Shown: positions 1 through 64,000 of the stretch, one piece after another
Layout: each line of letters starts with the position of its first letter
How positions within the stretch are numbered: position 1 is the stretch's first letter
Assembly (NCBI GenBank): GCA_963845755.1
Contig: CAWJTV010000028.1
Coordinates: forward strand, 32,001 to 96,000
DNA: 64,000 bases
Reading direction: 5' to 3'
DNA from: an uncultured Planctomycetota bacterium
GTDB taxonomy: Bacteria > Planctomycetota > Planctomycetia > Isosphaerales > Isosphaeraceae
Program-made: the position numbers and the translations under genes
The notes under the pieces: generated by a model
What the model was told of the DNA's origin: nothing
What the model saw: only the letters and a program-made list of their open reading frames with translations
Databases searched by the model: none

Positions 1-83
1 TGAGATGGGTGTCGAGAAATCGAAGAAGAAAGAGAAATAGAGGCGCTCAACGATTGAGTTGCGCATCCGCCCCTGCGATGCAA

Positions 84-130
84 ATCCACCCCCCTGACTG
101 CCCGCCTTGGAAGGGGGGGGTAGGGGGGAT
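84..130. repeat. REP-like G/C-run palindrome
   Basis: ATCCACCCCCCT..CCCGCCTT-GG-AAGGGGGGGG.TAGGGGGGAT can fold into an imperfect hairpin; intergenic. Confidence 0.45.
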
Positions 131-482
131 CTCTTCGGGACCGTCGGTCCTTGCCGACATTCCCCACTGGCCACTTGCCACTTCGGCAGTCGTCCGTAAG
201 AATCAGTTAAGAGTGACGCAACGGCTGACGAATGCCGCACGGGTGGGGTTCGCGCGTATCGCGGGCGAACCCATCCCGAAACGACGAGCCAGAGGTGGAC
301 TCGTAGGACGTCGGGGCTGGCAGGCTATCGCGACACCAGCGTCGCGCCCCGCCCTACGAGCCAGGAAGGAAGCCAGCCCGTGGCCCGACCCAAGCGCTGG
401 TATGATCCCGACGCCGCTACGACCCTCCGCCTGATCCCACGATACGACCAGGACGACTCCTGGAGTGTCGTGAAATGGCGCC

Positions 483-1313
483 ATGCCGCGCGTGTCGCCG
501 AGCTTGATGGAATGTCTCGTCTATCCCTTGAGGGACGGGCCCGGACTGGGATTGCTGGTCTTTCTCCCGCCGATGCTCTGGATCCTGTCGCTGCCGGTCT
601 TCGACGTGATCTCGGTGCTCCAGCCGATGACCAAGGGGGATTGGGCACTCGGATTGTTGATCGTGCCGGTGATGACGCCGATGCTCTTCAGCTTCGCGAT
701 GACCTTCGGGTACGCGCTGCTGTTCCTCGGCCATATGCTGGTGGCCAGTGCCCTGGGCGAAAACGACCACCCGCGCTGGCCGGAGTGGCACCCCAGCGAC
801 ATCGCTGAAGGGGTCGGGCGCTGGTTCTGGGCGGGCCTGATTGGCGGTGCGCTCGGGGGCATCCCGCTGGTGTTCTACTGGAAGTATTGCGGTGAGATCG
901 ACTGGTTCGACTGGTTCGTGATGATCGACCTGATCCTGCTGGCGGTGGGCTATTCCCAGATGGCCCTGGCGGCGGCCCTGCTGCACGAGAACATCCTGGC
1001 CGTCAACCCGGTCACGGTCTTCCAGGCCATCTTCCGGATCGGCTGGGAGTATCTGCGGACCTGCCTGGTCGCGGGCGTCTCGCTGGTCGTGGCCGGACTG
1101 GCCATCCGGGCACTCCTCTACCACATGCCGACCATGTGGGCCGAGGGGCTGGCGCTGTGGGGCTTCTGGGTCTTTCTCTTCTACTCGGCGATGGTCGTGG
1201 TCCGGATGATGGGGCTGACCTACCACGCCCATGCGCTGGACCTGCACTGGTTCCGTCGCCGTCCGCGCTGGGCGTCCTCGAAGGGCAAGGGGCAGATCTA
1301 CGCCAACTCGTGA
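483..1313 (+). CDS. Multi-pass membrane protein of unknown function
   Basis: 276 aa ORF with about 6 hydrophobic helices and GC3-rich codons; the true start may lie upstream (about 380) across a frameshift. Confidence 0.75.
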   Translation: MPRVSPSLMECLVYPLRDGPGLGLLVFLPPMLWILSLPVFDVISVLQPMTKGDWALGLLIVPVMTPMLFSFAMTFGYALLFLGHMLVASALGENDHPRWPEWHPSDIAEGVGRWFWAGLIGGALGGIPLVFYWKYCGEIDWFDWFVMIDLILLAVGYSQMALAAALLHENILAVNPVTVFQAIFRIGWEYLRTCLVAGVSLVVAGLAIRALLYHMPTMWAEGLALWGFWVFLFYSAMVVVRMMGLTYHAHALDLHWFRRRPRWASSKGKGQIYANS

Positions 1314-1328
1314 ACTCCGATGCTGGGA

Positions 1329-1460
1329 TCCGATCGATTCCGGATTCCCGATTCCGGATTCCCGATTCCGGATTCGAGATCAAGGATTCAGGAGAGATGT
1401 AAGTTAAGCCTTCATAGGCTATTATGGTAATTAATTCCGGATTCCGGATTCCGGTTCTTC
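1329..1460. repeat. Intergenic heptamer tandem repeats (CC[G/C]GATT)n
   Basis: gattccg-gattccc-gattccg-gattccc-gattccg-gattcga, with a second tract at about 1433-1456, between convergent genes. Confidence 0.75.
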
Positions 1461-1469
1461 CAGATCCTC

Positions 1470-2859
1470 TCAGCCTGCGCCCAGGCCGGCCAGCTTGATC
1501 AGGAGGACGATCGCGACCGTGTAGAAGATCACCAGCCCGGTGGCGTCAACCAGCGTGCTGATGAGCGGCGCGGAGACGACGGCCGGGTCGATGCCGAACC
1601 GTTCGGCCAGGAGCGGGACCAGGGCACCGACACCGTTGGCCCAGACACAAATGCCGATGATCGCCAGCGCGATGACCGCGCCAAAGGTCTTGGAGTGGCC
1701 GAGCAACAGCCAGACAAACGCGAAGCCGAGCGCCACCGAGCAGGGTGCCCAGTAACAAGCCGGTGAGGACTTCACGCACCAGGACCCGGAGGGTGTCGCC
1801 GCGATGGATCTCGCCCAGGGCCAGGCCCCGGATGATCGTGCCGACGGCCTGGCTGCCGGCATTGCCACCGGTCCCGATCAACAGCGGAATGAACGTGTCG
1901 AACTCGATGGTGGGAAAGCGGTCATCGACCCAGTTGAACACGTGGATGATGTAGCGGGTAATGGCCCCGCCGACGAACAGGAGCAACAACCAGCCGATCC
2001 GCCGCCGGACGGACTCGTGGATCCGCCCTTCCCAGTACGTCTCCTCGTTGGCCTCGGCATCGCGCGAGACGCCGCCGAAGGCCAGGATGTCCTCGGTCTG
2101 CTCCTGGCGGAGGATGTCCATCGCGTCGTCGTGGGTGATGATCCCCAGCAGCCCGTCCGCGCCGTCGACGACGGGGATCGCGATCAGGTCGTACTTGTCG
2201 ATCTGCCGGGCGACGGTCTCCTGGTCCTCATCCACGCGCGCGAAGATGACGTCGCGCTGCATGATTTCTTCGATGACGGCCGAGCGCCGCGATAAGATGA
2301 GCCGCTTGAGTGAGACGAAGCCGATCAGCCGGCGATTGTGGTCGATGACATAGCAATAGTAGATCGTCTCGCGGTCGGGCGCCTCGTGCCGGAGCCGATC
2401 GATGGCCTCGCGCACGGTGATATGGGAAGGAAGCGTCACGTAGTCGGTCGTCATGACGGCGCCGGCCGTACCGGGTTCGTAGCTGGCCAGTCGGCGGATG
2501 TCCTCGCGCTCCGCCTGGGCGAGGTAGGGCAGTACCGGGTCGAGTACCTCCTCGTCGAGCCGGTTGACCAGGTCGGCGCGTTCGTCGTGCGACATCACGT
2601 GGAGGAGTTCGGCCGCCTCCTGGGCCGGCATCATCTCGACGAGCTTGACCTGACGTTCCTTCTCCAGGTAGCTGAGGACCTGGGCCCGGTCGCGGGGCAG
2701 GAGGATGCGAAACAAGGTCTCGCCATCCCCGTCCTCCAGATCTTCCATCAGCTCGGCGACGCGACCAGGATGATAGTCTTCGAGGAAGTCGCGCAGGCCC
2801 GCGACCTCCCCGTCGTGGATCAACTCGCGCAGGTCAGGGATCAGGAGCGGATGTCGCAT
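1470..2859 (-). CDS. mgtE: Magnesium transporter MgtE (frameshift near 1733)
   Basis: N-domain, CBS pair (TAGAVMTTDYV, ETIYYCYV), GTGGNAGSQ, and C-terminal DPAVVSAPLISTLVDATG in the adjacent frame. Confidence 0.93.
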
Positions 2860-2867
2860 GGGGAAAC

Positions 2868-2974
2868 GATGAGAGATGAAGGATGAAGGATGAAAAACGC
2901 CGCGTCGGGCACTGGCTTAGCCGGCAATCCTATTGATTTCTGACTCATCCTTCATCCGTCATCCTTCATCCTTC
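2868..2974. repeat. Inverted heptamer repeat tracts (GATGAAG)n ... (TCATCCT)n
   Basis: gatgagagatgaaggatgaaggatgaa pairs with tcatccttcatccgtcatccttcatcc, forming a long hairpin between serS and mgtE. Confidence 0.75.
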
Positions 2975-4273
2975 CGGAACGCGCAGCCTTCCGAGGACGT
3001 CCTTCCCGACGAACGGCCGCAAGACTTCGGGGACGTCGATCAATCCGTCGGACCGCTGGTAGTTCTCCAGGATCACGATGAGCGCCCGGCTGATGGCGAC
3101 CGCCGTGCCGTTCAGGGTGTGAACGAATCGCGTCCCTTTCTGTCCCGCGGGCCGGTAGCGGATATTCAGACGACGGGCCTGGTAATCGGTGCAGTCCGAC
3201 GTGCTGGTCACCTCGCCGTATTCACCACCCGCGCCGCGACCGGGCATCCAGGCTTCGAGGTCGTACTTCCGGTAAGCCGGCCCGCCCAGGTCGCCCGAGC
3301 AGATGTCGAGCACGCGATACGGAATTCCCAGCGCCTGGAAGAGCTCTTCCTCGATCGCCAGCATCTCGGCGTGCAGGGCGCCGGAGGATTCGGGAGTGGT
3401 GAAGGCGAACATCTCGACCTTGGTGAACTGGTGGACGCGATAGAGCCCCCGGCTGGCGCGGCCGGCGGCGCCGGCCTCGGTCCGGAAGCAATGAGACAGG
3501 CCGACGTAGCGGATCGGCAGCGCGGCGCCGTCAAGGATCTCGTCGGCGAGCATCCCTCCGAGCGTGATCTCGGCGGTGCCGACCAGGCTGAGATCGGTAT
3601 CCTCGACGGAGTAGACCTGGGTCTCGGCCCCGCGTGGCGTGAACCCGATCCCCTCGAGGATCTGGTTGCGGGCCAGGTCGGGCGTGGTGATGGGCGTGAA
3701 GCCGTGGCCGATGAGCCGCTTGACGGCGAACTGCTGGAGCGCCAGGTCCAGCAAGACTGCATCGTTCTTGAGGAAGTAAAAACCGGTCCCGCTGACCTTG
3801 CCGCCCGTCTCGAAGTCGATGAGGTCGAGGTCCTTGCCGAGTGCGACGTGGTCCCTCGGCTTGAAGTCGAACGCGCGGGGAGTGCCGACCTTGCGGATCT
3901 CGCGGCTCTGGTCCTCCGTCTGGCCGATGGGGGCCTCCGGGTGGGTCAGGTTGGGGATGCGCTTCAGCCGCTGGGTCAGCTCGGCCTCGAGCCGGCGGAG
4001 CCGCTCCTCCTCGTCGGCGACCGCCGACTTGAGCCGCTTACCCTCGTCGATCAGCGCGGACCGCTTCTCGGCGTCGCGCTCGCGGCCGGTGGCCTGGGCG
4101 ACCTCGTTCTGCCGGCGCCGAACCTCCTCGACCCCCTGGAGCAGGCCCCGACGCTCGGATTCGAGCTGGACGACCAGGTCGACATCCTCGATCACGTCGG
4201 GCGAGACGTTGCGGTCCCGGCAATTCTGCTTGACCGCGTCGGCGTTCGCGACGACGTACTTCAGGTCCAACAT
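2966..4273 (-). CDS. serS: Serine--tRNA ligase
   Basis: MLDLK N-terminus, coiled-coil arm, GTAE, FRTEAG, RGLYRVHQFTKVE, HTLNGT motifs. Confidence 0.98.
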   Translation of the reverse strand: MLDLKYVVANADAVKQNCRDRNVSPDVIEDVDLVVQLESERRGLLQGVEEVRRRQNEVAQATGRERDAEKRSALIDEGKRLKSAVADEEERLRRLEAELTQRLKRIPNLTHPEAPIGQTEDQSREIRKVGTPRAFDFKPRDHVALGKDLDLIDFETGGKVSGTGFYFLKNDAVLLDLALQQFAVKRLIGHGFTPITTPDLARNQILEGIGFTPRGAETQVYSVEDTDLSLVGTAEITLGGMLADEILDGAALPIRYVGLSHCFRTEAGAAGRASRGLYRVHQFTKVEMFAFTTPESSGALHAEMLAIEEELFQALGIPYRVLDICSGDLGGPAYRKYDLEAWMPGRGAGGEYGEVTSTSDCTDYQARRLNIRYRPAGQKGTRFVHTLNGTAVAISRALIVILENYQRSDGLIDVPEVLRPFVGKDVLGRLRVPEG

Positions 4274-4420
4274 GAGAGGGACACCTTCTCCGAAGCTGCG
4301 AACAAGTGATTCCCGATCACAGATTCAAGATTCAAATGGATGTAAGCCATTTTTTCACAGGACATTACGCTCATCGGGTTCGGAAGCCGGAATCCTCGAT
4401 CCGAGTCCCGTCAGATTCTC

Positions 4421-5815
4421 TCAGGAAACCGTCTCCCGCGCCAGCTCGTCAAAGAGGTGGGCGCTCGACTTGATTCCGCGGTGGAAGTCGGCCAGGGAGA
4501 ATTTCTCGTTGGGGCCGTGCAGGTTGTCGTCGGTCTGGCCCCAGCCCAGCAGCAGGGTATCCACGCCGAGGTGCTGCTTGATCAGACCCACGACTGGGAT
4601 CGAACCCCCTTCGCGCATGAAGACGGGCCGGGTCCCGAAGCCGGCTTCGACCGCCCGCACCGCCGCCCTGACCCCGGGCGTATCCACGTCGACCAGCACG
4701 GCTGGTGCCCCGTGATGGGTGAGGATCTCGTAGGAAATTCCGGGCGGGCAGCTCCGAGCCACGTGGTCCCGGAATAGACGCTCGACGGTCTTGGGATCCT
4801 GGTCGGGGACCAGCCGGAAGCTGAGCTTGGCCCCGGCCTTGCAGGGGAGCACCGTCTTCGGCCCGGGGCCCGAATAGCCGCCGAAGATGCCGTTGATGTC
4901 GCAGGTCGGCCGGGCCCACTTGCGTTCCAGCGTGGAATAACCGGCCTCGCCCGACAACGCGGAGACGGCCAGGTCGGCCTGGAATGCCGCTTCCGAGAAC
5001 GGGAGCTTGGCGAACTCCGCCCGCTCCCAGTCCTCCAGCGGCGTGACGGCATCGTAGAAGCCTTCGATTTGAATCCGCCCATCCGGACCCTTGAGGCCTG
5101 CGAGGATCGTGCACAGCGCGTTGATCGGATTGGCCACCGCACCGCCGTAGGTCCCGGAATGCAGATCGCGGTTGGCCCCTTGAACCAGGAGCTCGAAATA
5201 GGCCAGGCCCTTCAACCCATAGGTGATCGCGGGTATGCCCGGAGCGAACTGGCTGGTGTCGGAGATCACGGCGTAATCGCAGGCCAGGCGTCCCGCGTGG
5301 CGGGCGACGTAGTCCTCGAGGCTGGCGCCTCCGACCTCTTCTTCGCCCTCGACGATGAACTTGACATTCACCGGCAGCCGGCCGGCCGTTTTCAACCAGG
5401 CTTCGGCCGCCTTGAGGTGGGTCAGCATCTGCCCCTTGTCGTCGGTCGCCCCGCGTGCAAAGATGTTCCCGTCCCGGATTGACGGCTCGAAGGGCGATGA
5501 GAGCCAGGGTTCCATCGGCTCGGGCGGCTGGACGTCATAGTGTCCATAGACCAGCAACGTCGGTTGGCCCGGGGCACCGAGCCATTCGGCATAGACGATG
5601 GGGTGACGTGGCGTCTCGATCAGCTCGGTCGACAGCCCGATGGCGGTCAGGTCGTCGCGGACGAAGCGCGCCGCTCGCTGTGTGTCGGCGTCGTGTTTCG
5701 GCTGGGCGCTGACGCTCGGAATCCGAAGAAATGCCTCGAGCTGCGTCTCGAAATCGGCCCGATGGGCCTCGACGTAGGCGTCAACCCGGCCGATCGCCGT
5801 TTGATCCTGAATCAT
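4421..5815 (-). CDS. M20 family dipeptidase
   Basis: YGHYDVQP, ARGATDDKGQ, EGEEEVG, DLHSG, EGGSIP, HGPNEK motifs. Confidence 0.93.
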   Translation of the reverse strand: MIQDQTAIGRVDAYVEAHRADFETQLEAFLRIPSVSAQPKHDADTQRAARFVRDDLTAIGLSTELIETPRHPIVYAEWLGAPGQPTLLVYGHYDVQPPEPMEPWLSSPFEPSIRDGNIFARGATDDKGQMLTHLKAAEAWLKTAGRLPVNVKFIVEGEEEVGGASLEDYVARHAGRLACDYAVISDTSQFAPGIPAITYGLKGLAYFELLVQGANRDLHSGTYGGAVANPINALCTILAGLKGPDGRIQIEGFYDAVTPLEDWERAEFAKLPFSEAAFQADLAVSALSGEAGYSTLERKWARPTCDINGIFGGYSGPGPKTVLPCKAGAKLSFRLVPDQDPKTVERLFRDHVARSCPPGISYEILTHHGAPAVLVDVDTPGVRAAVRAVEAGFGTRPVFMREGGSIPVVGLIKQHLGVDTLLLGWGQTDDNLHGPNEKFSLADFHRGIKSSAHLFDELARETVS

Positions 5816-6432
5816 CAGTCACCGGTCCTCCGTCGCAATGTCCATTCGCCAGACTGCGGCTGGGGCCGTTCCGGCCGACCAGATCCCGTGAGTCTCAGTA
5901 TAGCACCGGCCGCGGAAGGGAGCGACGGTCGTACCTGCCCGAATCGTCACGATCCGGAGTTCTCGACAAGCCTATCATTCGGGCAGGATTTCGTCCTCGA
6001 ATGCATCCCTGGATTCATGGAATTGTGGCGAGAAAGCGATTTCGTTGATTCCCATCATCAGGGGGAGCGGCGTTTTGGATCCGAAGGCTTGTGCTCTTCG
6101 AGAATTGCTTACAAAATGCAGATGAGTCGTCTGTACGGTTGACTTCCCGCAGAGAGCGTCCATATTTTTCAAAACTTGATTCAAGTTTTTGTGAGACCAG
6201 GCCGCACGACATTCCTCCAGGTCTGATTTTTATATCGGTATCGAAATTGCTGGAGATCGGTCACGACCGGATGGTTGCGAAGAGATCGAGTATGCGGAGG
6301 AATCGGACGGGCGGCGTAAGTGGGAAGTCGAACCGGTGTGCCGTCGCTGGGATTTTTTTCTCGATCGAGTTTGAATGTGGAAGCTGGTTGCGAAGATCAC
6401 GCATGGTATACATGAGAGAACAAGATTGAGGA

Positions 6433-6557
6433 GTTGCCAACGGAAAGGCGACCGTCCCCGGGGTGGGTTTCGGCTCCCTTCGGCGCGGTGTCAAGCGGAT
6501 GCCTGGGAGGCGCGGCTTGGGCCTGATGCCCAAGACTGCTTGACGCAGTGGCCGGGG
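6433..6557 (+). ncRNA. Candidate structured RNA leader (unclassified)
   Basis: Nested complementary stems upstream of the 6613 ORF; no known family recognised. Confidence 0.3.
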
Positions 6558-6612
6558 CTTTCATCGAACCATTCCCAGTGCGCGTCGCGGTTTTAGGAGG
6601 GGAGCCTTTCTG

Positions 6613-7296
6613 ATGAGTTTTCTTCAACGCTTCCTCGATCGTGTGCTTCGCAACAACCCGAGCCGGATGGCTCGAACCGGCTTTGATGATCTCAGTGAAG
6701 ACCAGTTGGATGCCCACCTACGCGTCGGACGCTATGGGAACTTCTCATTGACGGATGCCGTCCGCCCCTCGATCGGCCTGGACGTGATCCCGCGCGAGGG
6801 GTACCGCCGCGATACCTATTGTGACCCGGACAGCGGCAACAAGATGCCCGTGCTGGCCGCGTCCGTCTCGTCAGAGCACCTCTTCGAGGTGTTCATGGAT
6901 CTCCTGGACCCCCTCGGTGAAGTCGTCGATGTGGTCATGGAGTCGAGTCATGATTCCGAGCCAGGGTGCCACGCCGATCTCTACCGCGAGCATATGGACA
7001 CCGTGATCCTCAAGAGCACCCTTTACGATTACGAACCGCTCTTGCTCCACGACGGTTGCACGGGACTGGCCGCGCTCAACCCCCATGGCCCCATGGAAGT
7101 CCAGTTCGACGAACACAAGCTCCTGTTCGTCTACGCCCACGACCTCCAGCCCTTCGAGGACATCCTGCGCCAGTACGGCCTGAAGCGGGACGACACGCTG
7201 AAATTCATCTCCGAAGCCGAGCACCTCCACTCCACCGACGACGTCTATCACGAACAGTTCGAGGAGATCCTCTACCGGCTGGGTATTGATCGATAA
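6613..7296 (+). CDS. Conserved hypothetical protein
   Basis: 227 aa ORF, AGGAGG-like RBS upstream, strong codon bias. Confidence 0.85.
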   Translation: MSFLQRFLDRVLRNNPSRMARTGFDDLSEDQLDAHLRVGRYGNFSLTDAVRPSIGLDVIPREGYRRDTYCDPDSGNKMPVLAASVSSEHLFEVFMDLLDPLGEVVDVVMESSHDSEPGCHADLYREHMDTVILKSTLYDYEPLLLHDGCTGLAALNPHGPMEVQFDEHKLLFVYAHDLQPFEDILRQYGLKRDDTLKFISEAEHLHSTDDVYHEQFEEILYRLGIDR

Positions 7297-7717
7297 TTCG
7301 ATTGTTTGGTACCACGCAACGAAAGCACCGTGCGGAAGGGTACGCGGCGGTCAGACACCTGGAGATCCGAATCGAGCCGCGACCCTGATGCACCCGTCCC
7401 CTCCCGAGTCCATGTGTTCGCTCCCCTGGGGTCGCGGCTTCGCCGGCAGTAGCGCAGGGGTCGAGAAGGTCCTCGGACGACTTGGTACCCTCCTGTATCC
7501 GCTCCATCGAGGCCTGACCGCGAAGAACCCGCCCTCAACCCGCTCAGGCGTTGAAATCGACGCAGTCGATCCAGTCCGCCCATGCAGAACTCGGGAAGAG
7601 TGCCAGTCTGCCCCCGCCCTTTTTCGGCGCGGATAAAATGGATCGGATCATCTTCGTCTCTCCCTCGACCCACCGCTGGCCACCGTCCGCCCCGGTCCCG
7701 AAGGGTGCCGGGCTCGG

Positions 7718-9622
7718 GTGAATGTGGGTCGTCGAACCACAGCTCGACGGGAGGGGCTTTCCAGGAATCGAAATCATCGCGGCTTGGGGATCGAAGCCGG
7801 ATCGCGTGTCGGTCTCATTGGAAGGGGCACATCCATGCTCGGTTTGTTTCGGGGCGACTCGGCCGTACTCGGGATTGGTCAGGGGCGAGGTCGCGAGGGG
7901 CGTCGCGGTCGTCGAGGCGCCGGCCACCGGAGCCATCGGCCGCTGCTGGAGGGGTTGGAGGTGAGGATCACCCCGGCGACCGCCATATGGACCGGACTGG
8001 GCACCGACACCAACTGGACGACCGCCGCCAACTGGATGGGCAACACGCCCCCGAATCCCGGCGACGACTTGAACTTCCCGACGCTCACCACCTCGACCCC
8101 GCATGTCTCGGTGAACAACTTCACCGCGGGAACCAGCTTCGATTCGATCACGATCGGGTCGCAGGGGTACGCCCTCTCGGGAAGCTCGGTTGTCCTGTCG
8201 TCGCCGTCGGCGGACATCATCACAACGTACGGATCGGGCGCATCGAGCGACGCGATGGGCACGACCTTGACCGGAGGAACGATCTCGCTCGCCGCGGGCG
8301 GCACGCTCGATCTCTCGGGGGAGCTCGCGGGGACGGCCGGGCTGAGCCTATTTGGCGGCGGTGTCCTCGACCTGCTGGGAGCCAACACCTTCACCGGCAC
8401 GACGACGGTCACCAGCTCGACCCTGCTGGCGGACAGCACAATCCCCGGCGCGGTGCAGAACAACGGCGGGGTGATCGGGGGCAACGGCACGGTCGGCAAC
8501 GTGACCAGTGTCAGCGGGACCATCAGCCCCGGCCACAATCCTAGCCCGGGCGTCCTGACCGTCGGCAGCCTCAGCCTCGATGGCAGCTCGGCGTTCCGGG
8601 TCGTGCTCGACGGGACCTCGCCCGGCAATGGGACCACGGGATACGACCAGTTGGTCGCCGGCGGGGCCGTCAATCTCGGCGGAGCCGCGCTCCACGCCTC
8701 GATCGGCACCGCTTATACCCCGGCCCTGGGCGACCAGTTGACGATCATCCAGAACAATAGCGGCTCGCCCATTACCGGCACCTTTGCCGGGCTCGCGGAG
8801 GGCGCGACCGTCAACATCAGCGGCACGCAGTTCCAGATCACCTATCAGGGCGGGTCCAACCATGAGGACGTCGTCCTGACCGCATTGACTGCCTCGTCCT
8901 CCTCGGCCACCACGACCACAGTGGCCACCTCCAACGAGGTCGCGGTGATCGGCCAGCCCGTGACGTTCACCGCTACGGTCAGCCCGGTCAGCTCCACCGC
9001 CACCCCGACCGGTGCGGTCGTATTCCTTGCCGATAACAACCCGATCGGCGTGGGAGTGCTCAATTCCTCGGATCAGGCGACGTTCACCACCTCCTCGCTA
9101 GGCTACGGATTTCACACGATCACCGCCACCTACGTCGGCGATAGCGTATTCCAGAGCAGCACTTCCAGCGCCATTGGGCAGTTCATCACCAGCGTAGGCA
9201 CGCAGCCGACCCTGACGGTCCTGCCCGTCCGGAACCGGCAGGGCAAGATCGTCAAGCTGGATATCGAGGCACAGATCGGCGTCACGGCTCCGGGGACGGG
9301 GACGCCTCTGGGCAACACCACGTTCTTCGTCAACGGCCGCGCGTCGTACAAGACGGTCCCCACGACCAACGGCGTCGCGGTCCTCACACTCCCCGTGGCG
9401 CGGCTAATCAACAGGTATGTGTTTGCCAGGTACCTTGGCTACTTCACCTCGTTCCAGCCCAGTGTCTCCACGAGCATCCTGATCAGCCGGAGGACCTTGC
9501 AGTCCCTATCGGCAACCCGAACCGTGCCGCATCCTCAGTTGGTCCCCAGGGTCGCAGCCAGGACGGAACGGGACCCCGAGGTGGAATCGCACGTGAGCCG
9601 AGGCCACCGGCATCACCCTTGA
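7718..9622 (+). CDS. Exported surface protein with beta-strand (autotransporter-associated-like) repeats and a Big_3-like Ig domain
   Basis: RPLLEGLEVR planctomycete export motif; Thr/Gly/Ser-rich; GANTFTGTT; GQPVTFTATV..PTG.V.F..H.ITATY.GD Ig signature. Start may be the ATG at 7835. Confidence 0.85.
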   Translation: MNVGRRTTARREGLSRNRNHRGLGIEAGSRVGLIGRGTSMLGLFRGDSAVLGIGQGRGREGRRGRRGAGHRSHRPLLEGLEVRITPATAIWTGLGTDTNWTTAANWMGNTPPNPGDDLNFPTLTTSTPHVSVNNFTAGTSFDSITIGSQGYALSGSSVVLSSPSADIITTYGSGASSDAMGTTLTGGTISLAAGGTLDLSGELAGTAGLSLFGGGVLDLLGANTFTGTTTVTSSTLLADSTIPGAVQNNGGVIGGNGTVGNVTSVSGTISPGHNPSPGVLTVGSLSLDGSSAFRVVLDGTSPGNGTTGYDQLVAGGAVNLGGAALHASIGTAYTPALGDQLTIIQNNSGSPITGTFAGLAEGATVNISGTQFQITYQGGSNHEDVVLTALTASSSSATTTTVATSNEVAVIGQPVTFTATVSPVSSTATPTGAVVFLADNNPIGVGVLNSSDQATFTTSSLGYGFHTITATYVGDSVFQSSTSSAIGQFITSVGTQPTLTVLPVRNRQGKIVKLDIEAQIGVTAPGTGTPLGNTTFFVNGRASYKTVPTTNGVAVLTLPVARLINRYVFARYLGYFTSFQPSVSTSILISRRTLQSLSATRTVPHPQLVPRVAARTERDPEVESHVSRGHRHHP

Positions 9623-9891
9623 GGATGCGATGCCGGGAAAAGCCCGCTAGGCAAATCCCTCCGCGGGGCTTAAATTGAGGATTGGCCTCCGAAGGATCTC
9701 CGCGTCGGGCGGACATCTGGGGTCGCCGATTTCGCATTCCCGGTTCCCGATCAGGAATCTCCGGGATTGGGAATCGGGGACCCCCATTTGCCCGCGACTC
9801 GATGGCTTCCAGTGATCCTCCCAGGGATTTGACAGATCGACGGGCCCGCGAAGCCGCGCGGACATGCCCCAAAGGAGACATGCGAATCGCC

Positions 9892-10455
9892 ATGATGATC
9901 AAAGCGACCGATATTCGTCGAGGGATGGTAATCACGATGGAGGGCGTGAACTTCGTCGTCCTGGATTTCGCCCACCACACCCCGGGCAACCTCCGTGCGA
10001 TGGTCCAGACCAAGCTCCGGAACATGAACAGCGGCTCGCTGATCGAGAAGCGATTCCGCTCGGTCGATCAGATCGAGGTCCCCTACGTCGAGACCAAGGA
10101 ATACGAATACCTCTATTCCGCCGGCGACGACCACGTCTTCATGGACACGGAGACCTACGACCAGCTCAGCTTTTCCGAGGACATCATCGGGACGTCGATG
10201 GCCTATCTGCTGCCGAACAGCCGGGTGATGGTGAAATACATCAACGACAAGGCGGTCTCGATCGAGATCCCCGATTTCGTGGAACTGACGGTGACCGAGA
10301 CGCCGCCGGCCCTCTCCGGAGCGACGGCGACCAATCAATACAAGGAAGCGACGCTCGAGACCGGGCTGAAGGTCGGCGTTCCCCCGTTCATCAAGAACGG
10401 CGAACGCATCCGGATCGACACCCGGACCGGCGAATACCTCGAGCGCGTCAAGTGA
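9892..10455 (+). CDS. efp: Elongation factor P
   Basis: IKATDIRRG, HHTPGNLRA, YEYLY, KEATLETG, VPPFI, IDTRTGEYLERV; AAGGAG RBS upstream. Confidence 0.96.
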   Translation: MMIKATDIRRGMVITMEGVNFVVLDFAHHTPGNLRAMVQTKLRNMNSGSLIEKRFRSVDQIEVPYVETKEYEYLYSAGDDHVFMDTETYDQLSFSEDIIGTSMAYLLPNSRVMVKYINDKAVSIEIPDFVELTVTETPPALSGATATNQYKEATLETGLKVGVPPFIKNGERIRIDTRTGEYLERVK

Positions 10456-10480
10456 ACCTTGCTCGCCGAACTTTCGGAGT

Positions 10481-10541
10481 GATCAGTGGTCAGTTGATAA
10501 ATCGTTTACCTGCTGAGAGCTGAAAACTGAACGCTGAAAAC
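10481..10541. repeat. Heptamer tracts (TCAGTGG)/(CTGAAAA)n
   Basis: gatcagtggtcagtt ... ctgagag-ctgaaaa-ctgaacg-ctgaaaa, an inverted arrangement downstream of efp. Confidence 0.6.
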
Positions 10542-10557
10542 CGGAGCGAAGCGACCA

Positions 10558-11715
10558 GTGGATGACGTGACCCGATTGCTGGCGGAACTGGTGTCCATCC
10601 CGAGCGTCAACCCCATGGGGCGCCCTTCCTCGGGCGAGGAGTTCCTCGAAACGCGGCTGACGGCCTATCTCGAGGATTGGCTCGGGGAGCTGGGGGTCGA
10701 CTGCCATCGGCAGCCGATCGCGCCGGGCCGTGAGAACCTCCTGTCGCGGTATGAGGCCCCGGGATCTCGGCGTACGATCCTCTTCGACGTCCATCAGGAT
10801 ACCGTACCTACCGACGGGATGACGATCCCTCCGTTCGAGCCGACGATCGTCGAGCAGCGCCTCCACGGGCGAGGATCGTGCGACGTGAAGGGGAGCATGG
10901 CGGCGATGCTCGTGGCATTCGCCCGCCTGGTTCGGGAACGGCCGGCGGGGTCGGCGTCCGTGCTCCTGGCCTGCACGGTGGACGAAGAATTCACCCACAG
11001 GGGATCATCTCGCCTCGCGGAGACCGAGCTCGGCACCGACCTGGCGATCGTCGCCGAGCCGACGCGCCTCGACCTGGTGCATTGCCACAAGGGGGCGCTC
11101 CGGTGGAAGATCCGCACCCGCGGGCGGGCCTGCCACAGTTCGGCACCACAGCTCGGCGACAACGCGATCTACCGGATGGGCCGAGTGCTCGCGGCTCTCG
11201 AGTCCTATGCCGAGTCGCTGTCGCGATCCTCGGCCCATCCCATCCTCGGCCCGCCGAGCCTGTCCGTCGGACGGATCGAAGGCGGCCAGAGCGTCAATGT
11301 TGTTCCCGACTGGTGCGAGATCGAGGTCGATCGCCGGATGCTCCCGGGCGAGGAATCGGCACGATGCCTGGACGACCTCAAGGCGGATCTCGCCCAACGT
11401 CTGGGCGGGCTCGTCGGGATCGAGTTCGGCCCGCCCTGGGTGGATATGCCACCGCTATCGCCGCGGTCATCCCGATGGCTCGAGCCCCTCGCCGATGCCA
11501 TCACGGCGGCAACCGGCCGGCGCCCGGATGTCCTCGGCGTCCCGTTCGGCACCGATGCCGGACCGTTGAACGCGGCGGGATTATCCTGCGTCGTGTTCGG
11601 TCCCGGCGACATCGCCCAGGCCCACACCAAGGACGAATGGATCGACCTGGACCAAGTTCGCCTTGCCGCCGAGGCTTACTACCAGATTGCCGTGACCCTC
11701 GGCAAGATCGAGTGA
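10558..11715 (+). CDS. ArgE/DapE-family M20 deacylase
   Basis: HQDTVP, GRGSCDVKG, VDEE, AEPT, GRACHSS, GGQSVNVVPD, GPGDIAQAHTKDE. Confidence 0.92.
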   Translation: MDDVTRLLAELVSIPSVNPMGRPSSGEEFLETRLTAYLEDWLGELGVDCHRQPIAPGRENLLSRYEAPGSRRTILFDVHQDTVPTDGMTIPPFEPTIVEQRLHGRGSCDVKGSMAAMLVAFARLVRERPAGSASVLLACTVDEEFTHRGSSRLAETELGTDLAIVAEPTRLDLVHCHKGALRWKIRTRGRACHSSAPQLGDNAIYRMGRVLAALESYAESLSRSSAHPILGPPSLSVGRIEGGQSVNVVPDWCEIEVDRRMLPGEESARCLDDLKADLAQRLGGLVGIEFGPPWVDMPPLSPRSSRWLEPLADAITAATGRRPDVLGVPFGTDAGPLNAAGLSCVVFGPGDIAQAHTKDEWIDLDQVRLAAEAYYQIAVTLGKIE

Positions 11716-11862
11716 GTGTCCGATTCCCGACGGAATTCGCGAATCCCTGAACCGTGCTCACACGAACGGATTCTATGGAGATCATCCTGAAGAAAACGAG
11801 TGGGACCCCTCATCGGTACGACCCACCCGCAATCATTGAGGCGCCATCGGCATTCGACGAGG

Positions 11863-12204
11863 TCAGAAGACGTCCATCGTGAAGTGCATCCCCTTGTAGA
11901 ACTTCTTCTTCTGCCAGTCGTGCCAGCCGTGAGGATGACGGAACAGCCCGAAGACCCGGTAGCCGCCGTATTCGTTGCGATAATACGGGCCCTGGATCTG
12001 GGGGACGATCCGCTGTTCGCGGGGATAGCGGTACCACCCATCGTAGAGTCCGTTATACTCAAATCCGTTACCCGGGACTTGAGGCGGCGTGTAGGGCCAG
12101 TGGAGATAGTCGTTCCAGTCCTGCGCCCGGGCCGACCTTGCCCCGCCGAGGCCAACGACCGCGAGGGTCAGGGCCAACACCTTGATCCATGAGCAGCGCG
12201 ACAC
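11863..12204 (-). CDS. Small secreted aromatic-rich protein
   Basis: GGAGG RBS, GTG start, signal peptide ending ARA|Q, Tyr/Trp/Pro-rich mature part. Confidence 0.75.
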   Translation of the reverse strand: MSRCSWIKVLALTLAVVGLGGARSARAQDWNDYLHWPYTPPQVPGNGFEYNGLYDGWYRYPREQRIVPQIQGPYYRNEYGGYRVFGLFRHPHGWHDWQKKKFYKGMHFTMDVF

Positions 12205-12312
12205 AATACACCTCCCTGAAGGGGACCCATTCCCAAACCGTGGGTAATATGCCACACGATTCGCGAATGGGCGGTGTTTTTTCCCGTTTCTGACAGACCT
12301 GGAGGATGAGTC

Positions 12313-13554
12313 ATGTCGGCAGCACGGATTCGGCGGGGCTTTCCGTTCATCCGGGCCGAGAGGCCTGCTGGGACGGATCCCGGCGCTCGGCAACGGCTGG
12401 GATGGTTGCTCGTGGCCGGCGTCGTCCTGGGGCTATCGGGCGGCACGTCGAAGGCCCAGGACTCGAGGACGGACACATCACTCCATCCCGAAGGAGCGCG
12501 GCTCCGCGAGACCGTTGAATTGCTGGCCTCACCCGAGTTCGGTGGACGGAGCGGACCAGGCGGCGAGAAAACGGCCGATTACCTGACCGATCAATTCCGC
12601 CGGCTGAAGCTCCAGGGTCTGTTCGACGGGGAATTCACCCAGATGATTCCGGGAAACGAGCCCGGAACCCGGATCGGCCGCAACGTCGGGGCCATGCTCC
12701 GCGGCTCCGATCCTGTGCTCCGCGAGCAATGGGTGATCGTTGCCGCCCATTACGACCATCTAGGCGTGCGCGGGGGCAAGCTCTTCCCCGGCGCGGATGA
12801 CAATGCCTCGGGTGTGGCCATGATGCTGGAGGTGGCGCGATGCTTCGTGCAGACTTCGTCGCCTCCTCGGAGGAGCGTCATGTTCGTCGGCTTCGATCTG
12901 GAAGAGGCGGGGTTATTCGGCTCGCGCTATTTCGTCTCCCATCCCCCGGTCCCGCTCGATCACATCGCACTGTTCATCACCGCAGATATGATGGGACGCG
13001 CCCTGGCGGGTATCTGCGACGGTCATGTCTTCGTCATGGGTACGGAACACGCGCCGGGACTACGTCCCTGGATTGATGAGGCGGGGAGAGGACGTCCCCT
13101 GATCATTGGTCTGCTCGGCGCGGACCTATTGATTCTCAATCGCAGCGACTACGGGCCGTTCCGGAGCAAGAGTATCCCGTTCCTCTTCTTCACCACCGGC
13201 GAGAATCCGCGCTACCACACGCCCCAAGACACCGCCGACACTCTCAATTATCCCAAGTTGACCTCGATCGCCCAGTTGATCCATCAGGTCGCCCTCAAGG
13301 CCGTATCAGCACCCGATCTCCCCCGCTGGCAAACTGTGCCGGATAACCCCTTGGCCGAGGCCGTGACCATTCGCGATGTCCTGCGCCTCCTATCGAAGAA
13401 CAGCGCGCGCCTCAAGATCGGCACCGCCCAGCACTTCATCATCAGGAACACGCTCGGCCTCCTCGAAGAGATCGTGCCGCGGGGAAGCATCACGCCAGAG
13501 GAGCGATCGCGCGTCATCCAGGGAGCTCGGATCGTGCTCTTCACCGTACTCTAG
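12313..13554 (+). CDS. M28 family peptidase (exported)
   Basis: AHYDHLG, GADDNASG, FDLEEAGLFGS, RSDY, YHTPQD motifs. Confidence 0.92.
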   Translation: MSAARIRRGFPFIRAERPAGTDPGARQRLGWLLVAGVVLGLSGGTSKAQDSRTDTSLHPEGARLRETVELLASPEFGGRSGPGGEKTADYLTDQFRRLKLQGLFDGEFTQMIPGNEPGTRIGRNVGAMLRGSDPVLREQWVIVAAHYDHLGVRGGKLFPGADDNASGVAMMLEVARCFVQTSSPPRRSVMFVGFDLEEAGLFGSRYFVSHPPVPLDHIALFITADMMGRALAGICDGHVFVMGTEHAPGLRPWIDEAGRGRPLIIGLLGADLLILNRSDYGPFRSKSIPFLFFTTGENPRYHTPQDTADTLNYPKLTSIAQLIHQVALKAVSAPDLPRWQTVPDNPLAEAVTIRDVLRLLSKNSARLKIGTAQHFIIRNTLGLLEEIVPRGSITPEERSRVIQGARIVLFTVL

Positions 13555-15683
13555 ACAGGTACCTTGCGGGTTGCGGCGGGCTTCTCGGAGGCCCGTGTCC
13601 CCAAGGGATCCTTGCGAGGCTGAACCGGGGGATTGACCGGCTGCGGTCGAGCCGGGACATGCTCTTCGGGCACGGCTGGTCGGTCAGGAAGGCGTTGGGC
13701 CGGGTCGAGCTCGATTTCCGGGATGAACGGCGCGAACGGGACAGCTCCGCCTCGCTCGCGCGGGAACTCGGGTCGATCGAGGGGTGCAAACGGATCCGGG
13801 ATTTCGGGCGGCAGATGGTCCGGCAGCGACTCACCGGGAAACACGGCGCGGGGTGCCAGCTCATTGGCATTGGTCCGCGAAGCGAGATAGCGAGCCCAGG
13901 CTTGGCTCGCGTCGGGCTCGGTTGTGAGGACTGGACCCCGTGAAGTTTCCTCGATCCGATGGATTGGCCCCCCTTCCGCCCTGACCAGGTAGTCGGCGAC
14001 GGCCCGGGCACGAATCGTATCGCCCTTGGACATCAGGATTTGCGCACGCAAGCTTAGCAACGGCAGCCGGTGCCCGGCCGTCGCGAGACGCGGCTCCAAG
14101 GCATCAAGGTCGGCCTCGGCTGCGGCGAAATCGCCCCGAAGGTAGTCGAAGAACAGACGATCCTCCAGAGCTGCGGCGGAACTCGCCTCTGGATCGACCT
14201 GGTCTGCAACCGGGCGGCTCGGGATGTTGGATATCGTTGAGCCCAGACGACCGAGCCGAGCGAGTCGTGGCAGAGCGGAGTGATGTGGGGGAATCTCGCC
14301 GGGCAACGGCAGGAGTGTGGGCCGACCGGGAATTCGCCGGTCCACCGTCGCGGAGAACCTCTCCAGCAGGAGCGCCCGCGCGGTCTGCGCGAGCATGGAC
14401 ATCCATGCTCCCCGCGCGGCCGCATCGGGCATCATCAGCGAGGTTTGTTCGGTCGCGACGTCATAAACCGCCGGCAGGGTCAGGGCCGTCGGCGTCCCGA
14501 ATCGCAGGGCGACGGCCCCACCATCCGGCGACACCGAGAGGCTGCCGATCCGCAGGCTGCCGTCCAACGGATGAAACCTCTTGAAGATGCTCGACTCACG
14601 TGGGACGCTCCAGGCCACGTCCGTGTCCCGCCCCTCGAAGTCCACAGCGAAAAAACACCGCTCCTCCTGGCGATCGAAGTCGATCGCGACGCCTCGAATC
14701 GAGGTGCCTCGTCGATGGATCTCAGGCCCGGCCAGGCTCTGAACCCGCACCGCATCGCCCGTCTCCACGAACACCCTCTCCAGATCCAGCATCGAGGATT
14801 GCGGCCCGCGCTTCTCCACGACGACGTAGATCGACCGCCCGTCGCTCGTCCAGAATGGCGTTGCCTTCATGCGACCTAGAGAGATGAGCGGGCGAGCGGC
14901 GGTGAACGTCTGAGCTTGATGCTCCACCACCTCGAGCCGGTTCCCTTCCAGCTCTTCCGGCCGGATCCGGATGAAGGCGACCTTCGAGCCGTCAGGTGAC
15001 CAGGACGGCATGACCGCATGCTCGATGGTCTGGAGCACTCGGCGCGATTCGATCCTGATGATCAGGATCGCCGGCTCTTCGCCGGGTCTGGTGAAGGCGA
15101 GAAACCGCCCGTCGGGACTCCAGGCAGCCGCCACGTGGGGGAACATCGCTCGCGGCTCGGGTCCAAGCTCGAAATCCGGGACATCCAGGAGAGTACGCTT
15201 CCGGTTCAAGCCCTGCTGGATCACAATCTCCAACCGGCCTCGCGGGATCGTGTGATGGGGCTCGATCGATGAGGGCACGAACCGGCCGAACGCGATGGTC
15301 CGCCCCTGGGGGCTCCACGACGGTGCTGTCAGGGGCCACGCCGATTCCTCGATCATCACGGACGACTGGGCATCGCGGTTTGAGGTCCAGATCCGGTAGA
15401 TGCTCGAGCCCGACGCCTTCGGCGCGACAGAGCCTCGCGGATCCGCAGGACTCGCTCCTTCGTAAGAGACATCGAAGAGCCAGCCGGGTTCGCGTTCATC
15501 GTGCCCTGTACCCGGGGCCACCGTATAGCTGAGCCAATGGGAATCGGGAGACCACGACATCGGGGATGCCGTCCACCCCGCGACGAGCGTGGTCGTCAGG
15601 AGCCGGAAGAACCCGCGGAGTCCGTTCTGCATCAGGAGCAAGCTCATGGGAGGACCATCCTGCGAGAGGAAAGCATACGACAC
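13551..15683 (-). CDS. TolB-like / PD40 beta-propeller protein with a helical and Pro-rich C-terminus
   Basis: Repeated WSPDG/WSPQG motifs; alternative start at 15647. Confidence 0.8.
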   Translation of the reverse strand: MSYAFLSQDGPPMSLLLMQNGLRGFFRLLTTTLVAGWTASPMSWSPDSHWLSYTVAPGTGHDEREPGWLFDVSYEGASPADPRGSVAPKASGSSIYRIWTSNRDAQSSVMIEESAWPLTAPSWSPQGRTIAFGRFVPSSIEPHHTIPRGRLEIVIQQGLNRKRTLLDVPDFELGPEPRAMFPHVAAAWSPDGRFLAFTRPGEEPAILIIRIESRRVLQTIEHAVMPSWSPDGSKVAFIRIRPEELEGNRLEVVEHQAQTFTAARPLISLGRMKATPFWTSDGRSIYVVVEKRGPQSSMLDLERVFVETGDAVRVQSLAGPEIHRRGTSIRGVAIDFDRQEERCFFAVDFEGRDTDVAWSVPRESSIFKRFHPLDGSLRIGSLSVSPDGGAVALRFGTPTALTLPAVYDVATEQTSLMMPDAAARGAWMSMLAQTARALLLERFSATVDRRIPGRPTLLPLPGEIPPHHSALPRLARLGRLGSTISNIPSRPVADQVDPEASSAAALEDRLFFDYLRGDFAAAEADLDALEPRLATAGHRLPLLSLRAQILMSKGDTIRARAVADYLVRAEGGPIHRIEETSRGPVLTTEPDASQAWARYLASRTNANELAPRAVFPGESLPDHLPPEIPDPFAPLDRPEFPRERGGAVPFAPFIPEIELDPAQRLPDRPAVPEEHVPARPQPVNPPVQPRKDPLGTRASEKPAATRKVPV

Positions 15684-15870
15684 GATGGATCAGATCCGTT
15701 GACAGCCGCCAGCAATCCTATCGGCCGAGACAGTGCTCGGCCCGTCATGCGAAGCGTCGCGCCAACCGTCTTTCAGTATAAAGCCAGAGCTTTCGCCTGG
15801 ATAGCGGAAGAGGAGATTGCAGCCATCATCGGCCTCGTCCCGGACTGCGGCGTCGGAGTGCACTCGACCG

Positions 15871-17085
15871 TCATGGCTCGTCTGCGATCACCCGGGTTGA
15901 GACCCGTACGCCGCTGGTGGAGTCTACGGCGGCGCGGTGGCGTCGTGCGGCCAACGTGAACGGGAGGTGTGGCGGGGTGGACAACCCTGTCGATGCGGGT
16001 CGGTAAGGGAACCAGTCCTTGAGCGAGAGACACGGTGACTCCAGCAGACGCCACGAGAGGGCGGCCAAGACCCAGGACGCCGAGAGTCCTGTGGTCAACG
16101 CCAACACCCAGGCAAGAGGGGATAGGCCTGTGGTCACATGACTGGCTAGCCATCGAGCCGGTACCATCCCCTTGACGACGATGATCGGATGGAGCAAATA
16201 GAGCCCATAGCAATACCGACCCAAGCCGCGAAGCGGCCGACAACTCAGGGTCCGGATCGCCAGAGTCGGTCCACGCACGGACAGGAGCACCAACGCCCCA
16301 CCACCCACGGAAACGAGCAGTCGGCCGAGGACCATGATCGCGGCGAAGGAGAGGTTCAGCTTCCCCAACGACCAGATCGCGATCATCGAGCTTACCAAAA
16401 CCGGCAGCGCGAGCCACGCCAGCCGATCGACCCGCGCCGGACGGTGGCGAACGGCCCACGCCAGGTATGATCCGATCGCCAGTCCGTCGAGCGCGAACGG
16501 CGTCATCCGATGCAAGGTCTCGACCTCGGCACCGAGCCACGCCGCGATTCCCCGCAGGATCAGTGAGACCACGACCGTCAACCAGCAAACCGGGCCGAGC
16601 CCGCGGACCGGGAGCGAGGCCACGACGATCGGCCAGACGAAGTAGAACTGTTCTTCGATCGCCAGCGACCAGAAGTGCCACGTAAAAATGTTCGACGAGA
16701 TCCCGAGATCCGATCGCCAGTTGCTCAGATGGGCCCAGAACCTCCAGCTTTCGCCCTTCGGTGGATTCGTCAGATACAGGCCGAAGAGGAAGACGTAATA
16801 CAACGGGAGGATGCGAAGAGCCCGCCGACCGAAGAAGCTACGCCAGTAATCGGGCGACTTGCGAGTGTCCAGCAGGATGCCGGTGATCAGGAAACCCGAG
16901 AGTACAAAGAATAGGTCCACGCCCCAGCCGCCGGGTCCGGCATAGCTCACGAGCTGTCGTGCCGAGGACGTCCCAAACGCGTCGGCCAGAGCCGGAACAA
17001 AGTGGCACATCAAGACACCGAAGATGGCCAATCCACGCACGCCGTCGAGTGCGGGCAGATGAGGGCGAGATGGTGGATGAGGCAC
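15871..17085 (-). CDS. Acyltransferase family 3 (OafA-like) membrane protein
   Basis: LDGVRGLAI, GVDLFFVLSGFLIT, RRALRILPLYY, HFWSLAIEEQFY. Confidence 0.93.
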   Translation of the reverse strand: MPHPPSRPHLPALDGVRGLAIFGVLMCHFVPALADAFGTSSARQLVSYAGPGGWGVDLFFVLSGFLITGILLDTRKSPDYWRSFFGRRALRILPLYYVFLFGLYLTNPPKGESWRFWAHLSNWRSDLGISSNIFTWHFWSLAIEEQFYFVWPIVVASLPVRGLGPVCWLTVVVSLILRGIAAWLGAEVETLHRMTPFALDGLAIGSYLAWAVRHRPARVDRLAWLALPVLVSSMIAIWSLGKLNLSFAAIMVLGRLLVSVGGGALVLLSVRGPTLAIRTLSCRPLRGLGRYCYGLYLLHPIIVVKGMVPARWLASHVTTGLSPLAWVLALTTGLSASWVLAALSWRLLESPCLSLKDWFPYRPASTGLSTPPHLPFTLAARRHRAAVDSTSGVRVSTRVIADEP

Positions 17086-17498
17086 GACGACACCTCCTCG
17101 GTGTTGAGATGGGGACTCGGCGATCCGAGCAATCTGCTGATGCGCCGGGCGGCCGTGTTGAGGGGATCAGCGTAGTGGGACCGGCGAGGGAAGTCTATTC
17201 AATAACCGCAACGCGTAGAACCCGAGTTCTCCGGTGGAAATGGGGGTCGTGCACGATCCTTTACGAACGGCCACTCGGACGCCCGTCGCCGGGAGCGGAG
17301 TATCGCCGCCGCTCAGGGCGATCGACACTCGTGCAGCTCACTAATCGGGCAAGGGACTGGTAACATGAGTTAAGGAACGCGAGGAATGGCGGTGAGCATC
17401 GGGCCGGGCAGAATGCGGTCGAGGCTTCGTCCCGATCGCGAGACCGACGACCGCGGGGCGAGTGATGTGGGAACAGTTTTGGGGCCAGGGTTGGGCCT

Positions 17499-18812
17499 AT
17501 GATTGTCGAACGGATCAAGGCGATGCTGGAGGCGTGCGAGGCCGGGACCGCGGCCTTCCCGCCTACCGAACTATTCAACGAAGACTGGCTGCTCCGGATC
17601 ATCCTGGACTGGTTCGCGCGTCATGGTGGCGACCGGTATCCACTCTCGCCACAGCCCGGGGCGAAGTGGTTCTCCCAGGCGTGGCTCCCTTCGGCGTTCC
17701 TGACCCGCTATCGAGGCGACCGGCTCGCCGAAGCCCGGACTCATGCGGACGCGGTCCTCGGTCATTTCGTGATCGGCGATCCCGGAACCGCGGCACTCTC
17801 GCTGCTGCCGCATGCGCGACAGCTCGTGGTCCTCGAAGCCAAGCTCTTCGCCCGCCTCTCCGCCGGAGTCCGCAACGCCCCCTATTACGACCAGGCGGCT
17901 CGGAGCGTGGGCTGCATCGCCGAGACGCTCCGCCGCGCCGACCGATCACCGGACGACATGGAGGACCTCGGGTACCTCGTGCTGGCCCCCCAGGCCCGGC
18001 TCGATGACGGGATATTCGAATGGGACCTGGCGCTGGACGCGATCCGTCGCAAGGTCCGACGGCGTGTCGAGGATTATGCCGGCGAGCGTGACTCCTGGTT
18101 CTGCGATTGGTTCGAGCCGACACGGCGACGGATCGAGGTCCGCTCGTTAAGTTGGGAAGACCTGATCGACATCGTCGCGTTCCACAGCATGGAGGACGGA
18201 CACATCATCGACAGCTTCTATGGCCAGTGCCTGCGGTTCAATCGTCCGCAGGCGCGGGGGACCGCTGCCGCGGGCGCCGTTCCCGGTTCGGCCGCGAGCG
18301 GCGAGCTGCCCCCGACTCCCGGAGTGGTCCGGGGTTTCGTGAGACAACGATCCGAACTGTACCTCAACGGGTCATCGTTTTCAGGAGCGAAGTGGCGTCA
18401 TCCCGATGGGCGAATGCGCCCGGATGGTTGGTGGCCCTCTGCAGGAGTCCGCGGGCTTCGTCGGTTTTGCCTTTGTCCGCCAGGATGCGGGCCAGGTAGT
18501 AGGCGACATCCGGCGACATCCGTCCGCCCTGGGTGGCGGCCCGGAGGAATTGATCGGCCTGGTCGAGATGGCCGGATCGGTAATGCGCCCAGCCCAGGGT
18601 GGCCACGACGTCCTGCGATCGCGGATTCTGTCGGGCGTTGGCCTCGGCGAGTTGCAGTCCGCGGGCACGTTTCACCGGGTCGTCCTGCTCCACGAGGGCG
18701 AGCGCCAGCAAGTTGGCCGTACCGCCATCGCCGGGCAACTCGCGGTGGAGCGGCTCAAGGACCGCTTCGGAGCCGGCGAGGTCCCGAAGATGCCAGGCGA
18801 TGTATCCCTTGA
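17499..18812 (+). CDS. Hypothetical protein, possible PD-(D/E)XK nuclease fold; true 3' end probably near 18340
   Basis: ADAVLG...VVLEAK...DQAAR motif order; the ORF tail beyond about 18360 overlaps the convergent TPR gene and looks like read-through. Confidence 0.65.
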   Translation: MIVERIKAMLEACEAGTAAFPPTELFNEDWLLRIILDWFARHGGDRYPLSPQPGAKWFSQAWLPSAFLTRYRGDRLAEARTHADAVLGHFVIGDPGTAALSLLPHARQLVVLEAKLFARLSAGVRNAPYYDQAARSVGCIAETLRRADRSPDDMEDLGYLVLAPQARLDDGIFEWDLALDAIRRKVRRRVEDYAGERDSWFCDWFEPTRRRIEVRSLSWEDLIDIVAFHSMEDGHIIDSFYGQCLRFNRPQARGTAAAGAVPGSAASGELPPTPGVVRGFVRQRSELYLNGSSFSGAKWRHPDGRMRPDGWWPSAGVRGLRRFCLCPPGCGPGSRRHPATSVRPGWRPGGIDRPGRDGRIGNAPSPGWPRRPAIADSVGRWPRRVAVRGHVSPGRPAPRGRAPASWPYRHRRATRGGAAQGPLRSRRGPEDARRCIP

Positions 18813-19707
18813 TCCGTTGCGCGTCCTGCGACTTGGGGTCGATCTTCAGGGCCTCGTCGGCCTCGGTGCGAGCCACCGGAGTGCGCCCCTTCTCGAGCAG
18901 CCATCCCGCTCGGGCAATGCGAACCCGGGAGCTGGCCGGCTCGAGCTTCACCGCGTAGTCGAACCACTCCTCGGCCTTTTTCTCATCCCCCTTCTGGTTG
19001 AAGAGGCGGCCCATGCTGATGGCTGCCGGCTCGAGCGCGGGAGTGTCCACGACGGCCTGCTTCAGCGTATTGAACGCCTCATCGGTCTTGCCGAGCCGGA
19101 ACATCACGCTGGCCAGTTGCTGGCGTGCCTGGCCGTTCTTGGGATCGAGCTCGAGCCAGGCGGTCAATTGGGTTTCGGCAGTCTTCCATTCCTCCTGGCC
19201 CTCGGCGGCCGCGGCCAGCCCGGAGAGGGCGTCGCGGCGGAATCCGCGTGCCTTTTCGGCGTCCCATTTCCCCGCGGCGATAAGCCCCAGCGCGTTCTCG
19301 AAGTTGAGATGCGCATCGCTGAACCGCCCTTCGCCCATCGCCAATCTGCCGAAAGTGAGATACACTTCGGGGTGTTTTGATGCCTCGACCGCGGCCCGTT
19401 CCAGATAATGTCGTCCGGGCACGGCCTGACCCGCACGAAACAGGATCTGCGCCAGCATCAGGGGAGCGGGCGGCCATTCCGGATGCTTGGCCGCCTTCTC
19501 GCGGATTAGCGCGAGCGCCTCGTCGTTCCGACCTTCGCGGATCTTCTGTACGGCCCCTTCGAGGTCCTTCTCCGCCGTGTCGGCCGCCTTGCCCGTTTCT
19601 TGCCCCACAGTGACCGGCCCCGACCAAAGCGCGGTTGCCGCGCAGTCCATGATGACTGCCATGCCGACCAAGAGCGCCAATCCTTTACGAGTCGGTTCGG
19701 AGTACAT
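18364..19707 (-). CDS. Exported tetratricopeptide repeat protein
   Basis: N-terminal hydrophobic segment; TPR-like units (LELDPKN, ALKIDPKS, TLGWAHYRSG). Confidence 0.88.
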   Translation of the reverse strand: MYSEPTRKGLALLVGMAVIMDCAATALWSGPVTVGQETGKAADTAEKDLEGAVQKIREGRNDEALALIREKAAKHPEWPPAPLMLAQILFRAGQAVPGRHYLERAAVEASKHPEVYLTFGRLAMGEGRFSDAHLNFENALGLIAAGKWDAEKARGFRRDALSGLAAAAEGQEEWKTAETQLTAWLELDPKNGQARQQLASVMFRLGKTDEAFNTLKQAVVDTPALEPAAISMGRLFNQKGDEKKAEEWFDYAVKLEPASSRVRIARAGWLLEKGRTPVARTEADEALKIDPKSQDAQRIKGYIAWHLRDLAGSEAVLEPLHRELPGDGGTANLLALALVEQDDPVKRARGLQLAEANARQNPRSQDVVATLGWAHYRSGHLDQADQFLRAATQGGRMSPDVAYYLARILADKGKTDEARGLLQRATNHPGAFAHRDDATSLLKTMTR

Positions 19708-19790
19708 GTGTTGATTCCTGCGGTGAATAGCAAGTATGGCCGATCGTCCGGCTTGTTCCGGCGATTATAGCAGAGACAGGCGCCTTCTTG

Positions 19791-22700
19791 TCAGACCGTC
19801 GGGCTTTTCCTCGGTCCGATGTGGTATCTCGCCAGGAACTGCGGCGTGACGGCACCCAGCACCAGGTCGTGCGAATCGATCACGATCCTCTCGGCAGCGA
19901 CCGGCGCCTGGCCCTGCGCCTCGGTCAGTCCGCCGGCGGAGCTTCCCTCGATGATCAGGGTGTAAGGGTGATGGATGCTGATTCGATGGATCGGTCGCAA
20001 CGTCACTGTCATCGCGGTGGGATCATACGTGGCTCGCTTGATAGCGATCCGGTTACCGTGTACACCGACCAGCTTGTAATTCTTCGAATTCTGGGCGGTA
20101 AGGGAGTCGAGCGGCCCGGTGAATGTTAGGACCAGGGTCGTGGGCCTCGCATGGTAACCGAAGCGCTGGACCTTTTTGACATGTGGGGGTGCGCCCGTAC
20201 CGGTCCCGGACGCTGGCGTCGTCACGCTCAGTCGAGCGGAGGCGCCGGCCGACACACCATTGGACGATTCGGACTCGGCTGTCGCGGTCAGGATCATCGT
20301 GCCGGGTTGATCCGAGGCGTTCGTCGAAGTCGTGATCGGCACGTTTTGAGAGGCGCCCGGTCCCAGGGTCACTTCGTCATAGGGAAGCCTGGCCATCGGT
20401 GCCGCGGGGCCGGATAGCGCGAGCCAGTACGTATCGGCAGAGTTCCCCGTATTGGTCACGGTCAACACGAGGGGGCTACCCAACGACCCGGAGGATGGGG
20501 TCAAGGAGACGTTGACTCCCTCGGAGACAACCATCAGCGTGCCGTCGGCCGAGCCGCTGATCGTAGCGTCGGACTGGGACGTGGCTATCAGAGTGAAGGG
20601 GATGGCGCCGGGGGCGGTCCCGGCCGGTGTCGTGAGCGTCAACACGATCGACTGGGCATTCGCCGCCCCCGGCGGCACGTCGATCGTGTTCTGGCCGAAT
20701 GTGGCCGTGACGCCCGAAGGAAGTCCAGCGATGCTCAGCGCGTAGGTGTCGTCGATGCCGCCGACGTTGGTCACGGTCACCTGGTATTGCACCGACTCTC
20801 CCTGGCCGGATACGGCTTCCGTCGGCGTGAGGGCGAGCGAAACGCCGCGTGTCTGCAGGCCGACGTGAGGCAGCACGGTCAGCTCGCCCTCGACGGAGTC
20901 CGAAACGCCGCCGGACGTCGAGGCGAGCACTTCGAAACCGGTCGTGATCGCCGCAGAGGTCAACGGGATGGACAGGTCGAGCGGCACCGTGACCGTCTGA
21001 CCAGCCGGCACCGTAACCGAGGGGGCCAGCCCGACCGTGAAGCCGTCGAGCCCCTCCGTGGCGAGGTTGTACGTCACCGCGGTCGCGTACGGGTTTGTGA
21101 GTTGAACCGTATAGGAGGCTTCCGAGCCCAGGTCGGCGGTCTGCGCGTCGGGCGCGAGGCTGATGATGTGCTCGGCGGCGACCGTCACCGGCGGCAGTGC
21201 GATCAGGACGGTTTGCTCCTGGCCACCGGCCGACAGATAAGTGGCGTTGACCGTCGTGCCGTCGCTGATCTGCCGGACCTCGCCCGGAGCCATGCCGGAG
21301 ACGCTGCCGCTGACCCGAAACGACACCGAATCCGTGCTATCGTCGGGCAGCGAGCCCATCCAGTCGATCTCCGAGGAAGAGAAGGAGGTCGCAGTTGGGA
21401 TGACCGACGTGGGATCCACCGTGTAACCCGTCGCGGGGAGATCGTGCACGACGGAGAAGCTGGTCACGGAACCGCCCAGGCCCGCCAGAGGGGCCACGTC
21501 GTCCAGGTGGTAGGCGAAGTCCTGCGCGCTGACGAAGTCGCTGGAATCGCCGATCAGGCCGCTCTGGGAGTAATCGACGAACAGGAGTTTCCCGGTGTTA
21601 TCCGCCACATAGAGATGACCCTGACCGTCGACGGCCCCTTGATCGAGCCGGCTGATCCCCAGGCTGGAGAAGTCGCGCGTCGAGACGATGGTCATGGTCT
21701 TCGGGTCGATCTGGGTCACGTCGCTGAGGCCGACGATGATGATGTCGCCGGTAAAGGGGTCGTACATGATGCCCCGCGCTGCGGGGAGGTCGGAGAAGAC
21801 CCGAGTCGTGGTGAACGTCTGGAGATTGATCGTGCCGAAATTGCCCGGCGTGGTCGGGCTTCCGGTCGTGTAATAGGCGTTACCTGCCGCATCGAATGCG
21901 ACGGCCGTGATCAGGGTGTCATCTCCGGTCAGGGTCTCGACAATCGGCGGAGCGAACGGATTGAGGGGGACTTTCTCCAGCACACCCGGCTGAGACGAGG
22001 TCCACGCGAACTGGCCGCTGGGGTCGAGCGCGAGATGATCGCCTCCAGGACCGTCGGAGAAAGTTTGGGTCTGCCCGGTAATCGGGTTAACTTCGGTGAC
22101 ATCGCCTTCGGCCGTCAACAGGTTGCCGTTGGGCAAGAAGATCAGCCCGTCGGATTCGATGTTCGTCGCAACAGGGACGATCGACCCGAACGTGAGCGAT
22201 GTGCCGTTGTACGTCACGGGCGGCGTAATTGATCGAATTGACGCTGTTGTACTCGGTGAAGTACAAGTCCACCGTGTTCGACGAGGTCGGCTGCCTGACT
22301 GGCCCTGTCGCGGAGATGGTTGTCGTAACGGTAGACGTCCCGGGGGCCACAGTTCTTGGGGATGCCGAGACCGATGCCGAGACCGGAATGCCGACCACCA
22401 AGGTCCCCTGGGCCGGCTTGCCCGGCGACGCCGAGCCGTCGGCCGCGAGCAAGCTCACCTCGAGGCTATAGACCCCCGCGGCCAGATTGGTCGTGTCGAT
22501 CTGTCCCAGGGACACCGTGTTCGACGTGTCGCCCGGCGCAACCTGGAATGGCACGAGGGGCGGGGTCAACACGACGTTTCCCGACGGGTCGAGCACCTGC
22601 AGTTGAGCTTGAAGCTGGCGGGTGGCGTTGGCGGCGTTGAAGACGTCGGCGGTGACCGTCACGGGAGCGCCGGCATCGACTGTTCGACGGGCTGGGAGTG

Positions 22701-23479
22701 ACGCTCAGGACGTCCGCCACGGTGGGCTCGATCGACACGACGGCGGCAGCCGTTCGGGTCACGACCGTCGCCGCCGCCGACACTTCGAGCGTGAAGACCG
22801 TCGACGATTGGAGCGTCTGGCTGAGCGTGACGTCCACCGATGTCGAAGTCCCCGCCGCGAGCGAGACCGTGTCCTGGCCGAGCTGGACGGTCACGCCACT
22901 GGGTAGCGTGCCCATCGAAAGGTTCAGGTTCTCGGGATGGCTGCCGGTATCGGTCAACTGGAGTGTCAACGTCTGACCCTGGCCCGGCTGGAGGTCGACC
23001 TGCGATGGCGAGAGCGTGGCCGTGAACGACTCATCCGCCTCCTGCGTGAGCACTGCGGTGATACTGTCGAACAGGCTCGTGGCGTTCGAGAGCATCCCAT
23101 CCAGGTCGTCGTTGCCGGCCGCGGTGACGATCGGTTGGAGCGGGGTTGCGAACGAGGCGAGCGCGGGGTCGGCCTCCAGCAGCTCGTTCAGGTTGCCGAG
23201 ATCAATCTGCGCCTCCTGGAACAACGCCCCGCTGGCCGCCGATTCGAGGGAGGTTAGGGTGTTGCCGAGATCGGAGAGGACGCCCTGGAGCTGGACGTTT
23301 CCCGCGGCTCCCGCGGCGATCGACGCCTGATCGATCGCCGCCACCTGACCCGATCCCGGGCCGGAAAGCACGACGCGGTCCTCAAGCCGCTCCAGAAAGG
23401 TGCGTCGAAATCGATCGCGAATCCGGCGACGAGGTTCCCGCCGATCGTCGGGACCTCGACGGCTCGTGTGAACGTTCAT
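19791..23479 (-). CDS. Large exported surface protein (beta-propeller and Ig-like/NPCBM-associated-like repeats), split by frameshifts near 22690 and 22225
   Basis: FLERLEDRVVLS export motif; three consecutive same-strand ORFs with similar Thr/Val/Ser-rich beta-sandwich composition (VTVTNVG, LTVTNTGN). Confidence 0.8.
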
Positions 23480-24215
23480 GAGTGGGGTCTCCCGAAGACT
23501 CCCCTGTTCCGTAATCCGATATCGGCATCGTGACCTGAGAAAGTACACCGAACGCCCAGGTCCATCCGGATGCCGAGCGTGCAAGTGATCACGACTGGAG
23601 TCGCACCGGCTCGAAGAACTGAAAAGGATCCGCCCGTTATGTGACTTGTGATCGCGAGGGCAAGCCGGTGTGGGACCCGTCTCCGATGATGCGGTCCACT
23701 CGGATGACGCCGTTTCGCCGGCCGCCCATGTCTTAGGACTTTACTATCTTGCCCCGTCCCTACAGAGAAGACAACAAGAATCTTCAAGAGATGTTCTGAA
23801 GTCCTGAAATGACAAAAGAAGCATGAAATCCTGGCGCCAATCGATATCAACGGACTGGTGGGGACCTACGGGAGTGGCATCGAACGCCGATAGCGACCTG
23901 GATTGGCTCAGAACACAAGGCGGTTGGCTGGAAGGCCCGGGCACACCATGGGGTGGTAGGCACTCTCGACCCGGGCGCCTCGCGAGAGGGGCTGGGGACG
24001 CCGGGGAAACGTCGCTCACCGATCCCTGGGTGTGCCCATCGGTCGAGCCAGGTCTGTCTGCGCGAATGATCCGTTTCGGTTGAGTCTCCAATCGACGAGG
24101 TTTGGCAAAATTGCGAGGAATGTGCGAATTGAATTGGATAGCAAATTTCTGATGAATGGGCATGTTCTGCCAATTAGCGAGAATGTATGGATCATCTGGC
24201 CTGCGCGGGGAACTC

Positions 24216-24357
24216 GGTTCGTTTTCGTGAAATCCTGGATTGCGCCACCGGGGTCCCTGGGTTCGTTTTGCGGAGTTCGACACACGCCGTGCGGGGATTT
24301 GGGTTCGTTTTCGGTCTTGAGATACGGATTCTCTTGGGTTCTTGAGCTGGTTCGTCT
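24216..24357. repeat. Periodic GGTTCGTTTT repeats
   Basis: Copies at 24216, 24260, 24302 and a degenerate one at 24349 (spacing 44, 42, 47 nt). Confidence 0.6.
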
Positions 24358-24932
24358 GGATCTTGCATGTCCGCATGGGCTGTTGCCTTCGTTCATCGAA
24401 TCTCAATCGAGACCAATCATGCATTAGTCTTTCCGGTCAAGCCATCATGCCAGATTGCATCATCGAGTGCAAGTGACTCAAGGCGGCAGCACGAACATTG
24501 TTCCCGACTCGTGACACCGATCTTGGTGAACCACGGAAGGGTCAATCTCCGGGACTCAAGGACGCACCTCTATTGATCAGGATGCCGCAACTTTCAAAAA
24601 ACGAAAACGCATCGCGCGCGAAACGGACGGAACGCTCGACTTAAGTCCTTACAGGACAATGAAATGATTTTTTCTAGAATTTTTTTGCGCTGGTGGATTA
24701 CATCGGATGTGTATTCGGTTGACGACGGCGCTCGTGTGCCGTTAACCTCCAATTCACGGGTCGTTAGGGAGCGGTACCGGTTCACACCCTGGTCGAGGGT
24801 TGTCGCCGAATGGCCCCCTACGACCGCGAGGGGACGGCTCGCTTTGGAACGCGTGTGATGGCGATTGGATGGTGACTGGTGACGATCGAATCGCGACCAC
24901 AGTCTTCCTCACGGGAGCCATCTCGATTCTCG

Positions 24933-25571
24933 TCATGGTGCAAGCCGCTCGATGAGCCAGCCGTTCTCGGAAACCCTCCGGTATCGCAGTCGGTCGTGCA
25001 GCCGGTTGGGGCGGCCCTGCCAGAACTCCACGGAGTCGGGGATCAAGCGATAGCCGCCCCAGTTTGGTGGGCGCGGGATCGTGCCGTCCGGGTATCGATC
25101 CTCCAGCTCGTGGAACTGCGCCTCGAGTGCGTCCCGGCCGGCGATCACCTGGCTCTGGGGCGACGACCACGCCCCGAGCTTCGAGCCGGCTGGCCGGCTC
25201 TCAAAATAACGGTCGGACTCGTCGGCCGAGACCCGCTCGATCCGCCCTTCGACCCGAACCTGCCGCTCCACCTCATGCCAGAAGAAGACCATCGAGCCAA
25301 ACGGATTGGCCTCGATCTCCCGCGCCTTGCGGCTCTCATAGTTCGTGAAGAACGACAATCCTCGCTGATCGAGGCCCCGAAGTAGCACTATGCGGACCGA
25401 GGGCCGGCCCTCGGGCGTGGCCGTCGCGAGGGCCATGGCGTTGACCTCAAGGACTTCGCTCTGCAAGGCCTCATCGAGCCAGATCCCTAGCTGCCGGATC
25501 GGATCAGGATCCATGTCTTCCTCGCGCAAGATCAACAAGGAATGATCCTTGCGTCGTTTTTCAATCGTCAC
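24933..25571 (-). CDS. pdxH: Pyridoxamine 5'-phosphate oxidase
   Basis: AMALATA, PSVRIVLL, FFTNYESRK, RQVRVEG, YFESRP, WGGY, EFWQGRPNRLHDR. Confidence 0.97.
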   Translation of the reverse strand: MTIEKRRKDHSLLILREEDMDPDPIRQLGIWLDEALQSEVLEVNAMALATATPEGRPSVRIVLLRGLDQRGLSFFTNYESRKAREIEANPFGSMVFFWHEVERQVRVEGRIERVSADESDRYFESRPAGSKLGAWSSPQSQVIAGRDALEAQFHELEDRYPDGTIPRPPNWGGYRLIPDSVEFWQGRPNRLHDRLRYRRVSENGWLIERLAP

Positions 25572-25683
25572 CTGGATCGGCCCTCGCTGTTCGGTCCTGG
25601 TCGGCCACGGGGAAGTTGACGGACCCTGTGGCGATTCTGACCAAACTACTACGGACCACGGATCTCGGACAACTCTCAAATTG

Positions 25684-25713
25684 CGTATGAAGTTTTTGAC
25701 GAAACGACATACG
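25684..25713. promoter_or_regulatory. Putative NikR operator
   Basis: C-GTATGA-N16-ACATAC-G, one mismatch to the NikR consensus GTATGA-N16-TCATAC, 85 nt upstream of nikM. Confidence 0.7.
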
Positions 25714-25797
25714 GCGGCTACCATGAGGGATCATGGAGAGGAGAGGTTGGACGGCTGGGCAACGTATGTGAACGAAGAGCTAGCCGAGGACCGATCG

Positions 25798-26781
25798 ATG
25801 CACATTCCCGACGGTTTGCTGGATCCTCAGGTGGCGATTGCGGCGGGCGTGGTGGGTGCGGCCGGTTTGCTGGAAGCCGTCCGGAGGCTGGAACGGCAGC
25901 TCGGAGACCGGACGACCGTGCTGATGGGCACGATGTCGGCGTTCGTGTTCGCGGCGCAGATGGTGAATTTCCCCGTCGGACCCCGCGTGTCGGGGCACCT
26001 CATCGGGGGGGTTCTGAGCGCGGTGCTGCTGGGTCCCTGGGCGGGAGCGGTGGTGATCGCCGCTGTGCTGATCGTCCAGTGTTTCCTCTTCAATGATGGC
26101 GGTCTCACGGCACTCGGGGCCAACTTTGTGAACATGGGCCTGATCGGGGCCGTCGGTGGGTACGCGATCTATGCGCCGATCCGCAGGGCGATCGGCGGGC
26201 CGAAAGGCACACTGATCGGGGCCATGGTCGCGGCGTGGTTCTCGGTCCTGCTGGCGTCGGGAGCGTTTGCGGTGGAGATGGCGGTGTCGGGCCATCGCGA
26301 CGATTTCCTCCGAATCTTGACCTGGATGGCTCTGGTTCATGCGGTGATCGGGGTCGGCGAGGCCCTGATCACCGGTCTTGCCGTGCGATTCGTCCTGCTC
26401 CGGCGTCCGGACCTGCTGGAACCGGAGGATCTCGCGGATGAGAAGCCCTCCCGGGCCGCGGGATGGGCGCCGACGATGATCGCCGGGCTGGCCGTCGCGC
26501 TCGCGGTCGCCGTGTTCCTCGGGCCGTTCGCCTGGGACGCTCCGGACGGCCTCGAATTCGTCGGTCAGTCCCTCGGATTCCTGAGGGAATCGCCCCCATC
26601 ACCGCTCCCTTCGCCGATGGCCGACTACACACTGAAGCTGCCGGGCCTGGAGGAGTACGCCCGGCTGGCCACCGCATTGGCGGGACTCGTCGGTACGCTG
26701 GTCGTTTTCGGAGTGAGCTGGGGAATGGCTCGGGTGCTGCCACACACGAAGTGCCAAGGGGTCGCTCCCGATGCCGCTTGA
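25798..26781 (+). CDS. nikMN: ECF-type Ni/Co transporter substrate component, NikM fused to a PDGLE (NikN) domain
   Basis: Starts MHIPDG; FVFAAQM, SGHLIG, DGGLTALGAN; C-terminal PDGLE. Confidence 0.92.
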   Translation: MHIPDGLLDPQVAIAAGVVGAAGLLEAVRRLERQLGDRTTVLMGTMSAFVFAAQMVNFPVGPRVSGHLIGGVLSAVLLGPWAGAVVIAAVLIVQCFLFNDGGLTALGANFVNMGLIGAVGGYAIYAPIRRAIGGPKGTLIGAMVAAWFSVLLASGAFAVEMAVSGHRDDFLRILTWMALVHAVIGVGEALITGLAVRFVLLRRPDLLEPEDLADEKPSRAAGWAPTMIAGLAVALAVAVFLGPFAWDAPDGLEFVGQSLGFLRESPPSPLPSPMADYTLKLPGLEEYARLATALAGLVGTLVVFGVSWGMARVLPHTKCQGVAPDAA

Positions 26782-27423
26782 CCGACTGGGACGTCACCGC
26801 GCCGGCGACGGGCCGATCCACCGGCTCGATGCGCGGGTCAAGCTCATCGCTACGGTCGCCTTCATCATCGTCGTGATTGCCACGCCGATCGGGTCCTGGC
26901 GCGTTTTCGGGGCTGAGGGGTTGGTCCTCGCCTTCGCGATCGGGCTGGCCGGCATCCCGCCTCGCGAGCTGGCGCGGCGGTGGCTGGGCCTGTTCATCCT
27001 GGTCGCCTTCTTGACCGTGATGGTCGCCGCGACGCACCGCACGCAGGCCCCATCCGGCCTGGCCGTCGAGGCTGGCAGCATCCTGATCAAGAACGGCCTG
27101 GCCCTCGCCACCATGCTCGTACTGGCGGGTACGACCCCATTTCCCGCTCTCCTGACCGCCCTGCGCAAACTGGGCTTACCCCTGGTCCTGGTCGCAACCC
27201 TCCAGTTCATGGAACGATACCGGTATGTGCTGCTCGACGAGCTCGACCGGATGGCGACTGCCCGGCGGGCGCGCACCTTAGGCGACGATGGATGCTCTCC
27301 TGGAGCTTGCTCGGCGGATTGATCGGGATGCTTTTCCTCCGTACATTCGAACGCGCCGAAAGGGTCCATGGCGCGATGGTCGCCCGGGGGTGGGACGGGA
27401 CGATCCGGAGCCTCGACGATTGA
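26771..27423 (+). CDS. nikQ: ECF transporter T component NikQ/CbiQ (frameshift near 27280)
   Basis: IHRLDARVKL, RYRYVLLDE..RM..ARRAR, then GMLFLRTFERAERV..AM.ARG in the shifted frame. Confidence 0.88.
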
Positions 27424-27440
27424 CCCTCTTTTGTTAACTG

Positions 27441-27502
27441 GCTGTTTCAAAACGGGGACTGGCTCCGAGTCTTCGAGGTGCCTGTCCCCCTTTTGAAACA
27501 GC
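27441..27502. mobile_element. MITE/REP-like palindromic element, copy 1
   Basis: GCTGTTTCAAAA...TTTTGAAACAGC terminal inverted repeats; near-identical reverse-complement copy at 36278. Confidence 0.75.
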
Positions 27503-27551
27503 TTTTAAGGCGGCAGGCTGAAGTCTGAAGCTGGAACGGAACCATCCTTCG

Positions 27552-28419
27552 ATGAACGCGGACCCATCCCTTGGATCTGAACCGGTCTCGGAGACGCCGA
27601 CGGTTCCCGCCGTACGCGTGAGCGGCCTGGAATATCGCTATCCCGACGGAAAAGAGGCGCTTCGCGGCGATCGAGCTGACCATTGCAACGGGTGAATCGG
27701 TCGCACTGGTCGGGCCCAACGGGGCGGGGAAGAGCACGCTGCTGCTGCACCTGAACGGATTATTGCCCGGAAAAGGCCGGAATCCGATCGGTCACAGTCA
27801 TGCGGTCGGCGGAAATGGGAGAACCCTCCGGTCGCGCCAAGCTCACATCTGGGTGGAAGGGCTCGAGGTGAACGAGCGGAACGCGTTGCAAGTGAGACGG
27901 CGCGTCGGGTTAGTATTCCAGGATCCCGACGATCAGCTCTTCTGTAACAGCGTGGTCGAGGACGTGGCGTTCGGGCCGCTCAACCTGGGGATCCCGCCTG
28001 CCGAGGCCCGTGCCATCGCCCTGGAATGCCTGGCGACGGTCGACCTCCAGGCCGAGGCCGACCGGCCGCCGCACCACCTCAGCTTCGGCGAGCGAAAACG
28101 CGCCTGCCTGGCCGGCGTGCTGGCGTGCCGTCCGTCTGTCCTGGTTCTCGACGAGCCGTCGGCCAACCTCGACCCCCGCGGCCGTCAACGATTCATCGGG
28201 CTGGTTCGGGAGCTCGAGTGCACGAAGTTGATCGCAACCCACGACCTCGAGATGGTCCTTGAACTCTGCCCGCGGACGATCCTCATCGACGCCGGACGGG
28301 TCGCCGCCGACGGACCGAGTCGCGAGATCCTAGGCGACCCCGAGCTAATGGACGCCCATGGACTGGAACAGCCCCTGAGCCTCGGGTTTGGTTCGACATG
28401 GACGTCGCCCCAATCGTAG
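27552..28419 (+). CDS. nikO: ECF transporter ATPase NikO/CbiO (frameshift near 27669)
   Basis: YRYPDG, Walker A GPNGAGKST, FQDPDDQLF, LSFGERKR, LDEP, THD. Confidence 0.92.
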
Positions 28420-28474
28420 GATAGGGCACACGCGCGTCGCATCCTTCCACTCGCCGACCGAGGAGCTGCGATCC

Positions 28475-29308
28475 ATGGAGAACCAACCGGCCTCACCCCA
28501 ATATGTGCTGGGTCGCTCGGACTCAGAGAGCCAGCGCCTCATCCGGCAAGCGAATTTCGTGCGACCTTCGACCGAGCGGGTCTTTCGAAAGGCCGGGATC
28601 GGGGCCGGGATGCACGTGTTGGATATCGGCTGCGGCGCCGGCGATGTCAGCTTTCTCGCGGGGGAGTTCGTCGGGCCGTCGGGCCGGGTCGTGGGCATCG
28701 ACCTGAATCCCCGAGTGCTGGAGCTGGCCCGTGAACGCGCGAAGGAATCCGGGTTGACCTGGGTTAGCTTCGAGGAACAGGCCATCGAGACCTTCACCAC
28801 CACGGCGCCGTTCGATGCCGTGGTGGGGCGTTGTGTCCTGTTATATCAGCCCGATCCGGTCGCGACGCTGCGGCATATGGCCAAGCAGTTGAACTCTGGA
28901 GGAATCATCGCGGTCCAGGAGCCCGACATGAGCGTCGAGGTCCGCACCTGGCCGCTCGTCCCACTCTGGGGCCAGGTGTGGGAGTGGATCGGGGAAACCT
29001 TTCGTCGCGGAGGCGTCGCGTACGACATCGGAAGCAAGCTGTACCCGCTGTTTCGCCAGGCGGGATTGCCGGGACCGATGCTGCTTGAGCATCTGTCGGT
29101 CTGCGGCGGAGCGGCCGTCCGGCCGATCTGCGAGCACAGCGCCGAGATGGTCCGCAGTCTCTTGCCGAGGATGGAGGAGTTCGGCATCGTCTCCCGCGAG
29201 GAGGTCCTGGTGGAAACGCTCGCGGATCGGCTCGAACACGACTCCTGCGCGGCCGACAGTCAGATCACGTACATGCCCAACATCGCCGCGTGGACCATCG
29301 TAAGCTAA
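28475..29308 (+). CDS. Class I SAM-dependent methyltransferase
   Basis: VLDIGCGAGD, VVGID, FDAVVGR motifs; GAGGAG RBS. Confidence 0.92.
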   Translation: MENQPASPQYVLGRSDSESQRLIRQANFVRPSTERVFRKAGIGAGMHVLDIGCGAGDVSFLAGEFVGPSGRVVGIDLNPRVLELARERAKESGLTWVSFEEQAIETFTTTAPFDAVVGRCVLLYQPDPVATLRHMAKQLNSGGIIAVQEPDMSVEVRTWPLVPLWGQVWEWIGETFRRGGVAYDIGSKLYPLFRQAGLPGPMLLEHLSVCGGAAVRPICEHSAEMVRSLLPRMEEFGIVSREEVLVETLADRLEHDSCAADSQITYMPNIAAWTIVS

Positions 29309-29607
29309 GCTTGGCAGGCGCGGGCAAGCGTCCGTTCGGCGCGGGTCTCCAAAGTACGGCGACGGGACCCAGCGGCACCACCATCCTCTCGCGGATCGGC
29401 TGACGTCCAATCGTCCGCGATCGACTTGCGCGGCCGACCGCTCGACGCCCGCTCGAAGCGATCGGCCGCGGCGTTTATTCAGGTCCACACGGCTGTCGAG
29501 ACTCCGCTCACCTGAGCCTCTGTTTATCCGGGCTCAACGGGTCGACAAACTTGTGCCCGGTCGGTGGCTCGACGTCATCGCGATCGAACGCTTCCTTCGA
29601 GCCGAGT

Positions 29608-31276
29608 TCAACGAGGCGTGTTGCTCGATGGGACAGCGACCGAGCCAGGTAGCGGCTGACCCAGCAACTCGGCGGCTTCGGTCCAGATCTGTCGCAATTG
29701 GGCGTCTTGAAGTGCCTTCTCCCTGGTCCACGCGACCGCCTTGTCGAACCATTGGCGGGCCTTGTCCTTTTCGCCGTTCTGCCAGTGCGCCAGGGCCTGG
29801 AAGAACCAGTCGTAGGCGAACAGGCCGCGCTGGCGCACGGCCATCGCCCGCTCGCTGGCGGCCAGCGATTCGGCCCAGTGCCCCATCCGATACTCGGCCA
29901 GCGCCAGCGTGCCGTACCTGTCGGCGGAGGGCTTGGCCAGCGCGACGGCCTTGCGGGCGTGCGACAACCCTTCATCGTAATCGCGCCGTGGACGCCCGGG
30001 GGAGACGATCAGGACCCAGGCCAAGTTGTTGTGGGCGCCGGCGAAGTCAGGGTCGAGGCGGATGGCCTCGCGGAGTTCGGCGATCGCCTCGGATGCCTTC
30101 CCCTGGCGGATTAGGGCGCTGCCCAGATTGCTGTGAGCCGTGGCGTAGTCGGGCTTGAGTCGGATCGCGATCTTGTATTCGGCGATCGCCTCGGACACCT
30201 TCCCCTGGTCGAGTAGGGCGTTGCCCGAGTTGCTGTGGGCTTCGGCGTAGTCGGGCTTGAGTCGGATGGCGAACTTGTATTCGGCGATCGCCTCGTCCGG
30301 CTTCCCCCGGTCTTTCAGGGCGTTGCCCAGGTTGTTGTGGGCTTCGACGTACTCGGGCTTGAGTCGGATCGCGACCCTGTATTCGGCGATCGCCTCGTCC
30401 GGCTTCCTCCGGTCTGTCAGGGCGTTGCCGAGGTTGTAGTGGGCCTCGGCGTAGTCGGGCTTGAGTCGGATCGCGACCCTGTATTCGGCGATCGCCTCAT
30501 CCGGTTTCCCCTGGGCTTTCAATGAGTTGCCCAGATTGTTGTGGGCCACGACGAGGTCGGGATTGAGTCGGATCGCGGTCTTGTATTCTCTGATCGCCTC
30601 ATCCAGCTTTCTCTGGTCGCGCAGGGCGTTGCCGAGGTTGCTATGGGCTTCGGCGTAGTCGGGCTTGAGTCGGATGGCGATCATGAATTCGGCGATCGCC
30701 TCATCCAGCCTCCCCTGGTCGCGCAGGGCGTTGCCGAGGTTGTAGTGGGCCGCCTCGTAGTCGGGCTGGAGTCGGATGGCGGTTTTGAATTCGGCGGTCG
30801 CCTCATCCATCTTCCCCTGGTCGCGGGGCGTTGCCCAGGTTGCTGTGGGCCCCGGCGTCATCGGGCTCGAGTCGGATGGCGGTCTTGTATTCGGCGATCG
30901 CCTCGACCAGCTCGCCCTGGTCGCGCAGGGCGTTGCCCAGGTTGCTGTGGGCCGCCGCGAAACGGGGCACGAGGCGAATGGCCTCGCGGTACGCGGCAAC
31001 GGCCTCTCTCGGCTTGCCCTGGTCGAGTAGGGCGTTGCCCAGGTTGTTGTGGGCCCAGGAATAATCCGGCCTGATCCGGATCGCCTCGCGGTACTCGGCG
31101 ATCGCCTCGTCCAGTTTGCCTCGTTTTTGCAGGGCGTGGGCGAGGTTGTAGTGGGCGTCGGCGTCGTCGGACTCGACGAGGAAGACGGTCTCCGTTGCGG
31201 TGAGCGTCGCGGCTTCTCCCAGGGCCACTAAGGCGGCCAGCAGCGCGGTCGCCAGGTTGCATCGGGTTAGTCGCAT
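29608..31276 (-). CDS. Secreted TPR-repeat protein (frameshift near 30825)
   Basis: Signal-like N-terminus MRLTRCNLATALLAALVA; about 10 near-identical 34 aa repeats AH.NLGNAL.DQG..DEAIAEY..AIRL.PD. Confidence 0.88.
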
Positions 31277-31401
31277 GTAGTCAGCTCCTCCCACGGGATT
31301 CGTTGAGATGAGGTTCAAACGGGTAACGGTCGAGCGATGGACCGACGGATCACTTCCCCAAGTGGTCGTGTCGAGGCCACTTCGGCGACGCGATCTCCGA
31401 T

Positions 31402-34400
31402 TCACTGGGGCTTCTCGGTCGCGCGCGGTTTCGCGGCGTTGCGTTTGAGCCGCAGGACCTCGCGAAGCTCGGCGATCGCCTCGTCTCCTTTCCCCAGTGC
31501 TTGCAAGGCCACGCCGAGGTTGCTGTGGGCCGAAGTGTCGGCCGGGTTGAGTTCAATCGCCTTGCGATACTCGACGATGGCTTCCGTCGGGTTCCCCAGG
31601 TACATCAGGGCGTTGCCGAGGTTGGTGTGGGCCATCCCGTCGTAGGGTTTCAGGCGGATTGCCGTGCGAAATTCGGCCTCGGCCGCCTTGTAGTCGTGCT
31701 GGAGATCGCAGAGGAGGGCACCAAGGCCGATGTGTGGGTCGATGAGCTCGGGCTCGAGGCGGATCGCCTCGCGGTACTCGGCAGCCGCCTGATCCGGCTT
31801 TCCCTGCAAGCGTAGGACGTGGCCGAGGAAAGTGTGCGATTCACCGGACCTGGGTTTCAGGCGGATCGCGGCGCGGAATTCCGCTTGGGCGGCCTTGTAG
31901 TCGTGCTTGACATCGCGGAGGAGTACGCCGAGGGTGTTGTGGGTCTCTGGGAAATCCGGCCCGAGTCGGGTTGCCTCGTGGCATTCGGCGATCGCCTCCT
32001 CAGGCTTACCCAGGTCGTGCAATGCGATCCCCAGCGCGGCGTGGGCCATACCGGAGGTGGGTTCCAGGCGGACCGCCTCTTTGGCTTCGGTGTGTGCCTG
32101 CTCGAAATTGCCCCGTTCTCGCAAGACGGACGCCAGGTTGAGGTGGGGATTGATATAGTCGGGTTTGAGGCGGAGTGCCTCGCGGTACGCGGCGATCGCC
32201 TCGTCATTCTGCCCGCGGGCATGGAGGGCCAAGCCGAGCGTGTTGTGGGCGTAGGCGAGTTCCGGCCTGAGGCGGATCGCCTCACGGCATTCGGCGATCG
32301 CTTCGGGCAGATGGCCCTGGTCCATCAGGGCGATGCCGAGCGAGTTGCGGGCGTAGGCAAATTCGGGCCTGAGGCGGATCGCCTCGCGGAGCTCGACGAT
32401 CGCCTCCGCCAACATCCCCTGGTCTTGCAGGATCATGCCGATTCGATGGTGATTGTCGGCGTTATCCGGCCTGAGCCGGACAGCCATCCGGATTTCGGCG
32501 ATCGCCTCGTCCAGCTTCCCCTGGTCCTGGAGGATGATGCCGAGCATTTCGTGGGCTTCGAGGTGATCGGGCCTGCGTTCGATCAGCCGCCGTAGGATTG
32601 CGGCGGCCCTGGTCAGTGCCGCCATCGAGCCCGGGCGGTCGCCCCTCTCCTTGAGCAGGCGACCGTAGCATCCCCAGTCGCGGCCATCGTCCGGGCGGAG
32701 CTGCACGAGGTCCCGGAAGACCGCGATTGCCTCGACCGACTCCCCTCGGGATTCCAGCAGATGGGCCAGGTCGTGCGCAGTGGCGGGCGCGAGGCGCGAG
32801 CGATCGAGTAATAGCGGAGCGCTTCGTCGCCGCGCAACTGCGCCTCCAGGAGACGTGCCAGGTCGTAGTTGAGCCAGACGTCGTCGGGGAATCGGCGCCG
32901 GCCGGCACGAAGGACCTCCTCGGCCGCCTTCGGCTCTTCCACGGCTGCCAGGGCCGTGCCCAGCAGGTTCAGATCGACAGCAGGCCCAGTCTCGCGACTC
33001 ATGGACGCGGCCAGGTCTCGCAGCGCCTTCGCGCGCGACGAGCGGTCGGCCAGGTCGAGTGCCCGGCGCAGGCCGACTCTCCAGGTGTCGCCGTCCGCGG
33101 CATTCGCCGCCTCGGATAGCCGTAGCGCACCGGGCCGATCATGACGAAGCGAGCGTCGCACCGAGGCCCAGTCGTCCAGCGCCGCGACCAGCGCGGAGGC
33201 CAACGTCGCGGGCCGAGCCTTGATCCGCGCCCCCACTTCGGCCGGCGGCAACGCCGCGATGTCAATCCCAGCCTCCTGGAACGCCGCGGAGTAATCCCGA
33301 TTGCTGATGGTGCCGTGAGGATCGTCCGACCTGGCCGAGCGGATGTTAACCAGCTTATCAAGGAGGATGCGGTTGGCCTCGGCGGCGCGGGCGGCCGACT
33401 CGGCTTCCGTCTTCTCCGCAGTGATGGCGGCCAGCAGAGACTCGACCTGGGTGCACAGGGCGGCATCGAGGCCGGGCTCGAGCAGATCGCGGGCCTTCTG
33501 CGCCGCGGCCTGCGCCTGGGTCCAGGTGATGAGGTCCCCCACCTTCGCCGATTTGGCCTGGCCCCTGAGCCCTGACGCCTCTTGCATGGCCGTGCTGATC
33601 TGGGTCGTCCTCGCCGTGATCCGCGACACCCGGTCACGCTCAACCCAGGTCCAGCCGGCGGCGCCGAGCGCACCGGCGATCAGGAGCGAGGCCGCCAGCC
33701 CGACGGTCATCCTCCGGGCCCGCCGCTCGGCCCGAGCTCGCCCGTCCGCGGCCATGGCCGCCGCCCGCGCTTCCGTGGCCCGCGCCTCTTCGGCCGAGCG
33801 GGCCCACTCAGCCGCCGCGGCCGTGGCCTTCGCTTCCTCGGCCCGCGCTTCCTCGGCGGCCCGCGCCAGCTCGGCCGCCCGCAGGCGCTCCTGCACACCG
33901 GCGAAGTACGCCGTCAGCCGCCGCGCCACCTCGCCCGCGTCATGCGGCCGATCGTCGGGATCGACTTCCAGGCATCGCCTCGCCAGGGAGACCAGCTCGG
34001 TGTCGGCGGCGCTGCCGTCGAGTCGCCGCAGGGCGTCGTCCGTCTCGCCGCGTCTGGCTTTGCTCAGGATCGCCTGGCGCGACTGGCCGGTATACGCCGC
34101 CCGGCCGGTGAGGATCTCGCACAGGATCGAGCCCAGCCCGAAGACGTCCGACCGCTCCGAGAGACCCTCGATCTCGCCGCGGGCCTGCTCGGGCGACATG
34201 TAAGCCGGCGTACCCATCACCGAACCGGGGCGCGAGGTTCCGGCATCCGAGCCGCTCCGCACCGTGCGGATGAGGCCGGGTTCGGTCTCCTTGGCGGAAT
34301 CCCGCAGCTCGTCGTCGCCCGCCACGGGCAAGATCTTGGCCAGTCCCCAGTCCATCACCTGGACCTCGCCGAACGATCCCACCATGATGTTCGACGGCTT

Positions 34401-35262
34401 CAGGTCGCGGTGGATCACGCCGCGGGCGTGCGCGTACGACATCGTCTGGCAGACCAGCTCGAAGATCCCAAGGAACCGCGGCCGATCGTGATCGGGAGCC
34501 TCACGGTCGGCCAGCAAAGCGGACAACGTTCGGCCTCGGACCAACTTCATCGTGAAGTAGGGCCGCCCGTCGTCGAACTGACCCAGTTCGTGGACGGGTA
34601 CGATGCCGGGGTGCTGGAGCTGTCCGCCGATTTGCGCCTCCTCGATGAAGCGACGCACCAGGTCGGGGTCGTCACGGTGCTCCTCGAGGAGGACTTTGAC
34701 GGCCAGGTCGCGGCCGAGGTCGGGGTCGCGGCCCTTGAGGACGGCGCCCATGCCGCCGTGGCCGATCTCGCCGAGAAGCTGGTAGCGACCGGCGGAGGTG
34801 GGCATCTCGGCGGAGCAGGGTCGGACCACCGCCGTCGCGTCGTAAGGCTCGGTCTCGCGGAGCAGGACGCGGGGGACGGAGCCGATCGTCCGGGACAGCG
34901 CGGCCAGGATGCTCGCCATCGGGGATGGGTCGAAGGTCGCCGGCCGCTCGCCCGGCGGGCTGCTCGGCGCCCCAGCTTGGTCGGAGAGGGCAGACAACCC
35001 TACCGAAAAGACGGCCGCGATCGCCGTGGCATGGTCGGGGAAGCGACGCAGATACTCGTCCGCGGCCGGTTCTTCCTGATCTCGTCGCCGTAGCTCGAGT
35101 TCGACGCGGAGAAGCTCCGCGAGGAGGGCGGGCCGACAGCGTCGATTCGGCCTCGGCCAGGTAGTCCTCGATACGCGGCCGCGGCCCTCGCTTCCACGCC
35201 CGCTCGAAGCCGTCTGCGATCTCGTTGATCCGGGTCCAGTCCGAATTGGGGATCTCGGCCAT
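31402..35262 (-). CDS. Ser/Thr protein kinase with TM segment and C-terminal TPRs (frameshifts near 35130, 34995, 32785)
   Basis: FERAW..G.RPRIEDYL N-terminus, GHGGMG, AVK, HRDLKPSN, DWG, GTPAYMSPE, TM helix, TPRs. Confidence 0.9.
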
Positions 35263-35441
35263 GGTCCGCCTCGTTACGTTGCGTCAGGAACCTCGTCCGG
35301 CCGAGCCGCGATCTTCAGGGAGTGGGGGCTTCGGCCAATGTCAACCGACTGGTCACCCAAGGTCGCCTCGCACCTTGCCGATCGTGGAGCCGCTCGCTGT
35401 ACGCAGCGCCCGGCGACCGGCGTCAACCGGCCGCCTTGCTC

Positions 35442-36060
35442 TCATAAGCCCCGAACATCAAACGACGTCCACTTGCTGCGGATGCGCTCCATCCGCCGCT
35501 CGACCGACCGCTCGGTGCAGTCGAGCTGATCGGCAATCTCGCGATTGGTGTAGCCTTCCAACCGCCAGAGCGCGATCCGGCGCAGCTCGGGGTCGGCCAG
35601 CGCCTCCAGTCGGCACTCCAGCGCCTCGTTGAGCAGGGCAGCTTCCGCGGGCGAGGGGCCGGCGGCATCCATTTGCTCGAGCGCCCACTGGACCGACTCC
35701 CCTTCGTCGGAGTCCGCGAATGTGTGTTCGCGGGTGATATCCCGCTTGTGAGACATTTGCCGATTGGCCGCGTTCCGCGCCTTTCGGAGCGTGATCGTCA
35801 CGAGCAGCTTCCAGAGCGCGTCCCGGTCCGCGAGGTCGAACTCGCCCCGCTGCTGCCGCTGACAGAAGCTCTTGTACATGCTCTGGAGTACGTCCTCCTC
35901 ATCCTCGCGGCGGCGGATGCGCCGGTTCAGGTTCTTGCGCCAGCATCAGGAGGTCAGGGAAATACCGCTGCCAGATCAATCGGGCTGCCAGTTCACGCTC
36001 CGCCGCATCATCGGACTGGAGGAGCTGGATCAACCGGGTGACCGAGCCGTCGCGAACCAT
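35442..36060 (-). CDS. ECF-type sigma factor (frameshift near 35938)
   Basis: GSVTRLI..L, IWQRYF, DEEDVLQSMYKSF, LWKLL..IT, RLEGYTNREIA..L.CTERSVERR. Confidence 0.9.
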
Positions 36061-36277
36061 CTTGCATGTCCCCCGATCGGATCGTGCCGGCGGACCTCCA
36101 GGAGCGTATTCGCCCCTCTTCGGGTTCCATCAACACCCCGACCGCCAGCCCGACAGCCGGCACCGAATTTTTCTCGGTTCGACCGGGACGGGTTGCCATT
36201 TCCCGGGACTCGTCAATGAGACCTGACACCCGAAATCGCATTATCCCACACGCCTGGCGCCGGCATAACCCTTAGAC

Positions 36278-36339
36278 GCTGTTTCAAGAAGGGGACAGGC
36301 ACCTCGAAGACTCGGAGCCAGTCCCGTTCTTGAAACAGT
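36278..36339. mobile_element. MITE/REP-like palindromic element, copy 2
   Basis: GCTGTTTCAAGAAGGGGACAGGCACCTCGAAGACTCGGAGCCAGTCCCGTTCTTGAAACAGT, the reverse complement of copy 1 with a few substitutions. Confidence 0.75.
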
Positions 36340-36584
36340 TTGTAAGAGATCTCGAATTCACCGAGATCCTGTGGGCTTGGACGGTCGAGTTTGGACTGCC
36401 TCTTCAGGTCGTCGGGCGAGCGGGTCGCGACTCAAAATCACGACGAGGTGTGACCGATCCTTCGGCCACATTCTCCAGACCTCGACGCCTACTGGACCGA
36501 ATGTCGCCCGGTGTGTCGGATTACGAGGCTTTCGCTGGGTCACCTGGCAAGGTCAGAAGACCTTGGCACGACGTGTAACGCAGG

Positions 36585-39500
36585 CTAATTCTGCGGAGCG
36601 CGGGCGAGCATTTGATGAAACTCGGGCAATGCCTGAAGGGGCTTCAAGTCCGGGTCCGAAGCCATCTCCGAGGCCGGGAATCCGGTCTTGAGGGCGCGGG
36701 CGAGCAGCTCCAGCGCATGGGGGAGTTGCCTGGCATCGGCGGACTTCTCTGCATAGAGGGCCACGGCGCAGCCGGCATTGTAAAGGCGCCCGGAAGTGGG
36801 ATTGGCGATGAGTCGGTCGACGTCGTCCAGGGCCGCCCGGTCGCCCAGCCGCGCCCGGACCAGGGCGCGGAGCTGGATCGCGTCGATCAGGTGAGGGTCC
36901 GAATCGAGCGCCGCGTTTAGGTGCGCGAGGGCCGATGGGAGGTCCCTTCCCCGGATCAAGAGCGCCATGCCGTAGTGGGCGGCGGCCTGTCGCGGATCCC
37001 CCTCGAGGACGCGCTCGAAGTCGCGCAGCGCTCCCTGTGGATCGGAATGAACCCGGGTCATCCCCCGCGCAACCTGGACCACTGGATCGTCCGGGTTGCG
37101 GGCGAGCAAGGCGGCGAAATCGCGTTCGGCCTCGGCCTGGCGACCGAGACGCGCGAGGGTCTCGCCGCGCGATGCCAGGACGCCCAGGTCTTTCCGGCCG
37201 AGCTCGACGGCCCGGGTCAGGTCGCGCAGAGCTTCCTCGAGCTGATTCAATTCCAGCTCGACGAGGGCCCGGTTGACCATCGCCTCCACGAATCGCGGGT
37301 CCAACTGGAGCGCGCGATCGTAGGCATTGCTGGCATCGTGCAGCCGCCCCGCTCGGGCCAGCGCCAGTCCGCGATTGAAGTGGGCCCAGGCAAAGTCCGG
37401 CCCTCGCGCGGAGCAGACCGCAAAATCGCCGGCTGCCTCGAGGTACCGCCCTTGCTTGTAGTGGCAGTGGCCCAGGATGAACCAGGTCCAGAAGGAGGTC
37501 ACGTCGAGACGGATGGCCTGTCGCAGCGCGTCCTCCGCGGCCGGCGCATCACCGGCGGCCAGCAGCGTGGTGCCGAGCAGGGTCCAGTCGTGGCAGGTCG
37601 AAGGCGCGGTCCGAGCCGCCTGGAGTCGGTCGCGATCGGCCCTGGCGGGCTCGCCGAGTGCATCGTAGTATCGCGATCGCTCGTCGAACAGCGCGGCCGG
37701 AGCCGGTCGGTCGAGGTTTTCCGCCCGATCGAGCCGGGCGATCGCTCGTTCAATCGCCCGCCGCCGATCGGCCTCCGATCCGTGTTTCTTCGCCCGGAGG
37801 ACCTGTGCCCGAGCCTCCAGCATGATGAGCTCGACGGCTTGCTGGCGCACGCGACCTTGCTCGTCTGCGGCCAGGCCGTGGATCCAGCCCGACAGGTGGG
37901 CCGGTCCATCGGCCGGCAAACCGAGGTCGATGAGGCATTCTCGGGCCTTGGCGACTCCGTCGGCGAGGTGCTCATCCGACGCACCCGCGGTATTGAGCAG
38001 GAACTGAGTCTGGGTGAAATCGCGATCGAACCTCTGGAGCTGGAATCGGACCGCGAGATTCCTCACTGCACCCATCGTGAAGACCACGGCCGTGCCCATC
38101 GCGACGAGGAGAACGAGGGAAATCAGCGCGATCGAGGTGGTGCCGCAGAGGCCGGGATGTCGCCTCGCGAACTTGCCCATACGTTCCCGATAACTCGGCT
38201 CGGGACAATGCTTCATGGGCCAGTCCTCGAGGAACCGGCGCAGGTCTTCGGCGAGATGCCGGGCACGCGCATAGCGGCGATCCGGCTGGAACTCCAGGCA
38301 CTTGGCCACCAGAGCATCCAGGCTCCAGGGGATCTGGGGACATCGCGCCCGGAGCGACGGCGCGCGTCGCCGGCTCTCGGTCAGGAAGGCAAGGGTCTCG
38401 AAGACGGTCGCACCCGATGGCGGGGCGGGAAACGGGGGCTCGCCGGCAAGCATCTCGAACAGGATGAGGCCGAGGGCATAAATGTCGGCCCGTTCGTCAA
38501 CCGATTCGGGAGAGGTCGTCCCGCGCGGGTCAAACGCGTCGAGGTGCTCGGGCGCCATGTAGGGCAGGGTGCCGCCGATCAGGGCGCGGCGGATCTCGCC
38601 CTCGGACGGCTCAGGTCGATTCTCCGCCGCCAGGTTGAAATCCAGCAACATCGGGGTGCCGTCGGCCGCCAGCAGGATGTTGGCCGGCTTGAGATCGCGG
38701 TGGAGCAACCCGCGCGAGTGGGCGTGGTCCAGCCCTTCAGCCAGGCGCGCGACGATCCAGACTGCCGCGTGGACGGCACTGGCCCGGCTCAAGAACTGGC
38801 GCGAGGGCTGGTGCTGATCGTCGTTGAGGTTGACCGAGGGTGGAACCGGACTCGCGGTCCCCGTTCCGACCAGCCGGTGAAACAGGGAGCGGAACCGGGA
38901 GACCGACCCGGAACGCTCGAGTCCTTCGGTCATCCGGCTCACCGCGTTTCCGTCCGGAGCGAACAGAAGGCCGTTTGAGATGTCCGATCGCGGTGGAGGC
39001 GTGCCCAGGATCGATCCGGTCCCCCCGCTCTGGGGCACCGGCTGGCTGAGGAGGTCCAGTGCCTCGACCAGGCTGCGACCGTGGTGATCGACCTGGTCGA
39101 GACCACCCGCGGCGTCGAGGACCTGGGCGAGGTTGGCACCGCCGAAATACGGCATGCACAGGATGCGTAGGCCGGTCTCCGGATCATCGCAGACGGAGTG
39201 GACGGGCACGATGTGGGTGTGCTGGAGACGGGCGAGGATCTGGGGTTCCGCGCCTTCCGGGCGCGAGACCTTGATGGCGACCAGCCGTTGCCCCAGGGGG
39301 ATCTCCTCGGCCAGGTAGACGCGCGCAAATGCGCCGCGACCCAGCTCCCGGAGGATCCGGAACCCCGCCAGCTCGTCTCCCGGAAGCGGGAGTCCGCCGA
39401 CGCTGCGCAACCGGCTACTTCCCTGCGCCGACTTCCGGGGTCGCACCGTCCGGGTCTCTTCGAACACCCGACCCTCGTTTGCCTCCGCCCCGCCACCATC

Positions 39501-39779
39501 TTCGCCGAGGCATCCCCCCAGCCCCATCGACGCGCCCGACCGAGATTGTTCCAGAACGAATCCGGAGTGCAACTCCACGCTTTCGTTCAAGGGAAGTTCC
39601 CGCGCGATGCCGGCCGAATGCCCGCTCGTAGGGTCCGTTGGCGGGACACCGAGAACCAGGTCTACCGAGGCGGACGATTTCGACAAGTCGAGATCGTCCG
39701 GGTCCTCGATGTTCCAACCGGCCAGCAAGTCGCGGGTCGAGTCCGGATTCGAGCGTTCCGTTCCACGGGTGTTGGACAT
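36585..39779 (-). CDS. Ser/Thr protein kinase with TM segment and TPRs
   Basis: LGRGAFARV, VAIK, HRDLKPAN, DFN, GTLPYMAPE, DIYALG; TPR C-terminus. Confidence 0.92.
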   Translation of the reverse strand: MSNTRGTERSNPDSTRDLLAGWNIEDPDDLDLSKSSASVDLVLGVPPTDPTSGHSAGIARELPLNESVELHSGFVLEQSRSGASMGLGGCLGEDGGGAEANEGRVFEETRTVRPRKSAQGSSRLRSVGGLPLPGDELAGFRILRELGRGAFARVYLAEEIPLGQRLVAIKVSRPEGAEPQILARLQHTHIVPVHSVCDDPETGLRILCMPYFGGANLAQVLDAAGGLDQVDHHGRSLVEALDLLSQPVPQSGGTGSILGTPPPRSDISNGLLFAPDGNAVSRMTEGLERSGSVSRFRSLFHRLVGTGTASPVPPSVNLNDDQHQPSRQFLSRASAVHAAVWIVARLAEGLDHAHSRGLLHRDLKPANILLAADGTPMLLDFNLAAENRPEPSEGEIRRALIGGTLPYMAPEHLDAFDPRGTTSPESVDERADIYALGLILFEMLAGEPPFPAPPSGATVFETLAFLTESRRRAPSLRARCPQIPWSLDALVAKCLEFQPDRRYARARHLAEDLRRFLEDWPMKHCPEPSYRERMGKFARRHPGLCGTTSIALISLVLLVAMGTAVVFTMGAVRNLAVRFQLQRFDRDFTQTQFLLNTAGASDEHLADGVAKARECLIDLGLPADGPAHLSGWIHGLAADEQGRVRQQAVELIMLEARAQVLRAKKHGSEADRRRAIERAIARLDRAENLDRPAPAALFDERSRYYDALGEPARADRDRLQAARTAPSTCHDWTLLGTTLLAAGDAPAAEDALRQAIRLDVTSFWTWFILGHCHYKQGRYLEAAGDFAVCSARGPDFAWAHFNRGLALARAGRLHDASNAYDRALQLDPRFVEAMVNRALVELELNQLEEALRDLTRAVELGRKDLGVLASRGETLARLGRQAEAERDFAALLARNPDDPVVQVARGMTRVHSDPQGALRDFERVLEGDPRQAAAHYGMALLIRGRDLPSALAHLNAALDSDPHLIDAIQLRALVRARLGDRAALDDVDRLIANPTSGRLYNAGCAVALYAEKSADARQLPHALELLARALKTGFPASEMASDPDLKPLQALPEFHQMLARAPQN

Positions 39780-40192
39780 ATTTCTCGATCGGGAATCGGG
39801 AATGAAACGGTTGCAACGAAACCGGGCGCTTTTGGGGCTCGATCCCAACCACTCCGGCGCCGACGCCGGACAAAAGGTGAGTGGCTAGGGTCGAATCCGG
39901 CTTCAGACGGCCGGTCCCAGGAGTGCCGGCGCTCGAGTGACCGCACAGAAACCACGCGCGGTTTCCAGGCGACAAACTCGAGATGCCTCGGAACTCCTCG
40001 TTCCGTTGTGGAAGGACGTGCCCGTATCTCCCTCTCGCGGAGGAAGACTCTACTTCTCTCTATGTCTCGGAACGAACTCTGTCCAGCAGATCGATGAATG
40101 TCCTGGCGATTCGCAGCGTGAGTGGCGCAGCGTCACTACGCGAATTCAATCGTGGCCTAGAATAGGGATAGGTACTCTCAAGAGGTGGGATC

Positions 40193-41350
40193 ATGCGAGT
40201 CGAGACCAGTCGGACGGCCGAAACGCAAGGCGTTGGCAGCGATTCGGGTACGATCACGGCTCCAAACCGGGGTGAAGAGAGCGAGCACGTCGTGATCGGC
40301 CGTCTCATTCGCCGACTCCGGATTTCGGACCCGCCAGATCGCTTCCAGGAACTGGCGACGACGGTATTGCGCTCGTCCCTGGGCGTGATGGCGGTGGCCT
40401 GGGTCCCCCGAGATCCCCACGAGCCGGTGATTGTCGGCGGATCGGTGGAGGGGCTGGACGCTCCGGCGTATCGGCTGGTGCCCGCGCCGACCGGCCGAGA
40501 GACGATCGTGGTTCACAACGAGATCGCGACCGGCCCATCGCGGTCGATCCACCCCAACATCGTCCGCTATGCCGCCGTCTCGGCCGGCGCGCTCGGTTGC
40601 TTGATCGCGGTCAATCCGCTCGACGACCGGCCGTTCCACCAGGACGAGGCCGAGCGCCTTCAGTATGTCGCCTCGTTGATCGAGACCCAGCTCGCCAACG
40701 CGAAGATTTATGGCGATCTCAAGGAGTTGCTTTTCGGGATCATCCGGGCCCTCACCGCCGCCATCGATGCCAAGGATCCCTACACGTCGGGCCATTCCGA
40801 GCGCGTGGCTCGGATCGCCGTCCGCCTGGCCGAGGAGCTCCGGATGCCGTCGCCGAAGCGGAGCGATCTCTATGTCGCCGGACTCCTCCACGACGTGGGC
40901 AAGATCGGCATCGAGGACGACGTCTTGAAGAAGGGCGGCCCGCTCACCCAGGACGAATTCCGCAAGATCCAATCGCACGTCGAGATCGGGGTGACGATCC
41001 TCAAGGACCTCAAGAAGCTGCACCACATCCTGCCCGGAGTCCGCCACCATCACGAGAGTTACGACGGCAACGGATACCCGGACCGCCTGGCCGGTGATTC
41101 GATCCCGTACGAGGCCCGGATCCTGGCCGTCGCCGATTCCTATGACGCGATGTCCAGCAATCGACCTTATCGCCGACGCTTGAGCCTCATGCAAATCGAC
41201 GAGATCTTCCGCAAGGGGCGTGGGCAGCAATGGGACCCCGCGGTCGTCGACGCCCTCTTCGCCTGCCGGCGCGACCTCGAGGCCATCCGGCAGAAGGGAC
41301 TGGGTGAGAGCCTCATCGGAGCGGTCAACGTCGCTCTCGGTCGAACTTGA
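40193..41350 (+). CDS. HD-GYP domain phosphodiesterase with GAF-like N-terminus
   Basis: DAKDPYTSGHSERV, LHDVGKIG, HHESYDGNGYP, ILAVADSYDAM. Confidence 0.93.
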   Translation: MRVETSRTAETQGVGSDSGTITAPNRGEESEHVVIGRLIRRLRISDPPDRFQELATTVLRSSLGVMAVAWVPRDPHEPVIVGGSVEGLDAPAYRLVPAPTGRETIVVHNEIATGPSRSIHPNIVRYAAVSAGALGCLIAVNPLDDRPFHQDEAERLQYVASLIETQLANAKIYGDLKELLFGIIRALTAAIDAKDPYTSGHSERVARIAVRLAEELRMPSPKRSDLYVAGLLHDVGKIGIEDDVLKKGGPLTQDEFRKIQSHVEIGVTILKDLKKLHHILPGVRHHHESYDGNGYPDRLAGDSIPYEARILAVADSYDAMSSNRPYRRRLSLMQIDEIFRKGRGQQWDPAVVDALFACRRDLEAIRQKGLGESLIGAVNVALGRT

Positions 41351-41376
41351 ATCGAACGGGAGATCGGCCCTGTGAA

Positions 41377-41852
41377 TCACTTCATCGCGCGTATAATCGG
41401 TCGGCTCGAGGAACACCGACTCCACCTGCTTGACCAGTTTCCCGTTCTTGTGGCTTTCCGCGTAGACCTTCTGCCACTCAGGGTCCTTCCCGAACGCTTC
41501 CCACGTCTTCTTGGCGGCCTCGCGACTGGGAAACGCGACCAGGTAGATCAGCTTCGCGCCCTTGCCGTCCTTCTCATCCGTGGGGGTCCAGAACCCGATT
41601 AGCTCCGCGCCGTGCTTCTTGAGCAACTGGCAGGTATGGTCGCGGAATCGCTTGTGCAGGTCGGTCAACTTGCCTTCGTTGAGGTGGTAGGTCCGAAGTT
41701 CGAAGACGCGTCTTGCGCCGGTGGAATCCTGCCCGCCGCAGCACGTGCACGCCTTTTCCTTGGCCGTCGGGGACTTGGCGGGATTTGTCGTCGGCACGAG
41801 CCGGCACCATGCAAGCCACCAGCACTAAGCCCGTCATCATGTGGCGAATCAT
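41377..41852 (-). CDS. Exported NIPSNAP family protein (frameshifts near 41785 and 41388)
   Basis: Signal peptide ..VPARA|DD; VFELRTY, GKL..LHKRFRDHT, LIYL, F.KDPEW, FLEPTDY. Confidence 0.85.
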
Positions 41853-42027
41853 GGGTGCGATGCTCCGTGTGATTGTGTCGGCAGTTTGACCAAGAACCGA
41901 TCTCGTTTCGGTTATAACGCCTCGTGAGATGCTGCTCAAGCGCCGGGTAATTCGTAGGGATAACGGGATGACGTCACTAAACCCATACACTCTGACACGC
42001 GGCTCCCGTGGATTTCGGTTCTCGAAG

Positions 42028-43536
42028 TCATGCAGTTGGCGAGGGCTGGTCGAGTTCGACGACCGAGAGCTGCGAAGATTTACTCTCTCGAATCCCGCAT
42101 CGACTCGTCGTTTGGTTGTCCAGGACGGAGGGGCCGGGAGCGCGGATTGCGTGACTCGCCGAAGATTCTGACCAGCGCCAGCGTTTTATCTTGGAGAGCG
42201 GGCGCGTTTCCATGATCTCAACGAGGTCACCGTAACGCGATAGGTTCCGCTCGTCATGAGCGTAGCAGATCGTCCGCCTCCGGATCATCTTGCCGTACTT
42301 CGGGTGAGGCTCGATTCCCACGACCTCGACCCGGCGCGTCTTGTCCATCTTCGCGCTGGTGACGAGCCCCTGGAGGACGCGACGCGGCTTGCGGCCGCGG
42401 GCGGGCGATTCCCGATTCGCGTCGGGGAAGCCGGGGATTTCGGGAAACGGCGTGAGTGGTTCGTGCTCCGTTGCTTTTTGAGGCGGAAGCCGCGGCGCGA
42501 GGTCGTGGTCCGGCTCGGAGAGGGCCAGCTTGAAGGAGGAGTAGTCGAGGCGGTTGGCGATGGTCCGCAGACGATCGCGGAATTCGGTGGCACGCTCCAG
42601 GTTACCGCACACAATCCGGTCTTTCGCCCTGACGACGCGTGCCATCGACGCCGATTCGATGAATTCGTTCAAGCGGGAATAGAGGATCGAAAACCCTTCC
42701 GTGAAGAGCGGTCCCTCCAGCCTCTCGACTCTCAAGAACTGGGCGAGGGCCTCCGGCCGTCTTGATCTCCGGGCGAGGTTCTCGCCGAAGATGATCGCCG
42801 CGTCCGGGAATTCGGGGAATCGCGCCGCGAACGACTCAGCCCACGGGTTGACGCGGTTGTTGGCACCGAGGCTCAAGAGGCCATAACCGCCGGCCGCGAC
42901 GGCAATCGAGTCGTCAAGGTCCCGGAACAGTGCGAGATTCTCGGCCTGGATCAGCAGTTGATCCGCCTCCTCCAATTGACCCGACTTCAAGTACCGAAAC
43001 GCCATGCCGGCCGAGAGCGACTCGCGAGCGAGAGACGCGAGCGAGGAGGATGAAGACGAGGAGTCGCCTCGGGCGAATGACGGGTCTGCGCGACCGAGGG
43101 GTTCGGAGGTCGCAAGTACCGAGAAATCGACGAGGCATTCCGCCTCGTGTTGGATCTTGCACGTCTTCGAGTACGCCTGGCCACCAGGCGGCCTGCTGGA
43201 GATGACGTAGTAGCCTGGTTGCAGGTCGAGCCGCCTGGAACCGATGACCCAGATCGAGGACGACTGGGCGTGGTCCCGGATCTGGATCGGGAATGGGCAC
43301 TCCTCGGCCCTGATCCAGAGCCGACCGGTCCCGCTCGCCGGTCGCTTTTTCGCGGCGGGGTCACGAGCAGGTTCGGGACCGGGGACATCCGCGGGAATGC
43401 CCAGCTCGTCCTCGATCCAATTGCTCAGGATGTCGGGGCCATCAGCAGGCTCTGGCCCGGCAACCTCCGCGGGCATGTCCGCCTCGTCCTCCTCTTCCTC
43501 CTCCTCTTCCTCCTCGATCCAGCCACTCATGCCCAT
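42028..43536 (-). CDS. Multidomain protein: acidic N-terminus, Ig-like segment, helical domain and a C-terminal ribosomal protein uS17 domain
   Basis: C-terminal RRVLQGLVTSAKMDKTRRVEV..HPKYGKMIRRRTICYAHDERN..GDLVEIMETRPLSKIKRW is S17-like; a probable 1 nt deletion near 42177 would give KRWRLVRI and a stop at 42080. Confidence 0.85.
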   Translation of the reverse strand: MGMSGWIEEEEEEEEEDEADMPAEVAGPEPADGPDILSNWIEDELGIPADVPGPEPARDPAAKKRPASGTGRLWIRAEECPFPIQIRDHAQSSSIWVIGSRRLDLQPGYYVISSRPPGGQAYSKTCKIQHEAECLVDFSVLATSEPLGRADPSFARGDSSSSSSSLASLARESLSAGMAFRYLKSGQLEEADQLLIQAENLALFRDLDDSIAVAAGGYGLLSLGANNRVNPWAESFAARFPEFPDAAIIFGENLARRSRRPEALAQFLRVERLEGPLFTEGFSILYSRLNEFIESASMARVVRAKDRIVCGNLERATEFRDRLRTIANRLDYSSFKLALSEPDHDLAPRLPPQKATEHEPLTPFPEIPGFPDANRESPARGRKPRRVLQGLVTSAKMDKTRRVEVVGIEPHPKYGKMIRRRTICYAHDERNLSRYGDLVEIMETRPLSKIKRWRWSESSASHAIRAPGPSVLDNQTTSRCGIRESKSSQLSVVELDQPSPTA

Positions 43537-43549
43537 TAGCGACCTCGAA

Positions 43550-44890
43550 TCACTCGAAGGGGACGAAGTGCAGGGTTTCGTTGCAATCCTTATCGGCCTC
43601 GATTGGGAGATAGATTTCCGTGTGGGGTGGGTCGGACGACGCCGAGTCAGCCGTGAACTTCAACCGGCATACGCCCGAGGGCGCGGAGGCCACCGGAAGG
43701 TACGGGGCCAGCTCTTTCTTCTGGTCGGCGGTCAGCGAGCTCACCGCGCCGTCGACGTCGAAACTCAGCGTGTAGGGTCCCGGCTGGACCGTGGAATCGT
43801 ATGGGTTGGCGGGGAGTGGGCTATCCAGGACGCTCTTCTTGTGTTTTAGGTTTCTCAACTTCGCATGGGCCACACGGATCACGAGAGTGGGGTCGATTTC
43901 GAGATGGAAGGGGATCTGGGGCGGACGGCTCGTATAGTGAAAGTTCGTCTTGAATAAGCACTTGGAAGTGTCGGCTTGGACGTACTGGACCTTCTTTTTG
44001 TAGTTCGCGATGTCCAGGGTCCTCCGCTGGAGCGGCTCGACGAGGTCCTTAACCGCAACGCTCCACCCATGAATGCCGTGTTCTCGAAGTGCGAACCGTC
44101 CCAGGCATTCCAGCAAGGCACGGCTGAACACCGTCCCAAACTCATCTCCTGTCTCGTAAGCCGGATCTCCATCGCGCGTGCTGTAGATCGTGCATCGATT
44201 GATGGGGTCGCGATACGTCTTCGACTCGTACACAATGATAGGGCGGCCACCCAGGACGTCAGGATTCTTGTACTTGGAGGGGATCGGCTCCGTCTTGCAA
44301 GCGTTGACGAACACAAACTGTTTGCGGGCGTCGGCGTAATCGAGGGCCTCGTGAATATTCCGAAGATCGAGAGAGCCGTCGAGGCACCGTTTCGTTTCGG
44401 CGAAGTCTTCCAGCAACACGCGAGTGATCTGGTGTCCATCGAGGATTCCGTGGCCGCTCACGTAGAGAATCGCAACATCGCGCGAGCGTCGGTTGCAATC
44501 GTCATACCAGGCTAACACGGTGCGCTCCACCTCTGGGAAAGTCGCGCGTTGAATCGTGCCAGTTTTGTCGTCGAAGTCCTCTTTCGCAAGGCCCAGGTTG
44601 ACCATCTCCTTCGGGGTCGGAGACAGGAGCAATCGGATGGAGGCCAGAGGGACAACCGGTTCCTCGCGGCGATCCAAGGACTCCTTGAGATACTCCTTGC
44701 GGAGCCAATCCGCGAATCGATAGGCGCCCGTGGCCGTCGAGGTGAGTTCATCGAGTCCGAAGGTCTCGTTCTTCGGATGATCTGGCGTGTCGCGGAGGTA
44801 GGGATAGTGGCTCGACCCAACGATGAGGGCGTGCGTCGCGCTCCCCTTCGAGCTCCGGTCGGGATTCCTGAACCACACCGCTTCGTTCAT
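43550..44890 (-). CDS. Caspase-like (C14 family) protease
   Basis: HALIVG..Y, ILYVSGHG (catalytic His), FVFVNACK (catalytic Cys), YST..G..A, FSRALL..L. Confidence 0.88.
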   Translation of the reverse strand: MNEAVWFRNPDRSSKGSATHALIVGSSHYPYLRDTPDHPKNETFGLDELTSTATGAYRFADWLRKEYLKESLDRREEPVVPLASIRLLLSPTPKEMVNLGLAKEDFDDKTGTIQRATFPEVERTVLAWYDDCNRRSRDVAILYVSGHGILDGHQITRVLLEDFAETKRCLDGSLDLRNIHEALDYADARKQFVFVNACKTEPIPSKYKNPDVLGGRPIIVYESKTYRDPINRCTIYSTRDGDPAYETGDEFGTVFSRALLECLGRFALREHGIHGWSVAVKDLVEPLQRRTLDIANYKKKVQYVQADTSKCLFKTNFHYTSRPPQIPFHLEIDPTLVIRVAHAKLRNLKHKKSVLDSPLPANPYDSTVQPGPYTLSFDVDGAVSSLTADQKKELAPYLPVASAPSGVCRLKFTADSASSDPPHTEIYLPIEADKDCNETLHFVPFE

Positions 44891-46281
44891 TCTGCTTTCT
44901 CCCGCAGCTCATCGGCGATCTTCTCGTAGAAGAACGACTCCGTGAAGTAGGCGGAGTGTGCCTTCAGGATGTCGTTCCGGCCCGGCATCCGGATGTCCGT
45001 GACCGCCTCGTTACCGAAGACGGGCTGAGCCTGGTATGAGAAGAGGTCGGCCTGGTCGTAGAAGTTGAGCCACTTCTGGACCTTCGCGGGCTTGAGCAGG
45101 AATCCGGCGGTGGGCTCGGCATTCTTGCGATAGACGGCCATCTCCGCGAAGAGCGAGACCTGGGCGCCGGCCATTACCCAGAGTCGGACGGAGATATCGC
45201 TGAGGTCGCTCGAGGTGAGAAGGTCGTAGAAGATCGCACTGCCGAAGGAGTGCGTCACGACCACGAGCGGTTCATTGTTTTTCTCGGCGACCTGCGCGGC
45301 GGCCTGGATGCCCTTGGCGGCGCGGTCGGCGATTGGTCCAAGTTTCTCACCGGTGCTCTGCCCGCGCCGGAGGTACTCGAACACGTCGCCGAAGAAGAGC
45401 ATCGCGCCGGGCCCCACCTCGTTGCGCAGCCAGGGGGCAAGTCGTGGATCGGAGGGGTTCAGGAGCGCCCCCGCTGAGTAGAGCCGGGCGCGGAATGCCC
45501 CCGCGCCGGCCTTCTCGGCAATATATCTCGCAGCCCCTACGGTGGCGTCCTTCAGCGCGTGCAGTCTCTCGGAGGCCTCCTTGATGATCTCCTTTGCTCC
45601 CATCTCGTCGTACGGCTTGCCATCGGCGACCGCTCCGGCGGATTCCTCATACGTGTTTAACTCGTCCACGATGGCCTGATCGATGGCGTCGAGGGCGGCT
45701 TTCCCTGTCTTCGACGTCTTCAACTTTGCGAGGAACTCGGGCCGTTGCGCCACGGCATCGGCGGCGATCAGCAGAAGGGCGCTGACCTGGCCCTTCTGCT
45801 CAGCAGCTTGCCGATCGTCCACCTTCATGTCCTTCGTCTCGGCGACGGTCCGCAAGTCCGGTTCGAAGCGACATCGCTCGGGGGCCACCACGGCCCGGAT
45901 CAAGTCCACGGGGGCTTCTCGGGCCGCCTTGAGTACGACCTGATCGTGTGTCTCCGGTAATGTCTCCGGGTCCGGCTCGGTTCCGTCCTTCGACAGGATC
46001 GAGATCAACTCGAAGAGTGCGGCAGCGGGATCGGTCGTTTCGACGTGGCCCGTTGCTCCCATTGCCTTGGCTTTCTCCAGGCCGAACATCGAGGAGAGAT
46101 CCCAGCGAAAGCGGACACCCAGATCACCCCAATAAAGGTCCTCCAGGACATCGAAGTTTGGATAGCGGGGCTTGGTCACGGGGAGCACGTACTGCTCGAA
46201 CATCTTCCTCCGCGCCTTGCCGCTAGCGAAGTAAACCTCGTCCTTGCGGACGCTCACTCCGTGGATGAATAAGATTGGCAT
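44887..46281 (-). CDS. Alpha/beta-hydrolase (lipase-like) with a large helical insertion
   Basis: ILFIHG, YWGD, VVVTHSFG (nucleophile), WLNFYD..D, AHSAYF; GGAGG RBS; ATGA overlap with the caspase gene. Confidence 0.85.
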   Translation of the reverse strand: MPILFIHGVSVRKDEVYFASGKARRKMFEQYVLPVTKPRYPNFDVLEDLYWGDLGVRFRWDLSSMFGLEKAKAMGATGHVETTDPAAALFELISILSKDGTEPDPETLPETHDQVVLKAAREAPVDLIRAVVAPERCRFEPDLRTVAETKDMKVDDRQAAEQKGQVSALLLIAADAVAQRPEFLAKLKTSKTGKAALDAIDQAIVDELNTYEESAGAVADGKPYDEMGAKEIIKEASERLHALKDATVGAARYIAEKAGAGAFRARLYSAGALLNPSDPRLAPWLRNEVGPGAMLFFGDVFEYLRRGQSTGEKLGPIADRAAKGIQAAAQVAEKNNEPLVVVTHSFGSAIFYDLLTSSDLSDISVRLWVMAGAQVSLFAEMAVYRKNAEPTAGFLLKPAKVQKWLNFYDQADLFSYQAQPVFGNEAVTDIRMPGRNDILKAHSAYFTESFFYEKIADELREKAE

Positions 46282-46625
46282 TGTCGGGCACCTCCAGCGA
46301 ATGCCTCAAGGTGGGCAGGCAAGGCCGGCCTGCACTCAACTGACCTGGCACGCGTCGGCGACATCGCCTGTCCATTTGTATGGGCGTCTGGCGTATTCAC
46401 CGCCGAGCGCCGATCGCCCCACCCTTCATCTGTCAGAATGGACGATAATTGAACCGGATTCAAGAGGCCTCTCCAACTGCGCAGCGAGATCCCGAGCGCA
46501 CCGACGCCTTGAGCATTGCGGAGCGCTTCCGCCATGCAGCGACCGTCGTGGTTCCCTGGTGTCGATTCACCGGCTGGTCCATCCGATGGCCCTCGGACCA
46601 GCCGGGCGAATCACTCCGACCCCGT

Positions 46626-49600
46626 TCAACGGAACCCACCAGCCGCGGCACCATTCCGATTGCCGGCCGGTTGATCGAACCGTTGCTGGAGCCGCTGGAT
46701 CTGCTTCAAGTTATTGGTCGAGTTCTGCATGCGGAGATTGGCATCGAGGGATTCATCCGCTTTGGCTGAAGCATTGGGCATGGTCTGTCCCTGCCCTGGT
46801 TGCTGAGCCGGCACTTGATTCTGACCCTGCAGCGATTGGCCGACGTAGCTCGTGCCGCGGTAGAAGGCGTATTGATTCGACCCTCGGCGCGCGACGGCCG
46901 TGACGACTCCGCGCACTCCTTCGGCCACGAAGATGCCCCGAAGGTCGGTCTCGCCCGAGAGGAACTGGGGATTATCGCTCCCGATGACTTTCACCTGGAC
47001 TTTCGGCAGGAGGTCCTTGGTCGATGCATCGCGGACCGTCACACGAACTCGGCCGGCGCCCGAGTCTTCGAGTACCTCGAGTTCGATCGGTGAGACCAGG
47101 ACGATCCCGGATGCGTAGAGACTCTCGCCGCGAAGCATGACGAGATACGCCGCCGTCCTTGGTCAAGGGAAGGTCGATTGCCTTGGCCTTGTCACCATAG
47201 TCGGCTCCATTGCCGAGGGTCACGGCTTTCTCGACCAGCGGCGTGATGCCCGCGAGGTCAATGCCGGCGATCCCGTTCAAGTTGCGGCGGGTGAGGTAGA
47301 GCTGCATCAGGTTGACGGGATAGGCTTTCACGTCCACCTGGGCGATATTGCGATAATCCAGGGCGATGCCCGGCGAAGGGCCCGGATCGGGGGCTCGATC
47401 GGCGGCGACCGCCGCACCCCTGAGGCTGGCGACAAGGACGCCGCGGACGGGGGTTGCGGGTTCGGTCCGCTCGGCGACCGCGGGACGGACCGCGGACCGG
47501 ACGACGGAGACCTCGGGAAGCTTCAGGTCCTTGCGGGTGTACGAGGTGATGGCGCCCGCCGCGTCGGTGAAGCGGTCGGCAACCTGCCGGTAGTATTCCA
47601 GCGCCTTGGCCGGCTGACGGCGCGCATCGTAGATCTGGCCAAGGATATAGAGGGCCTGCCACTTGTTCGGGCTGGGTTGCTCGGCACCCGCGGCGTCCTT
47701 GTAAGTCGCCCTGGCGATGGTGCCGGCCACCTCGACCGCGCGGTCATAATGGCCGAGATGGAAGTCGCCCAACGCCTCGCTGTACTGGAAGCTGTCGAGG
47801 TACGTGCTCTTGGGATAAACCGTGGCGAACCGGCCGGCCAGGCGGACCACCGACTTGAAGTCTTCCAGCTCGATGAACGCGCCGACCAGGGCCAGGCTGG
47901 CCTCGTCGGCCATGGGGTTCCTGGGCGATTGCGCGAGGAAGACCTGGATCATTCGAATGGATTGCACCAGCAACTCCGAGCGAGTGATCCCGGCGGCGGC
48001 CAGCTCGCGACGGAGATTGGGCTCGGTGATCGCACGTGACGCCGCCTGGGTCAGGACCTGGGAGAGTCCGAAGAAATCGCTCTCGATTGACGCCGTGTTC
48101 GGATAGGACCGCCACAGGTCGATCAGATAGGCCATCCCCTCGAGCGTCTTTCCCCGCTGGCGCAGCAGCTCGCCCACCCGAACATCCTCCAGGTAGCTGG
48201 CCTCGATCAGCCCGCGCCAGACGATCATGGCGCGCTCGAATTCCTTGATGTCCCGATAGGCGGTGCCGATCGCCAGCAACTGGTCGAAGCTGAGGAACAG
48301 CTCGGGGGATTTCTCCTTGACTACCTCGAAATACTGGACGATCTTGCGTGGCTGGCCCGCGCGGATGCTGATCAAGAGGAGCATCCGGGCCGCGTCCTTC
48401 GCGATGTCATCGCGGAGGGTATAGCCACCATAAAGCGACTCGAGGGCATCGCCGGCCTCGGCGAACCGTCCGGCGTCGAAGTGCGCCTTGCCTCGAGCAT
48501 ATAACTCGTCGGGCGTCGGCTTGTAGGGATCGGTGCTCGCTTGGCCGGGAGACCGGACACGCAGCTCGCCGGGCTGGCCGATGTGATAGTGCCCCGGCTC
48601 GTAGGCACTGCGCACCGAGGCGGGCAGGCGCGGTACGTGCCGGGAAGATACCCGTAAAGGTCGTAGGTGGTTGTCCCGGGGTTGACATCGGGCGGGAAGT
48701 AGAGGGTCAGCACGCCGTCGGCCAGCTCGAAGGAGGAAGCCGATGTATTCACGGAACCCTCGATCAAGGTCGTGCCGGCAGGCAAGTGTTCCTGCACCAC
48801 GAGGTAGTCGCGCTCCCACTCGGGAACGTTCCAGGGGATGTTCCGGAATGCGGTGACGGCAATCTGGGCTCTTCCGCCCACACCGACCTGGCTGGCGATG
48901 TTCTCGAATGTGTTGGGATTGACCGCGACCCCGAAGCCGACCGGCAAGACCTTGCCATCGAGCTCCGGCGGCGCTGGATAATAGACGCGGCGATCGATCC
49001 ACGCCACACGGCCGTTGCGATCCTGGTCGGGAGCGAATTCACGAGTAAATCCGGCGAGCGTGACGGCATATCCGAACTCGCCGCGGCCTTCCATCTCGAA
49101 TCGGATGCGGTTGGGCTTTCCGACCTCCAGGTTGGTGCGTGGGACGGCGACGACCTTTTCCTGGGCGGTTCCCAGCACGTCGATCACCGTGAGCGGCTTG
49201 TCATTGACGGTCACAGTCAGGCGATAACGATCCTCGGCGCCCTCGGCGCGGCCGTAATACGTCGCCAGCGCGGTGAGTGCCGGCCCCTTGGCCTTGTGGG
49301 GGAGCCACCCATTCGCGACACGGTGAGCCTGGAGCCAGTCGATGCTCCGGTCCATCTCGTTGGCCTGGGGGCGGACCCGGGCGTAAGCCAGGCTGACGAG
49401 GGCCGTCGTTTCGGCGGTACCACGGACCATCGGAGATCGGCCGGGGGCTTCCCAGTAGATCCGGGGCCTCAGGCCGGGCGCGACGGTTTCCGTCTTGGCA
49501 CGCGGTCCCAGGATGTCCAGCAGCTCGCCGGCCATCGAGGCACGGTCCAGGTTGGCGAAGGTCAACGCCAGGTACGCCAGGGCCGGGCTCGACAGGTTGT

Positions 49601-52600
49601 TCCGGAGCCGGTTCAAGCTGTTGGCCGCCTCGAAGCTGGCCGCGCGTCGCGTGCTCAAGGCGTGCAGCAACGCGGCACGGGTCTCGAGATCGCTGCCGTT
49701 GACCCGGGCGAATTCCTGCTTGAGATAAGTCAGCGCCTGGTCGAGCACCTTGGGATCGGTCAAGAGTCCCAGCGGCTCGGCCGAGGCCAGCGCCAGACGA
49801 CCGCCGCGGAGGACAGCCGGTCGCTCTGTAGCGACTGATCCGGTCGATTCACGATCGAGAGCGGCGGAGGGGCGGCCACCCACGGCCAACCGCCGTCGGG
49901 ATTCTGGGCCGCGATCAATTCGGCGACCAATCCCTGGATCCGTTCGGTCAGGCGCTGGGCTTCCGGTGCTGCAGTGGCGCGGGCATCGTGGAGATAGCGC
50001 AAGACCGAGGTCGCCCCCACCAGGTCCGCGGCACGATCCGCCGTGGTGTTGCTCGGCGGCGGGATGACCCGCGCCGTGGCGTTCAAGCTGTGCTCATCGA
50101 TGTTGATCAGGAGCTGATAGAGATTGGCGTCGCGTCCTAACGCCATCTCGATCAACATTCGGCGAATCGTCGGAGAGAGCGCAATCAGCATGTCGGGATT
50201 TTCATACGTCCGACCCGCCGGCAGTCCGACGAAGACGGTCGTGCTCTCGCGGCCGGTCCCCGATGCCGAGGCGTAAACCGGCATGCCCCAGGGATGGATC
50301 GGGACCTCGACGACCAGCTCATCCTTCAGGTCGCCGACGGCGCCGGTGAGGGTCAATCGAAGCGTATCACCATCGGGCACTTCATACGGTTCGAACAGGA
50401 CCTCGTCGATTCCGTCGCCCTTGAGTTCGAGCATCCTGGGAAACACGTCGTCGCGGCCACCGGCGTAAGTCGCCAGGCGCAGCGCGAGCTGGCCCTTGAC
50501 GCCCGTATGGTGGACTTGCGCGATGAAACGCGGCTTGTCCCCCTGAGTCAGCGCGGTGGGAACCTTCAAGTCAACGAAGAAGTCCTGGCGGACCGTCAGG
50601 GACGATGTGGTTTGCCCGGCCAGGGTGTCGGCGCCGGTGATGCCTCGCGCCGTGATCCGGTACTCGGAGAGTGCATTGGGGGCCTGGAACGTGACCCGCG
50701 CCTTGCCGTCCTTGCCGGTGACAACAGCCGGGTTCCAGTAGGCCGATTCCACGTATCGCTCGCGCGGGGATCGAGGATCGTCCGGTTTCTGGACGGCGAA
50801 GGTGGAGCGACGCCCTTGCGAGCGATCCCGGGAAAGATCATTGAAGTTTCTCGCAAATTGGACCCCAGCGAGTTTCTGCGCTCTGATTGTCACCCAGGCC
50901 TTCTTGATCGACGGCGAGAGGAACGCTCTTTGTCGCATCCTCACCGCTCATGGCCCTGCCGCCGACCCCGCCGCCCATTCCTCCCATCATGCCCATGCGC
51001 GGGTGCAGGCGAATTTCCAGGAACCGGAGCAGCCTCGGCGGGCGTCGGCGCAGGGGCTAGGGGCGCTGGGGCGACCTCATTGAAGAACCCCTGTCTCCCG
51101 CCCGCAGCGAAGTACTGCCGTCGTGCGCCCGCATTGGCCACCCTGGCTTGCTCACGCGCTGATTCCTCGACAACCGCCTGTGACACACCGACTGTGTCCG
51201 GCCGATAAGCGAACGTGTTCGTCGCCTCGGTGGAGAAGGATCCGGTACGGGTCTGGCTGTAGAAGAACGGACCGATCTCCGGGAGCCGGTCGTGGAAGAG
51301 GCGCAGGAGCGACTGGTCGACCATCGCGATCGAGAGCTCGGCCGAGACGGGCTGGCCGAGCTGGTCGGCGGCCGTGATGTCCAGCTCGACCGGCTCGCCC
51401 GGCCTCACGACCGCCCTGGCTGGCTTGACGGTGACGCGGAGGTCGCGCACGACCTCGATGTCGAGCCTCGCTTGATCGCACTCGTTATGCCACATTCGCG
51501 TCGAGGTCAGCGTGAAGTTGGGGAACTGGGCGCCGTCGATCGGCCAGGCGAGCGGGTTATCACCGTCCTTGAGAGTCACGATGCGGTAGGAGAGGATGCG
51601 GTCGGCCTCCCAGGTCAGGAGCGCCGTGCCGGACCGCCCGCGGCTGTGCAGGTTGACGCGCGCCTCCTCACCCACCTTGTAGCTTTGACGGTCGGTCAGG
51701 AGCCGCAGCTTGGTCTCGTCCTCCTTGCCGGAGATGAAGATCAATCGATCGGCGACGATCGGGGTGCCGAACCGGTCGGTCCCCGCGACGCGGAGGATGT
51801 AATGGCCTCCCTCGGAATCGTCGGAGCGGAAGGTCAGAGAGCCGCGGCCGGTCTTGGGGTCGGTCGCAATGGTCTTGCTCGTGACGTCGCGCTCGGTGGT
51901 GCGTCCGTCGACGTTGACCTGCTTGATCAACGTGGCCGAGAGGGACTCGCCGATCGGGCTGCCCTGGGCGTCTGTCGTGACGATCTGGAGCAGGAACGAT
52001 TCGCCGTCGAGGTAAACGCCGCGGGGCGTGCTCACGCTGATCTCGAATCCGCGGATTGCAAGCCGCACGTGGGCCTCGGCGGCCACGTTATCCTGCGGCA
52101 GCCGGGCGGTGAGGTGCAAGGTTTGCTCCTCGGCGAATCCCTCGGTCGAGAATTCGACGTGATACTTACCCACCGCGTCGGTCGTGCCGTGCAGTGTGCG
52201 GCCGTCGGGGAGGCCGATCTCGATCGGCCGAGATGACAGCGGTGCGCCGTATTGATAGCGAGCGACGAGGTCAACCTGGACCGTCTCGCCGCGGTAGACC
52301 ACACTCTGCTTCACGTCGAAGGTCAGGTCGATCGGTTCGAGCTGGTACGACTGGACCTCGAAGCTCCCCGAGAAGACGCTCTTGCCCGGCTGCGATACCG
52401 TGACGCGGTAACTGCCCAGCGGGGCGGCCGTGTCGAGCGGAAGCGTTTCGTGGAACGTCCCGTATTCCGAGAGGGTGATCGACCGGGCCACGATTATCCG
52501 GCCGCGGCTGTCGGCGACCTCGAACCGATAGACGGCCTTCGGCATATTGGCATACTGGCTGTTCCGGATCTCCCGCACGACGCCGCGGACCGAGACTTTC

Positions 52601-54909
52601 TGGCCCGGTCGATAGGCGGGCCGGTCGGTGTAGATGTAGGCGCGGGGACTCAGCCCCTGGGCGACCTGGTTCGGCACGGTCAGGTGCGAGCCGGCGACGT
52701 GCGGCCCGTCGAGGACCAGATAGGTCAACTTTCGGTTCAGCTCGCGGGGCGAATCCCAGTTGCGGAGCAGGATGCCGTCCTGGCCGGTCGTCGCCTCGAG
52801 CACGACCTGACCGTTGTCGGCGACCAGCACCCGTGCACCGGCGCGGCCCTTTCCGGTCTTCATGTCCTGGGCGAAGACGAGGACCTGGTCGCGCGACGTC
52901 TTGACGATCGCGTCCAGATCGCTGCCGATCACCAGTGTCGTGGCCTGGAACGACTTCTCGTCGGTCACCTTGACGACGTAGACACCCGGCAGCTCCAGCT
53001 TCTTCAGGTCGTAGGTCTTCTCGATCGGCTTGTACCTGGCATATCCGGGGACCGGGACCGACCACGAGGCGTCCGGCGCGACGAGACCGATGTCGAGCGT
53101 CTCGACGTTCGCCAGCTCGTTCTTCTTTCGGAAGTAAGCCTCGGCGCTGAGTTTGTACGCGGTGAAGCTGAGCGTCTCGATGTTCCGCGACGTGATCTTG
53201 AGGTGGGCCTCTTCGCCCGATCGGAAGGTGCGCGGTGTGATGACAACCAGGTACTTCGATTCCATCACGTCGATCCGCCGGAGCGCCTGTGATCGCCAGG
53301 GCTCGACGGTGATCTTCTTGAAGCGCTCGATGGCCTCGGCCGGATCGCCCTTCTCCGTCTCGAAGATCGCAGCCGTCTGGTACTGGGCGTGGGCCGCCGG
53401 CTCGCTATCCGGGAACTTGCTGGTCAAGGTCTCCCAGGCGGCGATCGCCCGGTCCCATTGCTTTTCCTTCTCGAAACTATGGCCGATCAGGTAGAGGATC
53501 GCGGGAACGCGCGAGTCGAGTGGGTTTTGAGCGACGAATTCCGACCAGGCCGCGCGGGCCTCGGCGAAGTGACTGCGACCCTGGTGATCCTGGGCGATCA
53601 TGAGCTGCGCGGTGAGGATGGCCCGCTGGGCATCGGCGCTCTGCGGCCCGTTGGGGAACCGGGCGAGATAGCCCTTCCACGCCGCGATCGCCTCGGCGAA
53701 CTTCTGCTGTCCCTGGAGGATCGCTCCGACCCGGTAGGATGCCGCCATCGACAGCGAGGCCCAATCGCGCCGCGCCTCGTCGGTCTCGATCTTGAACCCC
53801 TCCTCCTTGAGGAATCGCGTGAACGCATCGAGCGCCTGGTTATCCTTGCCGCGGACCTGATAGGCGGAGCCAATCTCGAAAGCAGCCTGAACCGCGCGAG
53901 GATGCGCGGGCACGGCAGCCAGGAATCGTTCGAGGGTTGCCACCCCCAGGTTCAGGCTCGTATCGTCGGGCGGATTGGGTATGCCGTAAGTGGAGGGGAT
54001 CTCGGAAAGAGCCTGCGCGCGGATCGCGTCGATGGCCGGCGTCCGATCGGCCGGCTTCAGACGCTCGATATCCCGCGACAGGTCGGTCCAGGTCAGTCGT
54101 GCGGGGAGGGGCTGATTGACTTTCTGCTGTGCCTCGCCCAGCCGCAACCGGACCGTGAGCCGGTCGGCTCCTGCGGGGTAGTCTGCCAGATAGGCCTGGA
54201 AGTTCTCGATCGCTCGACCGAAGTTCCCGGCTGCGAGACTGGCTCGACCCATCGCGAAAAGGAACGTGGCGCGCAGGGCCGGGCTCTTGGCGAGGTCGCG
54301 TGCCTGGTCGAGCAGCTCGTACGCCGCGTTGGGATCGGCCCTGACCAAAGGATCGTCCGGTTCCAGTAAGCGGCGTGCAAACGCATGGTAGACCTCGGCC
54401 AGCCGGTCCTTGCGGTCGCCGGCCAGCAGTCGTTCGGCCTCGGAGCGGGTCAACTGCTCGGCGGCGGCCAGGTTCCCCGAGGCCAGCTCGATCCCCGCCA
54501 GCTCGAAGCGGATCTTGGCTTCCCATCGGGTCACGGGCGCGGCCTGGAGCGCCGACCGGAGCGTTTCTCGGGCGGCGTCGCGATTCCCGGCGAGTCGTTC
54601 CGCAATCCCTCGGAGGTAGCCGAAATACGCCCGATCGTTCGCGTCCTTCGCGTTCTCGCCCAATCCGATCAAGGCCCGACGCGCGTCCTCATAACGGCCT
54701 TCCTGCATCGCGGCCACGAGTTCCGCAGGGATCGTGGGTGCTGCCGGGTCGATTGCGCTCCTGGCCGTTACGACGGCCGGCAATGCAACCCCGGGATCGA
54801 CCTCGAACGCTCCCGACCGCAAACCCGCCAAACCCACGAGCATGATCCAGGCGGCCCCGACGGGGATTCTCGGCCCGATTAGTCGTCTCACGGTTGCTGC
54901 CTCCATCAA
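46626..54909 (-). CDS. Giant TPR plus alpha-2-macroglobulin (MG2)-like protein, split by several frameshifts
   Basis: N-terminal TPR/BamD-like repeats, YIYTDRPAYRPGQ (MG2), AYWNP.VVT..DGKA, VPTALTQGD, AQNPDGGWPW, EHLPAG; consecutive same-strand ORFs. Confidence 0.88.
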
Positions 54910-55776
54910 AAGTTGAGCACGACGGGTGGATGGCCTGGGTCCTTCGGGAAGCAGTCTCAGCTTCGGTCGAGGACCTTGTTCAAGCTGAAAATCCTTGAAG
55001 TGTCAGGAATTACAGTTCCGAAGGGCACGACCCGGTCGCCTGCCAAGGAACTCCATGGGAGGAAGGGGCGGCGGGCCCACCGATCTCACAATCACACAAC
55101 CCGCCAGCGATTCTACCTCTCCCTCCGCGGTTTTGAGCCCCTCAAGTCAGAATTGGTTCCCGAGACCGATGAAATCCTTCGGAGTTGCTCCGCGCCAGAT
55201 TCCGGCTTTCCTTCAGACTTGACGTACGAAGACCTTTTTTCTTTGTCCCAAACGGGAAAGTTCGCCCGTATCCGCGTGGAGATGCGGATCGATTACGTTG
55301 TCCTCCTCCGCCGTTCCAAAGCGTTCGATGATTGCATCGAGTGAGAAACCAGCCCAGCGGAACGGCCCGCGACTGGAACTCTCATCGTATTCCCTGGTCT
55401 CATTTCCCGTTAGAAAGACGAACTCGGCCTGAAGATGCCGCAGCATCACGCTCCGGCGTGCCTTCGCATTGCGACCGAGTCATCACGAGTGTGTGAAATC
55501 GAGGTTGGCCGAGCGAATTGCTAGAAATGGGCATCGCAAGGATCAACGCCATTCTGTATCCATGCACGCATTTTATTGCATGAATTGAGGTTCAGTACTT
55601 GGTGGTGGTGGGATTTTTAGGAATAATGTGTCGCCGTGCGTCGCCTTATTTCGAGATGACACAACAGTGGAGTTCCTGTATCTAAGACATCAGGGGTTTG
55701 CAGAAACTCTATTCGAACAGGATTGCGGAGTGATTCGTGACGAGGTGGACCATTCACGGAAGAGTCGGAGACTGAA

Positions 55777-57708
55777 GTGCCATTCCAGGGTCGAGACGAT
55801 GGAAAACGAGCCCGCAAGGGACCCGATCCGGGTTCGCGTACCCGTCATGGCTTGAGTGCGACTCGGTCCGCGCCCTGGTTGTCCGCCATCGAAACTCTGG
55901 AACCGCGCGTCCTCCTCTCCGCCGCCAGCTCACTTTCGAAGATACTCCTGGTCTCGGAACACGAGTTCCCACGCTCCCCGATTGTGATCGTTCCCTTGGT
56001 CTCCCATACGACGCGGGCGGTCAGTCCGGTTAAGGTCATCGAAGGACCCGTGAATCTCGCGTCAACGATGATGGAGACCGGTTTCCCGGCCGACGACGTG
56101 CCCGGCCTGCGGATCTCGGGAACCGTTGCGCTCGACTCGCCTCCGGCGATCGGAGGTACGAGCAAATCCTCGTCGGGAGTCGGAGGGATGCCCGGTCCGA
56201 ACATGACCGTGGCGGGGTACTCCACGTCTCCGCTCGATGAGGAGTCCTTCGCCCCGGTTGTGATCGTCGATCCCGCTTTGGAGACGGATGCGGGTTACGG
56301 GACCATCTCGGATCCCCTCAGTTGGCCTCCCCCGCCGCCGGGAGTGCCCGTATCGAGTTCGGGAGTCGTGGCCACGACTCCGGTTTTCGGTGCATCGGGT
56401 GGTGACGAGGTTAGCCTGGCAGGAATACCCGAAGATCGCCACGTACAAGTTGTCTCGACTCTGGACAGCACTGAAACCTCCATGTCGGTCTTGATCCCCG
56501 TCGGCCCTGCCACCGAGGCGGTCGGAGTAAGCCTGCACTCCATGACCGTTGACGACCCGGGGGCGATGCCGGTCGTCGAAGAGATGGTGCTGGAAGACGA
56601 GGAGGGCGACCCGATCGCCCAGTTGGGTCCGTTCAATGTCAATGGACCGGCGACGTATCCGGTCCGGTCGTTGACCGTTGCACTCGAGGACGCGCCGACG
56701 GGCGGGAACCTGCTCGTGCAGGTATCGCTTCCCTTGAAGAGCAGCTCAGGGGCGGGGACCGTGACGACGTCACCCCAGACCCTGGGCTCGGCACTGCCCT
56801 TCATGATGGATATCCAGCGTCAGGACGTGACCGCTGCCGTGAGTTCCACCGGGGGGATCGCGATACTCGGTGCGCTCCCCGGACAACTGGGGTCGGGGAT
56901 CGGGACCCTGAATAGCAGCTCCCTGACCGGGCAGGGAGGGAACGCTCTCGACCCGGCCGATTCGTCGAACTCCGAAGGAGAGAACCAGGCGCAAACGATC
57001 GTCGTGAATCCGGGGAATGTTCTCCCGCCGACCAAGGATCCCGCGGATTCCGGAGAGACGTTCAAGGCGAGCGCCGACCTCGGGGTGGGAACTGGACCAC
57101 TGGTATCGCGAAGCTCGTCCCCGCTCGGACCCATCCTGGCCACTCTGCTCGCCGATCCGGCCCCGCCGGTGGATCGCCATGAGCGGGCACTCTTCCAGTT
57201 CATCGAGGAGTCGGACTCGGACGATGCCGGCGCTGCCGTACTGCGGACCCCGGATGACGCGGAGGTCCAGGAATCGGCGTCAGCGTTGGCCTCAGAACGG
57301 GCATCCGGCGGTACCTCGGATGGTACGCGTGTGGCATTGGCCGGACTCGGAGCATTCCCACTCAAAGTGACGGGCGCCGACGTCGGAAACCAGGACGCCG
57401 ATCTCGCTTCGCTGCTGGTCACTCTCCCGGGATCGCTGCAAGGCATCGGGAGCCTGGCGGTCGTCGCCGCGAAAGATCACGAGATGGCCGACATCTCGGC
57501 CGTGGTGACTTCGGCCCGCGACTCCGAACGCACCGACCGGATCGTTCCCAATTTTCTCATCACCGTATGCGGACTTGCACTGGGAGTGGGACTTACCGCG
57601 AGGCCCCTCCTCCCCGACCTTCTGGGCTTGCTCCCATCGCGATTCTTGTCTCGCTCCCGACGATCCGTTCCAGGCGTGCGCTCCGGCCAAGTAGACAGCG
57701 GCCGGTAG
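55777..57708 (+). CDS. Exported low-complexity protein with a C-terminal membrane anchor
   Basis: IETLEPRVLLS export motif; Ser/Gly/Pro/Asp-rich body; C-terminal hydrophobic helix and Arg-rich tail; start uncertain. Confidence 0.75.
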   Translation: MPFQGRDDGKRARKGPDPGSRTRHGLSATRSAPWLSAIETLEPRVLLSAASSLSKILLVSEHEFPRSPIVIVPLVSHTTRAVSPVKVIEGPVNLASTMMETGFPADDVPGLRISGTVALDSPPAIGGTSKSSSGVGGMPGPNMTVAGYSTSPLDEESFAPVVIVDPALETDAGYGTISDPLSWPPPPPGVPVSSSGVVATTPVFGASGGDEVSLAGIPEDRHVQVVSTLDSTETSMSVLIPVGPATEAVGVSLHSMTVDDPGAMPVVEEMVLEDEEGDPIAQLGPFNVNGPATYPVRSLTVALEDAPTGGNLLVQVSLPLKSSSGAGTVTTSPQTLGSALPFMMDIQRQDVTAAVSSTGGIAILGALPGQLGSGIGTLNSSSLTGQGGNALDPADSSNSEGENQAQTIVVNPGNVLPPTKDPADSGETFKASADLGVGTGPLVSRSSSPLGPILATLLADPAPPVDRHERALFQFIEESDSDDAGAAVLRTPDDAEVQESASALASERASGGTSDGTRVALAGLGAFPLKVTGADVGNQDADLASLLVTLPGSLQGIGSLAVVAAKDHEMADISAVVTSARDSERTDRIVPNFLITVCGLALGVGLTARPLLPDLLGLLPSRFLSRSRRSVPGVRSGQVDSGR

Positions 57709-60356
<2,648 letters not shown>

Positions 60357-60371
60357 GGTTGGTCCTTCAAA

Positions 60372-61848
60372 CTATTTCCCCACGGTCATGGTGCCGTGGT
60401 CGGTGTCGAGCACGACTGGCCCGTCTTGGCCCTCGACGGCCTCGGCGAATGCCTGTGGGGTCGGCACAGGGCGCTTCGCGACTTTCTGGATCAACTGGCC
60501 TTTCCTCAGACCGGCGGAAGACGCCGGCGATCCGTCCTCGACCTCGGTTACGACGACGCCCGCCAAGGGCTCCTCCAGGAATCCCGGAGCGATCGCCTGG
60601 TAGTTTCGCCCGGTGGAGTAGTCCACGCGCAGCCCGCGCCAGGGGCGGGGCCGGTTGGTGGCGATGATCTCACCGTTGACAGGAAATTTGGCCAGTACGA
60701 TGGCCTTCTCGATCACCGCATCGGCACGGCGAATCTTCAACCGCACGGGCTCGCCGGGGGGAAAAACATTGATCGCCAGGATCAAGGAATCAAAATCCGT
60801 CACCGGCACGTCGTTGACGGCGATGATCTCATCGTTGACCTGGAGGTCTCCCAGCGAGGCTGGTGTGTTCCGCTGCACTTTATCGACGCGGTTGGTGTGA
60901 TTGGGATCGGCCTGGATTCCGAGGAGTCCATACTGGACCTCACGACCTTCCTTGAGGGTCTCGACGGCGCGGCGGCCCGATCCTGTCCATGGGGATGGCA
61001 TAACCCGCCTGGGAGTCGAATCCCGCGGGACTCGAGGCCGTCGTGGTCACACCGACGAGCTCTCCGCTGAGATTGATCACCGCGCCTCCGCTCATGCCGA
61101 GATTCAGCTTGGAGTCGAGCTGAAGGAGGGTCGGATAGTTCTGAAGTCGAGGGTTCTTGCGAGTCATGCTATCCGCGGGATCGTCGAGGTCGACATCGAG
61201 ACGTCGGGCCCGGTTGGACAGGATGCCCCAGCTCGCCGAGGGGCTCCCATCCCGCGCCGCGTTGAACGGGTTGCCCAATGCGATCAGAAACGAACCCTTG
61301 CGGAGCCGCGAGGCATCGCCGATCGCCAGCGGCTTCAAGCGTGGAGGCTCCACTCCGGGGAGCGCACGGGGAGCGATCACCGCCAGGTCACTACGGGGGT
61401 CCGCGGCGATGACCTCTGCATAGAACCACCGGTGTCCCGTTGCGCGGACTTTCAAGCTGGCCGCACCGCGTACGACATGAAACGCGGTCAGGATCTGGCC
61501 CTTGGTGCCAATGACGACTCCCGCGCCGTAATCGAACGAGATAAAGTCATCGGGGTCCGACGGCCGGCGCAGCCGAACATCCAGCTCGGTCGGTTCCCGC
61601 AACAAATGGGCCGGCTTTCGACCACGGACCGCCTGGGTCTCCCCGGGGTTCCCGGCCTTTTCCCGGTGAATCGCGACCACGGACGGCTCGGCCTTGGCGA
61701 TCGCTTCGGCCATGACGGTCTCCAGCGAGGTAACGACGTCGGCCGGTTTGGGTCCTGGTGTCGAGCCGGACGCGGGCGATTGTGGACCGTCCAGATTCCA
61801 GGCGAGGCAACACACGATGACGAGCGAGGTCATGATCGGGTCCTTCAT
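60372..61848 (-). CDS. HtrA/DegP-like trypsin serine protease with two PDZ domains (frameshift near 60975)
   Basis: LTAFH, DPRSDLA, IALGNPF, NLGMSGG, GYAIP; PDZ motifs YGLLGI, SPASSAGL. Confidence 0.9.
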
Positions 61849-62422
61849 TCTGGAGCCGGCGCCAGCGGGAAATACCTCCCGGATGGGCCGCCTGCCCCGC
61901 GCAGTCGCACGTCTCCATCATTTCCGGTTCCCGTCGCAGGAGCAACCCGAGATCCAGACGGCATTCCCCAAACTACATGGCCAGAGGGGTCCGAGCCGGA
62001 CGAAGTTCACTCCCGGAATCCTCGAAGAAACCCCTACCAGGAAGGACGGAGAGGGCCCGCGTATCGGGAGTTGACACCGCGCCACTTCCGTCGGATAGTA
62101 AAGGCTAAGCTTATCTCACGTTATCCCAGCGCCCTGGATCATACTGGTTGGGCGGGAGCGCGTCCGGACGACCCGCAAGGACCCTCGGGCCGCCCAGGTC
62201 GATGCTCGGCGGACTCGCCAGGAAACCTCAGGAATCCGCGTGAGCTGGGAAATCGCTCGGGATAGTCCCGGGATGTCGAAGGTGTCGCAACGGCTCGCAC
62301 CCTCGGGGCGACCCGGGCGAGCATGATTGAAGTCACTGATCGTGGTCGCAGCCGTATTCCTAAGGGTTTCGGTGTCGCTCCGGGCCTGGGTGATCTGGTT
62401 CCTGTCGGTGGAGACTTCTTCG

Positions 62423-63328
62423 ATGTGGCAGCTCTTGCATTCCCGACGAGCCGGGATCTCCGGACGGCGGTGGATAGTATTCACGATTCTCAGCGGCCTG
62501 CTGGCGGGGATGGCTGCCAGCGAAATCGGACGGGTCCATGCCCAGGAGCCGGGCAAGGCTCCGGCCCCCGAGGCGAAGGAGCGCCCGCACCCAAGGACGA
62601 GAACCCCGCGCCGGGAGGTGCTGACGCGGCACCGACGGCCAATCCCGCCGCACCCGCCGCGGCCGGTGATGCGGGTTCCAAGCCGCCGGACAACCTGCTC
62701 ACCCTGGCAGTGCGCTCCTCCGGACCGATCGGGGCGTTCCTCTTGCTGCTGTCCATCTATTTCACCGCACTGGTGATTCGCCTATTCATGGAATTGCGAG
62801 TCAGCGAGGCCGTGCCGGCGCCCCTGGTTCGACCGGCTCGAAGGCGCGATTCGTGACAAGAAGTTCCAGGATGCCTACGACGCCTGCAAGGACAACGATT
62901 CCTATCTGGCACGATTGGTCCGGACCGGGATCGCCAACCTTCCCAATGGACGGAGCGAGGCCAAAGAGGCCATGCTCGAGGCATCCGACGAGATCGTCAC
63001 CAGCATGGACATGCGGATCAGCTACCTGGCCATCATCGGTACACTCGGGCCGATGATCGGGCTGGTCGGCACGATCTGGGGGATGATCATGAGCTTCAAG
63101 GAGATCGCCATGGCCGCCGGCGCCCAACCTCGGCCGGATCAGGTCGCCCAGGGCATCTCGACGGCGCTGTTCATCACGCTGGAGGGCGTCTCGCTCTCGG
63201 TCCCGGCGATCTTCTTCTTCGCCTTCTTCCGGAATCGGATCGCCCAGATGACCATGGAGGCGACCCGCGTTGCCGATCGGACCATCAACTCTCTCGTCGC
63301 CGCGGCCAAGGCCGCCAAGACGGCCTGA
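62423..63328 (+). CDS. exbB: MotA/TolQ/ExbB proton channel protein (frameshifts near 62580 and 62830)
   Basis: PMIGLVGTIWGMI.SF, GISTAL..T..G; signal-like N-terminus. Confidence 0.88.
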
Positions 63329-63351
63329 CCCCATCGTCCGGAGGTGTTGCC

Positions 63352-63819
63352 ATGGCCGGATCGACGAGCATCGAGCTCAAGGCCGAGCCCAATCTGACGC
63401 CACTGCTCGATGTGGTCTTCCAGTTGATCACGTTCTTCATGCTGGTCATGAACTTCAGCAACGACAACTACGACCAACGGATTCGCCTTCCCGTGGCCGG
63501 CTCGGCCCGGCCGATCGAGGATGAATCGCACGTCGAGGATCGCCTGGTCCTCAACGTGGACCAGGATGGCCACCTACTCATGGGCGGCGAGGTCCAGCCC
63601 CTCCACAAAGCCATTCAGACGATCAAGCATCAGGCCGACCTGGTCAAGCTCAATCTCAAGGCGGGCGGCATCAAACTGGACGCCTCGGGAAGCCTGCCGA
63701 CGACGATCGTGCTCCGCGCCGACAAGGAGACGTCGTTTTCCTCCGTGCTTGGCCTGATCAAGGCTTGTCAGGCGAACGGGTTCCGTAAGTTTGCGCTCAA
63801 GGCGATGAATGCGGGTTAG
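63352..63819 (+). CDS. exbD: ExbD/TolR biopolymer transport protein
   Basis: NLTPLLDVVFQLITFFML, VLRADK. Confidence 0.93.
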   Translation: MAGSTSIELKAEPNLTPLLDVVFQLITFFMLVMNFSNDNYDQRIRLPVAGSARPIEDESHVEDRLVLNVDQDGHLLMGGEVQPLHKAIQTIKHQADLVKLNLKAGGIKLDASGSLPTTIVLRADKETSFSSVLGLIKACQANGFRKFALKAMNAG

Positions 63820-63864
63820 TTCGCTCGATCCCCCGATCGATTACCCTTTGCGGGAGTACGAGCC

Positions 63865-64000
63865 TTGCGTCACAAGAAGAAGAAGCGACAAGCCGAAGAA
63901 CCCACGATTCCGGTCGCACCGATGCTGGACATGGCCTTCCAGCTCCTGACGTTTTTCGTCCTCACGTACCGGCCGATGCCGTCCGAAGGCCAGTTTGTGA
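63865..64000 (+). CDS. exbD: Second ExbD/TolR protein (partial, runs off the window)
   Basis: [17 protein letters not shown]. Confidence 0.85.

Follow-up and report, generated by a model that had tools for sequence, protein, structure and literature searches.

Why a lipase-like hydrolase, a caspase-like protease and a protein with a ribosomal S17 domain should be encoded side by side is the question raised by this locus, which lies in a stretch of 64,000 nucleotides analysed as a whole (the window) and for which an earlier note had proposed a novel conflict or defence operon. All three open reading frames were found, co-oriented as claimed, on the minus strand (Table 1), and direct reading of the sequence bore out their tight coupling, with an ATGA stop/start overlap between genes 1 and 2 at 44887-44890 and the ribosome binding site GAGG in the 13-nt gap 5' of the gene 3 ATG at 43536. 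The proposed insertion between unrelated genes could be sharpened: a genome of the same genus, G020, keeps the synteny of the two flanks with only ~110 bp between them, which makes the cassette a clean 4.7-kb indel. A search for terminal direct or inverted repeats at the ends of the insertion found none, and no sigma-70-like site was found in the leader of gene 1, a search that tells little for the host organism. Short independent contigs are identical to parts of genes 1-3. The neighbouring gene of the A2M family is broken across several frames, and the genome is 87.9% complete in 49 contigs.

Table 1. Features of the three-gene locus, with positions in the window
Feature	Position	Strand	Basis
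Insertion, absent between the conserved flanks of same-genus genome G020	41943..46625	.	Synteny
Non-coding leader 5' of gene 1, inside the insertion	46282..46625	-	Sequence
Gene 1, alpha/beta-hydrolase, presumed zymogen, 464 aa	44887..46281	-	ORF, family alignment A1, AF2 model
H7-G8, oxyanion-hole-type HG motif, just past strand 1	46258..46263	-	38/38 occupied A1 rows
Met74-Gly75, [LM]-G island 1, candidate protease site	46057..46062	-	G 38/39, L 32/39
Met227-Gly228, [LM]-G island 3, candidate protease site	45598..45603	-	G 39/39, L 28/39
Ser345, candidate nucleophile in T-H-S-F-G	45247..45249	-	39/39 in A1
Asp409 and Asp412, candidate catalytic acid	45046..45057	-	D409 37/39, D412 39/39
His442, candidate catalytic base	44956..44958	-	39/39 in A1
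Gene 2, C14 caspase-like protease, 446 aa, beta-rich C-terminal part	43550..44890	-	PF00656, alignment A4
His147-Gly148, catalytic His	44447..44452	-	Invariant in A4 (n=65)
Cys198, catalytic Cys	44297..44299	-	Invariant in A4 (n=65)
Gene 3, in-frame reading, Y4kD-type protein fused to S17, 502 aa	42028..43536	-	ORF; Pfam PF27295 and PF00366
Acidic N-terminal extension, residues 1-63, 22 D/E and 2 K/R, repeat-bearing	43348..43536	-	
Beta-sandwich 1, residues 64-146	43099..43347	-	Aligned to P0052 residues 82-155
Poly-Ser linker in place of relatives' beta domain 2	43018..43098	-	Alignment to homologue
TPR-like helical domain, residues 174-340, conserved heart of constant module	42517..43017	-	57% identity to P0052
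Pro-rich linker, residues 341-384	42385..42516	-	26% identity to P0052
S17 core, residues 385-454, second diverged rpsQ copy	42175..42384	-	PF00366 match, identity
S17 tail in other frame, stop at 42080-42082	42080..42174	-	Matches tails of P0052, P0206 and canonical copies

The gene 1 product gave no match to the families of Pfam, NCBIfam or PADLOC. In its AlphaFold2 model (pLDDT 85.5) a helical insertion of ~260 residues interrupts a core resembling that of lipases, and the best Foldseek matches of the core were the minimal lipase LipA of B. subtilis, the DDHD domain of Nir2 and the acyl-protein thioesterase APT1 (TM ~0.5 on the target), a likeness that is weak since the E values lie at 0.008-0.03. 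The Ser-Asp-His candidates, previously described as intact, are invariant or nearly so in the family alignment of 39 sequences (A1) from which the hydrolase counts in Table 1 were taken. The gene 2 product matches PF00656 with 33.8 bits (cut-off 21.4) and keeps the His-Cys dyad ascribed to it, H147, G148 and C198 being invariant in 65 sequences; its nearest solved structure by sequence, a weak match, is the MALT1 paracaspase. PADLOC, proposed as a check for a known defence system, returned none, its sole match being to a weak caspase model (E 7.7e-4).

In the hydrolase family the motif [VLIMAT]-[EQD]-x-[LM]-G occurs at three fixed places, 2.0 times per protein against 0.27 in shuffled sequences, and no enrichment was seen in the caspases (0.35 against 0.21) or in the third proteins (0.26 against 0.31). 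The strict motif is missing in the hydrolase of the window and in its four closest relatives; the window hydrolase keeps the [LM]-G core alone, at islands 1 and 3, and has L-P at island 2. Island 1 falls within the lowest-confidence loop of the model (residues 70-82) and the region around island 3 (residues 210-230) has a pLDDT of 64-70. From these sequence patterns we infer that the [LM]-G islands may be caspase cleavage sites in the hydrolase family.

The module of the third protein is covered by the Pfam family PF27295, named Y4kD_C. Fusion of this protein to S17 was found elsewhere in two divergent sequences, P0052 and P0206, giving three S17-fused sequences in all. The N-terminal extension of gene 3, which includes a 58-nt direct repeat (43356-43413 and 43434-43491), is shared with P0052 and is found neither in P0206 nor in the remaining relatives. 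Beta-sandwich 1 is formed by strands in the AF2 model (39% identity to P0052), while beta domain 2 (~110 residues), present in P0052 and P0206, is missing from the third protein of the window. The own-genome match to the gene 3 profile spans positions 73-263 alone, and independent short contigs match 42869-43143 without difference or gap; the first profile part is also missing in other natural members, namely four Mesorhizobium loci, L081 and L089. The fold matches of the TPR-like domain are TPR proteins with Z 8-10, not above background for helical repeats, and the modelled counterpart of the Pro-rich linker has a pLDDT below 50.

That the protein ends in an S17 domain holds, with two qualifications: the last S17 strand is out of frame, and beta domain 2 is missing further upstream. 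The domain matches PF00366 with 84 bits (cut-off 25.9, residues 390-454), and a fold search with the closest homologue gave ribosomal S17 chains as all of its top matches (Z up to 11.8). Its core is 69% identical to the rpsQ product of its own genome, with the same fold and the same charge (K+R 18, D+E 8), and at 70% identity it is the best-conserved part of gene 3 relative to P0052, ahead of the TPR-like domain, beta-sandwich 1 and the linker; some substitutions are common to all three fused copies. The canonical rpsQ lies on another contig between rpmC and rplN, whereas this second copy stands outside the ribosomal operon, behind a non-ribosomal protein of 384 residues and with a tail that is frame-shifted in the assembly. 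When searching in frame from the constant module to the S17 core for the start of a separate S17 gene, none was found but a Met inside the core, and the linkers of the three fusions have no conspicuous conserved site. From ~42175 on the last strand is off frame, and the in-frame reading extends to 42028; read data do not extend over 42080-42174. The lack of beta domain 2 together with the shifted tail means that the window copy may be impaired; the split A2M neighbour and a completeness of 87.9% in 49 contigs, however, fit assembly indels, and the frameshift may therefore be unreal, possibly an assembly error.

To place the locus among its relatives, contigs from a set with one genome per species were searched and yielded 226 hydrolase relatives, of which the best 80 served for locus counts. 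The three-gene neighbourhood, whose conservation had been put forward as a check, holds across phyla: a caspase match is kept in 78 of these best 80 loci, beginning at most 400 nt downstream of the hydrolase (L094 is split), and a third ORF is callable in 73, mostly with stop/start overlap. The constant module (beta-sandwiches and TPR-like domain; Y4kD_C) is present in 69 of the 73; the other four have, in place of gene 3, TPR arrays or a STAND NTPase with TPR joined to the caspase itself. Such TPR and STAND arrangements are classical sensor modules. The idea that the S17 slot is swapped in homologues proved right, many domains occupying the position past the constant module. Pfam domains were found there in 11 of 69 proteins (Hsp70, polyphosphate kinase, GT2, DUF4407, pentapeptide repeats, LCM methyltransferase, KTSC, RAMA, TPR and CATASP, the CATRA-associated small protein, the last in 2 of the 73 third ORFs), and slot matches in 19 of 43 long representatives comprise RNA polymerase alpha-CTD (3), RAMA (6, mostly below the Pfam cut-off), Trypsin_2 (3), RES, cyclase (Guanylate_cyc), CHAT, histone fold, HC2 and others. 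Slot tails of at least 60 aa (n=36) fall into 22 BLAST clusters. Many slot domains in relatives belong to no recognised family. S17 is a rare filling of this slot, and the papers covered by the search do not mention it. The family counts 3212 representatives at E ≤ 0.001. Relatives occur in 3 of 100 other genomes of the bacterial family, as partial matches alone, and on 19 plasmids, 13 of them conjugative or mobilizable; pNGR234a bears the full trio, whose neighbours are a gene for a RES toxin and an IS21 element.

The cassette is no new kind of system, and the claim of novelty has to be given up: the hydrolase-caspase pairing was first noted, as a prediction, by Kaur et al. in 2020 (PMC7159879) and tested in 2025 by Evans et al. 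(bioRxiv 2025.11.14.688446, PMC12642450), and the module of the third protein is already in Pfam as Y4kD_C. The experiment of Evans et al. concerned a protease-activated death effector pair of Lysobacter capsici AZ78 in which LcCaspase cuts LcHydrolase after Arg73 and Arg117, the N plus C fragments being toxic (PMC12642450), and by analogy it speaks for the suggestion that the caspase unlocks the hydrolase. The two pairs share adjoining genes, an intact His/Cys dyad, a hydrolase core with Ser, short sites conserved within loops of the hydrolase, a first fragment of 73 residues there and 74 predicted here, a catalytic C-terminal part of ~180-240 residues, and varied sensor-type partners (TPR, STAND, WD40). 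They differ in hydrolase size (~464 aa here, ~297 aa for LcHydrolase as judged from published fragment sizes), in the piece between the candidate sites (~150 residues against 44), in the sites themselves ([L/M]-G against R-G) and in the constant-module protein encoded here by a third, separate gene, no such gene being mentioned for LcCaspase-LcHydrolase in the available passages (PMC12642450).

The Y4kD-type constant module is probably the CATRA component, as judged from how CATRA systems are described in citing papers (PMC8195603, PMC12657218 and a 2026 preprint). Those systems are described as caspase-dependent with three components and a variable "effector position" that can be a glycosyltransferase or cyclase, comparable with GT2 and Guanylate_cyc in the relatives here, although the glycosyltransferase in print is GT4; CATASP after the constant module and the TPR-like domain are further points of likeness. 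The CATRA passages available make no mention of S17. In the two-gene EACC1-caspase systems (PMC7159879, PMC12642450) the caspase likewise goes with a constant partner and with a hypervariable region, which can be host machinery (EF-Tu, a DnaK-like chaperone), and among published cases these systems come closest to a slot filled by a housekeeping protein. Their variable region is fused to the caspase and their effector is a pore-former, in contrast to the separate protein and the hydrolase here; the window cassette has no EACC1 protein, and its caspase scores 33.4 bits against the NCBIfam model "caspase, EACC1-associated type" (cut-off 140).

The locus would best be read as a three-gene conflict cassette acquired horizontally, most likely anti-phage and acting by abortive infection; that it is a conflict system of some kind we regard as highly probable. 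Gene 1 would encode a latent lipase- or esterase-like hydrolase, its Ser345-Asp-His442 core interrupted by the large helical insertion, and the caspase (His147/Cys198) would cut it at the [Leu/Met]-Gly islands, Met74-Gly75 and Met227-Gly228, a third island being degenerate here, to give an active enzyme leading to cell death or arrest. Activation of the hydrolase by the caspase is likely, judging by the Lysobacter pair. Gene 3 would be a Y4kD-type input or adaptor protein, an assignment towards which the balance tips slightly, its constant part (beta-sandwiches and TPR-like domain) working with the protease and its exchangeable C-terminal domain determining the trigger. The S17 copy, diverged and strongly basic, would then most likely be a bait or mimic for a factor of the invader that normally targets S17 or the 30S subunit and would bind or modify the copy, or alternatively an RNA-binding sensor; bait or sensor is a tentative assignment with somewhat less than an even chance. 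For this cassette we infer what gene 3 does, that S17 is a bait, and what the hydrolase acts on, which the earlier note took to be membranes. The reading as a whole, in which a Y4kD-type protein supplies the input, the caspase gates a hydrolase zymogen and S17 is bait or sensor, we hold to be a little better than evenly supported.

Other readings are less probable. According to the cargo model of the Aravind group, the C-terminal domain of gene 3 would be a second effector or decoy freed by the caspase; in this case free S17 would either sequester a factor of the invader or interfere with 30S assembly, in parallel with the action of the hydrolase. The slot domains of relatives include enzymatic or toxic ones (RES, Trypsin_2, CHAT, cyclase, GT2, LCM), and for RES, trypsin, CHAT, cyclase and glycosyltransferase this model fits better than a sensor; a disordered linker precedes the S17 domain, and Kaur et al. 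interpret similar variable regions as effectors that proteolysis sets free, with decoys as a further proposal (PMC7159879). It is nevertheless unlikely here, as the hydrolase motif is not enriched in third proteins, the three linkers lack a standout conserved site, loci without gene 3 fuse the caspase to sensor-type modules, and the hydrolase already serves as a constant effector. Rather unlikely is a decaying copy, intact when acquired and now inactive or constitutively silent through damage to gene 3: the absence of beta domain 2 and the shifted S17 strand, both sound in P0052 and P0206, would agree with it, but all invariant residues are kept in genes 1 and 2, which are both intact, the first profile part is also missing from the other loci named above, and the state of the assembly fits indel errors.

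A housekeeping or stress role, in which the cassette would not be anti-phage and would make regulated proteolysis and the hydrolysis of lipids or esters depend on ribosome state (for instance by sensing free 16S rRNA or failed 30S assembly, in stress or development), draws on the preserved basic surface of the S17 copy and its 69-70% identity to real S17, on host machinery among the other slot domains (Hsp70, polyphosphate kinase, RNAP alpha-CTD) and on a general stress role that Evans et al. raise for DnaK-fused protease modules (PMC12642450). It is improbable, because it would predict vertical conservation and the distribution is patchy and mobile (an indel relative to a same-genus genome, not found in most of the family, plasmid-borne), and hypervariability of the kind seen in the slot typifies conflict systems. 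That misassembly produced the fusion, or that one ORF runs on over two genes, is very improbable: G+C-rich DNA easily yields long ORFs and the database does contain a run-on L16-to-S17 ORF (P0205), but the same architecture recurs in two sequences of other source, a separate S17 gene would be without a start codon, and the identical short contigs and the syntenic flanks in G020 speak against it as well.

For the preferred reading, with S17 as bait, there is a parallel in plants, where integrated-decoy NLRs have a copy of a host target built into the immune receptor and report attack on that target; the likeness to the S17 slot is one of logic alone, without homology. If S17 is a bait, a spare copy of a ribosomal protein may report something that attacks the ribosome.

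The cassette consists of three ORFs placed head to tail on the minus strand (see table), of which genes 1 and 2 share 4 nt in an ATGA stop/start overlap that was read in the sequence, while a 13-nt gap separates genes 2 and 3 and a GAGG precedes the start codon of gene 3. Together with family and fold matches these ORF coordinates bear out the earlier note's description of a three-gene cassette encoding an alpha/beta-hydrolase, a C14 caspase-like protease and a protein ending in ribosomal S17. Its interpretation stood in part: the co-conservation of the genes, the swapped C-terminal slot and the caspase-hydrolase class hold, while the claim of a novel system fell, the class being in print (Kaur 2020, Evans 2025) and the constant module of the third protein already being the Pfam family Y4kD_C. 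By class the cassette belongs with the caspase-hydrolase modules, its third component being of Y4kD type and probably CATRA, and S17 in the variable slot is a rare and, within the literature searched, undescribed variant. The window forms part of contig C28 of a 14.3 Mb source genome (49 contigs, completeness 87.9%), and small shares of the stretch (0.06-0.10) are contained in only three DNA runs, all of one study, and in no RNA run listed. Promoter and terminator scans of the locus gave nothing above chance level.

Features of the cassette, of an adjacent gene, of the model of the homologue P0052 and of the variable slot in related loci
Feature	Position or locus	Strand	Basis
Gene 1 ORF, 464 aa	44887-46281	minus	ORF call
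Gene 2 ORF, 446 aa	43550-44890	minus	ORF call
Gene 3 ORF, 502 aa	42028-43536	minus	ORF call
A2M-family gene ORF with A2M domain	49760-50944	minus	
A2M-family gene ORF	48372-49889	minus	
A2M-family gene ORF with TPR	46972-49002	minus	
A2M-family gene ORF, weak bMG3	46626-47138	minus	
P0052 disordered N-terminus	ahead of beta-sandwich 1		model
P0052 beta-sandwich 1	residues 89-155		model
P0052 second beta domain	residues 185-274		model
P0052 helical domain	residues 277-431		model
P0052 disordered linker	between helical domain and OB fold		model
P0052 OB fold	residues 491-562		model
Slot: Hsp70	L060, 819 bits		Pfam
Slot: polyphosphate kinase	L092		Pfam
Slot: family-2 glycosyltransferase	L042, L084		Pfam
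Slot: DUF4407	L030, L086		Pfam
Slot: pentapeptide repeats	L026		Pfam
Slot: LCM methyltransferase	L059		Pfam
Slot: KTSC	L068		Pfam
Slot: RAMA	L049		Pfam, below cut-off
Slot: TPR_10	L081		Pfam
Slot: CATASP	L042, L092, directly behind module		Pfam

The gene 1 protein has no family match in Pfam, NCBIfam or PADLOC and no relative among the solved structures searched by sequence. A word-index search revealed 51 related proteins, most of them full-length and 26-55% identical (the best relative, P0002, at 55%), and in an alignment of 39 sequences of the family H7-G8, S345 in T-H-S-F-G, D409/D412 and H442 are invariant or near-invariant. The AlphaFold2 model (pLDDT 85.5, pTM 0.88) shows a strand-helix core split by a long helical insertion at approximately residues 68-335, its weakest loops being 70-82 and 268-274, with low confidence also around 210-230. 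In Foldseek the model resembled only weakly (E 0.008-0.03; target-based TM 0.5) a minimal lipase, B. subtilis LipA, as well as the Nir2 DDHD domain and acyl-protein thioesterase 1. Taken together the conserved serine, aspartate and histidine, the model and the weak lipase-type matches place the protein in the alpha/beta-hydrolase fold with a nucleophile-acid-His triad. Gene 2 encodes a competent caspase-fold protease by its match to Peptidase_C14 PF00656 (33.8 bits, cut-off 21.4) and by H147, G148 and C198, all invariant in 65 caspase sequences; its nearest solved relative by sequence, in a weak match, is the MALT1 paracaspase. In PADLOC-DB v2, a library dated 2023 that includes gasdermin-protease systems, the search proposed in the earlier note identified no system, with no match for genes 1 and 3 and, as the sole match, a weak 'caspase' model for gene 2 (E 7.7e-4).

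A scan of one genome per species gave 226 hydrolase relatives, and the best 80 of these 226 loci, spanning Acidobacteriota, Pseudomonadota, Actinomycetota, Cyanobacteriota, Planctomycetota, Bacteroidota and others according to the record titles, were analysed for the three-gene neighbourhood. This revealed a caspase tblastn match starting at most 400 nt downstream of the hydrolase in 78 of the 80 (in one of them, L094, it is divided between two frames); with the window caspase as query, L051 and L057 gave no tblastn match. A third ORF, mostly overlapping the caspase stop codon, could be called in 73 of the loci, and four more end at a contig edge first. Using an iterated profile seeded on residues 1-384 of the third protein, the module, about 200-280 residues long, was found in 69 of the 73 third ORFs, so that the neighbourhood is conserved elsewhere, as the earlier note had asked; in the four exceptions the caspase is 850-1245 aa long and carries fused TPR arrays or a fused STAND NTPase with TPR. 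In one Paraburkholderia locus (L032, 8336-14832) a tandem pair of caspase-TPR genes is located behind a single hydrolase gene. In six actinobacterial loci (L061, L074, L077, L078, L089 and L093) the third gene is directly followed by a fourth, which encodes 957-1144 aa rich in WD40 repeats and suggests a four-gene form of the cassette in Actinomycetota.

The anatomy of the third protein was read from an AlphaFold-type model of its closest homologue, P0052 (583 residues, pLDDT 77). Ribosomal S17 chains are the sole matches to the OB fold of this model (Foldseek E 1.6e-6 and weaker, 42-58% identity; VIA-align Z up to 11.8), and the helical domain shows a likeness to TPR proteins at Z 8-10 in VIA-align, a level common for helical repeats. 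VIA-align of the whole 583-residue model chiefly covers residues 258-436 and 488-569, and a search by sequence among solved structures gave none for the constant module. In precomputed database annotation the window protein carries PF27295 and thereby belongs to Y4kD_C, as this family is named; its atlas clusters are labelled 'hypothetical protein', and literature searches for PF27295 and Y4kD gave nothing relevant. At E <= 0.001 the constant module family comprises 3212 representative clusters, of which 954 remain at E <= 1e-30, and the source genome carries one copy of the module and one of the hydrolase. Another partner of the module is seen in an atlas cluster of 617-aa proteins, with pYEATS in 96% of the members and Y4kD_C in 56%. 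Prediction of a complex between the caspase and residues 60-384 of the third protein scored 0.79-0.82, and as one control with an unrelated partner also reached 0.63, these scores weigh neither in favour of binding nor against it. The acidic N-terminal extension of gene 3 holds a 58-nt direct repeat (43356-43413 and 43434-43491, 78% identity, 78 nt apart), which duplicates a Pro/Glu-rich peptide. The idea that this extension masks the basic S17 was dropped as a general feature, since the extension is present in the window protein and P0052 and absent from P0206, another S17 fusion.

Residues 390-454 of the third protein match PF00366 Ribosomal_S17 with 84 bits (cut-off 25.9), and among the NCBIfam models NF004123 is reached with 86.6 (cut-off 74) and TIGR03635 with 86.6, just below its 88.7; family models and fold together identify a uS17 domain. 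It is distinct from the housekeeping rpsQ, a single copy in the ribosomal operon: the genome has two S17 matches, the other being a 108-aa ORF on contig C33 between the L29 and L14 genes, in the usual ribosomal operon, and the window S17 is a fused paralogue. When comparing with other genomes of the family, 95 of 100 match the third protein, always with the S17 end alone, and residues 1-310 found no match in any of the 100. Across the phylum 296 of 300 genomes match, and besides the source genome a double match occurs in only two, in one case spread over two short contigs. The fused S17 core is 69% identical to the rpsQ product of its own genome, which is the best value found (48-64% in other genomes). 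The three fused cores retain 17-19 K+R and 8-9 D+E, much as rpsQ has 18 and 8. Between the module and a Met within the S17 core the frame offers no ATG, GTG or TTG, leaving no start for a separate S17 gene.

Module-then-S17 proteins beyond the window are P0052, whose longest contig equals in length that of the hydrolase relative P0002, and P0206 (500 aa; 39% identical to the window protein, matching the module at an hhalign probability of 96.5%), which gives three sequences in all. Reading these and the own-genome rpsQ side by side, the three fused cores were found to share residues that differ from rpsQ, and this points to a single origin of the fused copies. Between the window protein and P0052 the S17 part is the best kept (70% identity), followed by the helical domain (57%), beta-sandwich 1 (39%) and the linker (26%). 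A metagenome scan with P0052, giving 37 loci, revealed no further fused copy and likewise missed the contig of P0052 itself. One locus, L110, which looked as if it reached past S17, was rejected as an ordinary L16-L29-S17-L14 operon. The metagenome protein P0204 (376 aa) is a different fusion with S17 N-terminal (residues 31-98, 97 bits), followed by about 270 residues without a Pfam match. P0205 (331 aa), a single ORF that opens with L16 and closes with S17, most probably reflects a gene call running through rplP-rpmC-rpsQ. Literature searches for S17 with caspase-like proteins and phage gave nothing relevant among the main texts covered; the cassette architecture or an S17 fusion may be listed in the supplements of Evans et al. 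or in the source data that accompany Kaur et al.

Gene 3 shows two irregularities in this copy. From about 42175 the in-frame reading departs from the S17 pattern, while another frame continues S17, matches the tails of P0052, P0206 and canonical copies and reaches a stop at 42080-42082; the tail is frame-shifted by one base, either genuinely or through faulty assembly. The latter is plausible given that the upstream A2M-family gene is spread over several frames and the completeness is low for so few contigs. This A2M-family/TPR gene (46626-50944, minus) falls into at least four overlapping ORFs in different frames and is itself either a pseudogene or a sign of frequent assembly indel errors. 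On the other side of the cassette a NIPSNAP-domain ORF (67 bits; 41398-41797, minus) has a frame that continues over 539 codons, opposite and antisense to the HD-GYP gene (40193-41350); an indel may have removed its true stop, or the frame may stay open by chance, given the high G+C content. The second irregularity is that the second beta domain, about 110 residues, is absent from the window protein, with a Ser-rich stretch in its place, and the own-genome match to the module profile spans profile positions 73-263 only. Short contigs from the coded runs, which may stem from the same sample, match 42869-43143 without difference, and the junction at the missing domain is therefore not a fault of this assembly record alone; in certain other members found in nature this part of the profile is missing as well. 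The contigs cover parts of genes 1-3 and leave gaps at 42000-42431, which holds the S17 part, over the greater part of gene 2 and at either end of gene 1.

To address the swapping of the slot in homologues, a check put forward in the earlier note, Pfam scans and clustering of tails were performed, and the outcome was positive, with diverse domains behind the module. Pfam domains were identified there in 11 of the 69 genome loci (see table), and tails of at least 60 aa, present in 36 of 70 module proteins (the 69 loci and the window), fall into 22 BLAST clusters. A second scan targeted the 43 proteins of at least 500 aa among the top 150 of the 3212 representatives, of which 19 gave domain matches and 24 none. 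Found in the slot were the RNA polymerase alpha-CTD and Trypsin_2 (three each), RAMA (six, one above cut-off) and furthermore RES, adenylate/guanylate cyclase, CHAT, a histone fold, HC2, DUF1822, pentapeptide, LCM, an Ig-like domain, HHH and TPR; in P0083 a RES domain is fused in the variable slot. A word-index search for longer proteins with the constant module gave one match, and as long proteins crowd the candidates this is no gauge of fusion frequency. The slot repeatedly holds pieces of central host machinery.

Several published systems were compared. In the passages of Kaur et al. (2020, PMC7159879) drawn on here, the caspase domain in VMAP systems always comes with a neighbouring alpha/beta-hydrolase gene, and EF-Tu is listed among the variable domains of EACC1 systems, with decoy roles proposed. 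The part of Evans et al. (2025, PMC12642450) used here describes sensor fusions (WD40, STAND NTPase) and DnaK-like fusions in EACC1 modules and reports that LcHydrolase is cut by LcCaspase after Arg73 and Arg117, and that its N plus C fragments kill E. coli while nucleic acids stay undegraded and the substrate is left open. Measured against these accounts, the adjacent, co-conserved genes found in nearly all loci fit the broad caspase/alpha-beta-hydrolase module. The EACC1-caspase system does not apply, NF047832 giving 33.4 bits against a cut-off of 140 and no EACC1 family occurring among the neighbouring genes in Pfam. The CATRA ternary system (Burroughs & Aravind 2020) would call for a CATRA domain next to a caspase, with CATASP and a variable effector position; observed here are a caspase, an arrangement of three genes, an exchangeable slot, a TPR-like fold and, in 2 of 73 third ORFs, a fused CATASP, and the identity of the module with CATRA is no more than probable.

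When analysing the hydrolase alignment three short islands appeared at 74/75, 108/109 and 227/228 (window numbering), amid variable, low-confidence parts, with the island Gly kept in 38 of 39, 25 of 31 and 39 of 39 rows, respectively. The motif [VLIMAT]-[EQD]-x-[LM]-G occurs 2.0 times per hydrolase, compared to 0.27 in shuffled sequences, and at background level in caspases and third proteins. The window hydrolase and its four nearest relatives retain only [LM]-G, at islands 1 and 3, and island 2 reads L-P in the window. By analogy with LcHydrolase we infer that the [LM]-G islands may be caspase cleavage sites. The cassette is not placed in the narrow LcHydrolase family because these islands read [L/M]-G and not Arg-Gly as at R73 and R117.

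Comparison with G020, a genome of the same genus, showed the flanks of the cassette about 110 bp apart where the window has 4,683 bp (41943-46625); the shared flanks consist of the A2M-family gene at one end and, at the other, genes for a kinase, an HD-GYP and a NIPSNAP protein. No terminal repeats or target-site duplication were found at the insertion ends. The hydrolase profile at E <= 1e-10 matches 3 of 100 other genomes of the family, in the C-terminal part only. Relatives are present on 19 plasmids, eight of them conjugative and five mobilizable, and no hydrolase relative occurs among 50,697 phage records. The conjugative plasmid pNGR234a harbours the full trio, annotated as hypothetical protein, caspase family protein and hypothetical protein, and its protein in the Y4kD (third) position matches the module profile at a probability of 100%. 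Directly upstream of the trio on this symbiosis plasmid (L147) lie an IS21 element and a gene for a RES-family NAD+ phosphorylase (2599-3054).

For the S17 domain itself bait, sensor and cargo are the candidate roles. Plant NLRs use integrated decoys as receptor logic, and on such a model the slot would be a catalogue of attacked host parts (Hsp70, polyphosphate kinase, RNA polymerase alpha-CTD, histone-like proteins, S17), with S17 as an integrated decoy. A phage factor directed against S17 or the 16S 5' domain would capture or modify this copy and so set the caspase free, which would in turn activate the hydrolase; we consider this specific reading rather unlikely. The core of the finding is already known and its value rests on the third gene, which belongs to a very widespread cassette (3212 module clusters and 226 hydrolase relatives) and yet has a Pfam name without a function. 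If the slot domains are baits, each would name a host target of some invader, with S17 pointing at the small ribosomal subunit, and if the decoy reading is true the cassette would hint at a so far undescribed way in which phages attack this subunit, with the bait as a handle for finding the factor.

What the first reader, a model, noticed from the sequence alone, without database searches (positions are those of the whole stretch)
42160..42390. Ribosomal protein uS17 domain fused in-frame to a non-ribosomal protein, outside any r-protein operon
Seen: about 75 aa carrying the S17 hallmarks (G.VTS.KMDKT, HPKYGK.IRRRT, AHDE.N, GD.VEI.ETRPLSK.KRW), continuous with about 380 upstream residues through a Pro-rich linker, with no separate start and no rpmC/rplN neighbours. 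One added base near 42177 restores the canonical KRWRLVRI end. Established: uS17 is an OB-fold 16S rRNA binder normally encoded in the S10 operon. Inference: a captured paralogue reused as an integrated decoy, an rRNA-binding sensor or a ribosome-targeting module.
Basis: partly seen in the sequence, partly recalled or inferred. Interest (0 to 1): 0.88.

Follow-up and report, generated by a model that had tools for sequence, protein, structure and literature searches.

The report
Ribosomal S17 domain fused to caspase partner
A copy of ribosomal protein S17 really is fused to the end of a helical-repeat protein that always sits beside a bacterial caspase gene, in a small horizontally acquired operon that looks like a cell-suicide or immunity system, while the normal S17 gene lies elsewhere in the genome.

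Summary
ORF 42028-43536 (-), 502 aa, carries a full uS17 match (Pfam E 8e-24, aa 390-454) behind 384 non-ribosomal residues. No usable start codon precedes it. A canonical rpsQ sits in the S10/spc operon on another contig.

The N-terminal part belongs to the uncharacterised Y4kD_C family (PF27295): a beta-sandwich plus a TPR-like solenoid. In 15 of 15 loci examined this family is encoded directly after a caspase gene. Relatives carry nucleases, trypsin, PLD or DUF4062 at the C-terminal position where S17 sits here.

Hydrolase, caspase and Y4kD-S17 form a 5.2-kb insertion that is missing from the congener genome. A second protein (P0003, 39% identical across the junction) has the same architecture, so the fusion is conserved, though rare.

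The S17 domain is planctomycete-type and fast-evolving. It keeps 43 of 45 highly conserved S17 positions. The frameshift at the KRWR|LVRI end is real in the assembly. It may be an assembly error, because essential rplC has the same kind of one-base deletion.

Best reading: an rRNA- or ribosome-directed output or targeting module of a caspase conflict system. A bait (decoy) role remains a live rival.

The parts
44887..46281 (-). First gene of the operon: a 464-aa putative alpha/beta-fold serine hydrolase (THSFG motif). It is a candidate caspase-activated effector.
   Evidence: No Pfam hit at E<=0.01. Weak Ser_hydrolase match, E 0.18, at aa 327-376. Atlas feature search scores 0.96 to clusters named alpha/beta fold hydrolase, with LCAT/PGAP1/Lipase_3 in lower rows. 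A homologue precedes the caspase in Rhodococcus locus L051 (phmmer E 8.5e-40), and that homologue hits Hydrolase_4 at E 4.7e-4. The stop overlaps the caspase start by 4 nt.
43550..44890 (-). Caspase-like cysteine protease (Peptidase_C14), 446 aa, with a C-terminal beta-rich domain.
   Evidence: Pfam PF00656, E 3.5e-8. NCBIfam caspase_w_EACC1, E 3e-8, below its cut-off. His147 and Cys198 are invariant in 14 of 14 aligned homologues.
42028..43536 (-). The fused ORF as assembled (502 aa): Y4kD_C-family module, linker, uS17 domain, then an out-of-frame tail.
   Evidence: Precomputed Pfam annotation PF27295 + PF00366.
43126..43326 (-). Beta-sandwich domain (aa 71-137) of the Y4kD-family module.
   Evidence: AlphaFold2 models give seven strands at pLDDT 92-97. 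Foldseek matches small beta-sandwich domains (6hif_Y, rhamnogalacturonan lyase domain) at E about 1e-3 to 2e-2. The domain is homologous to P0003 aa 42-83.
42556..43050 (-). TPR-like alpha-solenoid (aa 163-327), the Y4kD_C core.
   Evidence: Eight helices, mostly at pLDDT 87-97. The best Foldseek matches are TPR proteins (MamA, consensus TPR, FKBP52 TPR) at E 2e-3 to 2e-2, none at E<=1e-3. Family motifs are aligned. The predicted caspase-contact surface lies here.
42382..42504 (-). Disordered Pro-rich linker (aa 345-385). It contains an Arg380-Gly381 pair just before the S17 domain.
   Evidence: pLDDT 43-58. 10 Pro in 42 residues. That the linker is a protease site is inference only.
42169..42384 (-). 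Captured uS17 OB-fold domain (aa 385-456).
   Evidence: Pfam and NCBIfam matches. Five strands at pLDDT 85-89. It keeps the majority residue at 43 of 45 columns that are >=90% conserved in 150 canonical S17 sequences.
42172..42177 (-). Site of the apparent one-base deletion, after the KRWR codons, in a C run before TGG.
   Evidence: Frame comparison. The same type of one-base deletion in a C run splits essential rplC on contig C33.
42080..42174 (-). Alternative-frame tail that continues the canonical S17 end (LVRI...) to a TAA stop. It is probably the true C-terminus if the deletion is an assembly error.
   Evidence: P0003 and canonical S17 sequences read [LIV]VRI at this point.
41798..46971 (.). 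A block of about 5.2 kb (hydrolase, caspase, Y4kD-S17) that is absent from the syntenic site of the congener genome G001.
   Evidence: By tblastn, the TPR-676 gene and the NIPSNAP gene lie about 600 bp apart in G001, and none of the three genes matches there. No flanking repeats were found.

Best explanation
Shown here:
- The gene is a genuine, evolutionarily conserved fusion.
- Its N-terminal 340 residues are a Y4kD_C (PF27295) module, a beta-sandwich plus a TPR-like solenoid.
- That module is the obligate genomic partner, and the predicted physical partner, of a caspase-like protease.
- Its C-terminal position is variable. Relatives carry nuclease, trypsin, PLD or DUF4062 domains there.
- In this gene that position is taken by a uS17 OB-fold domain captured from a planctomycete rpsQ and held on a disordered linker.
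- Hydrolase, caspase and Y4kD-S17 form a three-gene block acquired by this genome but not by its congener.

Inferred mechanism:
- The caspase-Y4kD pair is the core of a proteolysis-gated conflict (immunity or cell-suicide) system.
- The S17 domain is its RNA- or ribosome-directed module. It either tethers the complex to the 16S rRNA 5' domain or nascent 30S particles, or is released by cleavage in the linker to compete with native S17 and disturb 30S assembly.
- The neighbouring alpha/beta hydrolase is a second, protease-activated effector.
- The terminal frameshift is more likely an assembly indel than biology.

My odds: about 0.85 that this is a real fusion in a caspase system, and about 0.4 that the S17 domain acts as a ribosome- or rRNA-directed output or targeting module.
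For: The fusion is real and conserved.
- P0003 (500 aa, Logan) aligns at 39% identity over 248 residues from the solenoid through the linker into S17. Its beta-sandwich aligns too, and it ends with an intact ...WRLVRI....
- P0005 (ENA, 4986-bp contig) is a near-identical strain variant of the same gene.

Family and context.
- The profile search found 271 proteins at E<=1e-3. Most are about 400 aa and stand alone.
- PF27295 comes from the precomputed annotation and the atlas.
- A caspase gene lies directly upstream on the same strand in 14 of 14 loci from six phyla, plus the window.
- C-terminal domains in relatives: Endonuclease_NS, Trypsin_2, Trypsin_2+PLDc_2 and DUF4062 in 4 of 14 loci. Of 148 family hits scanned, 8 carry another Pfam domain.

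Binding model.
- For caspase with the fusion protein (aa 60-502) the score was 0.71, against 0.01 for the best of 3 controls.
- That mark was reached by 116 of 157 solved complexes and 2 of 215 mismatched pairs. These counts hold only roughly, because my own alignments were used.
- The runs share at least 59% of contacts, and partner pLDDT is at least 64.
- The interface involves partner residues 87-127 and 184-333, and caspase residues beside His147 and Cys198. No S17 residue is in it.

The S17 domain is under constraint.
- It keeps 43 of 45 highly conserved columns (P0003 keeps 40 of 45), despite only 62% identity to the resident S17.
- DNA identity to the resident rpsQ is 77% over 176 nt, so this is not a recent duplicate.
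- The nearest canonical S17 sequences (66-78% identical) are named Isosphaeraceae, Planctomycetaceae or Planctomycetota.

The block was acquired.
- It is absent at the syntenic site of G001.
- Outside G000, the 401-genome phylum sample gave only weak N-terminal matches of 26-38 bits.

Assembly error is plausible.
- rplC is split by a one-base deletion at L3_bact profile position 129/130.

Precedent (passages read).
- Caspase-cleaved alpha/beta-hydrolase zymogens (PMC12642450).
- OB-fold S1-like and cold-shock RNA-binding domains at effector positions of ternary conflict systems (PMC7159879).
Against: - Only two lineages carry the fusion (the window plus its strain variant P0005, and P0003). 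No further case turned up in the word-indexed protein searches or in two metagenome scans.
- As assembled, the window copy lacks the second half of the last S17 strand. P0005 shares that tail and has further frame changes inside the linker and S17. Those could reflect decay rather than sequencing noise.
- Both fused domains sit on the longest terminal branches of the S17 tree (0.59 and 0.90, against a median of 0.074). That fits relaxed constraint as well as new function.
- A separate hydrolase effector in the operon makes an S17 'effector' unnecessary.
- A near-normal S17 domain would not obviously be toxic.
- There is no expression, cleavage or RNA-binding evidence of any kind.
- The defence role of the caspase-Y4kD pair is itself inferred from context. 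PADLOC gave only weak hits, E about 1e-3.
Confidence: 0.45

Rival explanations
1. Integrated bait (decoy). The S17 copy mimics the resident ribosomal protein. A phage or other invader factor that binds or modifies S17 would then be caught by the Y4kD-caspase complex and switch on the protease and its hydrolase effector, as integrated decoys do in plant NLR receptors.
For: - The TPR-like solenoid and beta-sandwich are binding modules, not enzymes.
- The operon already has a separate effector candidate.
- The S17 surface residues are strongly kept (43 of 45), as a mimic would need.
- Other family members carry domains that look derived from housekeeping proteins at an end of the protein: Cpn60/GroEL-like in P0078, phycobilisome-like in P0045, an ABC permease in P0150 and GH15 in P0031.
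- DnaK-like domains fused to EACC1-protease modules have been read as sensors (PMC12642450, passages).
Against: - The same position holds nucleases, PLD and trypsin in relatives, which points to an output slot.
- I know of no invader factor that targets S17 (recall only, not searched specifically).
- The housekeeping-type fusions are single metagenomic predictions. I did not verify them, and P0150 may be a read-through of two genes.
- The S17 domain is not part of the predicted caspase interface.
Confidence: 0.25
2. Decaying relic. The fusion once worked, or arose by accident. In this lineage it is now being lost, and the terminal frameshift and the frame changes in P0005 are real mutations.
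For: - The same out-of-frame tail appears in two assemblies.
- P0005 has several frame changes in the linker and S17.
- The fused domains sit on very long branches.
- The architecture is rare.
Against: - 43 of 45 highly conserved S17 columns are intact.
- GC3 stays high through the domain.
- The out-of-frame continuation still spells the canonical LVRI, so any deletion is very recent or artificial.
- The assembly has a matching one-base deletion in essential rplC.
- The congener assembly is riddled with frame breaks in conserved genes, which suggests sequencing noise in this data type.
- P0003 is intact.
Confidence: 0.12
3. Artefact. A chimeric join or mis-assembly placed an rpsQ fragment behind an unrelated gene.
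For: The genome is a metagenome-style assembly with known indel errors. Reads across the junction could not be obtained.
Against: - The same junction is present in P0005 and in the distant P0003.
- The S17 DNA is only 77% identical to the resident rpsQ.
- Composition and GC3 are continuous across the junction.
Confidence: 0.03

Closest known systems
Bacterial ribosomal protein uS17 (rpsQ; PF00366, TIGR03635)
   Same: Same OB-fold and hallmark motifs. 43 of 45 highly conserved positions are kept. The nearest relatives are planctomycete S17 proteins at 66-78% identity.
   Different: - It has no start of its own and is not in the S10/spc operon.
- It is C-terminally fused to a 384-residue non-ribosomal protein.
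- It evolves much faster than canonical S17, with a terminal branch of 0.59 against a median of 0.074.
- The genome has a separate canonical copy.
Y4kD_C family proteins (Pfam 38.1 PF27295), uncharacterised
   Same: Same beta-sandwich plus helical core, with the family motifs. Same position directly after a caspase gene.
   Different: - This member lacks the family's middle region (alignment columns of about 300-440 are empty).
- It has an acidic disordered N-terminus.
- It carries an S17 domain, seen otherwise only in P0003 and P0005.
Protease-effector defence modules: caspase with an alpha/beta-hydrolase zymogen (LcCaspase/LcHydrolase; Evans et al. 2025 preprint, PMC12642450). [quoted passage not shown] 2021 (PMC8195603).
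   Same: - A caspase-like protease with an intact His/Cys dyad, next to an alpha/beta-fold hydrolase and a repeat-containing partner.
- Variable toxin-type domains in one position.
- Patchy, horizontally spread distribution.
   Different: - I could not test homology of this hydrolase to LcHydrolase.
- I could not read the primary CATRA description (Burroughs and Aravind 2020, or Nicastro et al. 2023; not held). Whether Y4kD_C is the CATRA component is therefore unknown.
- I found no S17 domain mentioned in the passages read.
Integrated decoy domains of plant NLR immune receptors
   Same: A copy of a host protein domain is embedded in a putative immune protein.
   Different: This is an analogy only. 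There is no NTPase and no evidence of a pathogen factor that targets S17. The position is shared with enzymatic toxin domains.

Membership tests
uS17 (PF00366 / NCBIfam uS17_bact) | Profile match above the curated cut-off | tested here: met
   Pfam 84 bits against 25.9. NF004123 86.6 against 74. TIGR03635 86.6 against 88.7, just under its cut-off.
uS17 (PF00366 / NCBIfam uS17_bact) | Five-stranded OB fold | tested here: met
   AlphaFold2 model gives strands 387-397, 400-410, 417-427, 438-444 and 452-456 at pLDDT 85-89. The last strand is cut short by the frameshift.
uS17 (PF00366 / NCBIfam uS17_bact) | Stand-alone protein encoded between rpmC and rplN in the S10/spc operon | tested here: not met
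   There is no start codon of its own. The neighbours are a caspase and a NIPSNAP gene. The operon copy is on contig C33.
uS17 (PF00366 / NCBIfam uS17_bact) | Binds the 16S rRNA 5' domain and is a 30S subunit component | not testable with these tools
   Needs rRNA binding or co-sedimentation assays.
Y4kD_C (PF27295) | Sequence membership | tested here: met
   Precomputed PF27295 annotation on this protein. Atlas nearest clusters carry PF27295 in 96-99% of members, with scores 0.89-0.91. The profile of the two N-modules finds 271 relatives. The model is not in the local Pfam copy.
Y4kD_C (PF27295) | Gene directly downstream of a caspase gene (a feature observed here, not a published definition) | tested here: met
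   14 of 14 loci plus the window.
Caspase-based protease-effector conflict system | Caspase-like protease with the catalytic His and Cys | tested here: met
   PF00656, E 3.5e-8. His147 and Cys198 are invariant in 14 of 14 homologues.
Caspase-based protease-effector conflict system | Linked latent effector that the protease cleaves | tested here: inconclusive
   An alpha/beta-hydrolase-like gene lies upstream, but it is shared with only 1 of 14 other loci. Cleavage is untested.
Caspase-based protease-effector conflict system | Protease and partner form a complex | tested here: met
   Prediction only. Score 0.71 against a best control of 0.01. The mark was reached by 116 of 157 solved and 2 of 215 mismatched pairs. 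At least 59% of contacts are shared between runs, and partner pLDDT is at least 64.
Caspase-based protease-effector conflict system | Protects against phage or other invaders | not testable with these tools
   PADLOC gave only weak hits to model PDLC02987, E about 1e-3.
CATRA ternary system (Burroughs and Aravind 2020) | Components as defined in the primary paper (caspase, CATRA protein, CATASP small protein) | not tested
   The primary papers are not held. I saw only mentions. No conserved third small gene was found among the 15 loci.
Integrated decoy | The domain copies a host protein that an invader factor targets, and its engagement triggers the receptor | not testable with these tools
   Needs interaction and genetic tests.

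The most novel reading that the evidence does not exclude
Bacterial caspase-Y4kD systems use integrated copies of essential host proteins as baits: uS17 here, and a GroEL-like chaperonin and a phycobilisome-like domain in other members. An invader that attacks the ribosome, chaperonin or antenna would then trip a caspase-driven suicide response. This would be a prokaryotic counterpart of the integrated decoys of plant NLRs.
Probability: 0.2. Interest if true: 0.9.

Novelty: new variant of a known kind. Interest (0 to 1): 0.64.

Why it matters
Ribosomal proteins are almost never recruited as domains of other proteins.

- A conserved S17 domain on a caspase partner suggests that a proteolysis-gated bacterial conflict system is wired to the ribosome, either as its target or as what it watches.
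- It also gives the uncharacterised Y4kD_C family a testable role as the caspase's binding partner with an exchangeable C-terminal module.
- If the bait reading were right, it would extend the integrated-decoy principle to bacteria.

On the practical side, the case shows that this assembly carries one-base deletions in coding C runs. Frameshifts in it should not be read as biology without reads.

Tried and rejected
- Read support. Four runs of one soil-metagenome study held small shares of the stretch. Laid on 41900-43700, they gave 5 short contigs covering 42470-43143 and 43521-43633. None covered the S17 part or the frameshift site. No RNA holder was listed.
- More fusions. The word-indexed searches with P0001 and with the P0001+P0003 alignment returned only P0001, P0003 and P0004.
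  - P0004 is an S17 with a C-terminal extension, which is a different architecture.
  - The metagenome scan with the N-module alignment found no relative.
  - The scan with P0003 returned 37 loci that match only its S17 part.
A 13-sequence alignment worked.
- Phylum search. The 11 non-G000 hits among 401 genomes are weak (26-38 bits), cover only the N-terminal part, and many contain stops. I do not count them as family members.
I used FastTree instead.
  - The tree has only 80 columns.
  - Its canonical set is the 120 best of 3257 hits to the window's domain, plus 29 relatives and the native copy. It is therefore biased towards sequences like the query.
  - The joint placement of the two fused domains (support 0.88) may be long-branch attraction.
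- No terminator-like site on the minus strand in 41700-42300. No repeats flank the inserted block.
- Earlier notes of this scan held nothing, by words, sequence or place.
- Literature.
  - A search for 'y4kD' gave nothing relevant.
  - Searches for S17 with caspase or conflict systems and for uS17 with paralog, fusion or defence gave no paper describing such a fusion.
  - Pepco is a 117-aa protein and is not this family.
- PDB sequence search of the hydrolase found nothing at E<=1.
- I considered a programmed frameshift at the KRWR site and rejected it. I saw no supporting feature, and an identical type of break occurs in rplC.
Full report
WHAT IS THERE

The minus-strand ORF 42028-43536 encodes 502 residues.
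- Pfam finds one family in it. Ribosomal_S17 matches residues 390-454 at E 7.8e-24. NCBIfam's bacterial uS17 models match residues 385-454.
- The 384 residues before the domain are in the same frame. There is no in-frame ATG, GTG or TTG between codon 309 and codon 397, and codon 397 already lies inside the first S17 strand.
- The linker, residues 345-386, has 10 prolines in 42 residues. It is predicted to be disordered.
- Third-position GC stays at 0.72-0.90 in this frame from the start of the ORF through the S17 part and drops after about 42170.
- After KRWR the assembled frame continues as an unrelated tail that the model leaves disordered (pLDDT 31-40). The frame one base back reads LVRI and runs to a TAA at 42080-42082.

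A CANONICAL rpsQ EXISTS

The window is contig C28:32001-96000 of a 14.3-Mb, 49-contig genome.
- A second, stronger S17 match lies on contig C33. There it sits between L29 and L14 in a complete S10/spc operon running from S10 to SecY.
- Of 61 genomes searched (this one plus 60 relatives), 59 have an S17 match. Only this genome has two.
- The two copies are 77% identical over 176 nt and 62% identical in protein. The fused copy is therefore not a recent duplicate.

THE FUSION IS CONSERVED BUT RARE

The word-indexed search returned one protein with the same architecture.
- P0003 (500 aa, from a Logan assembly) aligns at 39% identity over 248 residues. The alignment runs from the helical part through the linker into S17. 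A second segment aligns in the N-terminal beta-sandwich.
- P0003 ends with an intact WRLVRI.
- The exhaustive profile search added P0005, a 260-aa prediction on a 4986-bp ENA contig.
  - It is a near-identical strain variant of the window's gene.
  - It has several frame changes inside the linker and S17.
  - It has the same out-of-frame tail as the window.
- No other fusion appeared in a second word-indexed search or in two metagenome scans.

WHAT THE CARRIER IS

A profile of the two N-terminal modules found 271 proteins at E<=1e-3. Most are about 400 residues long.
- None of the 148 scanned has a Pfam family for this part in the local library.
- The precomputed annotation and the atlas name it PF27295, Y4kD_C, an uncharacterised family.
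- The model built from a 40-sequence alignment (mean pLDDT 74.6) shows a seven-stranded beta-sandwich (71-137) and an eight-helix solenoid (163-327).
- The best structural matches are TPR proteins, at E 2e-3 to 2e-2. None reaches E 1e-3.

THE GENOMIC CONTEXT

Fourteen loci encoding family members were recovered. They come from Acidobacteriota, Chloroflexota, Actinomycetota, Rokubacteria, a Novipirellula and a Mesorhizobium.
- In 14 of 14, a homologue of the window's caspase lies directly upstream on the same strand.
- All-against-all clustering of the ORFs in the 15 loci found only these two conserved components.
- The caspase keeps its catalytic His147 and Cys198 in 14 of 14 sequences.
- The third gene varies.
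  - An alpha/beta-hydrolase-like gene is present here and in a Rhodococcus locus.
  - Hemocyanin/tyrosinase-like genes are present in two loci with Pfam support, and a homologous ORF in a third.
  - Elsewhere there are a trypsin-endonuclease I gene, astacin, an LCAT-like hydrolase, a metallo-beta-lactamase, CHAT and subtilase genes.
- The family's C-terminus also varies.
  - In the loci it carries Endonuclease_NS, Trypsin_2, Trypsin_2 plus PLDc_2, or DUF4062.
  - Among the library hits it carries DUF5995, GH15, a phycobilisome-like domain, Trypsin_2 (twice), Endonuclease_NS and an ABC permease. A Cpn60 domain sits at the N-terminus of P0078.

S17 sits in this variable position.

ACQUISITION

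In the congener genome G001 the flanking genes are all present in the same order: the A2M-like pieces, the TPR-676 gene, NIPSNAP, HD-GYP and the kinase.
- There, TPR-676 and NIPSNAP lie about 600 bp apart.
- None of the hydrolase, the caspase or the fusion protein matches there.
- The N-module was not found in 60 relatives. Two matches, under 18 bits, are too weak to count.
- In a 401-genome sample of the phylum, only this genome has a strong match.

The three genes are thus a 5.2-kb block gained by this lineage. I saw no flanking repeats.

ORIGIN AND STATE OF THE S17 DOMAIN

- The closest canonical S17 proteins are 66-78% identical. Those that carry names are from Isosphaeraceae, Planctomycetaceae or Planctomycetota.
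- In a FastTree of 153 sequences over 80 columns, the resident S17 groups with relatives of its own family.
- The two fused domains fall together in a nine-tip clade (support 0.88) on the two longest terminal branches of the tree, 0.59 and 0.90 against a median of 0.074. The joint placement may be long-branch attraction.
- Of 45 columns that are at least 90% conserved in 150 canonical sequences, the window's domain keeps the majority residue in 43 and P0003 in 40. Canonical sequences deviate at 0.72 columns on average, with a maximum of 7.
- Both fused copies differ from the consensus in the hairpin around column 32.
- The full-length model folds residues 387-456 as five strands at pLDDT 85-89.

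So the domain evolves fast at its periphery while its S17 core is held.

THE FRAMESHIFT

The break is a loss of one base in a C run, just before TGG.
- The essential, single-copy rplC of the same assembly is split in the same way. One frame matches L3_bact positions 1-130 and another frame matches positions 129-202. The break lies in a C run before TG.
- In the congener assembly, conserved genes are broken into many frames.
- I therefore think an assembly indel is somewhat more likely than a real mutation.
- P0005 shares the tail, so I cannot decide. Its own frame changes could be noise or decay.
- No reads covered the site.

DOES THE CASPASE BIND IT?

The complex prediction of the caspase with residues 60-502 of the fusion protein passed.
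- The score was 0.71, against 0.01 for the best of three controls.
- That mark was reached by 116 of 157 solved complexes and 2 of 215 mismatched pairs. These counts hold only roughly, because my own alignments were used.
- The runs share at least 59% of contacts, and partner pLDDT is at least 64.
- The confident interface involves the beta-sandwich and the solenoid (87-127 and 184-333).
- On the caspase it involves segments next to the catalytic residues (150-154 and 202) and the C-terminal domain.
- No S17 or linker residue is in the confident interface. That absence is no evidence about those residues.

This supports binding; it does not show it.

HOW IT MOST LIKELY WORKS

Shown:
- This is a conserved fusion.
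- The carrier is an obligate caspase neighbour.
- The C-terminal slot is variable and holds toxin-type domains in relatives.
- The block was acquired.
- The S17 core is constrained.

Inferred:
- The caspase-Y4kD pair is the core of a proteolysis-gated conflict system. It would be of the kind in which caspase-like proteases cleave latent effectors, among them alpha/beta-hydrolase zymogens (PMC12642450, passages).
- Kaur et al. [quoted passage not shown]
- RNA-binding OB folds occur at effector positions of related ternary systems (PMC7159879, passage).
- By position, the S17 domain is an output or targeting module directed at 16S rRNA or the assembling 30S subunit.
- It may act while tethered, or after release at the linker. 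The Arg380-Gly381 pair there resembles the Arg-Gly sites reported for LcCaspase, but this is only a resemblance.

The main rival is that the domain is a bait. The binding-type carrier fits this, as do the separate effector gene and the housekeeping-like domains in other members.

I could not read the primary CATRA papers. Supplements of the papers cited were not opened and may list architectures that bear on this.

VERDICT

- It is a new variant (an S17 domain) of a known kind of system (caspase-linked conflict modules), carried by an uncharacterised family.
- The function is untested.

Noticed in passing
G000 contig C33:41192-41958 (outside the window; locus L104:1280-2046): The essential rplC gene is split between two frames. 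L3_bact positions 1-130 are in one frame and positions 129-202 in another, with a one-base deletion in a C run. This indicates indel errors in the assembly.
   Followed up: yes
window 46972-54909 (-): A giant TPR plus alpha-2-macroglobulin-like gene appears as four overlapping or abutting ORFs of 1322, 394, 505 and 676 aa. In relatives the open frame over the A2M piece is 705, 1299 or 530+292 aa. This is probably frameshift fragmentation, in this assembly or in the relatives.
   Followed up: partly
L065/L066 (G001 contig C2:1740000-1779999): The congener's kinase, HD-GYP and A2M homologues align to the window's proteins in many short pieces in different frames. That assembly seems rich in indels.
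   Followed up: partly
proteins P0078, P0045, P0150, P0031, P0027: Other Y4kD_C-family proteins carry a Cpn60/GroEL-like domain (N-terminal), a phycobilisome-like domain, an ABC permease, a GH15 glucoamylase or DUF5995. They are single predictions, and P0150 may be a read-through of two genes.
   Followed up: partly
L056:2283-4430, L060:2554-4500, L057:2385-4798: Hemocyanin/tyrosinase-like genes lie directly upstream of the caspase-Y4kD pair in Acidobacteria and Thermoanaerobaculia MAGs. Pfam supports this in two loci, and a third has a homologous ORF. This recalls protease-activated prophenoloxidase.
   Followed up: no
protein P0004 (JGI metagenome, 376 aa): An S17 at the N-terminus, 68% identical to the window's domain, is followed by a C-terminal extension of about 270 residues with no family. 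This is a different S17 architecture.
   Followed up: no
window 43357-43536 (aa 1-60 of the ORF): The N-terminus has a run of 11 Glu and two near-repeats (WIE.E...P.PA..P). It is predicted to be disordered and has no counterpart in family members. The true start may lie further downstream.
   Followed up: no
window 32613-34997 and 36585-39848 (-), 40193-41350 (+): Two Ser/Thr protein kinases with TPR regions and an HD-GYP-type HD_5 protein flank the inserted block. They are conserved in the congener.
   Followed up: partly
L053:843-4454: One Acidobacteriota locus has extra Y4kD-related ORFs upstream of the caspase. One of them is fused to Trypsin_2 and Endonuclease I. A CHAT-CHASE2 gene lies downstream.
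   Followed up: no
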